A DNA stretch of 45,443 bases from Deltaproteobacteria bacterium (GCA_038041305.1 JBBTGV010000052.1:1-45443), one strand, 5' to 3'; numbered from the stretch's first letter, positions 1-45,443 are shown. Notes: generated by a model from the sequence alone, not told the origin. A program made the numbers and translations.

Positions 1-699
1 CGCCCAGCTATCGAACCTTTCCTTCAAAGCAAAAGAGATTTTCTAAAACTTGGGGCAGAACTGGAAGCTCTCGCCAAGTTAACATCTAAGTGTAAGCCTG
101 TCGCAGACTACAGGAAACGGCTTAAAAGGGCCATTGAGCTATCAAATGGCTTAGTTCTCCATCTGCCTCCTTCAGGAAAGGTAATATCAACACCGAGCGT
201 AAGTACTGATTTATTCCTACCATCAATCCCTGACCTGCCATCCAAATTGATCCCCAATCCACTTGTTGGTTGGAGGAGCAAGCTTGAAGCTTTTACAAAC
301 GAGTATCCTTTTGACAAATCTGTTTTCATCATGGTCAAATATAGAGATAGAAATGAAGCTCTGATAAAGGCTATCAAATCGATACTCTCGAAAAATGGGC
401 ATCATGGAATACTTGCCTCAGATCACAATTTAACAGACGATCTCTACAATCCAATTGCCTGCCTTCTGTGTTGTTCAAAGGGAATCGCCATTTTCGATGA
501 AGCTGAGGCTGATCAAAAATTCAATCCAAATGTCGCCTATGAGCTTGGTATGCTTCATTTACTTGGGCGAGAATGTCTTATCTTAAAACATCAATCATTG
601 CAAAAGCTCCAAACAGACATTATTATGAAGCTCTGTCAGGAATACAATACGGTCAAAGAGGCTCGCTCGTATGCGCAAAATTGGATTGTTCGTTTCTGA
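1..699 (+). CDS. TIR-like / nucleoside-2-deoxyribosyltransferase-like Rossmannoid domain protein, 5' end outside window
   Basis: Frame 1 is open from nt 1 to the TGA at 697-699. The tracked ORF only starts at an internal TTG (247), so the gene is probably truncated by the window edge. The C-terminal ~130 aa read DKSVFIMVKY ... GIAIFDE ... NPNVAYELGMLHLLGRECLILKH. This resembles the NVxxELG plus G(K/R)xxxxL core of PF10137-type bacterial TIR-like (CAP12/Pycsar-effector-like) domains. Assignment is from motif memory only. Confidence 0.45.
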   Translation, partial: RPAIEPFLQSKRDFLKLGAELEALAKLTSKCKPVADYRKRLKRAIELSNGLVLHLPPSGKVISTPSVSTDLFLPSIPDLPSKLIPNPLVGWRSKLEAFTNEYPFDKSVFIMVKYRDRNEALIKAIKSILSKNGHHGILASDHNLTDDLYNPIACLLCCSKGIAIFDEAEADQKFNPNVAYELGMLHLLGRECLILKHQSLQKLQTDIIMKLCQEYNTVKEARSYAQNWIVRF

Positions 700-777
700 A
701 ATTAAGCTGACAAAAGTTTTCTCTCCTTTTATATCATTTCGCTATAATCAACCACAATTCCGTCGTCGGTTTTTTCA

Positions 778-1023
778 TAGTAGATAATCTTTGTCCTTAT
801 GTTTTCGATATGCTCCTTTTTTAGTTTGTACGTCTCGGGTTTTATGGAAACCGGTGTGTCGCCTCGTTATCCCCAGTTCCCTCGCCACGTCGGTCTGAGA
901 ATCGATGAACGGGTATGAAAGGAGCCTTTCATACCTCTTTGCCTCGTGGATCGGGCACTCGCAGGTCTTTGGGGGTCTTACGGCTGGGCTTCCTCTGCCG
1001 GGGTGGAATAACTTTCGTCTGTT
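778..1023 (-). pseudogene. Remnant of a ParB-type HTH gene (paralog of 3297..3749)
   Basis: The minus-strand frame is open 778-1023 between stops but has no usable start. It translates ...VRPPKTCECPIHEAKRYERLLSYPFIDSQTDVARELGITR..., versus ...VRPPKTYECPIHEAKRYERLLNSQADVAKELGITR... in 3297..3749. Homology ends inside the HTH, so the recognition helix and C-terminus are missing. The listed 929..1234 minus ORF is in a different frame. Confidence 0.6.
861..999. repeat. Direct repeat copy A (ParB-HTH gene fragment)
   Basis: Hand alignment of 861-900 with 3428-3467 and of 919-999 with 3471-3551 gives about 109 of 119 identical positions. Copy A carries 18 nt (901-918) where copy B has 3 nt, an in-frame 15-nt difference. 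One run of 39 nt (919-957 vs 3471-3509) is identical. Confidence 0.8.
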
Positions 1024-1088
1024 TTAGTTTTGGAATCGGCAAGTTACAAAAGCAGGGGTAGAAAAGAAACACTATAGGGTATAAGGGT

Positions 1089-1117
1089 TTGTTTGTCCGT
1101 CCCTCTCTTGCTATAAT
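1089..1117 (+). promoter_or_regulatory. Possible sigma70 extended -10 promoter for the lipoprotein/M23 pair
   Basis: TTGTTT (1089-1094), 17-nt spacer, TGcTATAAT (-10 hexamer 1112-1117), about 45 nt upstream of ATG 1164. Sequence pattern only. Confidence 0.3.
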
Positions 1118-1163
1118 CGGAAACGGTTCAAAAGGAACCCAAGATTGGAGTCTGAAGCAGGGC

Positions 1164-2363
1164 ATGAAAAAGATATATAAAAATAGAATCGCTGCGGGAA
1201 TATTTTTTTCTTTCGTGGCTTTTTCTTTTTCCATTTACGGCTGTGCAGCCGGGAAACCGGCTTCTGTAACCACTCCCATAAAAATCAAGGGAGAAAAAGA
1301 GATACTCGTTGCGAGGGATATCGGCGGGGGATTGCCTTTTTCTCTCATTAGGTGGTGTGGAAATAACGCGCTTTTGATCTATGGTGGAGAATTCGGCACG
1401 CAGTGGGTGGACATAAAGGGGAACAAGGCAACTATAAGCACTAACAGCGCCGATTATCCCGTAGACTGCACACCTGACGGGAAATGGGTCTTATATGCGG
1501 ATAGGAATAGTGCGCGGGAATATAGGGATAAGGAGGGTCGCACTCCTGAGAATATCGTTGACGAAGGTCCCGGATGGCACGGGTCTGTGATGGATCTGTA
1601 TCGCTACGAAATAAAAACCGGCACGCGGCAGAAATTCGCGGTGGTGCGTGACGACAGCAGTGCCCTAATATCGCCTGACGGGTCGAAGGTATTGTTTGGA
1701 AACAGACATGATTGGGACATCGAGATGCCGGAGCCGAGATGGGAGCCCATGTGGCTTACTAACGAATGGACCTATTTCAATGCTCGCTGGCTTTCTGATT
1801 CTTCCGGCGTAGTAACGCTGGTATGGAATGCCAACGCCAGCCTCGGTGTGGAAATTTTCGGCAAAAATGGGTGGGCAAAGGAATTCAGTCTGGACATGAT
1901 CAGATCGGATCCGAGGGCCAATGTTTCCCTTGAAGCCGCGGATAAAAATAACGTCCTCCATTTTACGACTGTGGAGGATTATCCGGCAAGTAACCTTTCA
2001 AGGAGAATTTATAACTTCTTTAGTTGCAAGATAAAACAAAAGGATTTGATTTGCGGTTTGAGGGAGGGAATCGAAGAGGAAGAAGGCGATAACATTCTCT
2101 CCATCACGCTCCTGCCCAACGAAGATGTAATCTTCAAGAAAGAGGAGGATAACTGCGTACGCCGTGTAAAGCGCCGCAAGACCGTCGCCGAATGCATAGC
2201 TGATACACGGTATGGAGATGTCGTATATCTTGACATTGATTTGATAGAAATCTCCCCGGACGGGAGGTGGATGGCTTTCAGACGCGGAAAATTACCGCCA
2301 CAGGGCAACAGGTTTTACGCCTATCAATATGACCTATTTGTAATCGAAGTCGGAAACGATTAG
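1164..2363 (+). CDS. Lipoprotein with TolB/PD40-type beta-propeller repeats
   Basis: I chose ATG 1164; the tracked ORF begins at an upstream alternative codon at 1089. MKKIYKNRIAAGIFFSFVAFSFSIYG|C is a signal peptide plus lipobox. PD40-like signatures are TPDGKWVLYADRNS, SPDGSKVLFGNRH and SPDGRWMAFRRGK. Confidence 0.7.
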   Translation: MKKIYKNRIAAGIFFSFVAFSFSIYGCAAGKPASVTTPIKIKGEKEILVARDIGGGLPFSLIRWCGNNALLIYGGEFGTQWVDIKGNKATISTNSADYPVDCTPDGKWVLYADRNSAREYRDKEGRTPENIVDEGPGWHGSVMDLYRYEIKTGTRQKFAVVRDDSSALISPDGSKVLFGNRHDWDIEMPEPRWEPMWLTNEWTYFNARWLSDSSGVVTLVWNANASLGVEIFGKNGWAKEFSLDMIRSDPRANVSLEAADKNNVLHFTTVEDYPASNLSRRIYNFFSCKIKQKDLICGLREGIEEEEGDNILSITLLPNEDVIFKKEEDNCVRRVKRRKTVAECIADTRYGDVVYLDIDLIEISPDGRWMAFRRGKLPPQGNRFYAYQYDLFVIEVGND

Positions 2364-2375
2364 AGGGAGGGATCC

Positions 2376-3122
2376 GTGGGAGGGTTGAAAAGGACGATAG
2401 ATTTGAATTTCATGGAACCTGTTAATTATCCGAAAGGCGATAAATACGGGGACCGTAGCGGAACCCATTACGGAATTGATTACCTCGCCCCGCGCGGAAC
2501 GGCCGTTAAGGCGAGCGAAGACGGCGAGGTTGTAAGGGGGGCATTCAATTCAACTTATGGGCACCTCGTTATCATCAATCATACCCCAATGGCTAAAGAG
2601 AACCAACGGCATATCTACACGCTATACGCTCATCTTTCAGGAACGAACGTGAGCGGCGGGCAAGAGGTTAAGAAAGAAGAAACTATCGGTTATGTCAGCA
2701 ATACCGGTAAAACATACAGCACCACCGGTGGAGACGGGAGCCATCTTCATTTCGAAGTAATAGACACGGGAGAAAAAGGCGGAAAAATGAATTGGGGGAC
2801 ATTAGGCCCAACAAACTACGAAAAGCATGTGAATCGCGTAAATCCGATGAATTACTTTGGTCGTGTCACCACCATAGAATACCATTTGTCCGAAGAAGAG
2901 ATGAGGAAGATCGAGGGTAGTCTCGACATAGACCCCGTCATTGACTTTAAGCGCGGGATTTACCGCTTTGACCTGTATCTTGGTAAAAAGAAGGTCGGTT
3001 ACTTTGATAAGAGCCACAAGGAAGTCAGTGTGAAACTGTCTCCGGAGGAATTGGATGGAATTCTTAGAAATCCTTTTCCGCCAGGAAGGGATTCCAAGAA
3101 GATAGTAGAAATAAAAATCTAA
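2376..3122 (+). CDS. M23 (LytM-type) metallopeptidase without signal peptide
   Basis: HYGIDY (HxxxD) and SHLHFEV (HxH) are the zinc-ligand motifs, with GTAVKASEDGEVV and YAHLS also present. The GTG start lies 12 nt after the lipoprotein stop, behind GAGGGAGGGA. The N-terminus is hydrophilic with no signal peptide or TM segment seen. An unassigned C-terminal extension of about 110 aa follows. Confidence 0.85.
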   Translation: MGGLKRTIDLNFMEPVNYPKGDKYGDRSGTHYGIDYLAPRGTAVKASEDGEVVRGAFNSTYGHLVIINHTPMAKENQRHIYTLYAHLSGTNVSGGQEVKKEETIGYVSNTGKTYSTTGGDGSHLHFEVIDTGEKGGKMNWGTLGPTNYEKHVNRVNPMNYFGRVTTIEYHLSEEEMRKIEGSLDIDPVIDFKRGIYRFDLYLGKKKVGYFDKSHKEVSVKLSPEELDGILRNPFPPGRDSKKIVEIKI

Positions 3123-3296
3123 GCGGTTAAATATCCTAACATCTTAATCTGCTTCTCCCGCTTCCGATAAGGGTTATCGGCCTAAGGCTCCTTTCCGAGA
3201 CGGGTGGTATTTCATTAACCGACAGAGTGGAAAGGATGCGAGAGAAGCGACATTCTCTATCATCCTATTGAACTCCCTCTCCTGCCTTGCCGGTTC

Positions 3297-3749
3297 CTAT
3301 ATCATGAGAAGCGGCCTCAGGCGCCGCTCCGAGAAGTAGCGGATTGCCCTCTGGTCTTTAAGTCCCAAAAGCGTCCTCTGGATTTCATCGGGCAACTTCA
3401 GAAGCCCCATAATCTGGCTTACCCTTGCCCTCGTTATCCCGAGTTCCTTCGCAACGTCGGCCTGAGAGTTAAGGAGCCTTTCATACCTCTTTGCCTCGTG
3501 GATCGGGCATTCGTAGGTCTTTGGGGGTCTTACGGGCGGGTTTCCTATGCCTATGAACCGCTTCCGGTCCCTTTTCCCCTGGTAGATTTCGAACTCCTGC
3601 CACCATGTGCGGCTTTTGCAGTGCATGTCTGGCAACCGGAGCCAGACTTGACGCTCAGGCGAACACACGGCCTGGGCTGTTAACGCCTCATCGCTTGCGG
3701 TGGGGCGTTTTTTATTTAATCCAGCCTTTTTTCGCGAAAGCGACCTCAT
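3297..3749 (-). CDS. Small ParB/KorB-type helix-turn-helix DNA-binding protein (no ParB N-terminal CTPase domain)
   Basis: ADVAKELGITRARVSQIMGLLKLPDEIQRTLLGL...IRYFSERRLRPLL matches the ParB-family HTH pattern (GxSxxxVSxxxxLLxLP). It is homologous to 7113..7589 and to the remnant at 778-1023. The start is uncertain: a strong plus-strand terminator hairpin lies inside codons 12-23, so ATG 3626 (MHCKSR..., 109 aa) is an alternative. Confidence 0.6.
   Translation of the reverse strand: MRSLSRKKAGLNKKRPTASDEALTAQAVCSPERQVWLRLPDMHCKSRTWWQEFEIYQGKRDRKRFIGIGNPPVRPPKTYECPIHEAKRYERLLNSQADVAKELGITRARVSQIMGLLKLPDEIQRTLLGLKDQRAIRYFSERRLRPLLMI
3428..3551. repeat. Direct repeat copy B (inside ParB-HTH gene)
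   Basis: See copy A (861-999). Same orientation; the two copies bracket the lipoprotein-M23 pair. Confidence 0.8.
3682..3716 (+). terminator. Intrinsic-terminator-like hairpin on the plus strand
   Basis: AACGCCTCATCG-CTTG-CGGTGGGGCGTT forms a 12-bp stem (two G-U pairs) with a tetraloop, running into TTTTTTATTT. It has terminator form only when read on the plus strand. It sits 65 nt upstream of the higBA -35 element. Confidence 0.5.
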
Positions 3750-3780
3750 CCCAAAGAGCGCCCCGGTTGCATAACCCTCC

Positions 3781-3817
3781 TTGATTTATATAACATTAGG
3801 TGTTATAGTGTTATAAA
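3781..3817 (+). promoter_or_regulatory. higBA promoter with overlapping palindromic operator; near-leaderless
   Basis: TTGATT (3781-3786), 17 nt, TATAGT (3804-3809), then ATG at 3818 only 8 nt after the -10 hexamer with no Shine-Dalgarno sequence. There is an inverted repeat TATAACA-ttagg-TGTTATA (3789-3807) and a third TGTTATA half-site at 3809-3815. Confidence 0.55.
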
Positions 3818-4099
3818 ATGATTAAATCCTTTGCTGACGGGGAAACCGCCAATCTGTATCTCACGGGTAAAAGCAGAAAGTTTTCTTCGGCTGTTTGCAA
3901 AATAGGAATCAGGAAGCTGGATTATCTGAATGCGGCCGGAGCGCTCATGGATTTAAAGGTTCCGCCAGGCAACAGACTGGAGCAATTAAAAGGCGAGTAT
4001 AAAGGTAAATACAGCATCAGGATAAACGACCAATACAGAATTGTATTCAGATTCGTTGACTGCGACGCTTATGACGTGGAAATAACCGATTACCATTAA
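3818..4099 (+). CDS. higB: HigB-type (RelE/ParE superfamily) toxin, plasmid maintenance system killer protein
   Basis: 93 aa. The C-terminal YSIRINDQYRIVFRF...VEITDYH is typical of the HigB killer family. It lies immediately upstream of a HigA-type antitoxin in toxin-first order. Confidence 0.85.
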   Translation: MIKSFADGETANLYLTGKSRKFSSAVCKIGIRKLDYLNAAGALMDLKVPPGNRLEQLKGEYKGKYSIRINDQYRIVFRFVDCDAYDVEITDYH

Positions 4100-4111
4100 C
4101 GAGGAGACAAT

Positions 4112-4426
4112 ATGCATAACCTTAAAAGAGAGCCGACACACCCGGGGAAAATCTTGAATGAGGATTTTCTCAAGCCTTTAGGGCTATCCCAAAGCGCTCT
4201 TGCAAAAGAGATCAGCACGACCTTCAGGACTGTAAACGAGGTGGTAAACGAAAAAAGGAATATCAGCCCGGAGATGGCGATTAAACTATCGAGATATTTC
4301 GGGACATCCGTTGAGCTGTGGCTGAATCTTCAAAATCAATACGACGTCTACAGGATACGCATTAGAAAACCAGAGATGCTTGAACGCATAAAACCATACG
4401 CCAAATCGCACAAGAAAGTGGCGTGA
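4112..4426 (+). CDS. higA: HigA-family antitoxin (Xre-type HTH)
   Basis: HPGKILNEDFLKPLGLSQSALAKEISTTFRTVNEVVNEKRNISPEMAIKLSRYFGTSVELWLNLQNQYD is the canonical HigA antidote signature. A GAGGAG Shine-Dalgarno sequence is present and the start is 12 nt after the higB stop. Confidence 0.9.
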   Translation: MHNLKREPTHPGKILNEDFLKPLGLSQSALAKEISTTFRTVNEVVNEKRNISPEMAIKLSRYFGTSVELWLNLQNQYDVYRIRIRKPEMLERIKPYAKSHKKVA

Positions 4427-4607
4427 GGGGCGCGTTGCCGGAAGGAAGTAAAGGTGGGCCGTGCCCACCCTACGTGACTACTCATATTCATGCGGTTGTT
4501 GTTCCCCAAGCCGCCAATCGGGACAACTGGGAGAGGATGCTGATTCAACACCTTCAACCACCCATGAATCAGCAGTTCCGGTAAAGACCTTGTGAAAGGA
4601 ACGTTTA

Positions 4608-5360
4608 GTGTCTTTTTCCTCTAAAATAGAGTGGACTGAGGCAACATGGAACCCGATGACCGGATGTTCGAAGGTCAGCGATGGTTGCAGGAATTGCTAT
4701 GCCGAACGCCTCGCAAGGCGTTTAAAGGCAATGGGCAATCCTCGATATGAGAATGGTTTTGAGATTACTCTCCATCACGACCTTGTAGAAATGCCTCTGA
4801 GCTGGAAGACCCCGCGTATCATTTTCGTCAATTCCATGAGTGACCTGTTTCATGAAAGAGTGCCAGTATCGTTTATTAAGAGAGTCTTCGATGTCATGAC
4901 GAAAGCAGACTGGCATGTATTCCAGATTCTTACAAAACGCTCAAAAAGAATGGCTGAGATAGCTTTAAAGCTTTCTTGGCCTGAAAATGTCTGGATGGGC
5001 GTCACAGTCGAATCTCAGAAATATTGCCATCGCATTTCAGACCTTGAAAAAGTCCCTGCTCATGTGAGATTTCTCTCGATTGAACCGATGTTGTCCCCAA
5101 TCTCTCAACTTTCACTAAAAAATATCGACTGGGTTGTCGTGGGTGGAGAGTCCGGGCCCGGATGTAGAGCCATGAAAGCAGAATGGGCCCTCTCAATCAG
5201 GGCGGAGTGCAATGCCGCTCATGTGCCCTTCTTTTTCAAACAGTGGGGTGGTGTACGGAAAAAAAACAATGGAAGGCTCCTCGACGGCAAGACGTGGGAC
5301 GAGATGCCGGAAGCGCTGTCTTTAAGGTTAAAAGTATGTCCAAGTCTTTTACCTGCATAG
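4608..5360 (+). CDS. DUF5131 / phage Gp37-Gp68 family three-Cys-motif protein
   Basis: The N-terminus [30 protein letters not shown] carries the family hallmark (WNPxxGC...S.GC.NCYA; C-x6-C-x2-C). The start is GTG behind AAAGGA. A TcmP partner follows. Confidence 0.8.
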
Positions 5361-6253
5361 ATAACAATTGTCCAAGCAAGGACAACGACGATTACAATTG
5401 CGCCCATGCGAGTGGGGGAGATGGTGGGGTCGTCCAATGCGTTGATAAATGGGCTAACGATAAATTTTCCTATTTTGATAGATACCTTGGTGCCACAAGA
5501 AAGGCAAGAGCCAAGTATGTCAAGAATGGAAATGCGGTTTATATTGACCTCTTTTCGGGACCCGGCCAATGCCGCATTAAAAACATACAAGAAGAGATTC
5601 CCGGCGGAGCTCTCAGGGCATCCAAACTACAGGAGGCTCCTTTTAACAGAATTATCCTTAACGACCTATCGGCCAACAACGTCAAGGCTATAAAACAACG
5701 CATTAAGAATGCTGAAGTTCAGAATGGCGATGCGAATACTGTTGTGGATGCTATTGTTAAAGACCTCTTGTCGGCACAATACGACAAGCTACATTTCGTT
5801 TTCCTCGATCCCTTCTCCCCAGCAAATCTGAAGTTTCAAACGATCAAGAGTCTCGCCAGTTTGAAACGGGTAGATATCATGATTAATTTTCCTATTGGGC
5901 CGATACGTCGCAACTATAAAACGTGGCTTAAAAAAGACGGGACGATTCTTGATGAGTTTTTAGGGACGGCGGATTGGCGTCAGGCTGTTCAAGGGGTTTC
6001 GGAATCCGCCTTTTGTAATAATATGATTGATATTTATTACAGTCAGCTTAAGAAGATAGGTTTTCCTGAAGAAGGTCTTGGCATTATAGACGAAAAAGGG
6101 AATAGTTATCTTGGCGCAAACATAGCCGCTGTAAGGAATTCAAAGAATGTCCTCCTTTATTATCTGATACTTGCCTCAAAGCATAAGCTCGCCGCTAACA
6201 TTTGGCAGAGCATACTTAAAACTGATCCGAGTGGGCAGAAATATTTTTTTTAA
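5336..6253 (+). CDS. tcmP: Three-Cys-motif partner protein TcmP (TIGR04474-like), methyltransferase-fold-like
   Basis: I chose ATG 5336 (MSKSFTC...); the tracked start at 5183 lies deep inside the upstream gene. The gene overlaps the DUF5131 stop by 25 nt. [10 protein letters not shown] and VFLDPFSP motifs are present, and the protein sits in the partner position next to a Gp37/Gp68 protein. Confidence 0.7.
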
Positions 6254-6258
6254 ATCAA

Positions 6259-6915
6259 ATGAAACGACAGTCGCCTAAATACGACACATCAGGATTCATC
6301 GAGGCCCAGCACGAGCCGGGTTCCCGTGGGCAGGTTCTTAAAAACAAGCTCGGCATCAAAAGCAAACGGGAAATGGAGCGCATCGAATGGGAGGCGCAGA
6401 TAAAGGCCCTGTCCGAGATTGCAGGGAAGTATGGGAAGAAGCACCGATTCACGGCCAAGGACATCTGTAAAATCCATAAGGTCTGGCTCGGCGATATATA
6501 CGAATGGGCGGGCAAGTACCGGCAGGTCAATGTCAGTAAGGGAGACTTCCAGTTTGCGGCATCGGTCTACGTTCCCCGATTAATGGATGACCTCGAGAAA
6601 GGCCCGCTTAAGAAATTCACTCCCTGCAACTTCAAGGCAGTCGAAGAAACCGCGAAGGCCATTGCTACCGTTCATGTGGAGCTTGTGCTTATCCATCCAT
6701 TCAGGGAAGGAAACGGCAGGGTTGCCCGTCTTCTGGCCGACTTAATGGCTATGCAGGCCGATTATCCGCCCCTCGACTATTCGGATTTGGAAAAGGGTCA
6801 ATGGAAGAAATATATTGCGGCAATCCATGCAGGGCTGAGCAGGGACTATGAGCCTATGACGCGGCTTTTTACCGGCCTAATCGAGAAAGCCTCTTCGCTT
6901 CGGAAGGGGAAATAG
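6259..6915 (+). CDS. fic: Fic family protein (AMPylase/NMP-transferase type toxin), class I-like
   Basis: It carries the canonical Fic motif HPFREGNGRVARLL (HxFx[D/E]GNGRxxR). The overall layout is like E. coli Fic (KGDFQFAAS ... motif). I found no internal [S/T]xxxE[G/N] inhibitory motif. The start is 5 nt after the TcmP stop. Confidence 0.9.
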   Translation: MKRQSPKYDTSGFIEAQHEPGSRGQVLKNKLGIKSKREMERIEWEAQIKALSEIAGKYGKKHRFTAKDICKIHKVWLGDIYEWAGKYRQVNVSKGDFQFAASVYVPRLMDDLEKGPLKKFTPCNFKAVEETAKAIATVHVELVLIHPFREGNGRVARLLADLMAMQADYPPLDYSDLEKGQWKKYIAAIHAGLSRDYEPMTRLFTGLIEKASSLRKGK

Positions 6916-7072
6916 CACCGACCCGCTTTTCGTATTCCTCAAGGACATGCGTAGAGGCGATATGAACCCCCTCAACCGAGGTGGAGGACGTGACGGAAGT
7001 GATTATGCGCTCCCATCTTTCCTTAGGGTCTTTGAGGTAAGGATTAGTCTCAAGCAACGATTTATTTCCCAT
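6869..7072 (-). CDS. VbhA/FicA-like Fic-inhibitory antitoxin (67 aa)
   Basis: TSSTSVEGVHIASTHVLEEYEKRVG contains S-x3-E-G, the Fic-inhibitory motif. It resembles the VbhA-family pattern (S..(L/M)EG......... Y..G). The gene is convergent with fic and overlaps its 3' end by 47 nt. A consensus -10 hexamer lies directly upstream. Confidence 0.6.
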   Translation of the reverse strand: MGNKSLLETNPYLKDPKERWERIITSVTSSTSVEGVHIASTHVLEEYEKRVGAISPSEAKRLSRLGR

Positions 7073-7078
7073 ACAAAC

Positions 7079-7107
7079 ATTATACTACACAAGGCGGTTT
7101 GTTTGAA
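7079..7107 (-). promoter_or_regulatory. Promoter of the VbhA-like gene, predicts a leaderless mRNA
   Basis: Read on the minus strand: TTCAAA (7107-7102), 17 nt, TATAAT (7084-7079), 6 nt, ATG (7072). No Shine-Dalgarno sequence is present. Confidence 0.5.
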
Positions 7108-7112
7108 GCAGA

Positions 7113-7589
7113 TTATACCTTCATCTCAAACTCCTCCATAAGCTCGCCAATAACAGCCTGCCTTTCCATTGTCGACTCCAGTCCCGCAATCCGTAGCAGG
7201 GTCTTCCCTGAGAACCGCCTGATAATGTCATCGTCCTGACAATGCCTCATGTATTCCACGAAGTCATCGGGCAAGACATTGGCTATCTTCATCAACTGGG
7301 ATATCCTGGCCTTGGAGACCTTGAAGTGTTGGCTGGCGTGTCGGTAGGTTCTTTGTGGGTCTTCGGTTAGGAACGCCTTGACATTGAGGGCCTCGGCGAC
7401 GATGTTCTTTTGAATCGGCTTCGGAGGCAGTGGTCTGGCTGGCAAGGGCTCCCCTAAAACTATCTGGGTTTGCCTTCCCCTATATTTATACATCGCCACA
7501 AGTAGCTGTATTATTTGGGCTTTTTGAGTTCGTTTTCCGTCCAGTTCGGGGAGCCGCAGGCGCTCAATTGCAACTGGTAGCGCGTGCAC
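7113..7589 (-). CDS. ParB/KorB-type HTH DNA-binding protein, paralog of 3297..3749
   Basis: HFKVSKARISQLMKIANVLPDDFVEYM...IIRRFSGKTLLRIAGL aligns with LGITRARVSQIMGLLKLPDEIQRTL...AIRYFSERRLRPLL. GTG start. Confidence 0.6.
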   Translation of the reverse strand: MHALPVAIERLRLPELDGKRTQKAQIIQLLVAMYKYRGRQTQIVLGEPLPARPLPPKPIQKNIVAEALNVKAFLTEDPQRTYRHASQHFKVSKARISQLMKIANVLPDDFVEYMRHCQDDDIIRRFSGKTLLRIAGLESTMERQAVIGELMEEFEMKV

Positions 7590-7626
7590 CCCATTAAAAA
7601 ATGAATGCCCTTAGGCAATTGCGCAA

Positions 7627-7673
7627 GAAAAGGCAAGGGAGTCTGAAGCCCCGGCCCTTTTCTTGTTTTTTTT
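7627..7673. terminator. Weak hairpin plus T-run at the island / core boundary
   Basis: GAAAAGG (7627-7633) pairs with CCTTTTC (7656-7662), with an inner GGG/CCC pair, followed by TTGTTTTTTTT on the plus strand. On the minus strand it lies 30 nt downstream of the stop of 7703..9133, but the trailing T-run there is poor. Confidence 0.3.
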
Positions 7674-7702
7674 ACGATTATAAGGGGGAAATCCTGGCGG
7701 AT

Positions 7703-9133
7703 TTAGCTTACTGGCGCAAAGTCAAAAGTGTAGGTGATGGTGAAGGTCTCCACATCCTTAAGCCTTGAGAACTTCCATTTAAGTATTCTTGAAAGTATCG
7801 CGTCCCTTAATTCCTGGGAATCAAGCGTTGAGGAAACAAGATCGGCCGAGGCGACCTTGCCGTCCGCCGAGATCGTTATCTTTACGGTTATCTTTCCCTT
7901 AAGGAACGGATTGTCCCTTATCGCGTTGTTGTACAGGTATTTTAACCCGCCGACATAGCCCCTTATGGTCTTGTAGACCTCTGCCTCGTCCCGCATCCTT
8001 GATGAAACGGTCTGGCCCTTCTTGCCCGCCCTGCCGCCTTCAAGGTTTACGACGTCTTTCTTTTCCTTAAGTATCTCCTCCTTCATCTCGCCGGCGGTCT
8101 TTTTGGCGACCTGCGTGCCTCCCATGACCTCCTTTGAGATCTCCTCCATCTTTGAGAACTCTTCGGACCTGTATCTGCTCATCATCTCATCAGACTCAAG
8201 CCGGCCTTCCTCTGTCCTTACAAGCGGGCTTGAAATGCCGCGCACGTCCGCAAGCACATCAAGGCCCTTAAGCGCGTCGGGCATCCCCCTGCCGCCTATT
8301 ACGCTCAAAAGCCCCTTTGACATGACCTTTTTGCGTATCGCGGCCTTTTTCTCAACCGCCGCCTTTTCAACAGGCGCCTCCTCCTTTGCCGCTTCTTTCG
8401 GCTCTTCCGCGGGCGCCTCGGAAACCTTCTCCTCTGCGACAGGCGCCTCCTCTGCCTTTGGCTTCTCAACTTTTTTCGGCTTAGGAGGCTCTGTTATAAG
8501 CCGGGCAAACCTCGCGGGCATTTTTCTGAGCACCTCTATGTCATCCGTTTTCTTTATCTCAATCGTTGATAAAAGCCCCATAGCCACTATGGCTACGAAA
8601 GAAAGCGCAAGGCTAAGATAGTAAAAGGCGTAGTCTTCCTTTGGTATTAGTTTTTTCCTTAAGGACTTGTCAATCTTTTCATATTTTATCTTTGGCCTTT
8701 TTGCCTTTGGAAGGGATGCCTCCTTTGTCAGCTTGGCCGCGTCCGCGTAATTGAATGAAATGCTTAAGTTGCCGGAGGCAAGTACGAACGGCTGCTCGTG
8801 CGGAAGCTTAAGGAGATAGGAGGTATGCCCCTTGCCCGCCTTTTTTATAAGCCCAAGCTCAATAAGGCCGTTAACGGGAATGATCTCTTTGCCGACGGTT
8901 ATCGTTGCGTCAAGGTTTCCGGGTATTGTAAGGGCGTAATTTGTCCTGCCCCCGAAGGAAGAAAGCGAAATAACGGAAACGCCGGGCGCCAATGGGGTTA
9001 TGTCCGGTCCCTGCGGGGCCTTTCCTTTAAAGGCGCGGCCTAAGCCGGCCCGCCCGATTTCAGGTATGACCTCTTCAGTGGCGCCCAGGCCGTTGTCTAT
9101 AGTTGCAAAAAGGACTTTTTTGCTCTTATTCAC
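7703..9133 (-). CDS. TonB-like energy transducer with AgmX/PglI-type C-terminal domain (GltG/GltJ-like)
   Basis: The layout is a cytoplasmic N-domain, one TM segment (YAFYYLSLALSFVAIVAMGLLSTI), a Pro/Lys/Glu/Ala-rich linker (EPPKPKKVEKPKAEEAPVAEEKVSEAPAEEPKEAAKEEAP) and a C-terminal TonB_C-like fold. The C-terminal fold reads LYNNAIRDNPFLKGKITVKITISADGKVASADLVSSTLDSQELRDAILSRILKWKF. The gene overlaps the upstream ExbD gene by 8 nt. Confidence 0.7.
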   Translation of the reverse strand: MNKSKKVLFATIDNGLGATEEVIPEIGRAGLGRAFKGKAPQGPDITPLAPGVSVISLSSFGGRTNYALTIPGNLDATITVGKEIIPVNGLIELGLIKKAGKGHTSYLLKLPHEQPFVLASGNLSISFNYADAAKLTKEASLPKAKRPKIKYEKIDKSLRKKLIPKEDYAFYYLSLALSFVAIVAMGLLSTIEIKKTDDIEVLRKMPARFARLITEPPKPKKVEKPKAEEAPVAEEKVSEAPAEEPKEAAKEEAPVEKAAVEKKAAIRKKVMSKGLLSVIGGRGMPDALKGLDVLADVRGISSPLVRTEEGRLESDEMMSRYRSEEFSKMEEISKEVMGGTQVAKKTAGEMKEEILKEKKDVVNLEGGRAGKKGQTVSSRMRDEAEVYKTIRGYVGGLKYLYNNAIRDNPFLKGKITVKITISADGKVASADLVSSTLDSQELRDAILSRILKWKFSRLKDVETFTITYTFDFAPVS

Positions 9134-9617
9134 TGGATATCACTGCCAGAGATATTCCGTTGTATCCGGCCTGCCCGCATGTGTACATCACCTTTTTGAG
9201 AAGGGCAAACGGGATGCTCTTGTCGCCCTGAACAATTACCTCTCCGCTGAACTTAATATTGGGGTTGTTCTGGGCAATGAAGGCAAGCCTTTCCGTATTT
9301 TTATTGAGCGCTTCAAGAAGCGGCGCTATCACATACTCGGTCTTTTTAATCTCGTCTTCAACCACCGCCACCGCCTCCCCTTCCGCGATTATGTCGTTTG
9401 TTGAGATCTGTATTATAAACCTCTGTTTCGGGGTCTGCGTTGATATTGACACGGGCAGCCGAAGGCTCTTGTCAACGGTCATTATCTCGCCTTCCGACGA
9501 GAAGCTCTTAAGAAGGAATAGAAGTATGATGGTAAACATGTCCATCATGGAGGTCAGCGTGAGCGCGGCCTCTACGTGTCTGGATTTCCTGTCTTTTGTC
9601 CTTGACCTTACCGCCAT
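9126..9617 (-). CDS. ExbD/TolR family biopolymer transport protein
   Basis: The N-terminus ...RHVEAALTLTSMMDMFTIILLFLL is the typical ExbD/TolR anchor. Its size and operon context with a MotA/ExbB channel also fit. Confidence 0.85.
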   Translation of the reverse strand: MAVRSRTKDRKSRHVEAALTLTSMMDMFTIILLFLLKSFSSEGEIMTVDKSLRLPVSISTQTPKQRFIIQISTNDIIAEGEAVAVVEDEIKKTEYVIAPLLEALNKNTERLAFIAQNNPNIKFSGEVIVQGDKSIPFALLKKVMYTCGQAGYNGISLAVISSE

Positions 9618-9676
9618 TATTCAACCTTTCAGCGTCCCGAAACCCTTTGGTTAAAAACCTTCCAACGCGCCTCAGG

Positions 9677-10168
9677 CTATTCGTTTTCTCCGAGGGATAC
9701 CGCGGGGAACAGAAACCTTCTTTTCCTTACCTCGTCCTTTAAAACAGTCGTTTCCCTTGCCGCGTCCATGACCTTTACGACAAGATCGTAGGCGGTCTCC
9801 TGATCAAAAAGCAGTATCACCTCTTCCTGCGATGGGTATCTGTCCTTTAACCTCACAAGCTCTTCGGTTAAACCGTTGAAGTCGTATTTATCGTCCTTTA
9901 AAGGCACCTTTATGCCCGGACCGAGGCCGCCCAGCTCAAAGCCGCTTTTTGTAACCTTTATCGCAAGGAGTTTTTGTTCGGATGAGCCGCCCCCGCCTCC
10001 CCCCTGCGCCTCCTGCGGAAGATAGATGTCTATGACGGCTGTCTTTACAAAGACCGCGGTCAGCAGAAGAAATGGGATAATGATTATAAAAATATTCATT
10101 ATGGGGGTAAGGTTTAAATCCCCCTCCTCTGCCCTGTGATGACTTCTTTTGCTCGGCCTGTATGCCAT
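9677..10168 (-). CDS. ExbD/TolR family biopolymer transport protein (second copy)
   Basis: EEGDLNLTPIMNIFIIIIPFLLL anchor motif. It lies downstream of the ExbB-like gene. Confidence 0.85.
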   Translation of the reverse strand: MAYRPSKRSHHRAEEGDLNLTPIMNIFIIIIPFLLLTAVFVKTAVIDIYLPQEAQGGGGGGSSEQKLLAIKVTKSGFELGGLGPGIKVPLKDDKYDFNGLTEELVRLKDRYPSQEEVILLFDQETAYDLVVKVMDAARETTVLKDEVRKRRFLFPAVSLGENE

Positions 10169-10218
10169 AAAAAGCCTCTATGAAAAGTAGTTATGCCCCT
10201 GAGAAGGAAATCCGGGGC

Positions 10219-10953
10219 CTATTCCTCTGTCGGGTGCTGCGCGGGCTTGTGTTTTGGCGGCTCTTTGTGTTCTTTTGGGTGTTCTTTTGGCGGCTCTGGC
10301 AGGGCAGGCTCGTGCCTTTGCCTGAGGAGTTCCTTCTTTTTTGCGATGAGATTAATGAGCTTTACCGAGAACTCGTCAATCTCGTCCGTAATCTTATGCG
10401 CCCTCGCCGTAAGGAGCGAGTACATTATCAGCAAGGGGATCGCAACGATAAGGCCGAAGGCCGTCGTATAGAGCGCGACGGAGATGCCTTTTGCGAGAAG
10501 CTCGGCCTTCTGCGACGGCTCAGCGCTGCCGACCGCCGAGAACGCCTGAATAAGCCCCTGTATCGTGCCGAGCAGGCCCAGCAGGGTCGCTATGTTAGCG
10601 AGGGTCGCCAAGTAGCTTATCCTCTTGTCTATTGAAGGCATGACCTCAAGCACCGCCTCGTCTATCGCGTTCTGCACCGCCTTTTCATCGCCCCTTGCGG
10701 CCGATATGCCGTTATGCAGGATCTTAAGAAGCGGGATACGGAGGTCCTTGCACTGGCCCGCCGCCTGCTCCATGTGGCCGTCCTCTATGGAACGGCTTAT
10801 CCTGTCCCACAGGGCGTGCGCGTCCACGTTAAAATTAAAGAGCAGGAGTTTCGTCCGTTCAATCAGTATCGCAAGCCCGATAACCCCTGAAGCGAGTATC
10901 GCGTACATGAATATTCCGCCGTCAAAGAAGAATGAGGCTAAAGATTGAAGCAT
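10219..10953 (-). CDS. MotA/TolQ/ExbB proton-channel family protein
   Basis: Three TM segments with the conserved C-terminal half ATLLGLLGTIQGLIQAF ... ISVALYTTAFGLIVAIPLLIMY. An AAGGAGG Shine-Dalgarno sequence is present. The C-terminal tail is unusual and Pro/Lys/His-rich (PKEHPKEHKEPPKHKP). Confidence 0.9.
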   Translation of the reverse strand: MLQSLASFFFDGGIFMYAILASGVIGLAILIERTKLLLFNFNVDAHALWDRISRSIEDGHMEQAAGQCKDLRIPLLKILHNGISAARGDEKAVQNAIDEAVLEVMPSIDKRISYLATLANIATLLGLLGTIQGLIQAFSAVGSAEPSQKAELLAKGISVALYTTAFGLIVAIPLLIMYSLLTARAHKITDEIDEFSVKLINLIAKKKELLRQRHEPALPEPPKEHPKEHKEPPKHKPAQHPTEE

Positions 10954-11002
10954 TTTCGTCTACCTCCTTGGATCATTGGTTAAAGTGAAAGGTTTTTTTG
11001 TT

Positions 11003-11272
11003 CTATCTCGCGTCGTATGCCGGATAAACAGGCTTAAGTATATCCTGCAAAAAGCTCTTTTTCAAAAACTCGTCCCTCCAGAGCCTTGCCCTCGGCACAA
11101 TGAATATCACGCGCGGCTTTTCTATCGTGCCTTCTATTTTTATCACGCGCTCAATAATCTCCTGAGGCGTTTGATCGGCCCCGGGAGGGTGCGCGCCGTT
11201 GAACATGTCGCCGGAATCAACCGCGCTCAGAAGCACCGATAATGCAAAAAGGGCAGGGACGAGCCGTTTCAT
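11003..11272 (-). CDS. Small secreted protein (89 aa), unknown function
   Basis: Signal peptide MKRLVPALFALSVLLSAVDS. It has a 4-nt overlap with the upstream TPR gene. It occupies the position of a small exported protein between the TPR genes and the motor genes. Confidence 0.55.
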   Translation of the reverse strand: MKRLVPALFALSVLLSAVDSGDMFNGAHPPGADQTPQEIIERVIKIEGTIEKPRVIFIVPRARLWRDEFLKKSFLQDILKPVYPAYDAR

Positions 11273-12255
11273 TTAAGCCTCCCCTTTGCCTCAATCCTTG
11301 AGGATACGACGTCTATCCATGCCTTAAGCTCGTCCGAGCCCGGGCCTCCTTTTGCAAAGGCGAGCAGGTAGTTTGCAATGGCGTTGTCAAGGTCCTCAAG
11401 ATACAGTTCGTATATTATGCCCATATTTTTATACACCGTTGCGTCGTTGGGGTCAAGTATTGAGGCATCCCTGTATGCGGCAAGCGCGGCCTCGTAGTTG
11501 TAAAGCTTAAGAAGCGTCTGCGCCTTGCCTGTAAGTATCCGCGGGTCTTTTTTGTCGGCCTCGTAAGCCGCATTGAAATATTTCAGCGCCTCCTGAAATT
11601 CGGCGTATTTATATAGAAAGACCCCCATGCTGTAGTTTATCTCAGGCTCCGTTGGAGACAGGCCTTCAAGCATTTTAAAGTATTTGAACGCCTCTTGCCT
11701 GTTATTGAGCCTCTGGTGTATTCCCGCAAGGTTCAGCAGCGTCGTCTTGCCCTTTTCATGCTCAAGGGCCAGCTTGAGGTTGTCCGCCGCGCTTGAATCC
11801 CTGCCCTTCAGCATCTGGACGGCGCCGATTGCGCCGTAGACCTTGTCCTTTGGGCCGTTATTTTTGAGCGCGGAGTAAAACTGCTGCTCCGCCCTCTCAA
11901 AGTCCTTGTGCTTAAGGTATATGATCCCGGCGTTATAGTGCGCGTCCCACCTCGCGGGGTCAATTGACAGTATCTTTTCGTATATAAGGAGAGAGGCCGC
12001 CGGGTTTGCCTCCATGTGTCCGAGCGCCTTTTGAAGGTACCCGTTTATGGCATCGTCCGTTGAGGGGGCGTCCGGTTTTTGTTCCTGTTTCTGCGCCTCC
12101 CTTGCCTTTTCCTTAAGCCGCATCCCCCTTGCCATGGCGTCAAGCTCGGCAACCTCCGGGACGATGGCGCTGCCCTTTATCGTAATGGGCCTTTGCGGCG
12201 CGGCGCAGCCTGCGATGAACGCGGCCATAATAAGCGCCAATCCAAAGATCCTCAT
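11269..12255 (-). CDS. TPR-repeat lipoprotein (GltE/AglT-like by architecture)
   Basis: Lipobox MRIFGLALIMAAFIAG|C. Multiple TPR units are present (WDAHYNAGIIYLKHKDFERAEQQFYSAL, YSMGVFLYKYAEFQEALKYFNAAY and others). Confidence 0.7.
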   Translation of the reverse strand: MRIFGLALIMAAFIAGCAAPQRPITIKGSAIVPEVAELDAMARGMRLKEKAREAQKQEQKPDAPSTDDAINGYLQKALGHMEANPAASLLIYEKILSIDPARWDAHYNAGIIYLKHKDFERAEQQFYSALKNNGPKDKVYGAIGAVQMLKGRDSSAADNLKLALEHEKGKTTLLNLAGIHQRLNNRQEAFKYFKMLEGLSPTEPEINYSMGVFLYKYAEFQEALKYFNAAYEADKKDPRILTGKAQTLLKLYNYEAALAAYRDASILDPNDATVYKNMGIIYELYLEDLDNAIANYLLAFAKGGPGSDELKAWIDVVSSRIEAKGRLK

Positions 12256-15086
12256 CTCGCGCCTCCCTTGGCAATTGCCGGGGACGCCGGGTCCGGGTAT
12301 AAAAACGCGGGGTCAAGGCCCTGCTCCGCGAATGCCCTTCTGTATATGGCCGGTTTAAGGGTCTTAAGGCGCTCAAAGCATTTTTCAACCCATTCGTTCT
12401 GAACCATGAGCTTTACGCCGGCCCTAAAGCAGTTCCCGTATGCGGACAACGCCTGTTCGTCGTACTGGATGGCCTTTTCTTCAAGGAGGAAGTTGTATTC
12501 CTCAAGCTCCTCTGCATTTAAATCACCAGGCCTTTCCGACGACAGTATGGAATCCTTGAAGTTCTCAAGGGCGAGTCCCATCGGTGAAAAGACCTCCGGG
12601 TAGATCTCTGGCATCTTGTAGGCAAGGACCTGCGAGTAGTTTTTTACAAGGCTGTTAAGGAGGTCCGCCTTTTTCTTGATCGTCTCCTCAAAAGGCTGGC
12701 TGAGCTTCAGCTTGAGGAACGCGTCAAGGCCTTCCTCAAGGATCTTAAGCCTTGCCCTGGCGAGATGGAGGTTTCTTATTTCCGCCTTCTCTTCAACGAG
12801 CGTTCTTAGGGTCAGCCGTCCGTCGTCAATATTTCCGAGCTTAATCTGCACGAGGCCGAGCTTGTATCTTGCCTCTATTTCCATTGCCTCGGACAGGGGC
12901 ACTATGGAAAGATATTTTTTCAGGGCCTCTGCCGCCTTTTCATATTCAGAGGCCTTTTCATACAGATTGGAGGCCAGAAAGACGAGCCTTGCGGAGTCCT
13001 CTGACGCGCCGAACACCGTGGAGGCGTTTTCATATATGGAGGCCGCCTTTGACGGGAATGCATTTTCAATGGACCTTGCCGCTTCAATAAGGAAAGAGGC
13101 CGAGGTCTTTGAGGCGGGATAGGTCTTTATGATGCGCTTTACGGCGGCCTCAAGGGCGTCCGTGTCCCCGGTCTGCATGTATATCCTCCCAATCTGCAGA
13201 AGCGAGACCTCGGCCACGGACGAGGTCGGATTGGTTGAGAATGTCTCGTCAAACTTCCGTGCGGCCTTTTCAAAACTGCCTGCCTTAAGAAGGTCCTCCG
13301 CCATCCTGTATCTCACAGCGAGGAGTTTTTCCTTTGCCTCCGGATCAGAGGCCGGTATACCCTTATAGACATCCTCCGCGTCCTGAAGCCTGCCCTCCGC
13401 GATAAAGGTCTCCGCGATTTTTTTATTGGCCTTTGAGGCGTCCCTTCCCTTGACGAGCTCCTTAAGCCTCTGTCTCGCGGCATCGTAGTCTTTTATGTCG
13501 CTGTATATGTCGGCCAGCTTGTACACGGCCCTTTCAAACGCGCCGTGGGACGCGATATCGTTTTTGTAGCGCTGGAAGAGACCGTCGGCCTCCTTTGACA
13601 CCGCTGCCTTGTCCTCCGTATTTTCATAGAAAAGGAATTCATAGCTTAAAAAGGCCGAGTACGCGATCTTCCCCCTTTCCGCGCCATCGGGGAAGAGGGC
13701 CGCCGCCTCAGAGAACTCCTTTGCGGCCCCGGCGTAGCCCTTCGCGTCCCAGAGGGCCTGCGCAAGGTGGAGTTTAACCTCTTTGTATTCCTCTGCCTTC
13801 GGATAAGCCTGCAGGAGCAGCGAATACCCTTCTATGGCCTGATTAAGCTCCCTTTCACCGCCGGGCTTTTTGCCGGCGAGGTGGAGCTTCCTGAAGAGGT
13901 CAAGCATCGTCTCCTTCAGCATCTCGTCAAGCTCAACCGCCCCGTTAGGGTGGTTTTTTCTGTACCAGCGCGTAGTGGGGTTTGTGAGATAGGCCAGCTT
14001 AAGCCTTGTGGTTATCTCGGATTTTTCATCCCCGGTCCTTTCATACAGGTCGGCCAGGTCGTTCAGTATGAACGCAAGCTCCGGCCTTTCGGGAAAGAGC
14101 TCCGTATAGTAGGTGAAAACGATTATGGCATCCGCAAACCGGGTCTGTTCCGCAAACAGCTCGCCGAGCCTTTTTAATACAAGCGGCATGTAATCCCGTT
14201 TGCCCCTGCCCTGAAAGTGCTTTAACGCGAGGTGCGGGGTTGAATACCTCGCGAGGGTCATGACAATGCCCGCAAGGCCTTCCTCTGTGAGGGCGTCGGC
14301 CTTGGGGTTGCCCTCCCAGTTCATGTCAACTATCTCCATGAAGTAATCAAGGGCCTTTTCATAGTCGCTTGACTTGTAATACACCCAGCCGAGCTTGTAT
14401 ATGACCTTTTCATAGAATGGAGAGGCGGGGTGCGGCATGATCTTCTGGTAGGCGGCCATCGCCTCCGCGGTCTCACCTGTCTCAAAGTAGAATTCTCCGA
14501 GCCTGAAATAGACCTCAAGCGCGTACTGGCTCTCGGGATAGTTTTTCAGAAGCTCCTCAAACACGCCGACCGCCTCGTCAATCAAGCCCTGTTCCGAAAG
14601 GGCATAGCCGAGGGTATAGTAAAGGGCGTCGGCGTTCTTATCGTAGGAGAAAAGCTTTATTAGTTCGCTGAAGTGGGCTATGAGCTTTGAGTAGTCCTCT
14701 TCCGGCGGCGCGGGCGAGGCGGGCAGAGACCCCTTGTTAAAGAGGGCCAAGTCCCTCTCGTATGCGTCCATGAGCGATTTGAACTGCACATCCTTCGCCG
14801 CGAGGTATTCTTCCGTTGACCTCAGCACGAGGTCAACGGATAAGTTGTTGTAGTTTGTCTTATCCATGTAATCTTCCCACTTGTGCACCATCACATCGTC
14901 GGGCTGAGCGGCCTTCGGCCTCGCCGGCTCAATTGCCTTGGGCATCGGCGCCTCCTTTACCTGAACCGTCGTAGCCGCGCACGCGGGCAGGAATATAAGC
15001 AGGAGAAGCAGCAATGACAGGCGGCGTAAAGGGCGCTTCGCCCTTAGGCGCATGTCCGCCGGTTTCGCGTGCGTCGGGTCTTTCAC
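12252..15086 (-). CDS. Large TPR-repeat envelope protein (GltD/AgmU-like by architecture)
   Basis: 944 aa with TPR units along the whole length. The N-terminus LSLLLLLLIFLPAC is signal-peptide/lipobox-like. GTG 15086 gives a 4-nt overlap with the upstream gene; ATG 15053 is an alternative start. Confidence 0.7.
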   Translation of the reverse strand: MKDPTHAKPADMRLRAKRPLRRLSLLLLLLIFLPACAATTVQVKEAPMPKAIEPARPKAAQPDDVMVHKWEDYMDKTNYNNLSVDLVLRSTEEYLAAKDVQFKSLMDAYERDLALFNKGSLPASPAPPEEDYSKLIAHFSELIKLFSYDKNADALYYTLGYALSEQGLIDEAVGVFEELLKNYPESQYALEVYFRLGEFYFETGETAEAMAAYQKIMPHPASPFYEKVIYKLGWVYYKSSDYEKALDYFMEIVDMNWEGNPKADALTEEGLAGIVMTLARYSTPHLALKHFQGRGKRDYMPLVLKRLGELFAEQTRFADAIIVFTYYTELFPERPELAFILNDLADLYERTGDEKSEITTRLKLAYLTNPTTRWYRKNHPNGAVELDEMLKETMLDLFRKLHLAGKKPGGERELNQAIEGYSLLLQAYPKAEEYKEVKLHLAQALWDAKGYAGAAKEFSEAAALFPDGAERGKIAYSAFLSYEFLFYENTEDKAAVSKEADGLFQRYKNDIASHGAFERAVYKLADIYSDIKDYDAARQRLKELVKGRDASKANKKIAETFIAEGRLQDAEDVYKGIPASDPEAKEKLLAVRYRMAEDLLKAGSFEKAARKFDETFSTNPTSSVAEVSLLQIGRIYMQTGDTDALEAAVKRIIKTYPASKTSASFLIEAARSIENAFPSKAASIYENASTVFGASEDSARLVFLASNLYEKASEYEKAAEALKKYLSIVPLSEAMEIEARYKLGLVQIKLGNIDDGRLTLRTLVEEKAEIRNLHLARARLKILEEGLDAFLKLKLSQPFEETIKKKADLLNSLVKNYSQVLAYKMPEIYPEVFSPMGLALENFKDSILSSERPGDLNAEELEEYNFLLEEKAIQYDEQALSAYGNCFRAGVKLMVQNEWVEKCFERLKTLKPAIYRRAFAEQGLDPAFLYPDPASPAIAKGGAR

Positions 15087-16942
15087 TGTTTTTTTACCGG
15101 CGTTGCGGCTTCTTTTTTCACGATGTCCTTTGCCTTGTCCCTGCCGGCCTCTACGACATGTTTAAAGTCGGCAATCTCAAATTTAAGCTTTGTGAACGCG
15201 CCTGTCGTCTGGGCGTCAAGCTCCGTCCTCGCTTTGGCAAGGCCCTTTTCGGCTTCGCTCAAGCCCTTTTTGATGCGTTTGTCTATTCCCATGCTGTCGT
15301 CCACGACGCCTTTGGCGAGGTTGAGCCTGCTGTCCACCCTTGATTTAAGCCCGGTATAAATCATCTCAAAATATATTTCCTCGTTCTTTTCAAGCCTTGC
15401 GAGGTCATGGCCGATCACCTCTATAATCTTTGCCATTGCCAGGAATTCATCGCGCTTGACCTCCTTGGCCCGTCCCGTCGTCATGACCTCAAGTATCGGG
15501 CATACGAGGGGCGAGTTCGTGCATTCAAGGTTTTCACCGCCGTCGTATATTATGAGCTTTACGATCTTTTTTTCATCCTCGTTTATGGGCCTCTTGAGGA
15601 TGTCTTTCCACATGCCGTAGATTATCTTTTCAATGCTTTTTAGAAACTGCGCGTTGGGACCGCCAAGGTTTTCTCCGAGCCTTGAGTCCCGGTCCGTTAT
15701 CTTATGGCCGGCCTGAAGCACGGTCCTTATCTTGCGGACCGTCTTCTCAACGCGCTGCGAGGTCCTCTCCAGCCCCTTTGCCGCATTCTTAAGGTATGTC
15801 CTTTTCTCTTTAAGTTCCTGCTCTTTCCGGAGCAAGCCTTCCCTCAGATCCTCAATGGTCCTGTAGTGTTTTATGGCAATCTCAACGCCGGGGGTTTTTT
15901 TCAGGAGAAAGAGATGCCTCTCCTGCTCCGGCGTAAGCCCCGCGGCGGGTTCTCCAAGCAGGCTCTTTATGTAAACGGACCTCAAGGACTCGTCCTCTAT
16001 AAGGGCGTCAAGCCTTTTTTGCGCGTCCTCGGTGTCCCGCATAAGCGCGTCAAACTGAACGGCGGCCTGCTCGGCCTTTTCAAGTTTTATGTAAGAGTAT
16101 CCCGTAAGGGCCCTTGCCTCGCGCGCCTCAGGGGTGTCAAGCGGCAGCGTATTCGCCTCGTTCAGAAGGAGTATCGCTTTTTCATCCGCGCCGAGGCGCA
16201 CAAGAGACCATCCGGACTTCACAAGCCGTTCCCTGTAAAAAGGGCTTTGGGGGGGGATATTGTTGAATTCATTGAGCGCGGCCTCTGGATTGCCCAGCTC
16301 AAAAAGTATCTGGCCGATAAGCAGATGGAGCCTGTCTCTCGCGGCGTCATTGAGGTTTTGCTGCTGCAGCAGCTCCCTCAGGTCGGTCTCCGCGCCCTTG
16401 AGCTCCTGCTTCATCACCTTAAGCTGCGCAAGGGCTATCCTTGCGTATGGATAGAGATGGTGTTCAGGAGGCACCTGCTGGAACGCGACCTTTGCCTCCC
16501 CTATCCTTTTAAGCTCAAGGAATGAGATGCCTTTGAAATACAGCGACGCGCCGTTGTCCCCGATCTCTTTTCCAAGCTGAATGATGCCTTCGTAATCGCT
16601 CTTTTTGTATGCCGAATCAAAGAGGCTGAACAGCAGAGGGTCGCTTACCGGGTCCGATGGGATGGCGATTGAGGGGTAATCGCGCCTGAAAAGCATCTCG
16701 TTGTCGGATTGTCTTAGGAGGATGAGGAGCCGTTCTTTTTCCTGCGCCTTTGGGGAGTTTAAGGCGGCGTTTGCCGTATCCGCCGACAGGAGATAGTCTT
16801 TGCGGAGATAATGGTAGAGGGCGTTTTGAAACTGGTACTGCTCCATGGTAAGCCTTTTGGTTTTGGAGACGTCTACCTCCTCCGCAAAGAGGTTCAGCGG
16901 AAAGACAAGGAAGATAAGAAGAAGGGTTAGGATGTATTTCAT
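15083..16942 (-). CDS. Secreted TPR plus coiled-coil protein
   Basis: Signal peptide MKYILTLLLIFLVFPLNLFA. The N-terminal half has TPR-like repeats and the C-terminal half is charged and heptad-rich. Confidence 0.6.
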   Translation of the reverse strand: MKYILTLLLIFLVFPLNLFAEEVDVSKTKRLTMEQYQFQNALYHYLRKDYLLSADTANAALNSPKAQEKERLLILLRQSDNEMLFRRDYPSIAIPSDPVSDPLLFSLFDSAYKKSDYEGIIQLGKEIGDNGASLYFKGISFLELKRIGEAKVAFQQVPPEHHLYPYARIALAQLKVMKQELKGAETDLRELLQQQNLNDAARDRLHLLIGQILFELGNPEAALNEFNNIPPQSPFYRERLVKSGWSLVRLGADEKAILLLNEANTLPLDTPEAREARALTGYSYIKLEKAEQAAVQFDALMRDTEDAQKRLDALIEDESLRSVYIKSLLGEPAAGLTPEQERHLFLLKKTPGVEIAIKHYRTIEDLREGLLRKEQELKEKRTYLKNAAKGLERTSQRVEKTVRKIRTVLQAGHKITDRDSRLGENLGGPNAQFLKSIEKIIYGMWKDILKRPINEDEKKIVKLIIYDGGENLECTNSPLVCPILEVMTTGRAKEVKRDEFLAMAKIIEVIGHDLARLEKNEEIYFEMIYTGLKSRVDSRLNLAKGVVDDSMGIDKRIKKGLSEAEKGLAKARTELDAQTTGAFTKLKFEIADFKHVVEAGRDKAKDIVKKEAATPVKKQ

Positions 16943-16944
16943 TC

Positions 16945-17493
16945 TTATTTGTTCTGGATCTCAAGCTGCGAGGGCCTTAGCCTTGCCCCTGCCTCGCCCT
17001 TCTCAAGGGACAGCTCAATAAAGTAGCTTTTTGAAGGCTGGGTCTGGAGCTTCACCATAAGCTCGCTTTTCTGCAGGGGCGCGCCTTTTATTCTCCAGAA
17101 ATATATAATCTTGAAGTTGTGGCCTCCCTCGCTGATTGCGCCCGCGTGGATCTGGTGCCTTCCCCCCGCGTCAAGCGCGCTTAGTTCCGAGGCATTGTAG
17201 AAATGATTTTTCACGAACACCTCGTTGTCCGAAATCTCAATGGAGACAAGCTCAACAAGGGGCTCTTTTTTGACGACCGTCATGTTGATGGTGGTGTCAG
17301 GGTAGCTTTTTATCTCCTGGTCCAGCTTCAGGATGTCCTCGGACACCGCGTTGTAGTCCTTATCAAGCCGCATTATAAGCTCCCTGATGGACTCTTCCCT
17401 GCGCGCATCCTCGGCTGAGGCGCGCTGAACGCCTATAACCATTGAAGGCAGGAGTATCGCGGCGGCCAAAAAAATTTTTATTTTTCTATCCAT
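16945..17493 (-). CDS. Secreted protein, first gene of the operon, unknown function
   Basis: I chose ATG 17493 (MDRKIKIFLAAAILLPSMVIGVQRASA, a signal peptide); the tracked start at 17556 is a non-ATG codon further upstream. The stop is 2 nt before the next gene. Confidence 0.55.
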   Translation of the reverse strand: MDRKIKIFLAAAILLPSMVIGVQRASAEDARREESIRELIMRLDKDYNAVSEDILKLDQEIKSYPDTTINMTVVKKEPLVELVSIEISDNEVFVKNHFYNASELSALDAGGRHQIHAGAISEGGHNFKIIYFWRIKGAPLQKSELMVKLQTQPSKSYFIELSLEKGEAGARLRPSQLEIQNK

Positions 17494-17862
17494 AGGCCAT
17501 AGGCTTTCATGCCGGCGACGTTGGTTTAACCCGGCCAAAAACCAAGATCCCGCCAATAATCAAAAAGATACCTCTTTGTGAAAGAGTTGTATGATTTGTT
17601 ATCGGCAGAATACTGGACGGGCAAAAGCCAAAATCCAGAAAAAGAAAACCCTCCGGCCGGCTGCCTTTCAATTGCCCGTTCGGCAAGGGCAACGGGGCTT
17701 CAACCGGGGAGGCGTGGTATTTTTCATTTTATCCTGAAAAGACCCTTTAAAGCAATGAAAAAAATGGGTCAACGCGACTGGACATTCGTTTGGTTTTAGC
17801 CGTGCCCGGTTTAAAAAAACCTGAGATTCGCACCCGGGCATCTGCCGGGGAAAGGGCGAGCC

Positions 17863-17891
17863 TTGACAAGAGTTTTTCTTTACTGTAAGTT
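17863..17891 (+). promoter_or_regulatory. sigma70-type promoter upstream of tadA
   Basis: TTGACA (17863-17868), 17 nt, TAAGTT (17886-17891), about 80 nt before ATG 17971. Confidence 0.4.
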
Positions 17892-17970
17892 AAAAACGGC
17901 CTTATATTATTTGTTTTTGTCTTTGGTCAACAGGTTAAAAAATTTGCGGAAAAACTTAGACACCCTGTTC

Positions 17971-18432
17971 ATGGCAGAGGCCATAAAAGAGGCTGAAAAG
18001 GCGGGAAAAAAGGGAGATATCCCGGTAGGCGCGGTTATCGTAAAAGACAATCGCGTAATCAGCAGGGGGCATAACAGCAAAGAGCTTAACAACGACCCCT
18101 GCGCCCATGCCGAGATTATTGCTATAAAAAAGGCCTCAAAGGCCCTTTTATCGTGGAGGCTGAAGCACACAACCCTTTATGTTACGCTTGAGCCGTGCAT
18201 CATGTGCATGGGCGCTATAATGCAGGCAAGGGTTAAGAGACTTGTCTTTGCGTGCCATGACCCGAAGGCAGGGGCATGCGGGTCATTGTACGACATGTCA
18301 AGGGATTTAAGGCTTAATCACAGGCTTATCGTGGACTTCGGGGTTTCAGGCGAAAAGGCATCTGCCCTGCTAAAGGAATTTTTCTTAACATTAAGGGGTA
18401 GAGGAGGCGTTAAAAGGCAGGCCCCTGTTTAA
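17971..18432 (+). CDS. tadA: tRNA adenosine(34) deaminase
   Basis: CAHAE and PCIMC zinc motifs are present. MAEAIKEAEKAGKKGDIPVGAVIV...RGHN is typical of TadA. ATG 17971 is preferred over the tracked 17863. Confidence 0.9.
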   Translation: MAEAIKEAEKAGKKGDIPVGAVIVKDNRVISRGHNSKELNNDPCAHAEIIAIKKASKALLSWRLKHTTLYVTLEPCIMCMGAIMQARVKRLVFACHDPKAGACGSLYDMSRDLRLNHRLIVDFGVSGEKASALLKEFFLTLRGRGGVKRQAPV

Positions 18433-18474
18433 TCCCGCGCGGGCAGGCTTAAAAAACAAGGAGAACTCTGAGGC

Positions 18475-19923
18475 ATGGCAAACATATCCGATAACATATT
18501 CAGGGAATACGACGTAAGGGGGGTCTTTGGCAAGGACCTGACAGAGGAGGTCGCGGAACTCCTCGCAAGGGCCTATGCGATTTATCTGAGGAAAAACTCC
18601 CCGGAAAAAGGAGACTTAAAGGTAACCATCGGCAGGGACGTAAGGCTAAGCTCCCCGGCCTTAAGGGATTCGTTTATCAAAGGGCTTAGTTCCAGCGGCA
18701 TTAACTGCATGGACATAGGCGCATGCCCCACGCCGCTACAGTATTTTTCAATGAACATATTGAAGGTGCACGGCGGGGTGATGATAACCGGGAGCCACAA
18801 TCCTCCTGAGTACAACGGTTTTAAGATAAGCGTCGGCAAGGAGACCATACACGGCAACGAGATACAGAGGCTTAAGTATGTCCTGAGGGAAGAGGTGCTT
18901 AAGGTGGCGGCAGAGGATAAACGGACGAGACACGGCGAGGTTGACTCGTTTGAGGTAATCCCGCAGTACATTGAAAACATAGCAAGGAGGTTTTCGCTCC
19001 CGGCGCTTAATACACCTTTAAAGGTCGTGCTTGACTGCGGAAACGGCACCGCTGGCCCTGTTGCGCCAGAGCTTCTAAGGAGGCTCGGCTGCGACGTGAT
19101 CGCGCTTTTCCCGGAGCCGGACGGTAGGTTCCCGAACCACCACCCGGACCCGACCATACCGGAAAACCTTAAGGAACTCATAAATACGGTAAAAAAAGAA
19201 AAGGCGGACTTCGGCGTCGCGTACGACGGGGACGCGGACAGGATCGGCGTTGTTGACGAGAAGGGCGAGATAATCTGGGGCGACAACCTGATGGTGATAT
19301 TCGCGGGCGCGATATTAAAAAAATCGCCGGGCGCGACCATCGTGGGCGAGGTAAAGTGCTCTCAGGTAATGTATGACGAGATAGAGAGGCTCGGCGGGAG
19401 ACCCGTAATGTGGAAGACGGGCCATTCCCTGATAAAGGCAAAGATGAAGGAGCTTAAGGCCGCTATGGCGGGAGAGATGAGCGGCCACATATTCTTCGCG
19501 GATAAATACTTTGGCTATGACGATGCCATATATGCATCATGCAGGCTTGTTGAGATAATGGCCGAGGAGAGGCAGGCGGATAAGGATTTTAAGTTTTCCC
19601 GGCTTTTATCCGGACTTCCAAAGACATTTTCAACGCCAGAGATAAGGATAGACTGCCCTGACAACTTGAAGTTTGATGTGATAGAGAGGCTCGGCGGCAT
19701 TTTCTCAAAAGGCTCGGATGAGCTTAAGCTGAAGGATGTGATAAGGGTTGACGGGCTGAGGGCTGTTTTTGAGGGCGGGTGGGCGCTCGTGCGCGCAAGC
19801 AACACACAGCCGGTGCTTGTCTTGAGGTTTGAGGCAACATCAAACGAACTGCTCAAAAAGGCGAAGGGGTTTGTAAGGGAAGGCCTTAAAACGGCATGGC
19901 CCGATGTGGAGGCCGCGTTTTAA
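18475..19923 (+). CDS. Phosphomannomutase/phosphoglucomutase (alpha-D-phosphohexomutase family)
   Basis: Active-site loop TGSHNPPEYNGFK, Mg loop DGDADR and sugar loop GEMSGH. Confidence 0.9.
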   Translation: MANISDNIFREYDVRGVFGKDLTEEVAELLARAYAIYLRKNSPEKGDLKVTIGRDVRLSSPALRDSFIKGLSSSGINCMDIGACPTPLQYFSMNILKVHGGVMITGSHNPPEYNGFKISVGKETIHGNEIQRLKYVLREEVLKVAAEDKRTRHGEVDSFEVIPQYIENIARRFSLPALNTPLKVVLDCGNGTAGPVAPELLRRLGCDVIALFPEPDGRFPNHHPDPTIPENLKELINTVKKEKADFGVAYDGDADRIGVVDEKGEIIWGDNLMVIFAGAILKKSPGATIVGEVKCSQVMYDEIERLGGRPVMWKTGHSLIKAKMKELKAAMAGEMSGHIFFADKYFGYDDAIYASCRLVEIMAEERQADKDFKFSRLLSGLPKTFSTPEIRIDCPDNLKFDVIERLGGIFSKGSDELKLKDVIRVDGLRAVFEGGWALVRASNTQPVLVLRFEATSNELLKKAKGFVREGLKTAWPDVEAAF

Positions 19924-20228
19924 TAACAAGCGGCCTTTGTTTTAATTTTTACATAAGATAATAAACAGCGCTTCATATTAGACCCCAGATGTCTTAGGCG
20001 CGTCATGGACTTATCCATTCCCTCAATTCCGTCCATATTCCGCTGGCGCTAAAATTTTTCATTTCTCCTTCTAATCTTTTTCTTGCCGCAATAATCCCTT
20101 AACGCAAAGGCCCTACAATCCTCTGGGCGATACTAAAGATCCTTTTGAATTTAAGGACCATCCTTGTCGTCATCTTAACAGAGGTGATGGTCTTCTGGTT
20201 CAAGGACATAGAGTTTAAGAGGATAATC

Positions 20229-20342
20229 ATGTTTATCGCCCTTGTGATTGCGCTCATTGTGGCGCGGGTGCTGGCGATATGGTTCTCACCCGCAAGGGCA
20301 ATGGAGGGCCGGCAGGAAAAAAACATTGAAAGGCCTGAATAA
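20229..20342 (+). CDS. Possible 37-aa small membrane peptide
   Basis: MFIALVIALIVARVLAIWFSPARAMEGRQEKNIERPE has one hydrophobic helix and a charged tail. AAGAGGA lies 5 nt upstream of the ATG. No homology was recognised. Confidence 0.3.
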   Translation: MFIALVIALIVARVLAIWFSPARAMEGRQEKNIERPE

Positions 20343-20372
20343 GCTGTCCGTGTTAACAGAAATACTGCCATG

Positions 20373-20406
20373 CCGTCATAATCGCTTAACAAAGGCCATG
20401 TAATAT
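20373..20406 (+). promoter_or_regulatory. Pho-box-like promoter (box, 10 nt, -10 hexamer)
   Basis: CCGTCATAATCGCTTAAC (20373-20390), 10 nt, TAATAT (20401-20406). The first half matches the E. coli Pho-box half CTGTCATA at 7 of 8 positions. The geometry is identical to the site at 23156-23189. Confidence 0.4.
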
Positions 20407-20442
20407 CTAAGACAAGAAATGAAAGAAAGGAGACCGGACGAT

Positions 20443-20628
20443 ATGGAATGTCCATATTTGGAGGAGAGAAAGGCAATGAGTTTTTGCAACGCCTCAGGGA
20501 GGCTCATGGCGCCGGGCATGGAGGAAATGGGTGAATTATGCACAACAGAAGATCATTACCGTTGTCTCAGGCTTCTCGGCTATGCCTTGAGGCAAGGGGG
20601 CAGGATGCTCTTGTTTGAGAAGTTTTAG
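20443..20628 (+). CDS. Small Cys-containing protein (61 aa), unknown function
   Basis: MECPYLEERKAMSFCNASGRL...ELCTTEDHYRCLRLL has four Cys. AAGGAG lies 10 nt upstream of ATG 20443; the tracked start at 20419 has no Shine-Dalgarno sequence. The stop is 51 nt upstream of the porin gene. Confidence 0.4.
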   Translation: MECPYLEERKAMSFCNASGRLMAPGMEEMGELCTTEDHYRCLRLLGYALRQGGRMLLFEKF

Positions 20629-20679
20629 CCGGGGTTAAGGCATTAGCGCAAAAAATACCAAGGAGGATAAGAAAAAAGC

Positions 20680-21855
20680 ATGAAAAGAAAGCTGTTGGGG
20701 CTCATGTTGTTAGGACTATGCCTCACGCCGGCCCTGCCGTCTTATGCCGGCGGGTTTTGGTTCGGGGACGAGACAAAGGGGGCAACACTCGGCTCCAATG
20801 AATCAGACCTGAACATAAGGATAAGGCTTCAGCCGAGGCTTGATTACGGGGACCTGATAAAAAGCGACGACGGCAAGACTTACGAGACGGAAAAAGACCT
20901 GTATTTGAGAAGGATACGCCTGGAATTGGGAGGCAATCTCCTGTCAAAGACAATCAAATACAACCTGATACTGACAGGAGACAAGTGGGACAAGGCCGGC
21001 AATTCAAACGAGATAGGCGTTCAGTATGCATATGTGGAATGGGAGCCGGACGAGGCGTATGCAGTGCTTTTCGGCAAGGAAAAACTTCCGTATTCAAGGG
21101 TATCGCTTACATCTTCATCCAAACAGTTGCTTATAGAAAGGCCGGTTTCAACAGAGGCCGCTAAAAAGCTCTTTGGCAAGTCCGAGGCCTATTATCAGCC
21201 CAAGATAGCGATTAAGGGAAAATTCCTTGAAGGGGTCGTGGGATACGAGGCGGCAGTGGCCGACGGCTGGCAGAGCGGAGAGTCCATACAGACGGACCGC
21301 GCGGTGTCAAGGGCAAACCCGTTGATAGCCGCAAGGGTTGAGTTGTCGCCTCCGGGCTGGACAGAAGGGAAAAAAAGCGACGCGCATCTCGGAAGCGGAC
21401 AGCACCTCACCCTCGGAATAAACGCCGCCAGTCAGGGTGCGATAGAGTACAAGGAAAACGGCTACGGGGAGGACAGAACGCTTTTGGGGTTTGACCTTTC
21501 AGGCCATTACCGCGGCTTTACCGGCCAGTTTGAATACAATCAGTGGACAGTAGACTCTGATGACCCCGAAGTCTCTGACACAAAACCACGGGGCTGGTAT
21601 GCGCAGGGCGGCTACCTTATAGAAGGCCTCAATATTGAGCCGGTTGCCCGCTACGAGGTCTATGACCAGGACTCAAACAGCGCGGACAAGTCGGAAAACG
21701 ACACAACCGTGGGGGTCAATTGGTACGGCAAGGGCCACAGCCTTAAGGTGGGCCTTAACTGGGTGCATGCGCAGTATGAGGACAACGCAAGCGGAGAGCT
21801 CGCCAACGACGACAAAAAAGACGTCTATCAGATGCAGGCGCAGATGTACTTCTGA
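20680..21855 (+). CDS. Phosphate-selective porin O/P family outer-membrane protein
   Basis: Signal peptide MKRKLLGLMLLGLCLTPALPSYA. The sequence shows an alternating beta-strand pattern and ends in the C-terminal ...MQAQMYF. It resembles OprO/OprP in size and sits next to pstS behind a Pho-box-like promoter. Confidence 0.65.
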   Translation: MKRKLLGLMLLGLCLTPALPSYAGGFWFGDETKGATLGSNESDLNIRIRLQPRLDYGDLIKSDDGKTYETEKDLYLRRIRLELGGNLLSKTIKYNLILTGDKWDKAGNSNEIGVQYAYVEWEPDEAYAVLFGKEKLPYSRVSLTSSSKQLLIERPVSTEAAKKLFGKSEAYYQPKIAIKGKFLEGVVGYEAAVADGWQSGESIQTDRAVSRANPLIAARVELSPPGWTEGKKSDAHLGSGQHLTLGINAASQGAIEYKENGYGEDRTLLGFDLSGHYRGFTGQFEYNQWTVDSDDPEVSDTKPRGWYAQGGYLIEGLNIEPVARYEVYDQDSNSADKSENDTTVGVNWYGKGHSLKVGLNWVHAQYEDNASGELANDDKKDVYQMQAQMYF

Positions 21856-21861
21856 CAACAG

Positions 21862-21893
21862 TTTTACGGGGGGCGCCGACACTCCCCGTAAAA
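21862..21893 (+). other. Perfect 10-bp hairpin after the porin gene
   Basis: TTTTACGGGG-(12 nt)-CCCCGTAAAA, starting 7 nt after the porin stop. No T-run follows it. Confidence 0.5.
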
Positions 21894-21943
21894 CCCCCAT
21901 CTATAAGGCAAATAGTTGGGGGGTCTTTCATCCTGTTGCCCTT

Positions 21944-21963
21944 GGAGGGAGGCAACTCCCTCC
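21944..21963 (+). terminator. GC-rich hairpin with GCAA tetraloop, possible partial terminator/processing site before pstS
   Basis: GGAGGGAG-GCAA-CTCCCTCC is followed by GGTTTTA. An alternative pairing GTTGCC (21935-21940) with GGCAAC (21951-21956) is mutually exclusive with it. Confidence 0.35.
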
Positions 21964-22016
21964 GGTTTTAGCAACGTAATGACGGGTATCACGCGAGAAA
22001 AACCAAAGGAGAAGAA

Positions 22017-23066
22017 ATGAGAACAAAAAATATACCGGGCATGTTTATCCTGCTGCTGATGAGCAGCATGTTTTTTGGCAGCGCCTTTGCAGAATCAATG
22101 ATAAACGGCGCGGGCGCGACGTTCCCTTATCCGCTGTATTCAAAATGGGCTTTTGAATACGAAAAAAAGACCGGCATTAAGATGAACTACCAGTCAATCG
22201 GCAGCGGCGGAGGGATAAAGCAGATAAAGGCCAAGACCGTTGATTTCGGGGCATCGGACGCCCCTTTGAGCGCGGATGAGGTTAATGAGGCCGGGCTCAT
22301 TCAGTTCCCGATGGCCATAGGCGGCGTTGTGCCTGTCGTCAACCTGAAGGGTGTGGCGCCGGGACAGATGAATCTAACAGCGGATGTGCTTGCCGACATC
22401 TATCTCGGCGGCATAAAAAAATGGAACGACAAGAGGATAGCCGAAATAAATCCTTCTCTTAAGCTCCCGGATGATACGATAACCGTTGTCCACCGCGCGG
22501 ACGGCAGCGGCACAAGCTGGATATTCACAAACTATCTTGATAAGGTCAGCAAGGCCTGGCATGAAAAGGTGGGCTTCGGCACGGCCGTAAACTGGCCCGC
22601 GGGCGTCGGCGGCAAGGGCAACGAGGGGGTGGCTACCTATGTAAAAAGGATAAAAAACACGATAGGCTATGTTGAGCTTGCCTACGCGCTGCAGAACAAA
22701 CTTACCCATGTCAGGCTTCAGAACAGGGACAAGGTTTTTGTGGAGCCTACGGCCGACAGCTTCATGGCGGCCGCGGCCGGAGCGGACTGGAAAAATACGC
22801 CGGCATACGCCGTGGTGCTTACTGATCAGCCGGGTAAAAACGCATGGCCCATAGCTGGCGCGACATTCATCCTTATGTACAAAGACCCGGAAAACTGCGC
22901 CAACACAAAGGCAGTGCTTGAATTTTTTGACTGGTCATACAAAAACGGCGCTGAGATGGCGAAGGCACTTGATTATGTCCCCATCCCGCGGGACGTCTAC
23001 GAGGCGATGGAAGACGCATGGACAGGGCAGATAAAATGCGGAAACGCCTCCATGCGGGGCATGTGA
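22017..23066 (+). CDS. pstS: Phosphate ABC transporter substrate-binding protein
   Basis: Signal peptide followed by GAGATFPYPLYSKWAFEYEKKTGIKMNYQSIGSGGGIKQI...DFGASDAPL, the canonical PstS signature. Confidence 0.95.
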   Translation: MRTKNIPGMFILLLMSSMFFGSAFAESMINGAGATFPYPLYSKWAFEYEKKTGIKMNYQSIGSGGGIKQIKAKTVDFGASDAPLSADEVNEAGLIQFPMAIGGVVPVVNLKGVAPGQMNLTADVLADIYLGGIKKWNDKRIAEINPSLKLPDDTITVVHRADGSGTSWIFTNYLDKVSKAWHEKVGFGTAVNWPAGVGGKGNEGVATYVKRIKNTIGYVELAYALQNKLTHVRLQNRDKVFVEPTADSFMAAAAGADWKNTPAYAVVLTDQPGKNAWPIAGATFILMYKDPENCANTKAVLEFFDWSYKNGAEMAKALDYVPIPRDVYEAMEDAWTGQIKCGNASMRGM

Positions 23067-23093
23067 TCAAGTTGCTTAAAAACAGCTCAACTG

Positions 23094-23124
23094 AATTGCC
23101 GCCCCGCGGGGCGGCAATTTTTTT
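23094..23124 (+). terminator. Rho-independent terminator after pstS
   Basis: A perfect 26-nt palindrome AATTGCCGCCCCGCGGGGCGGCAATT runs into TTTTTTT, 28 nt after the pstS stop. Confidence 0.85.
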
Positions 23125-23155
23125 AGACATGAGATTTAACGTGAATTTGGCGGGT

Positions 23156-23189
23156 CTGTCATACGACTGCAACATGTTTTGTGTAAAAT
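23156..23189 (+). promoter_or_regulatory. Pho box plus -10 hexamer upstream of the response-regulator gene
   Basis: CTGTCATACGACTGCAAC (23156-23173) matches the E. coli consensus CTGTCATA(A/T)A(T/A)CTGTCA(C/T) at 14 of 18 positions by my count. It is followed by 10 nt and then TAAAAT (23184-23189). Confidence 0.5.
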
Positions 23190-23226
23190 ATCCGAGAGTC
23201 GCTTAATCCTGAAACAATCGGGCGCT

Positions 23227-23934
23227 ATGGAAAAAAAGATTCTGACGGTAGACGACGAAAAAGACATACTTAATGTCCTTGAATATAACCTCGGAAAGGC
23301 AGGGTTTAAGGTTATAAGCGCCGATGACGGCACTAAGGCGCTTGCAATCGCGAAAAAAGAGATCCCGGATCTCATTATCCTTGATATAATGCTGCCGGGC
23401 ATGGAAGGCACTGAGGTGCTTAAGGCGATCAAAAAGGACAAGCTTACGGAAAAAATCCCGGTAATAATGCTGACCGCAAGAGGGGAGGAGATTGACAGGG
23501 TTTTAGGGTTTGAACTCGGCGCGGACGACTATGTGGTCAAGCCTTTCAGCCCAAAGGAACTGTCGTTAAGGGTCAATGCCTTGCTGAAGACGCGGCATCA
23601 TGAAAAAGACGCGGCCAACAATAAAATAAGTTTTGGAGGGCTTCTTATAGATGTTAACAGGTTTGCCGCATATGTGGGCAAGGAAAATATAGGGTTAACG
23701 GCCACGGAATTCAGGCTCCTTGTTGAACTGGCGAGGTCTAAGGGAAGGGTTTTAAGCAGAGACTATCTTGTCAGAACGGTCTGCCGCGCCGATAGTCATC
23801 TGAGTTTCAGGAACATAGATACGCATGTAAGGATGCTCAGGGCGAAACTTGAGAGATGGAGCCCCTGCGTAGAGACCGTGAGGGGGCTTGGGTACAGGTT
23901 CAACAAAGATATTTTTAACAGGAAGAAACATTGA
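23227..23934 (+). CDS. OmpR/PhoB-family response regulator (PhoB-like by context)
   Basis: ATG 23227 (MEKKILTVDDEKDIL...). The receiver domain shows DD...D(ILD)...T...K(PF), and the winged-helix output domain reads LTATEFRLLVEL...VETVRGLGYRF. There is no adjacent histidine kinase. Confidence 0.85.
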   Translation: MEKKILTVDDEKDILNVLEYNLGKAGFKVISADDGTKALAIAKKEIPDLIILDIMLPGMEGTEVLKAIKKDKLTEKIPVIMLTARGEEIDRVLGFELGADDYVVKPFSPKELSLRVNALLKTRHHEKDAANNKISFGGLLIDVNRFAAYVGKENIGLTATEFRLLVELARSKGRVLSRDYLVRTVCRADSHLSFRNIDTHVRMLRAKLERWSPCVETVRGLGYRFNKDIFNRKKH

Positions 23935-23972
23935 TTGGTTTTATGACAACGCTATCCTGTAAAGGGGTAAAA

Positions 23973-24647
23973 ATGCTGAAAAGGAGTTGCATTGCCGAAT
24001 TCTTCGGGACCTTCGCGATCGTGTTTGCCGGGACAGGGGCGATTGTCGTCAACGATGTCTCGGGGGGGCAGGTCACTCATCTTGGCGCGGCATTGACATT
24101 CGGGCTTGTAGTTACAGCGGTGATTTACGCCGTGGGAGACGTCTCCGGGGCGCATTTGAACCCGGCCGTTACATTCGGGTTCTGGGCCGCGCGTCGTTTC
24201 CAGCGGAGATCCGTGTTTCCTTATATAATCAGCCAGTGCCTTGGCGCCGTAGCGGCCAGCGGCATTCTTTTGCTCCTTTTCAAGGGGCATCCCACCCTCG
24301 GGGCCTCATTGCCGGAGGGTTCAATGCCGCGGTCTTTCATCATGGAGATAATACTCACATGGTTTCTGATGTATGTAATACTCAACGTCTCAACAGGCTC
24401 AAAGGAAAAGGGCATAATGGCCGGCATGGCAATCGGTGCGACCGTTGGCCTTGAGGCGTTGTTTGCGGGCCCGATCTCCGGGGCATCCATGAACCCCGCA
24501 AGATCCCTTGCCCCGGCCCTCTTTACCGGCAATCTCAGCTTTGCTTGGCCATACATAACAGCCCATATTATAGGGGCGTATTTAGCCGTATTAAGCGTTA
24601 AACTAATTCGTAAGGATAGTGGCATTGCGGATGCTGCCGAAGGGTAG
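23973..24647 (+). CDS. MIP-family channel, NIP/AqpN-like
   Basis: There are two NPA boxes: SGAHLNPAVTFGFW and SGASMNPARSLAPALF. The second is typical of NIP/AqpM-like members. ATG 23973 lies behind AAAGGGG, 38 nt after the regulator stop. Confidence 0.85.
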   Translation: MLKRSCIAEFFGTFAIVFAGTGAIVVNDVSGGQVTHLGAALTFGLVVTAVIYAVGDVSGAHLNPAVTFGFWAARRFQRRSVFPYIISQCLGAVAASGILLLLFKGHPTLGASLPEGSMPRSFIMEIILTWFLMYVILNVSTGSKEKGIMAGMAIGATVGLEALFAGPISGASMNPARSLAPALFTGNLSFAWPYITAHIIGAYLAVLSVKLIRKDSGIADAAEG

Positions 24648-24691
24648 TCGTTCGAGTCAGCCCCGGCACTTAAGCCTGCACAATCAAAGTT

Positions 24692-24757
24692 TGTTCATAA
24701 TGTGAACATTGATATTGACAGGGTTTTTTTGATGTGCTATTGTTCATTATATGAACA
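24692..24757 (+). promoter_or_regulatory. Twin palindromic operators and promoter of the MarR-type regulator (leaderless)
   Basis: TGTTCA-taatg-TGAACA (24692-24708) and TGTTCA-ttata-TGAACA (24741-24757) lie 49 bp apart. TTGACA (24715-24720), 17 nt, then TGcTATTGT (-10 hexamer 24738-24743). ATG 24751 sits at the predicted transcription start, inside operator 2, with no Shine-Dalgarno sequence. Confidence 0.5.
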
Positions 24758-25377
24758 GCAGGGATGAGCATTCAGAGGATTATCGTTCTCTTCTGCTTCT
24801 TGACGAGATATCAAAAAACAACGAGGTAACGCAGAGGGATTTAAGCAAAAAACTCGGCGTTGCGCTCGGCCTCATAAATTCCTACCTAAAAAACCTCGCA
24901 TCAAAGGGATACATAACCGTCTCAGGTATTCCAAGGAAGCGCTACAGTTATTATGTCACCGCGAACGGCTTTACGGAAAAGACAAGGCTCACCTATCAGC
25001 ACCTAAGGAATTTTACGAACCTCTACAAGGTTGCGCGCCGGGACTTTAGCCTGCTTTTCAACTCCTACAGGCGCTCGGACATAAAAAGAATCGTGTTCTG
25101 CGGCAATGACGAGGTGAGCGAAATAGCGTATCTTTCCCTTAAAGAGGCCGGCCTTGACCTTACCGCGATAATAGACGCCGCCTCCGCCGGAAAAAAATTT
25201 TTCGGCCTGAGCGTGCTTCCCTTGGAGGCGGCGGCCTCAATAGAGTCTGACGTCATAGTGATTACGTCTTTTCAGTCTGGCGCGGAGCTTAAGAATGCGC
25301 TTGTCGCCCTCGGCGTAAAAGAGGAAAAGATCTGTTTTCCCGGCGCCACGGGCTGGCTCAAGAGGATGGGGGTATAG
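24751..25377 (+). CDS. EPS-associated MarR-type winged-helix regulator with C-terminal Rossmann-like domain
   Basis: The N-terminus LLLLDEISKNNEVTQRDLSKKLGVALGLINSYLKNLASKGYITV...RKRYSYYVTANGFTEKTRLTYQHL resembles the TIGR04176-type EPS MarR family. The C-terminal ~100 aa (RIVFCGNDEVSEIAYLSLKEAGLDLTAIIDAASAGKKFFGLSVLPLE...DVIVITS) are laid out like the Rex/CoA-binding Rossmann domain, but the G-loop is degenerate. Confidence 0.6.
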   Translation: MNSRDEHSEDYRSLLLLDEISKNNEVTQRDLSKKLGVALGLINSYLKNLASKGYITVSGIPRKRYSYYVTANGFTEKTRLTYQHLRNFTNLYKVARRDFSLLFNSYRRSDIKRIVFCGNDEVSEIAYLSLKEAGLDLTAIIDAASAGKKFFGLSVLPLEAAASIESDVIVITSFQSGAELKNALVALGVKEEKICFPGATGWLKRMGV

Positions 25378-25461
25378 GCAATTGTGCTTATCGGGCACTA
25401 CAGTGGATGCGGGCATCGTAATATACGGCTCATAAAACAATAAAAAACGCGAGGTGGCGCC

Positions 25462-26355
25462 ATGAAGATAATCGTTACAGGCTCAGACGGGCAACTTGCC
25501 TCAGACCTGATACCCGCGCTCCAGGTCGCAAGGTTCGCAACGGTCGGGGTTGACGTTGAGGACCTTGACATCACGGACAGGGACAAGGTCCTTGATTTCG
25601 TCAAGGACGCTAAACCCGCGCTCATAATAAACTGCGCCGCATACACGCTCGTTGACAAGGCGGAGATTGAAAAGGACAAGGCGTTCAAGGTCAACTCCGA
25701 CGGCGCGATAAACCTCGCGCTTGCGGCGAAGAAGGCCGGAGCGCCCCTCATACACGTCTCAACGGACTTCGTGTTTGACGGGGAAAAGAACATACCCTAT
25801 ACCGAGAAGGACCCTGTTAACCCATTAAGCGTATACGGGAGTTCAAAGCTAAAGGGCGAGGCCGGCGTGGCGGACGCCCTGATTGAGCACATGATCGTAA
25901 GGACGTCGTGGCTTTACGGCACGTCAGGCCACAACTTCGTGAAGACAATCTTGAGATACGCCTCTGAGAGGGAGTTTTTAAGGGTCGTCTACGACCAGAC
26001 AGGCGGGCCCACATGGACTGAGAACCTTTCTGACGCGATTGTTAAAATGGTTAAGACATATAATGAAGACAACAGGCTTGACTACGGCGTATATCATTAC
26101 TCAAACGAAGGGGTCGCGAGCTGGTATGATTTCGCCGTGGCGGTCATAGAGCTTGCCGTTGAGGCCGGCATCAACATAAGGTGCAAGAGGGTAGAGCCCA
26201 TACTTACCACTGAATACCCGACGCCCGCTAAAAGGCCGACATATTCGGTGCTTGACAAGAGAAAGGTCAAGAACACCTTCGGCATCGCCATTCCCCACTG
26301 GAGGGCGTCCCTTAAGGAGATGATAAAAAATTACTACGGAGGAATACATGAGTAG
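25462..26355 (+). CDS. rfbD: dTDP-4-dehydrorhamnose reductase
   Basis: MKIIVTGSDGQLASDL is followed by the YGSSKLKGE (YxxxK) motif. The full-length RmlD-like pattern includes YHYSNEGVASWYDFA and PAKRPTYSVLD. Confidence 0.9.
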   Translation: MKIIVTGSDGQLASDLIPALQVARFATVGVDVEDLDITDRDKVLDFVKDAKPALIINCAAYTLVDKAEIEKDKAFKVNSDGAINLALAAKKAGAPLIHVSTDFVFDGEKNIPYTEKDPVNPLSVYGSSKLKGEAGVADALIEHMIVRTSWLYGTSGHNFVKTILRYASEREFLRVVYDQTGGPTWTENLSDAIVKMVKTYNEDNRLDYGVYHYSNEGVASWYDFAVAVIELAVEAGINIRCKRVEPILTTEYPTPAKRPTYSVLDKRKVKNTFGIAIPHWRASLKEMIKNYYGGIHE

Positions 26356-27430
26356 CATGCTTGTTACCGGAGGCGCGGGCTTCATAGGCGCGAATTTCGT
26401 CCTTTACATGAGGGAAAAAAGGCCGCTTGACGCCCTTGTCGTGCTTGATAAGCTTACATACGCCGGCAATCTGGAGAACCTTAAACGCGTTGAAGGGGAC
26501 GAGAATTTTCTCTTTGTAAAGGGCGATCTGAATGACTTTAATCTCATTGACGGCCTTTTTGAAAAAAACGGCTTTGATTCCGTCGTGAATTTTGCGGCTG
26601 AATCCCATGTGGACAGGTCCATACTCGGGCCTAAGACATTTATTGAGACGAACATAAACGGCACGTTTACGCTCCTTGAGGCGGCAAGAAAACACTGGGG
26701 CCCAGGCAACGGCAATAAGCGCTTTCTGCACGTCTCAACGGACGAGGTCTACGGCTCGCTCGGGGAAGAAGGACTTTTTACCGAATCCACCCCCTACAGC
26801 CCGAACTCTCCTTATGCCGCGAGCAAGGCCGCGTCAGACCACCTCGTAAGGGCGTATTACCACACATACGGGCTTCCTTCAATAACGACGAACTGCTCAA
26901 ACAACTACGGCCCGTATCAGTTCCCGGAAAAGCTCATACCGCTTATGATTATAAACGCGCTTAACGGAAAACCCCTGCCGGTCTACGGGGACGGGCGCAA
27001 TGTCAGGGACTGGCTCTTTGTGCATGACCATTGCACGGCGATAGAGGCCGCGCTTCAGAAGGGAAGGCTCGGGGAGACTTACAACGTCGGCGCAAGGAAT
27101 GAATGGAGGAACATAGATATCGTAAACCTCGTATGCGACACGATAGATGAATTGGTTGGAGCGAGCGCGGAGTCAAGCAAAAAAATCCCGTTCAGCGGCA
27201 AAAGAAGGAAGCTCATAAATTTTGTCAAGGACAGGCCCGGCCATGACAGGAGATACGCGATTGACCCGTCAAAGACAGAACAGGAGCTTGGCTGGAGGCC
27301 GCAGACTGCCTTCAGGGAAGGCATAAGGAACACGGTAAAATGGTACATTGAAAACAAAAGCTGGTGGGAGCGCGTAATGAGCGGCCAATATCTTGAATAC
27401 TATGAGATGCAGTATAAAGAGAGGCTGTAA
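26348..27430 (+). CDS. rfbB: dTDP-glucose 4,6-dehydratase
   Basis: TGGAGFIGANF, YAASKAASDHLVRAYYHTYGLP and TNCSNNYGPYQFPEKLIP are hallmark motifs. The gene overlaps the rfbD stop by 8 nt. Confidence 0.95.
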   Translation: MSSMLVTGGAGFIGANFVLYMREKRPLDALVVLDKLTYAGNLENLKRVEGDENFLFVKGDLNDFNLIDGLFEKNGFDSVVNFAAESHVDRSILGPKTFIETNINGTFTLLEAARKHWGPGNGNKRFLHVSTDEVYGSLGEEGLFTESTPYSPNSPYAASKAASDHLVRAYYHTYGLPSITTNCSNNYGPYQFPEKLIPLMIINALNGKPLPVYGDGRNVRDWLFVHDHCTAIEAALQKGRLGETYNVGARNEWRNIDIVNLVCDTIDELVGASAESSKKIPFSGKRRKLINFVKDRPGHDRRYAIDPSKTEQELGWRPQTAFREGIRNTVKWYIENKSWWERVMSGQYLEYYEMQYKERL

Positions 27431-27480
27431 GGATTGGCGCTTAAGGCGGACAAATACAAAGGAAACGGAGGACACACTCA

Positions 27481-28041
27481 ATGCAGCGCGGGTTTACAAT
27501 CTGGTTTACGGGCCTCTCAGGCTCAGGCAAGACCACGCTCTCAAATCTCCTGCACCACAGGCTTCAGGAGCAGGGCATAACGAACGTTGAGGTCCTGGAC
27601 GGCGATGCCGTAAGGATGCATCTTTCAAAGGGCCTTGGCTTCACAAAAGAGGACAGGGACACGAACATCAGGAGGATAGGCTGGGTGGCGCACCTTTTGA
27701 CAAAGCACAAGGTCCCGAACCTTGTCTCCGCGATATCCCCCTACAGGGAAGTGAGGACAGAGGTGAGGAAGATGATAGAGCACGCCGGGGGAAAGGGTTC
27801 GTTTATAGAGGTCTTTGTTGACTGCCCCGTAGAGGTATGCGAGAAAAGGGACATAAAGGGGCTTTACGCAAAGGCGAGAAAGGGAGAGATAAAGATGTTC
27901 ACGGGCATTGACGACCCGTATGAGCCACCACAGGGCCCTGAGGTCCACATAAGGACGGACGACACGACCCCTGAACACGGGGTGGACATGATACTAAGGC
28001 ATTTGAAGGCGCACGGCCTGTTGCCGCAGCAAAAACAGTGA
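27481..28041 (+). CDS. cysC: Adenylyl-sulfate (APS) kinase
   Basis: P-loop [11 protein letters not shown], followed by [29 protein letters not shown] and ISPYREVR. Confidence 0.95.
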
Positions 28042-28880
28042 GTAATCAAATCATGCGGGATGCTGATTCAACAATAATTGAGCCGAAGACCGGCTGGGCG
28101 CGCCTCAACATAGGGGAGCTCTGGAGGTTCAAGGGGCTTTTTTATTTCCTTGCGTGGAGGGACGTAAAGGTCAAATACAGGCAGACGGCAATCGGCATAC
28201 TCTGGGCGATACTCCAGCCGACCCTCGGGATGCTCCTTTTTACGGCCATATTCTCAAGGCTTGCCAGGATGCCGTCCGACAATGCGCCTTATCCGGTCTT
28301 TGTCTTCCTCGGGCTTCTGCCGTGGAATTACTTTGCGACGGTCCTGGGCCAGTCCACCACAAGCCTCGTGGGAGGGGCGAACCTCATTACCAAGATTTAT
28401 TTCCCGAGGCTTATAATACCGGTAAGCTCTGCCATGGCCGCCCTGCTTGACCTCTTTATCGCATCAAGCGTCCTCGGTGTGCTTATGTATTTCTACGGGA
28501 TAAGGCCTGGTGCGTCTATTGTCCTTGTCCTGCCGCTCCTTATCCTCACCCTGATGAACGCAATCGGCTTCGGCCTCTGGCTCTCGGCGCTTAACGTGAG
28601 ATACAGGGACGTCCAGTATGCAGTCCCGTTTTTGATACAGATATGGATGTTTGCCACACCCGTTGTGTACCCGGGGACCGTTATCGGAGGGAAATGGAGG
28701 CTCGTCCTTCTCCTTAATCCAATGACCGGCGTTATTGAGGCAATGAGGGCCTCTGTCCTGGGGCACATGGCGATTCCGTGGGGCGGCCTTGCCGTCTCGG
28801 CGCTTTCAGGGTTTTTAGTGTTTTTAAGCGGGCTCCTGTATTTCAAGAGGGTTGAGAGATATTTCGCGGACGTGATCTAA
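28038..28880 (+). CDS. wzm: ABC-2 type polysaccharide export permease (Wzm)
   Basis: An ABC-2 permease with six TM segments and the conserved N-terminus [25 protein letters not shown]. It lies directly upstream of the ATPase. The GTG start overlaps the cysC stop; ATG 28053 is an alternative. Confidence 0.85.
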
Positions 28881-28885
28881 CGGAT

Positions 28886-30163
28886 ATGAAGCCCATAATA
28901 GAGGTCAACAATCTTTCAAAGAGATATTCCATAGGCCGGAGGCAGTCCTACGGGAGCCTGAGAGAGGAGGTTTCAGACGCCTTTTCAAGGCCGTTTAGGC
29001 GGATATTCTCCTCCTCTGCGGGCAAGGCAGAGGCTAAGGAAGATACGGTATGGGCCATCAAGGATGTTTCTTTTAACGTGGCCGAAGGCGAGATAGTCGG
29101 GATAATCGGCAGGAACGGGGCGGGCAAATCAACGCTCCTAAAGATACTTTCAAGGATAACCGAACCTACAGAGGGCCGCGTTGTGATGAGGGGAAGGGTG
29201 GCATCGCTCCTTGAGGTGGGCACGGGTTTTCACCCGGAGCTTACGGGCAGGGAGAATATATTCCTGAACGGGGCGCTCCTCGGAATGACGGGCGCCGAGA
29301 TAAAGGCGCGTTTTGACGGCATAGTTGAGTTCTCCGAGATAGATAAATTCCTTGATACGCCCGTTAAGAGATATTCAAGCGGCATGTATGTGAGGCTCGC
29401 CTTCGCCGTGGCGGCGCACCTTGAGCCGGAGATATTGATAGTGGACGAGGTGCTTGCGGTCGGGGACGCCGCGTTCCAGAGGAAGTGCCTCGGGAAGATG
29501 AGCGAGGCCGCAAGGGGGGGAAGGACCGTCCTTTTCGTGAGCCACAACATGGGGGCGGTGCAGAGGCTATGCGAGAGGGCTATCGTTATGCACAACGGAA
29601 ATGTCCTCAAGGATTCGTTCGTCGAGTCTGCTGTTGCCTCCTATTTGAACATCTCGCATGAGAATATAGGCGGAAGAGACGACCTTTATGGTATCAAGAG
29701 AGATAGTAATGAGTTCAGCAACATTAAATTCAGCAAATGTCACGTTCTTGACTCCGAGGGCAAGGTGAACGTAAGCTTGAAGTACGGGGAGCCTTTTACT
29801 GTCCTCCTCGAAGCTGTCTCCACAACCACCCATGAGGATATTTCGCTTGTTGTAGCGGCCGATTCTATTACAGGGGTGCGGGTGTTCACAACTGTAAGCG
29901 AGGATTTTGGAGTTTTATATAGAGCCGTACCAGGCGAACCCTTGAGGGCGGAAGTTCATTTTGACAAGTTGGTGCTAACACCAGGCTGCTACGTGTTGTC
30001 CATTGCAATTAGGAGCGGAAAAGTCGGTCTCGATACGCTCATGAATATCATAGGCTTCGAGGTTACCGCCCAGGCATTTGGTAATATAACGCCACATTCA
30101 GGCACCTTTGGCCTTGTTTCGGTCGATTCTGAATGGCGGCCGCCCAAAAGCATTGTTTTTTGA
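28886..30163 (+). CDS. wzt: Polysaccharide ABC exporter ATPase with C-terminal carbohydrate-binding-type domain (Wzt)
   Basis: Walker A GRNGAGKST, signature YSSGMYVRLAF and Walker B ILIVDEVLAVGD are present. An extra C-terminal beta-rich domain of about 170 aa follows (Wzt_C-like: ...VSLKYGEPFTVLLEA...GCYVLSIAI...). Confidence 0.85.
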   Translation: MKPIIEVNNLSKRYSIGRRQSYGSLREEVSDAFSRPFRRIFSSSAGKAEAKEDTVWAIKDVSFNVAEGEIVGIIGRNGAGKSTLLKILSRITEPTEGRVVMRGRVASLLEVGTGFHPELTGRENIFLNGALLGMTGAEIKARFDGIVEFSEIDKFLDTPVKRYSSGMYVRLAFAVAAHLEPEILIVDEVLAVGDAAFQRKCLGKMSEAARGGRTVLFVSHNMGAVQRLCERAIVMHNGNVLKDSFVESAVASYLNISHENIGGRDDLYGIKRDSNEFSNIKFSKCHVLDSEGKVNVSLKYGEPFTVLLEAVSTTTHEDISLVVAADSITGVRVFTTVSEDFGVLYRAVPGEPLRAEVHFDKLVLTPGCYVLSIAIRSGKVGLDTLMNIIGFEVTAQAFGNITPHSGTFGLVSVDSEWRPPKSIVF

Positions 30164-30164
30164 A

Positions 30165-30887
30165 ATGAAGCTTCAGGAATTAAAGGAGAAGATACACGAT
30201 TTAAGGTTGAAGGCAGCCGGTGCCCCCACGGTGCATTGCCTTGGCGACAGCCATTTGATGGTTTTTGAATATATCGCCAAGGAGGGGCTGTTGAAACATA
30301 CTCGGCTTCAATTTTGCATAGTCCAGGGCGCTACTGCTATGGGCATACCGAACCCGGCTTCAAAGACGCAGGCAGGCCCGATTTTTAATGAGTATCTAAA
30401 GAAGGTGCCTCTTAACGATTATATCCTTACCTGTCTCGGAGAGGTCGATTGCGGCTTTGTGATCTGGTACAGGAGCAAGAAATACGACGAACCCGTAGAA
30501 AAACAGTTTGACCTGGCCATTAGCAACTATACAAATTTCTTGTCGAGCCTTATGAGCGAAGGGAGAAAAAATATAATAATATGCAGCGCTCCTCTTCCTA
30601 CGATAAAAGATGGACAAACATGGGGCGAGATAGCCAGCATGAGAAATGAAGTCGATGCGACCTTACGACAGCGTACGGATATGACATTAGACTTTAACGA
30701 GCGCATAAGAGATTTCAGCAGACGCAACGGTCTTGTTTGTATTGATATAGAACAAGAAATCATGAATCAAGACACCATGCTGATAAATGACAAGTTCTTA
30801 AACCCCGACATGCTTGATCACCATCTTCATCCACCGCTTTTTGCAGAGGTGATTCTACAAGAGTTAAGAAGGAAAGGGTTTTCATAA
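30165..30887 (+). CDS. Possible SGNH/GDSL-fold esterase or acyl-modifying protein
   Basis: ATG 30165 lies 1 nt after the wzt stop. VHCLGDSH resembles block I (GDS), and the C-terminal DMLDHHLHPP resembles block V (DxxH). Assignment is weak. Confidence 0.35.
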   Translation: MKLQELKEKIHDLRLKAAGAPTVHCLGDSHLMVFEYIAKEGLLKHTRLQFCIVQGATAMGIPNPASKTQAGPIFNEYLKKVPLNDYILTCLGEVDCGFVIWYRSKKYDEPVEKQFDLAISNYTNFLSSLMSEGRKNIIICSAPLPTIKDGQTWGEIASMRNEVDATLRQRTDMTLDFNERIRDFSRRNGLVCIDIEQEIMNQDTMLINDKFLNPDMLDHHLHPPLFAEVILQELRRKGFS

Positions 30888-31043
30888 GGGGCCTGAAATG
30901 ATTTTTAAGTTATTTAAAGGACAACAACAAAGGAACCTTTCGGGTAGAATCATTGTCTTGGTTCAAAAAAGGGGATGAGGTGTTGCCTTATGTTTAGGTT
31001 CAGGCCGGAGTGGAACATATATTGAGATTAAGGCCAAGAGGGT

Positions 31044-31742
31044 ATGTTTTTCAAAAGGTCTTTTAAACGAACTGCACCGGATAACGGCCGCTTTAAATTC
31101 TTTGAGACCGGATTCCACGGCGACAGGTATCTTCTTATGCTTGTGGATGCGCTTATCAAGGACTGCGGTTATTTCATAGAGACAGGCGCGAATGTGGGCT
31201 CAACGCTTGCATATGTGGCAAGGACATATCCGGACAAGACATGCATTTCGTGCGAGCCTGATAAGGATGCCTTTGACGAGGCAATAAAGAACACAGGCGG
31301 GCTTAAGAACGCAATCATCTACAACATGCCCTCGCAGGACTTCATAAAGTCCATTGAAAAGGGGCATAAAGAGTTGCTGGAGAAAGACGCCCTGTTCTGG
31401 CTTGACGCGCACGGATACGGCTTTGACTGGCCGCTTAAAGACGAGCTCAGGTTTATTACAACGCGTTTTAAGAGGGCTCATATCCTCATTGACGACTTCA
31501 AGGTGCCTGGTCTTGAAGTGTTTTCATACGATGTTTATAAGGCACAGGTTTGTTCATTTGATTTCGTGAAAGACTCGTTGGCGCCCGGGCGCGGCTACAA
31601 AATATTTTATCCTGATTATACTGAAAAGACCTCCCCGCACCACCCGCTTGTGGGATGGGGGCTTATTGAGTTCGGGCATGCCAAAGAGATTTTTTTACCT
31701 GACATCTTGAGAAATAAGATCAAAGGGCCGATTCATGTTTAA
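31044..31742 (+). CDS. FkbM-like SAM-dependent methyltransferase (putative)
   Basis: ETGANVGSTLAYVARTYPDKTCISCEPDKDAFDEAIKN follows the FkbM pattern (GANxG ... EP.p..f..L). The rest is unassigned. Confidence 0.45.
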   Translation: MFFKRSFKRTAPDNGRFKFFETGFHGDRYLLMLVDALIKDCGYFIETGANVGSTLAYVARTYPDKTCISCEPDKDAFDEAIKNTGGLKNAIIYNMPSQDFIKSIEKGHKELLEKDALFWLDAHGYGFDWPLKDELRFITTRFKRAHILIDDFKVPGLEVFSYDVYKAQVCSFDFVKDSLAPGRGYKIFYPDYTEKTSPHHPLVGWGLIEFGHAKEIFLPDILRNKIKGPIHV

Positions 31743-32433
31743 TTTTTTAAAACGGGAAAGACAGTGTAGCCACGGCCGCATGGCCGTAAGGGACAGGTTT
31801 TTAGACCTCAGAGAAAGGGTGGAGGTTGAAAACCCGGTGATAGTTGACGGCGGCGCAAACAAGGGCGATATGACCGAGAGGTTTCTACACCTCTACAAAA
31901 ACCCGATCATACATGCCTTTGAACCAATACCCGAGTTGGCGCTTGAGCTTAGGAAAAGATTCGCCTCAAGTAAGAATGTGGTTGTGCATGAAAACGCGCT
32001 CGGGGCTGAGGGCAAGGGCATAAGATTCAATGTCCTCAAGAATATCGTCTCATCCTCTGTATTGAAGCCAACTGACATAAAAAGGTCATACCACGGTTCA
32101 AAAGTGGATGTTGAAAGAAGCATTGAAGTAAGACAGGTCAGGCTTGATGAGGCTATTAAAGCTCCTGTTGACATCATGAAGCTTGACCTTCAGGGCTATG
32201 AGCTTGAGGCGCTTAAGGGCGCGGAGGGGCTGTTAAATGACATTAAGGCGATTACAACGGAGGTTGAGTTTACGCCCCTTTATGAAGGCCAGCCCCTTTT
32301 TTCGGACATTGATAAGTACTTGCGCGAAAAGGGCTTCAGGCTCTTGAATCTCTACGAGCTTTTCACGCACCCTGACGGACAGCTTACAGCAGGCGATGCG
32401 GTTTACCTCAACAAGAGGTTTTTTAACCTATAA
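31735..32433 (+). CDS. FkbM-family methyltransferase
   Basis: VIVDGGANKGDMTERF ... AFEPIPELALELRKRF ... MKLDLQGYELEALKGA are classic FkbM-family (TIGR01444) blocks. Confidence 0.8.
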   Translation: MFNFLKRERQCSHGRMAVRDRFLDLRERVEVENPVIVDGGANKGDMTERFLHLYKNPIIHAFEPIPELALELRKRFASSKNVVVHENALGAEGKGIRFNVLKNIVSSSVLKPTDIKRSYHGSKVDVERSIEVRQVRLDEAIKAPVDIMKLDLQGYELEALKGAEGLLNDIKAITTEVEFTPLYEGQPLFSDIDKYLREKGFRLLNLYELFTHPDGQLTAGDAVYLNKRFFNL

Positions 32434-32451
32434 ACCCGGGGACAGAGGCAG

Positions 32452-33180
32452 ATGGTGTTTTCAAAAGGCCTTGACTTCATAAAAAGGCTCCTGAGCGAGG
32501 CGGCTGATGAATCAAACGGCTCAATCTCCGTTACCGATGAATCGGTCATACGAAGGTTCGTTGAGGACCCGGATTTCCCGTTTCTCGTGAGTTTTCCCCG
32601 CACCGGGAGCCACTGGCTCAGGATGCTGATGGAGCTTTATTTTGAGAGGCCCTCGCTTGTGCGGGTTTTTTACTTTAAGGAAAAATCCGATTACCTGTTC
32701 CTACATACGCACGACATGGGGCTTGATGTGCGAAGAAAAAACGTAATCTATCTTTTTAGAAATCCCGCGCCTACGGTCTTTTCGCAGATGGTTTACGAGA
32801 AGGAAGATACGGATGACGCGCAAAGAATAAGGCATTGGGCTGGGTTTTACGGAAGGCATCTTAAAAAGTGGCTGATAGACGAAAAGGAAAGCGAGAGAAA
32901 GACGATTGTGCGCTATGAGGACATGTCCCGTAATCTTGAGAAAGAATTTATGAAGATAACGGCGCATTTTTCAGAGGCCTTTGACCCGGATAGGCTTAAG
33001 GCCGCGATGGAATCGGCCACAAAAGCCGAGGTCAAGAAAAAGACAACCCATGATGATAAGGTTGTAAACACGGGGGCAGGCTATGCACAAATGCGAGATG
33101 AGTTTTCAAAAAAATACGCCGGGCTGATTGAAGAAATTGTCTTCGGACAGTGCCCGGGGCTTAAAAGGTTTTTTGTTTAA
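32452..33180 (+). CDS. PAPS-dependent sulfotransferase
   Basis: The 5'-PSB loop is SFPRTGSHWLRMLM and the 3'-PB-like motif is YLFRNPAPTVFSQM (RxPxxxxxS). cysC lies in the same locus. Confidence 0.75.
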   Translation: MVFSKGLDFIKRLLSEAADESNGSISVTDESVIRRFVEDPDFPFLVSFPRTGSHWLRMLMELYFERPSLVRVFYFKEKSDYLFLHTHDMGLDVRRKNVIYLFRNPAPTVFSQMVYEKEDTDDAQRIRHWAGFYGRHLKKWLIDEKESERKTIVRYEDMSRNLEKEFMKITAHFSEAFDPDRLKAAMESATKAEVKKKTTHDDKVVNTGAGYAQMRDEFSKKYAGLIEEIVFGQCPGLKRFFV

Positions 33181-33195
33181 CAGGGGTTATTAAGA

Positions 33196-34149
33196 ATGGG
33201 CAGAGATCTCGTTATATGCATATATCAGAAATACGATTATCCGGCGCTTCTAAGGCAGACCCCCGGGGCAAAAGGCCTCTGGAACGGGGTGCGATTCAAA
33301 ATCAATTCATTTAATGAGCCCTGCGACATGCTCGTTGTGCTGAATAAATTCTACGAAGAGGTTTCGTGCGAGTGCGCTCAGGCGTGGCTTGTCGTGCAGG
33401 AGCCGCCGATTGCAGAACAGTTTCCGTGGGTCTTTGACGGGCATAGGGATTTTTCAAAGGTCTTTTCGCCGATAAGACCGTTCAGGGGGGGCGGGAAAAA
33501 ATACATACTCTCGCACGGCGCGCTCCCGTGGCATGTTGACAAGACATATGACGAGCTTAAGGCATTAAGGCCGCCCGAAAAAGACCGTTCTCTTTCATGG
33601 ATAACGACCGACAAAAAAATATTCCCCGGTCACAGGGAAAGGATGGGCTTTCTTAAGGCAATAAAAGGCGCAGGCATTGAATTTGACCTTTTCGGCAGGG
33701 GTTTTGCCCCCATAGAGGACAAATGGGACGGGCTTGCGGCATACAGGTATTCCCTCGCGATAGAGAACCACAGCGGCCCTCATTACTGGACGGAAAAAAT
33801 CGCGGATTGCTTTTTGAGCTGGACAATGCCGATTTACTACGGATGCACGAACCTGGACGACTATTTCCCGAAGGAATCGTTTGTAAGGATAGACATTTTG
33901 AGCCCTCACGCAATTGAGCAGATTAAGGATGTCGTGGAGAGCGGTGAGTATATGAAAAACAGGGATGCCATCGCATACGCAAGGGAGCTGGTGCTTGACA
34001 GATACCAGTTGTTCCCATTTATAGCAGAGGCGGCCCTTTGCCATGGCGCGGCAGGGTCTCCGGGAGGCAAACTCAGGAATTTTAGGCCCTATGGCCCAGG
34101 CATTGAGGCAAAGGTAAGGAAATATATCAGAAGATTCTATGCTTTTTAG
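33196..34149 (+). CDS. GT10-family (alpha-1,3/4-fucosyltransferase-like) glycosyltransferase
   Basis: YRYSLAIENHSGPHYWTEKIADCFLSWTMPIYYG matches the GT10 core Y(K/R)FxLAFENSxxxxYxTEKxxxxxxxxxVP(V/I)xxG. Confidence 0.7.
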   Translation: MGRDLVICIYQKYDYPALLRQTPGAKGLWNGVRFKINSFNEPCDMLVVLNKFYEEVSCECAQAWLVVQEPPIAEQFPWVFDGHRDFSKVFSPIRPFRGGGKKYILSHGALPWHVDKTYDELKALRPPEKDRSLSWITTDKKIFPGHRERMGFLKAIKGAGIEFDLFGRGFAPIEDKWDGLAAYRYSLAIENHSGPHYWTEKIADCFLSWTMPIYYGCTNLDDYFPKESFVRIDILSPHAIEQIKDVVESGEYMKNRDAIAYARELVLDRYQLFPFIAEAALCHGAAGSPGGKLRNFRPYGPGIEAKVRKYIRRFYAF

Positions 34150-35038
34150 CGTCGTTGTATGCACATACAACAGGGCAGGACTTTTAAGTTCATGTCTTGA
34201 CAGCCTTGCAGGCCAGTCGGCTGACCCTGAAACCTTTGAGGTCATAATCGTTGACAATAACTCTACGGATAAGACCCCTGAGGTTGCAAAGGCATACCTT
34301 GAAAGAAAAAACTTTAGATGCATAAGGGAGGAAAAACAGGGCTTAAGCCATGCAAGGAATGCCGGTTTTACGGTTGCAGGGGGGGAATATGCCGCATATA
34401 TTGACGACGACGCAAGGGCGGATAAAGACTGGGTTCGGGAAATGACTGAATTCACAAAGAGGAGGCCGGATGCAGTTGCCTTTGGCGGGCCGTATAGGCA
34501 TTTCTCTTTGGCTAAATTGCCGGAATGGTGCAGGGAATCGTACTTTTCATGGGGGCTTGGGGACACGGAGAGGCCCTTGCAGGCCTCGGAGTGGCTCAAT
34601 GGCACAAACATGGCATACAGGCGGACAATACTTTCAGGGCTAAATGGATTTGACGCCGGCCTGGGCATGAGGCGGTATTCAATCTCATACGGCGAGGAGA
34701 CAAGGCTTTTGTCGGAGATTAAGAGGCTGGGCCTGCCAATATACTATGTGCCGCAGATGAAGGTTGAGCATTTTGCGCCTGAATACAAACAGAGGGTCTG
34801 GTGGTTTGTAAAGTCCTCGTATGCGGGCGGCAGGGACAGCTGGAGGATATTCCGGGATAACGGAGATGGTTTTTTTAAGGTTTTAGTCCAGACGCTGAAT
34901 GCCTTGGCACGGCTCGTCTCAGGGTTTATTAAAGGCATGCTGAGAGGACTCCATTACAAAACAGCCTTTGTTGATTCATCAGCTGATTTTTTTTATCTTG
35001 CGGGAAGGTTTTTTAACATAAAAAAAAGGGGTTTTTAA
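34139..35038 (+). CDS. GT2-family glycosyltransferase
   Basis: FSVVVCTYNRAGLL, VDNNSTDKT and the DxD motif YIDDDA, with a C-terminal hydrophobic region. Confidence 0.85.
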   Translation: MLFSVVVCTYNRAGLLSSCLDSLAGQSADPETFEVIIVDNNSTDKTPEVAKAYLERKNFRCIREEKQGLSHARNAGFTVAGGEYAAYIDDDARADKDWVREMTEFTKRRPDAVAFGGPYRHFSLAKLPEWCRESYFSWGLGDTERPLQASEWLNGTNMAYRRTILSGLNGFDAGLGMRRYSISYGEETRLLSEIKRLGLPIYYVPQMKVEHFAPEYKQRVWWFVKSSYAGGRDSWRIFRDNGDGFFKVLVQTLNALARLVSGFIKGMLRGLHYKTAFVDSSADFFYLAGRFFNIKKRGF

Positions 35039-35050
35039 GGTACTAACGCA

Positions 35051-37000
35051 ATGTGCGGCATAGCCGGTATCGTGAATGCTAAAGGCGCTCCGGAGAGGGG
35101 GTTGTTAACCTCCATGTGCTCCGCGTTGGCGCACAGGGGCCCTGACGACGAGGGGGTCTTTATTGACAACACGGTCGGGCTCGGCCACCGGAGGCTTTCA
35201 ATACTGGACCTTTCAAGCGCCGGGCGCCAGCCCATGGGCTATGCAAACGGAAGATACCGGATAACATTCAACGGCGAGATATACAACTACGTAGAGATAA
35301 GGGACGAATTTAAGGCGCAGGGCCTTGAGTTCAAGTCAAGGACTGACACGGAGGTCATACTTGCGGCGTATGCCCTATTGGGGGAAAAATGCCTTGATAG
35401 GCTCCGGGGCGCGTTTGCCTTTGCGATATACGACTGCCTTGAAAAAAGGGTTTTTCTCGCAAGGGACAGGCTCGGAGAGAAGCCGCTTTATTACATGGCC
35501 GCTGAAGATTCCTTTGTCTTTGCGTCAGAATTAAAATCAATCCTTCAATATCTGCGCTTAAACGGCGCGCGCACCGAGATTGACCTTGACGCGGTGAACA
35601 TGTATTTTCACTACCAGTATGTGCCTGAGCCGTATACCTGCATAAAAGGAATCCTGAAACTGCCCGCTGGCCACACGCTCACGCTTTCCGCGAAGGATCT
35701 TTGTTTTGTGGTACGGAAATACTGGGACATTGAGGATATAGAGCCGAGGCAGGGTGCGCCTGCCTCGCTTATAAGGGAATGCTTTGACGGGCTTTCGGGG
35801 ATAATCATAAGGTCTGATATGCCCGTGGGGGTCTCGCTTTCAGGCGGCATTGACTCGTCCGCAATTGCGGCGTTCGCGGCGAGGCACTATAAGGACAACA
35901 TGCACGCATTCAGCATCGGATACCCCGGACGCCCCGGATGCGATGAACGGGGCAAGGCAGAGGCCTTTGCAAGGTCGCTTGGGCTTAAGTTCCACGACAC
36001 GGAACTCTCGGCTGACGCGCTTGCGGACGAGTTTGAAGGCATGGTCTATTTCATGGACGACCCGATCGCTGATATCGCCGCATACGGATACTTTTCCGTA
36101 AACAGGCTTGCAAGGCGGCACGGCGTGCCGGTGCTCTTAAGCGGCACCGGAGGGGACGAGCTTTTCTGGGGCTACGAATGGGTAAGGGGCGCGGTTGAAA
36201 GGAACATCCTTAAGCAAAAGGTAACCGGCAAGGAGACCGCTGACATAGGGCTAAGCTACCTTGTTGAGGCCTTCAGGGAGACGTCAAAAAAACAGATGCT
36301 CATCAACCCGTTTGCGGCGATAAGGGGTTTTCTGGAAAGGGCGGGCAAGGAGAGGGCAAAGTTTTTTAAAAACCCCGAAAGGTTCATATTCTACGACGAC
36401 ACGCCGAATTTTTCCGCGGCATCGGGGTTTTTAAGCGCCCTCTCAACAGACGCCTTCAGGCAGGGCGTAAGCGCTGAAAAACTCTTCTCGTTTTTCACAG
36501 ACGACAACTGGGACAGGATACCGATTAAGATCTGCAAGTTCCTTATGCAGACCTGGCTTTTTTCAAACTGCGTCGCGTTAAACGACAGGATGGGCATGGC
36601 GCACGGCGTTGAGACAAGGCTGCCGTTTCTGGATTACAAGCTCATTGAGCTTGTAATCGGATTAAGAAAGGCCAGCGCAGACGACTACAGGCTCGGCTAC
36701 AAGAGGTGGTTTGTTGACGCGATGAAGGGGATTGTGCCTGAGGAGATACTTGAGAGGGAGAAACAAGGGTTTACCCCGCCGTATGAGGAGTGGTTCAAGG
36801 CCATAGTTAAAAGGTTTAAAGGCCGCTGCACGCAGGGGGTTCTCGTCTCATCGGGCATTATGCGGCCCGAGGCCATGGCTGTGTTTCTTGACAGCGTCCT
36901 TTCGGACACCCTTGACACAAGAAGGCTTTTCTTTGCCTATAAGATGGTGCTCCTTGAGGTCTGGCTTAAGAGGTTTACCGGAGGCAATGCAAATGCCTAA
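35051..37000 (+). CDS. asnB: Asparagine synthase (glutamine-hydrolysing) family amidotransferase
   Basis: The N-terminal nucleophile is MCGIAGIV and the PP-loop is SLSGGIDSS. Its position in a glycan locus suggests a sugar-amidating role rather than asparagine synthesis. Confidence 0.85.
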   Translation: MCGIAGIVNAKGAPERGLLTSMCSALAHRGPDDEGVFIDNTVGLGHRRLSILDLSSAGRQPMGYANGRYRITFNGEIYNYVEIRDEFKAQGLEFKSRTDTEVILAAYALLGEKCLDRLRGAFAFAIYDCLEKRVFLARDRLGEKPLYYMAAEDSFVFASELKSILQYLRLNGARTEIDLDAVNMYFHYQYVPEPYTCIKGILKLPAGHTLTLSAKDLCFVVRKYWDIEDIEPRQGAPASLIRECFDGLSGIIIRSDMPVGVSLSGGIDSSAIAAFAARHYKDNMHAFSIGYPGRPGCDERGKAEAFARSLGLKFHDTELSADALADEFEGMVYFMDDPIADIAAYGYFSVNRLARRHGVPVLLSGTGGDELFWGYEWVRGAVERNILKQKVTGKETADIGLSYLVEAFRETSKKQMLINPFAAIRGFLERAGKERAKFFKNPERFIFYDDTPNFSAASGFLSALSTDAFRQGVSAEKLFSFFTDDNWDRIPIKICKFLMQTWLFSNCVALNDRMGMAHGVETRLPFLDYKLIELVIGLRKASADDYRLGYKRWFVDAMKGIVPEEILEREKQGFTPPYEEWFKAIVKRFKGRCTQGVLVSSGIMRPEAMAVFLDSVLSDTLDTRRLFFAYKMVLLEVWLKRFTGGNANA

Positions 37001-37892
37001 TGCACCGGTTGCGTTTTTTGCATACAAAAGGCCCAATCATGCGCTAAAAACCCTTGAATCCCTTTCAAGGTGCGCGCTCGCGGAGGATACGGCGCTATAT
37101 ATCTTCTCGGACGGGCCAAAGACCGGGAAGGACGAAGAAGGCGTAAAGGAGGTAAGGCGGGTCTTAAAAAGCCGCAGATGGTGTAAGGAGGTCCACATAA
37201 AGGAGGCGGGCGAAAACATGGGGCTTGCCAACTCCCTTATCGCCGGTATAACAGAGGTCTCAAGCCTGCGCGGAAAAGTCATTGTTGTTGAGGACGACCT
37301 CGTGCTGTCAACGCAGTTTCTGAACTACATGAACGACGCGCTTACGGTTTACGGGGACGAGGAGAAGGTCATGCAGGTTTCCGGGTTCATGTACAGGCTT
37401 AAAGGGTCTGCGCCGGAGACTTTTTTCCTGCCCTTTCCCAACTGCTGGGGATGGGCCACATGGGAGAGGGCATGGAGTTTTTTTATAAAGGACACGGGCC
37501 TCCTTATTGAGCGCGTGAAGGAGAAGGGCGTTGACGCGTTTACGGCAAACCAAAGACTTGGCTCTTTTCAGATGCTCCTTGACCAGCATGAGGGAAAACT
37601 TGATTCATGGGCAGTGAGGTGGTATGCGAGCATTTTTTTGAATGAAGGGCTTGTGCTTTATCCGAAAAGGTCCCTTGTTGAGAATATCGGGTTTGACGGC
37701 TCAGGGGTGCACTGCACAAACGAAACAGTGAGCTTTGAGCTTGCGCACGGGAGGATTGCGGTTAAAAGGCTTAAGGCCGCCGTGAACGGGCAAATGATGA
37801 AAAAGGTGCTTGATGCCAAGAATCCCGCGCCGGGCGGCCTGTCGCGGGTCATGGGCGCGCTCGGATCCGTGTTCAGGAAGAAAAACCCATGA
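36987..37892 (+). CDS. GT-A-fold glycosyltransferase (GnT-I-like), putative
   Basis: VAFFAYKRPNHALKTLESL, IFSDGPK and VVEDDLVLS (DxD-like) are present. The start is ATG 36987 or 36993, behind GGAGG and overlapping the asnB stop; the tracked 36888 start is unlikely. Confidence 0.45.
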   Translation: MQMPNAPVAFFAYKRPNHALKTLESLSRCALAEDTALYIFSDGPKTGKDEEGVKEVRRVLKSRRWCKEVHIKEAGENMGLANSLIAGITEVSSLRGKVIVVEDDLVLSTQFLNYMNDALTVYGDEEKVMQVSGFMYRLKGSAPETFFLPFPNCWGWATWERAWSFFIKDTGLLIERVKEKGVDAFTANQRLGSFQMLLDQHEGKLDSWAVRWYASIFLNEGLVLYPKRSLVENIGFDGSGVHCTNETVSFELAHGRIAVKRLKAAVNGQMMKKVLDAKNPAPGGLSRVMGALGSVFRKKNP

Positions 37893-40186
37893 TAGCCTTT
37901 GACAGGGAGGTCATACCGTTATTTTTCCTCGCAGTCAAGTCTCTCCTGAGGGGTGTCTTTGCGCCAAGCATCGTGTATCCGAGGGTCGTTAATTTTTCAG
38001 CGACAAACAAGTGCAACTACAGATGCGTAATGTGCAATGTCTGGAGGCCTGAGCATTCATCCGAAAGGGATATGACGCCCGACGAGGTCTTTAAGGTTTT
38101 TTCAAATCCTTTGTTCAAAAAGGTTAAGCATGTCGGGGTGAGCGGTGGAGAGCCTTTCATAAGAACTGATATAAGGGAGGTGTTTCAGGCCATCTGCACG
38201 GCGTTGCCAAGTCTTAAGGGGATATCCGTCATCACGAACGCGAGCGTCGGCTCAACCCCGCAAGAGCTCTCCCTGATAAAGGACGACCTTGAGAAAAGGA
38301 GCATCTCCCTTGACGTTGAGGTCTCAATAGACGGCATACAAGGCATACACGACGTAAACAGGGGTTTCAAAGGCGCGTATGAAAAGACATTCAAGACGTT
38401 TAAGGCGCTGAAGGCAGAGGGCCTTGTGCAGAGGATAAGCACAACCATTACGAAGGAAAACGTCGGAAGCCTTTTCCAGACCTACAGGCTCGCAAGGCAG
38501 GAAGGGGTCCCGATTGACTTCAGGCTTTCGTCCCTCATCAACCGCCTTTACAACAACGACATTTACGCGAACTTCAGGCTGTCCGAGGCGGACAGCCTGA
38601 AGGCGATAAAATTCCTTGAAAACATCATTTATTATCATGAGGGGAAAAACCTTTATAAAAAGCTCTTTTATCGCTCGCTCATCGGGCAACTTAAGGGAGA
38701 GGCAAGGCACAGGGGGTGCGATTACAGGACAAGCTTCGGGGTCTCAATGGACCCGTACGCAGGGCTTTATTTCTGCTTTCCGAGAAGCGCGCTCGTTGAA
38801 AACATTAAAAAAGCAGAGGGGGCCGGGCTTAGGCTTCTCAAGGAGAACGGGAAAAAACTCCTTGATACTCACGCCCACTGCGCGTCATGCACGCACGATT
38901 ACTTCGGCCTGCCCGACCCCGCCCTTGCGTACCGGTATTTTTACGACCGGTACATAAGGGGGCACCAAAACACCAAGGCGAATACGCGGGTCCTCAGAAA
39001 ACGGGGAAAATGCCAGGACCGGTCAGGCGCGGGCAGGGTTAACAAGGCCGCTATCGTAGGGTGGTACGGCACTGAAACCCTCGGAGACAAATTCATACTC
39101 AAGGGAATACTGCAAAACCTTTTCAAGGAGGGTTTCGGCCCAAGGGACATAACGCTTGTATCGCTCCATCCGACATACTCAAGGCTGACGCTACTTGAGT
39201 TCGGCCTTGAGGCCGTATCCGTGGTTGACGCATACGGCATAAAAAACGACCCGGAGTTCATCGCCTCGCAGGACGCCTTTATATTCGGAGGCGGCCCCCT
39301 GTGCGACATAGAGCCCATGGTGGACATGCTCACGATATTTGAAAACGCAAAGAGGCTCGGTAAAAAGACGTTCATATACGCGGCGGGCATCGGGCCCCTT
39401 AAGGAGAAAAGATACATTGAGGCGCTGAACAGACTCCTTGAATGCACCGACAGGTTTTCATTCAGGGATTCCCTCTGCGTTAATAAATACAGGGCAATAT
39501 TGCCAAGGCTTGCCGGGGCCGGCGACAGGACATTCATTGACCCCGCGACGAACTATATCCGCGCGGCGAGGGACAAGACGGGCCGCGAACCGGCGGTTAA
39601 GGAGAGATACGCGCTTTTCAGCTTCAGGGACTGGCTCTACATGTATGCGGACGGTCTTACAAAAAAGGAGTTTGAGGAAAAGAACACAAGATACGAAGAC
39701 AATATGCAGGCGCTTATTGAAAAGACCTTGTCCATGGGCTTTAAGGCCGTGCTTTTTCCCATGAGTACTTTTTACATAGGGGGCGACGACAGGGAGTATT
39801 ATCTTCAATTCCTGAAAAGGTTCAAGGCCGCGGGCGATATCATCCTTGTTGACCACGAATACGCCCCTGAAGAGGCGCTCAATTACTTTAAGCATGCCGC
39901 GTTCTCCGTGTGCCTGAGGTACCATTCCATCGTAAGCTCAATTGCGATGAACACCCCGTGCATCGCCATTGAGTATCACTACGGAGGCGGCAAGATCAGC
40001 GGTTTCATGGAAGGGCTCGGTCTGATGGATCACGTCTATTCAGTGGATGCGTTCGCGGCCTCTGGGCCGGAAAAACTCATAGGCAGGGCGCTTTCCATGA
40101 GATTTGACTGGGGCAAGGTCAACGGCGTTATTGACGAAAAAAACGATTCCCTTTTTGAATACATGAGGCTAAATGGGCATGTTTGA
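37889..40186 (+). CDS. Fusion protein: radical SAM (with SPASM/twitch-like Cys cluster) plus polysaccharide pyruvyl transferase
   Basis: The N-terminal half has NKCNYRCVMCNV (CxxxCxxC), GGEPF and a downstream Cys set GCDY...YFCF...HCASC. The C-terminal half, from about nt 39040, has AAIVGWYGTETLGDKFILKGIL...FIFGGGPL, typical of PS_pyruv_trans (CsaB/WcaK type). It is one uninterrupted 765-codon frame. Confidence 0.7.
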   Translation: MIAFDREVIPLFFLAVKSLLRGVFAPSIVYPRVVNFSATNKCNYRCVMCNVWRPEHSSERDMTPDEVFKVFSNPLFKKVKHVGVSGGEPFIRTDIREVFQAICTALPSLKGISVITNASVGSTPQELSLIKDDLEKRSISLDVEVSIDGIQGIHDVNRGFKGAYEKTFKTFKALKAEGLVQRISTTITKENVGSLFQTYRLARQEGVPIDFRLSSLINRLYNNDIYANFRLSEADSLKAIKFLENIIYYHEGKNLYKKLFYRSLIGQLKGEARHRGCDYRTSFGVSMDPYAGLYFCFPRSALVENIKKAEGAGLRLLKENGKKLLDTHAHCASCTHDYFGLPDPALAYRYFYDRYIRGHQNTKANTRVLRKRGKCQDRSGAGRVNKAAIVGWYGTETLGDKFILKGILQNLFKEGFGPRDITLVSLHPTYSRLTLLEFGLEAVSVVDAYGIKNDPEFIASQDAFIFGGGPLCDIEPMVDMLTIFENAKRLGKKTFIYAAGIGPLKEKRYIEALNRLLECTDRFSFRDSLCVNKYRAILPRLAGAGDRTFIDPATNYIRAARDKTGREPAVKERYALFSFRDWLYMYADGLTKKEFEEKNTRYEDNMQALIEKTLSMGFKAVLFPMSTFYIGGDDREYYLQFLKRFKAAGDIILVDHEYAPEEALNYFKHAAFSVCLRYHSIVSSIAMNTPCIAIEYHYGGGKISGFMEGLGLMDHVYSVDAFAASGPEKLIGRALSMRFDWGKVNGVIDEKNDSLFEYMRLNGHV

Positions 40187-40862
40187 CGAAATAGCGAAAA
40201 GGATTGCGCTTAAGTTCAGAACACCTGTCCTCTTTAACGACCTAAAGAGGACAGGCCCGGTAAGCAGGTCTTTCGGGTTTGACAGGGGCACGCCCGTTGA
40301 CAGGCATTATATCGACGGATTCCTCGCCGGGAAAAAGGACCTCATAAGGGGCCGGGTGCTTGAGGTGGCCGAGGCCCGTTACGCCGGGCGGTTCGGGTCA
40401 GGGGCGGTTGCCGGCATAGACGTCCTGCACATAGAGAAAAAAGAAGGGGCAACGATTACAGGCGACCTTGCAAGCCCTGAAACGCTTCCGCAGGCAGTTG
40501 CGGACTGTTTTATATGCACGCAGACGCTGCATTGCATATTTGACGTCAAGGCCGCTGTCCTCGGCGCGCACAAGATGCTCAGGCCCGGCGGGGTGATCCT
40601 TGCAACGCTGCCAGGCATAAGCCAGATAAGCAGGTATGACATGGACCGCTGGGGCGATTACTGGAGGTTTACGAGCGCGTCCGCGCAAAAACTCTTTTCG
40701 CCTATATTCAAGGGCGGCCTTGAGATTGAGGTGTTCGGGAACTGCCTTTCAGCGTGTGCAATGCTGCAGGGTGTTGCGGTTGAAGACCTGCCGGATAAAA
40801 AAGCGCTTGACGATGTTGACAGGGACTACGAGGTCATAATAGGGGTTGTTGCGAGGAAATAA
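40173..40862 (+). CDS. Class I SAM-dependent methyltransferase
   Basis: RVLEVAE...DVLHIEKKEGATITGDL...CFICTQTLHCIFDVKAAVLGAHKMLRPGGVILATLPGISQ follows the Methyltransf_11/23-type layout common in O-antigen loci. Confidence 0.7.
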   Translation: MGMFDEIAKRIALKFRTPVLFNDLKRTGPVSRSFGFDRGTPVDRHYIDGFLAGKKDLIRGRVLEVAEARYAGRFGSGAVAGIDVLHIEKKEGATITGDLASPETLPQAVADCFICTQTLHCIFDVKAAVLGAHKMLRPGGVILATLPGISQISRYDMDRWGDYWRFTSASAQKLFSPIFKGGLEIEVFGNCLSACAMLQGVAVEDLPDKKALDDVDRDYEVIIGVVARK

Positions 40863-40866
40863 GAAG

Positions 40867-41826
40867 ATGCTCCATCCGGTAAGGTTCGGTAAGCGTTTAA
40901 TCAAAAAGGCCGCCGGCGCGATTGACGCGCCCGTTGTCGTGCTCCTCTATCACAGGGTCGCGTCCCTTGAGAAGGACAACCAGCTTTTGGCCGTATCAGA
41001 GGGGCGTTTTTCAGCCCACTTGAGGCATATTAAGGAGAATTTCAACATCGTGCGCTTTGACGGCGACTGGTCTAACATAAAAAAACCGTCCGTCGCGATA
41101 ACGTTTGACGACGGCTACGCGGACAATTTTCTGAACGCCCTGCCTTTGCTCGCCGAGGCGCAGGCGCACGCGACCTTCTTTGCAACGTCAGGCATGATCG
41201 GCGCAAAAAAAGAATTTTGGTGGGACGAGCTTGAGGCGATCCTCTTCAATGAGGAGGCGCCGCCAGGGCGCCTTGATCTGAAAAGCGGCGATTTAAAGCT
41301 CTCGTGTCCGTCTGGCACGGGCGCGGAAAAAAAGGCGCTATACCTCAAGCTCCAGCCCCTTATGAAAAACCTTTTTCCGCTGAAAAGAGAGGGCCTGCTT
41401 GATGAATTAAGGCGGTGGGCCGGGGTCAGGCCTTTTTTGAGGGAGAGCCACAGGCCCATGACCGTTCAAGAGCTTAGGGTCCTCGCAAAAAGCACGTTTG
41501 CGTCAATCGGCTCCCACGGCATAACGCACACCCCGTTTTCAGTCCTTTCCCCTGAAGACCAAAGGCTTGAATTGGAAGGCTCAAAAAAGGAAATTGAGCA
41601 GTGGATCGGGAAAGAGGTTTTGACATTTTCTTATCCGTTCGGAGGCAGGCCTGATTATACAAAGGACTCTCCCCTGTTATGCAAAAATGCCGGGTACATA
41701 AGGGCCGCGGCGAATACCCCGGGGCAGGCGCACTCATGGACGGGGCAGTTTGAAGTCCCAAGACACATTGTAAGGGACTGGGGTCTTGATGAGTTCAGAA
41801 AAAGGCTGAATGGTTTTTTTCAATGA
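40867..41826 (+). CDS. Polysaccharide deacetylase (NodB-homology) family protein
   Basis: VAITFDDGYADNF (TFDD motif) and SHGITH are present. ATG 40867 behind GAGGA is preferred to the tracked TTG 40846. Confidence 0.8.
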   Translation: MLHPVRFGKRLIKKAAGAIDAPVVVLLYHRVASLEKDNQLLAVSEGRFSAHLRHIKENFNIVRFDGDWSNIKKPSVAITFDDGYADNFLNALPLLAEAQAHATFFATSGMIGAKKEFWWDELEAILFNEEAPPGRLDLKSGDLKLSCPSGTGAEKKALYLKLQPLMKNLFPLKREGLLDELRRWAGVRPFLRESHRPMTVQELRVLAKSTFASIGSHGITHTPFSVLSPEDQRLELEGSKKEIEQWIGKEVLTFSYPFGGRPDYTKDSPLLCKNAGYIRAAANTPGQAHSWTGQFEVPRHIVRDWGLDEFRKRLNGFFQ

Positions 41827-41848
41827 ACCCCGAAAGGGGAATAAAAAG

Positions 41849-43120
41849 ATGAAGGTGCTTTCAATAAACACCGTTGACGCAAGGGGCGGGGCGGCAAGGG
41901 CCGCGTATGCGCTCCACAAAGAGCTTAAAAAAGAGGGCTATTCGTCAAAGATGCTCGTTGGGGAGAGGTTTTCAAACGACCCTGATGTCTTTGAGATAAC
42001 CGGCAGGCATGGTTTTTCAGGGCGAACAGGCGCGCCTTTAAGGCGCTTTTCCGGAAGGGTTGAGGAGTTGACGGGCCTGCAGTATTTTTTTTCAACGGGC
42101 GCCGGGGCTATTTTAAGGCACAGCGCGTTTAAGGAGGCGGATGTGGTGCACCTGCACAACACGCACGGCGGCTACCTTAACCTAAGGGCCATAAAAGAGA
42201 TAGCAGGGCACAGGCCGGTTGTCTGGACCCTCCATGACATGTGGCCCATAACAGGGCACTGCGCGCACAGTTTTGACTGCGAAAAATGGAGGCACGGATG
42301 CGGGCAATGCCCCTATCTCTCAACATATCCGGCCATCTCAATTGACACGACACGGATGCTGTTTAAGGCAAAGAGGGATATTTACGAAAAATCGGATTTT
42401 CTCATTACAGCGCCGTCAAGGTGGCTTATTGAAAAATTCCCTTTAAGCATGCTGTCAAGCAAGGCCGCAAGGCTTGTTCCCAACGCGATAGACGCGGCTG
42501 TTTTTAGGCCAAAGGACCCTCTTGGCGCAAGAAAAAGATTGGGCCTGCCCGCGGACAGGTTTATCGCCATGTTTGCGGCGTCAGGGGGCATAAAAAACCC
42601 GTGGAAGGGCTTTTCGTATATTGTTGACGCGTTTGGGATTTTAAAAAAGAGGTTTAACATAATGCCCTATGTCGTAATCATTGGCGAGAAATCTTTAAAC
42701 ACATCCTCGCTCGGAATTGAGGCAATGAGCGTCGGGGAGGTAGGCAACGACGAACTGCTCTCTGATTATTATGCCGCGGCCGATGCGTATCTGCTTCCTT
42801 CAATAGCGGAGAACAGCCCCTTGACCGCGCTTGAATCCCTTGCAACGGGCGCGCCTGTCATTTGTTTTAACGCGGGCGGGGCGCCGGAATTGGTTTTACA
42901 CAAAAAAACAGGATACATCGCGGCGTACAAGGATGCAAATGACCTTGCGGACGGCATAAGGTGGGCTTTTTCGCTTAATTCAGGCGAAAAAAAAGAGACG
43001 GCAAAAAAATGCGTTGAGTTTGTAAAGGCAAGGCATACGATTGAGGCGCAGGCAAAGGCGTTTTTAGGGCTGTATGAAACCTGTCTAAGGCAAAGGCGCA
43101 ATGGAAACGCCGCTTTTTAG
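41849..43120 (+). CDS. GT4-family glycosyltransferase
   Basis: MKVLSINTVDARGGAARAAYALHKEL is the N-domain. The C-terminal region ENSPLTALESLATGAPVICFNAGGAPELV carries the EX7E motif. ATG 41849 lies behind AAGGGGA. Confidence 0.85.
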   Translation: MKVLSINTVDARGGAARAAYALHKELKKEGYSSKMLVGERFSNDPDVFEITGRHGFSGRTGAPLRRFSGRVEELTGLQYFFSTGAGAILRHSAFKEADVVHLHNTHGGYLNLRAIKEIAGHRPVVWTLHDMWPITGHCAHSFDCEKWRHGCGQCPYLSTYPAISIDTTRMLFKAKRDIYEKSDFLITAPSRWLIEKFPLSMLSSKAARLVPNAIDAAVFRPKDPLGARKRLGLPADRFIAMFAASGGIKNPWKGFSYIVDAFGILKKRFNIMPYVVIIGEKSLNTSSLGIEAMSVGEVGNDELLSDYYAAADAYLLPSIAENSPLTALESLATGAPVICFNAGGAPELVLHKKTGYIAAYKDANDLADGIRWAFSLNSGEKKETAKKCVEFVKARHTIEAQAKAFLGLYETCLRQRRNGNAAF

Positions 43121-44249
43121 CGTCATAACCCCGTCATTAAATCAGGGGCAATTCATTGAGGAGACCATAAAAAGCGTTATATCGCAGGAAGGGGATTTTT
43201 ATATTGAATATATAATAATGGACGGAGGGTCCTCGGACAATACCCTCAATATAATAAAAAAATACGAAGGGCTTTTAAAAAACAAGGGGCAAGGCTTGAG
43301 GTGCAGGGGGGTTGAGTTTAGGTGGGTGAGCGAAAAGGACAACGGCCAGTCGGACGCGATAAACAAGGGCTTTAAAATGGCAAAGGGAGACATCTTCGCG
43401 TGGATAAACTCAGATGACGCATTCTATGAAGGGGCCTTTTCAATAGTGCATAAACACTTTCTGGAAAACCCGGCGCACGACATCGTATACGGCAACGGCG
43501 CGATTATTGACGAGCAAGGCGAGGTAGTTCAGGGCTGGCGTTCAAGGAGGTATGACCTGAAGGCGCTTAAGTCGTATCACTTCAGGTGGCACGAATTTTC
43601 AAACTACATACTGCAGCCCACGGTCTTTTTGAGGAAAGGGGTTTTTGATAAGATCGGGCCTCTTGATGAAACGCTCCATTATGCTATGGATATAGAGTAC
43701 TGGATAAGGGCGGGCGAGCATGGATTAGGCCTCTGCCATATAAATAAGAGGCTTGCGAAGTTCCGCATGACAAAGGGCACAAAGACCTCGTCCTCCCCGA
43801 CCGTTTTCTGGGAGGAGCAGCTTGAGGTCTTCAGGCGCCATAACAGGGATACAAAGATGAGGCGTTTTTTCGCGGAGTATTTTTATAGCTTGAGCATCCA
43901 CAACGGGTTTGACATCCCTGCGGCGAAAAAAGAGTTCAATGCAACCTTAAAAAGATGGGCCTGCCTTCCAGCGGACGAACTTAACGGGCTTAACGAGGAG
44001 GCCGGGAAAGGCCTTCAAACCGGGCTTCTTAAGATTGCAAACGAGGCGTTTTTAAAGGGTGAAAGGGCTAAGGCAGAGATCGCGGCAGGAGAGGCGATAA
44101 TGTCCGCCCCGCTTTTGAGGATGCATCCCTTGAACATGTTTTTTTGCGTTAAAAAACTCCTCGGCAGGAAGGTCTCTCTTATTTTAAGCGGCATTTACAG
44201 AAATGCGCTCAAGACATGCTGGCATATGCGCTATAATACGCGCGGTTAG
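43101..44249 (+). CDS. GT2-family glycosyltransferase
   Basis: FSVITPSLNQGQFIEETIKSV, MDGGSSDNT, GQSDAINKG and WINSDD are present. Confidence 0.85.
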   Translation: METPLFSVITPSLNQGQFIEETIKSVISQEGDFYIEYIIMDGGSSDNTLNIIKKYEGLLKNKGQGLRCRGVEFRWVSEKDNGQSDAINKGFKMAKGDIFAWINSDDAFYEGAFSIVHKHFLENPAHDIVYGNGAIIDEQGEVVQGWRSRRYDLKALKSYHFRWHEFSNYILQPTVFLRKGVFDKIGPLDETLHYAMDIEYWIRAGEHGLGLCHINKRLAKFRMTKGTKTSSSPTVFWEEQLEVFRRHNRDTKMRRFFAEYFYSLSIHNGFDIPAAKKEFNATLKRWACLPADELNGLNEEAGKGLQTGLLKIANEAFLKGERAKAEIAAGEAIMSAPLLRMHPLNMFFCVKKLLGRKVSLILSGIYRNALKTCWHMRYNTRG

Positions 44250-44251
44250 GG

Positions 44252-45220
44252 GTGCGGATGGACAAGGGCGCGGATAAAACAGAGATATCGGCAATCGTCT
44301 GCACGTACAACAGGGCCTCGTATCTGAGGGACGCCGTTGAGAGCCTTTTTAGCCAGTCCCTTGACGAAGATGCGTTTGAGGTGATTGTGGTTGACAACGC
44401 CTCAACAGACGACACCAAAAAAATCTGCGACCGGTTTTTAAAGGGGCACAAAAATTTCAGGTATGTTTATGAGCCGAACAAAGGCCTTTCAAACGCGAGG
44501 AACGCGGGCATTGAACGCGCAAAAGGCAGGTTCGTAGCCTTTACTGACGACGATGCAAGGGCGGACAGGGATTGGCTTAAATGCCTCGTAAACGCGTTTA
44601 ACGCGGCCAATCCCCCACCCGCCTCCGTGGGCGGGAGGATTTTTTTAGAGTGGGAGGATAAGAAGCCCGGATGGTTTCCCGATGAGCTCCTCGGGTACCT
44701 CGGAAGGCTTGATTACGGCGGCGCGCCGTTTTTTTTAGGACCGGACAAAACCCTTTTTGGAGGCAATATCGCGTTCAAAACGGACATTATAAAAGAGGTC
44801 AATGGATTTGACGCCGGCCTCGGCAGGACCCCGGACGGGCTTCTTTCAAACGAGGAGATAAAGGTGTTTAAGATACTCAGACAGAAGAATTATCCCCTGT
44901 ATTACGCGCCGGACGCGGTTGTTTACCACAGGGTTCCAGCTCAAAGGGCAACCGAGGAGTTTTTATACAGGAGAAGCCTCTGGCAGGGCGTCTCGGATCT
45001 GGTGATGCTTAAGGAGGAGAAAGGTTTTTTTTCAATTTGCGCTGGACTGCTGCTGTCCTTGCTCAAGTTTGCGGCGATATCGGGCGTTGCGGCGTTTGCG
45101 CGCCTTGCAACGGACAAGAAAAAGATTGTGTTTTTAACGGCAATGATTAACTATCATCTGGGCTTCTCAATAAAAGGGGCGGGTTATATCCTCGGATTAT
45201 ACAAAGGAAGGCAAGGCTGA
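44252..45220 (+). CDS. GT2-family glycosyltransferase
   Basis: ISAIVCTYNRASYLRDAVESL, VDNASTDDT and FTDDDA are present. It is a paralog of 34139..35038, sharing a similar DRDW / NIAFK...NGFD pattern. The start is GTG 44252 or ATG 44258. Confidence 0.85.
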   Translation: MRMDKGADKTEISAIVCTYNRASYLRDAVESLFSQSLDEDAFEVIVVDNASTDDTKKICDRFLKGHKNFRYVYEPNKGLSNARNAGIERAKGRFVAFTDDDARADRDWLKCLVNAFNAANPPPASVGGRIFLEWEDKKPGWFPDELLGYLGRLDYGGAPFFLGPDKTLFGGNIAFKTDIIKEVNGFDAGLGRTPDGLLSNEEIKVFKILRQKNYPLYYAPDAVVYHRVPAQRATEEFLYRRSLWQGVSDLVMLKEEKGFFSICAGLLLSLLKFAAISGVAAFARLATDKKKIVFLTAMINYHLGFSIKGAGYILGLYKGRQG

Positions 45221-45221
45221 A

Positions 45222-45443
45222 ATGAAGGCAATAGTGAACAAAAACATACTTCTTTTCTATCCCCACAACTTTTACGAGCTAAGTTCGGGGACGCACAGGA
45301 GGGTCTACGACCTGCTTTGCTATTTCAGGGACAGGGGTTTCGTTGTAGACCTTTTGACCATAGACGGGTTTACGAATTCATGGAAAAAAGAGGAGATTCA
45401 GGAAAAAGGGCTGTTTTCAAGCGCAAGGGCCGTCAACTGGGGG
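45222..45443 (+). CDS. Partial ORF (3' end outside window), possibly GT4 N-terminal domain
   Basis: ATG 45222 lies 1 nt after the previous stop. MKAIVNKNILLFYPHNFYELSSGTHRRVYDLLCYFRDRGFVVDLLT... is open to the window end. The assignment is weak and by context. Confidence 0.3.
   Translation, partial: MKAIVNKNILLFYPHNFYELSSGTHRRVYDLLCYFRDRGFVVDLLTIDGFTNSWKKEEIQEKGLFSSARAVNWG

Follow-up and report, generated by a model that had tools for sequence, protein, structure and literature searches.

The targets of FicT toxins are topoisomerases, and the toxins are kept inactive by small alpha-inh proteins; in every described FicTA system the gene for this antitoxin lies immediately upstream of the toxin gene and on the same strand (PMC13327609, PMC8401265). 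PADLOC lists a subfamily of Fic proteins as the single-gene defence candidate PDC-S04, and the combination of a DUF5131 protein with a TcmP protein as the candidate PDC-M41/PDC-M30. The literature that we searched contained no functional paper on the DUF5131-TcmP family and no anti-phage validation of PDC-M41, which has the status of a candidate system; a Hna/TcmP neighbourhood on S. meliloti pSymA is mentioned in PMC12445080. In the window, by which we mean the whole stretch of 45,443 nt of deltaproteobacterial DNA that was analyzed, members of both candidates follow each other directly. We consider it the best explanation, with a probability of about 0.7, that two independent modules, a DUF5131-TcmP pair and a FicTA cassette, were joined as one transcription unit in this lineage. 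The features of the locus are the following:

4478-4607, plus strand: putative promoter and 5' UTR of the DUF5131 operon, a conserved nucleotide region with a presumed role
4608-5360, plus strand: DUF5131 gene, GTG start, 250 aa
5336-6253, plus strand: TcmP gene, ATG start at 5336, 305 aa, TAA stop
6259-6915, plus strand: fic gene, ATG start, 218 aa
6869-6915, both strands: region of 47 nt in which the 3' ends of fic and the small ORF overlap
6869-7072, minus strand: small ORF of 67 aa with the motif S30-T-S-V-E34-G35, convergent with fic
7079-7107, minus strand: promoter-like site of the small ORF, TTCAAA-17-TATAAT
7113-7589, minus strand: 158-aa ORF that contains a ParB-HTH-like segment and immediately precedes the small ORF, both being read in the same direction

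The four central ORFs, their motifs and their overlaps were all found at the positions given in a preliminary description of this DNA, and so was the operon-like packing reported there, with a 25-nt overlap between the DUF5131 and TcmP genes and the ATG of fic 5 nt past the TAA of TcmP. The TcmP frame has an alternative in-frame ATG at 5183; we took 5336 as the start because homologues begin at the MSKSF position. A higBA pair had been noted nearby and was identified by family matches as HigB (PF05015) and HigA (TIGR02607) at 3818-4426. The view that the genes lie in AT-richer DNA is correct to a modest degree for the cassette as a whole (46.7% GC compared to 50.5% in the window) but not for fic itself (52.2%), and the low GC content is carried by TcmP (42.6%). 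The surroundings had also been likened to a defence island; instead, we found an accessory islet of about 4.3 kb flanked by ordinary chromosomal genes (M23 peptidase, ExbB/ExbD/TPR genes, phosphoglucomutase) and no large defence island. Nucleotide homology to the sister contig L001 (91%) begins at 4478, approximately 130 nt before the GTG of the DUF5131 gene, and a simple promoter scan gave no strong sigma-70 match in 4478-4607, upstream of this gene. At the other end, the 158-aa ORF is 28% identical (E=4e-6) to a 150-aa HTH_ParB ORF at 3297-3749 and is kept in L001 (75% identity over the 55 aa available) and in a second related contig, L181. As judged from sequence homology, this ORF is linked to the locus in this lineage only and lies outside the mobile Fic cassette, because the homology of two contigs that carry the Fic cassette elsewhere (L179 and L003) ends at about 7090.

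The DUF5131-TcmP pair

The three family assignments of the preliminary description, PF07505, TIGR04474 and PF02661, were all reproduced with scores above the respective cutoffs. In Pfam, the DUF5131 protein matches PF07505 with E=7e-103 and 343.7 bits (cutoff 28.9), with residues 5-234 covering profile positions 2-243 of 243, and it matches the PADLOC models PDC-M41B/M30B with an E-value of about 1e-117 (1.9e-117 for M41B). A match to TIGR04471 reached 77 bits and is under the cutoff of 355 for this family. DUF5131 alone carries a phage name (Gp37/Gp68). Among 27 homologues, C20 and C27 of the three-Cys motif are invariant and C30 is present in at least 90%. Their spacing is C-x6-C-x2-C, whereas the canonical radical SAM motif is C-x3-C-x2-C. 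A sequence search of the PDB with DUF5131 yielded no meaningful match. For the AF2 model (pLDDT 85.7), the Foldseek match with the highest TM-score was spore photoproduct lyase (SPL; TMq 0.51, prob 1.00, with a weak E-value of 0.012), and RadicalSAM.org places DUF5131 in Megacluster-5-2, adjoining SPL in 5-3 (PMC9477430). In these two respects DUF5131 resembles the clade of SPL, PA0069 and Rv2578c, but it differs from SPL by its length of about 250 aa compared to 340 aa, by its Cys spacing and by the modest Foldseek E-value. The model suggests a radical-SAM-like partial TIM barrel of the SPL clade, and radical SAM chemistry would be the expected activity.

TcmP matches TIGR04474 in NCBIfam with 135.1 bits (cutoff 53) and PDC-M41A in PADLOC with E=7.7e-18. 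Invariant residues are found in D71-L-F-x-G75-x-G77 and D158-P, which belongs to a D-P-F motif. As for its partner, a sequence search of the PDB returned no meaningful match to TcmP, and the best fold match of its AF2 model (pLDDT 88.7) was RlmJ (E=7e-6, TMq 0.43-0.46), a 23S rRNA m6A methyltransferase. The model points to a class I SAM-methyltransferase fold, which TcmP would share with RlmJ, Trm1 and Trm11 together with weak TRM1 family matches and the two invariant motifs. In contrast, its sequence identity to these enzymes is only 11-12%, the TM-score is about 0.45, and its scores remain below the cutoffs of all these families.

The preliminary description had called DUF5131 and TcmP a recognized gene pair, and indeed the A and B models of PDC-M41/M30 match the two adjacent genes. 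Our surveys comprised up to 80 loci of the Fic subfamily and up to 80 TcmP loci; most of these came from metagenome-assembled contigs, of which many are short. DUF5131 adjoins TcmP in about 50 of the 80 surveyed TcmP loci, and the 25-nt overlap is kept together with DUF5131 in two contigs whose TcmP is 65-70% identical to that of the window (L093 and L096). Most loci of the closest TcmP clade (L013-L028) encode, in place of DUF5131, a different three-Cys radical SAM protein of about 255 aa, which matches PA0069, Rv2578c and rSAM_mob_pairB, and one of them (L026) has DUF5131. Pfam SPL was additionally matched by three genes located downstream of DUF5131-TcmP pairs. A reading of the pair as phage-borne anti-restriction genes became less likely, as a tblastn search found TcmP in 0 of 50,697 phage records. 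We propose that the first module (4608-6253) combines a three-Cys radical-SAM-like enzyme with a SAM-methyltransferase-fold partner that resembles RlmJ and Trm1, and that the two genes are translationally coupled via the conserved overlap. Together the two proteins may carry out a SAM-dependent modification or processing of nucleic acids by two enzymes, either for defence or for DNA repair. The likeness to an SPL-clade radical-SAM-like protein on the one hand and to an RlmJ-like fold on the other provides starting points for the study of a widespread, uncharacterized family.

Fic and its convergent partner gene

The Fic protein matches PF02661 in Pfam (E=1.6e-19, 70.9 bits, cutoff 24) and, over its full length, the PADLOC model PDLC04839 of PDC-S04 (E=4e-76). 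Its active-site signature HxFx(D/E)GNGRxxR is present as HPFREGNGRVAR at residues 146-157, and a regular-expression search of all 218 residues detected no internal [S/T]xxxE[G/N] inhibitory helix motif. VbhT (1e-15) and E. coli Fic (4e-13) are among its relatives in the PDB. On the basis of these features it is classified as a class I, FicT-like AMP transferase without internal inhibitory helix.

Of 78 Fic loci that could be tested, 75 have a homologue of the 67-aa ORF in the convergent position. Differences among these homologues are distributed over the three codon positions as 0.42/0.34/0.67, with an excess at the third position, and with a profile of the family 938 cluster representatives were retrieved at E<=1e-3, nearly all with a length of 47-153 aa. 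Because of the convergent homologues, the codon pattern and the number of representatives, the small gene is not a chance ORF. The only name recorded for homologues, where they are named at all, is 'hypothetical protein'; gene callers often miss the small partner gene of Fic. The ORF itself has no family match in Pfam, NCBIfam, PADLOC, PHROGs or the PDB, and neither the single sequence nor the profile matched any PDB entry at E<=10. When members were compared one by one with Pfam and NCBIfam, no antitoxin family was obtained, and the family consensus gave nothing useful in Pfam at E<=10; weak Pfam matches to DUF4172 (E=0.004) and Fic_N (E=0.03) appeared in two of 51 members each. The description of the small protein as a VbhA-like inhibitor therefore needs to be divided: the S-x3-E-G motif is present and S30 and E34 are, like N10, invariant across 77 homologues, but we detected no sequence relation with VbhA or YhfG, nor with any antitoxin family, so that the likeness is one of functional analogy only. 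The residue after the motif glutamate is G in 53 of the 77 homologues and T, L, S or D, instead of the published G/N, in the other 24. We regard the 67-aa protein as a putative trans-acting alpha-inh Fic antitoxin of an unannotated family.

The best promoter match between 3200 and 7800 is TTCAAA-17-TATAAT (10 of 12 positions), with 6 nt separating its -10 box from the ATG of the small ORF. A -10-like hexamer ending 3-12 nt before the start codon, mostly at 5-7 nt, was present in 55 of 73 loci, compared to six expected from shuffled sequences. The small ORF is apparently transcribed from this promoter of its own as a leaderless mRNA, because the -10 box ends just before the ATG. This strong predicted promoter faces fic, the 3' ends of the two genes overlap in 72 of 77 loci by a median of 38 nt, and no intrinsic terminator was found between them. 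It could thus be argued that the convergent element acts mainly as RNA, controlling fic by antisense pairing or transcriptional interference over the overlap, with the peptide being secondary. However, the conservation resides in the N-terminal 36 codons, which do not overlap fic and show the third-position excess, whereas the overlapping tail that lies beyond the invariant N10, S30 and E34 is the least conserved part, and five loci have no overlap at all. We therefore judge control at the RNA level to be most unlikely.

We regard the second module (6259-7107) as a class I FicTA cassette that is complete in itself, moves horizontally and is promiscuous in its neighbours. In this cassette the 67-aa protein would supply the inhibitory helix in trans, with E34 blocking productive binding of ATP. 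The small gene, which runs towards fic and overlaps it at the 3' end, would be expressed from its own -10 promoter as leaderless message, and upon depletion of the antitoxin, Fic would AMPylate a cellular target and cause growth arrest. By analogy with FicT toxins, this target may be GyrB/ParE. The same two proteins might alternatively form a regulatory pair of AMPylase and deAMPylase acting on an endogenous target, with no part in toxin-antitoxin (TA) addiction or defence. A deAMPylase activity on GyrB was reported for the class I Fic-1-AntF complex (PMC13327609), and in other Fic classes the inhibitory Glu is needed for deAMPylation (PMC8401265). A regulatory pair of this kind is nevertheless very unlikely in view of the patchy and mobile distribution in islets with restriction-modification and TA genes, the listing of the Fic subfamily among the defence candidates of PADLOC, and one contig (L002) in which fic is disrupted while the small ORF is retained, as expected of a decaying toxin.

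Linkage of the two modules

The preliminary description put forward the hypothesis that DUF5131, TcmP, Fic and the small inhibitor make up one conflict system, with an AMPylating effector coupled to, and controlled by, a pair that modifies or senses nucleic acids. The operon-like packing with its 25-nt overlap and 5-nt gap agrees with such a system, but the surveys do not support it: DUF5131 or TcmP was found within 5 kb in 0 of 80 Fic loci, a free-standing Fic in 0 of 80 TcmP loci, and none of the 46 genes that follow the pair downstream was Fic. One of the 80 TcmP loci contains a Fic domain, which is fused to a large methyltransferase, and one more has a MazE-Doc module, so that reciprocal co-occurrence amounts to 0/80 and 1-2/80. 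The closest relatives of each module also lack the other. L093 and L096 are without Fic, and Fic proteins with 85% (L179), 76% (L003) and 66% (L010-12) identity are accompanied by the small ORF in other contexts, with a probable SIR2-like gene, DUF1828/HsdR or hsdS/hsdR as neighbours. Nucleotide homology of the Fic cassette to such contexts spans only about 6267-7091, and homology of Fic to other loci starts at the ATG or within about 20 nt of it. Because the reciprocal surveys, the closest relatives and the GC difference agree, the two modules are to be regarded as independent of each other across loci.

The triple of DUF5131, TcmP and Fic recurs only in this lineage, i.e. in L001 and L181, where as in the window its physical linkage is real and its co-transcription may be presumed. 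In L001, DUF5131 and Fic are 91-94% identical to the proteins of the window, but TcmP is only 28% identical, and the exchange falls precisely at the gene boundaries between the conserved DUF5131 and Fic genes. TcmP thereby acts as an exchangeable cassette beside a conserved DUF5131. If the exchange occurred by flanking homology, other DUF5131-TcmP-Fic cassettes would exist, and some selective linkage is therefore conceivable. Retention of the arrangement, replacement of TcmP between constant flanks and the presence of Fic-fold genes near TcmP three times independently (the lineage of the window, L018 and L072, as a raw count) are further points that fit a single system. TcmP and fic are closely joined, with a 5-nt gap in the window and a 4-nt overlap behind the 28%-identical TcmP in L001, but equally tight spacing of fic occurs behind many unrelated genes: the gap upstream of fic is at most 30 nt in 28 of 79 loci of the subfamily, and the tight upstream neighbours form 27 clusters among 31. 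Together with the low co-occurrence, the separate relatives and the difference in GC content, this makes a single four-gene system distinctly improbable. The diversity of these neighbours also led us to reject a conserved third gene upstream of fic.

Under the preferred interpretation of two joined modules, the Fic cassette would have landed 5 nt behind TcmP and brought no promoter region along, and fic is in this lineage probably expressed by read-through from the DUF5131-TcmP module because of this position. The close junctions in the window and in L001, behind two very different TcmP genes, and the frequent tight spacing of fic behind unrelated genes speak for such read-through. As a general rule a promoter-less cassette was rejected, since about half of the loci have more than 100 nt upstream of fic.

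PrrC, which accompanies EcoprrI, is a guard-type effector of the second line. By analogy, Fic might be a guard on modification operons that lodges preferentially behind genes for methyltransferases or specificity subunits (HsdM, HsdS, Mod, TcmP) and is freed when a phage attacks the upstream modification complex. In L003, in L007-L012 and in 10 of the 36 loci with a length of 5 kb or more, the Fic cassette is located within or next to type I restriction-modification genes, and genes directly upstream of fic include N6_Mtase (2), N6_N4_Mtase (2), Methylase_S and HsdM_N. Furthermore, L018 encodes a fusion of a Fic domain with a PglX/Alw26I-like methyltransferase, and the predicted methyltransferase fold would add TcmP to this series. 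This repeated placement inside restriction-modification operons is a hint of coupling between toxin and operon. Most of the tight upstream neighbours are, however, of other types (histidine kinase, ankyrin, NYN, Bro-N, PDDEXK, HTH and others), many loci have the gap of more than 100 nt before fic, and its own inhibitor suffices to make the cassette a stand-alone TA module, so that a guard function appears unlikely. We are similarly doubtful about an extended version, in which the Fic cassette serves as a portable guard that lacks a promoter and inserts directly behind genes of methyltransferases acting on nucleic acids (HsdM, HsdS, Mod, PglX-like, TcmP), synthesis of the toxin is thereby slaved to the host operon, the leaderless convergent antitoxin sets the threshold of a second defence line like that of PrrC/EcoprrI, and the association with TcmP in the lineage of the window with its two TcmP alleles, in L018 and in L072 reflects real functional coupling.

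Comparison with known systems

The four-gene arrangement is an ordinary juxtaposition, in which two candidates that are catalogued apart from each other have been fused in this lineage. With respect to PDC-M41/PDC-M30, both component HMMs match adjacent genes, TIGR04474 is exceeded, and pair and overlap are conserved; nothing essential differs, and the locus represents an ordinary member with a FicTA cassette downstream. The Fic protein corresponds to PDC-S04 over its full length, but PADLOC treats this candidate as a single gene, whereas a conserved partner gene accompanies it in the window and in 75 of 78 loci with related Fic proteins. The Fic protein of PDC-S04 thus has a hidden partner, and cloning it without this partner may give toxicity or artefacts.

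With the FicTA systems VbhT/VbhA, EcFicT/YhfG, Fic-1/AntF and Bep/BiaA, the cassette shares a class I Fic protein with canonical active site and without internal inhibitory helix, related in sequence to VbhT and EcFicT, and a small adjacent protein with the S-x3-E-G motif. In contrast to these systems, the antitoxin candidate is encoded downstream of and convergent with fic, overlaps its 3' end and has its own promoter with an apparently leaderless transcript. Moreover, the small protein lacks detectable similarity to VbhA, YhfG and the antitoxin families of Pfam and NCBIfam, and 24 of the 77 homologues have a residue other than G/N behind the glutamate. A convergent, overlapping and apparently leaderless arrangement of a motif-bearing partner has not been described for FicTA, and we consider the architecture modestly novel.

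Gene arrangement and genomic setting

The genes under discussion are located as follows:

4608-5360, + strand: DUF5131 protein (PF07505, 343.7 bits)
5336 (ATG)-6253, + strand: TcmP (TIGR04474, 135 bits against a cutoff of 53)
6259-6915, + strand: Fic protein (PF02661 match)
6869-7072, - strand: small ORF of 67 aa with the motif S30-TSV-E34-G35

The preliminary description had combined these genes into a single conflict or modification system, and our analyses confirmed its observations and partly supported its interpretation. All four ORFs are present with the quoted motifs, the reported overlaps of 25 nt between DUF5131 and TcmP and of 47 nt between fic and the small ORF are correct, as is the 5-nt gap between TcmP and fic, and searches with three of the profiles that it had proposed (PF07505, TIGR04474 and PF02661) returned matches. 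DUF5131 and TcmP are indeed a recognised pair, already listed among the PADLOC defence candidates as PDC-M41/M30; Fic is listed there as the single-gene candidate PDC-S04 (E=4e-76). Residues 146-157 of the Fic protein read HPFREGNGRVAR, and a search of the same protein for an internal [S/T]xxxE[G/N] motif found none.

The accessory islet is bracketed by two ParB-HTH-like minus-strand ORFs (3297-3749 and 7113-7589), a pair of remote paralogues (28% identity, E=4e-6). The former matches HTH_ParB; the latter, which precedes the small antitoxin-like ORF by 40 nt, had no family match. A minus-strand cluster at 7703-16942 encodes a Pro/Lys/Glu-rich 476-aa protein without a Pfam match, two ExbD proteins, ExbB/MotA and large TPR proteins, indicating that the islet is set in ordinary chromosomal DNA.

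Two modules at one locus

Neighbourhoods were surveyed reciprocally, starting once from Fic and once from TcmP. The nearest Fic relatives retain the small convergent ORF and differ in their other neighbours. In L179, a locus with 85% identical Fic, fic follows a gene whose 339-aa product is no TcmP and, judged by its sequence, looks like a candidate SIR2-like protein. The neighbours are DUF1828/1829 and HsdR in two loci with 76% identical Fic (L003/L004), and in six others (L007-L012; 66-68% by alignment) the cassette lies within type I restriction-modification loci. Hsd genes occurred in 10 of the 36 Fic loci of at least 5 kb. Neither DUF5131 nor a match to any of 31 TcmP queries was found within 5 kb of Fic in 80 further metagenome loci (47-61% identical). 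Compared with unrelated contexts, nucleotide homology to the window is confined to approximately 6267-7091, a stretch that holds fic and the small ORF together with some 20 nt on the 5' side of the small ORF.

Starting from TcmP, DUF5131 was the adjoining gene in about 50 of 80 genomic loci. In the closest TcmP clade of this survey (L013-L028, 42-47% identical), the partner is mostly not DUF5131 but a three-Cys radical SAM protein of about 255 aa carrying GCSHGCKYPCYA (e.g. L018 6896-7663); in L026 of the same clade it is DUF5131. The L018 protein, the only clade member scanned, matches the PA0069, Rv2578c and rSAM_mob_pairB radical SAM families. Two loci, L097 and L098, contain TcmP, DUF5131 and an additional 256-aa gene without NCBIfam match. 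Fic-fold genes were found near TcmP in only two of the 80 loci. In L018, a 1507-aa PglX/Alw26I-like adenine methyltransferase with a C-terminal Fic domain of the mobile mystery protein B type (1002-5525) lies directly upstream of the TcmP-radical SAM pair, and in L072 a MazE-like antitoxin (4022-4273) and a Doc toxin (4277-4681, HPFIDGNKR) follow straight after DUF5131. The L072 pair itself (within 21-8212) lies between a large methyltransferase-like ORF with an NPPY motif and a 1138-aa ORF.

The proposed extension of the pair by Fic in the next position was not seen among 46 downstream neighbours on the same strand, where only SPL/Radical_SAM (3) and PNP_UDP_1 (2) families recurred. Three relatives with 65-70% identical TcmP (L093, L094, L096) retain DUF5131 with the same 25-nt overlap; in L093 and L096, where downstream sequence is present, the next gene is an unrelated one in convergent orientation. 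The complete four-gene arrangement was found again only in the sister contig L001 and in L181, both close relatives of the window. At the junction of TcmP and fic the GC content jumps from 42.6% in the former to 52.2% in the latter, consistent with separate origins. From the reciprocal surveys, the relatives lacking the other module and the GC difference, we conclude that the region consists of two modules and is not a single conserved system. In this lineage alone, a PDC-M41-type pair has become fused to a mobile FicTA cassette. A role of the cassette as a functional guard of the methyltransferase-type operons that host it is improbable.

L001 and the window share DUF5131 (91%), Fic (94%), the small ORF (97%) and a 158-aa ORF (75%), whereas their TcmP proteins (7183-8004 in L001) are only 28% identical, and nucleotide homology stops exactly at the DUF5131 stop codon and the fic ATG. 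With breakpoints at the gene boundaries between such similar flanks, TcmP behaves like an exchangeable unit, and the difference looks like a precise cassette exchange. The two dissimilar TcmP genes both abut fic, at a distance of 5 nt in the window and with an overlap of 4 nt in L001, which makes a conserved internal promoter improbable; fic expression is most simply explained by read-through from the DUF5131 promoter. Such spacing is not specific to TcmP. In 28 of 79 loci a same-strand ORF ends no more than 30 nt from where fic begins, and the tightly spaced upstream neighbours form 27 clusters among 31, including HsdM, HsdS and Mod methyltransferases as well as histidine kinase, ankyrin, NYN, Bro-N and PDDEXK proteins.

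The DUF5131-TcmP pair

A literature search yielded no paper on the function of either protein. DUF5131 belongs to the radical SAM superfamily and is placed in Megacluster-5-2 beside spore photoproduct lyase (SPL) on RadicalSAM.org (PMC9477430). Its AF2 model (pLDDT 85.7) forms a partial TIM barrel, for which SPL gave the highest TM-score (TMq 0.51, prob 1.0) at an E-value of just 0.012. The TcmP model (pLDDT 88.7) shows a class I methyltransferase fold that matched RlmJ best and also aTrm11 and RumA; the motifs D-L-F-x-G-x-G and D-P-F of TcmP are invariant. The clade of the window TcmP additionally has an N-terminal extension (residues 1-22, 5336-5400) with spaced cysteines C6, C11 and C21, which is absent from remoter TcmPs and was modelled at low confidence (pLDDT 41-57).

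TcmP was found on 16 plasmids and in none of 50,697 phage records, and the pair is at times accompanied by extra SPL-like radical SAM proteins, ImuB or DnaE2. On the Burkholderia glumae plasmid p79s2p (NZ_CP100265.1 95443-106195), a Gp37/Gp68 gene is flanked by two TcmP genes, which adjoin genes for a 499-aa radical SAM protein and a dTMP kinase, all beside an imuA/Y-family/error-prone polymerase cassette. This cassette and the DnaE2/ImuB-type neighbours of one metagenomic TcmP locus hint at a connection to DNA damage. Based on the folds, the motifs and the SPL-like, ImuB and DnaE2 neighbours, we commit no further than to a probable SAM-dependent nucleic-acid modification or processing pair, which may function in defence or DNA repair.

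The Fic cassette and its convergent small gene

The small ORF is present in 75 of 78 Fic loci with sufficient downstream sequence and overlaps the 3' end of fic in 72 of 77 (median 38 nt). Across 77 sequences conservation covers residues 1-36 (consensus L-x2-TNPYL-x-DP ... V-x-SS-[ST]-A-[IV]-E-G), with N10, S30 and E34 invariant, and the fic-overlapping tail is variable. Pairwise differences at codon positions 1/2/3 amount to 0.42/0.34/0.67, the pattern expected of a coding frame. By these sequence criteria the small ORF is a genuine conserved gene. Its profile retrieved 938 representatives (E<=1e-3) among 1.84 billion, nearly all of 47-153 aa and, where names were recorded, called only 'hypothetical protein'. 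Gene callers frequently omit the ORF or choose the opposite strand: it is absent from the automated calls of L001 and L010, and in L007-L009 the call is instead for a 70-aa ORF on the strand of fic. This is the probable reason for the family's lack of annotation. In L002 (4234-7320), an 87% identical copy is an orphan putative antitoxin beside a decayed or remodelled toxin, with fic residues 3-79 and 202-218 split by about 2.6 kb containing DUF3800 and other ORFs.

At 55 of 73 loci, the start codon is preceded by a -10-like hexamer whose end is 3-12 nt away (in most cases 5-7 nt), compared to 6 loci expected from shuffles. In the window, TTCAAA-17-TATAAT, the top promoter match of the region, ends 6 nt before the ATG. 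The small ORF is thus apparently transcribed from a promoter of its own, as a leaderless mRNA running towards fic.

The small protein carries the S-x3-E-G motif with invariant S30 and E34, but its designation as VbhA-like describes no more than a functional analogy; searches of Pfam, NCBIfam and PDB gave no family match. Two family members weakly matched DUF4172 and two Fic_N, which we take to be the N-terminal parts, with the inhibitory helix, of class II Fic proteins. We infer that the cassette functions in the manner of class I FicTA modules; the convergent position of the small gene makes it a variant in architecture, and its putative antitoxin belongs to no classified family. The Fic protein would then be toxic and neutralised by the small protein, and analogy to FicT toxins, which target topoisomerases (PMC8401265, PMC13327609), suggests GyrB/ParE as the target. 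The new element is this putative antitoxin family, encoded convergently with overlap and apparently from leaderless mRNA, alongside a Fic subfamily now catalogued as single-gene. In the FicTA modules described so far, the antitoxin gene is always located immediately upstream on the same strand (PMC13327609, PMC8401265), whereas in the window it faces fic and overlaps its 3' end.
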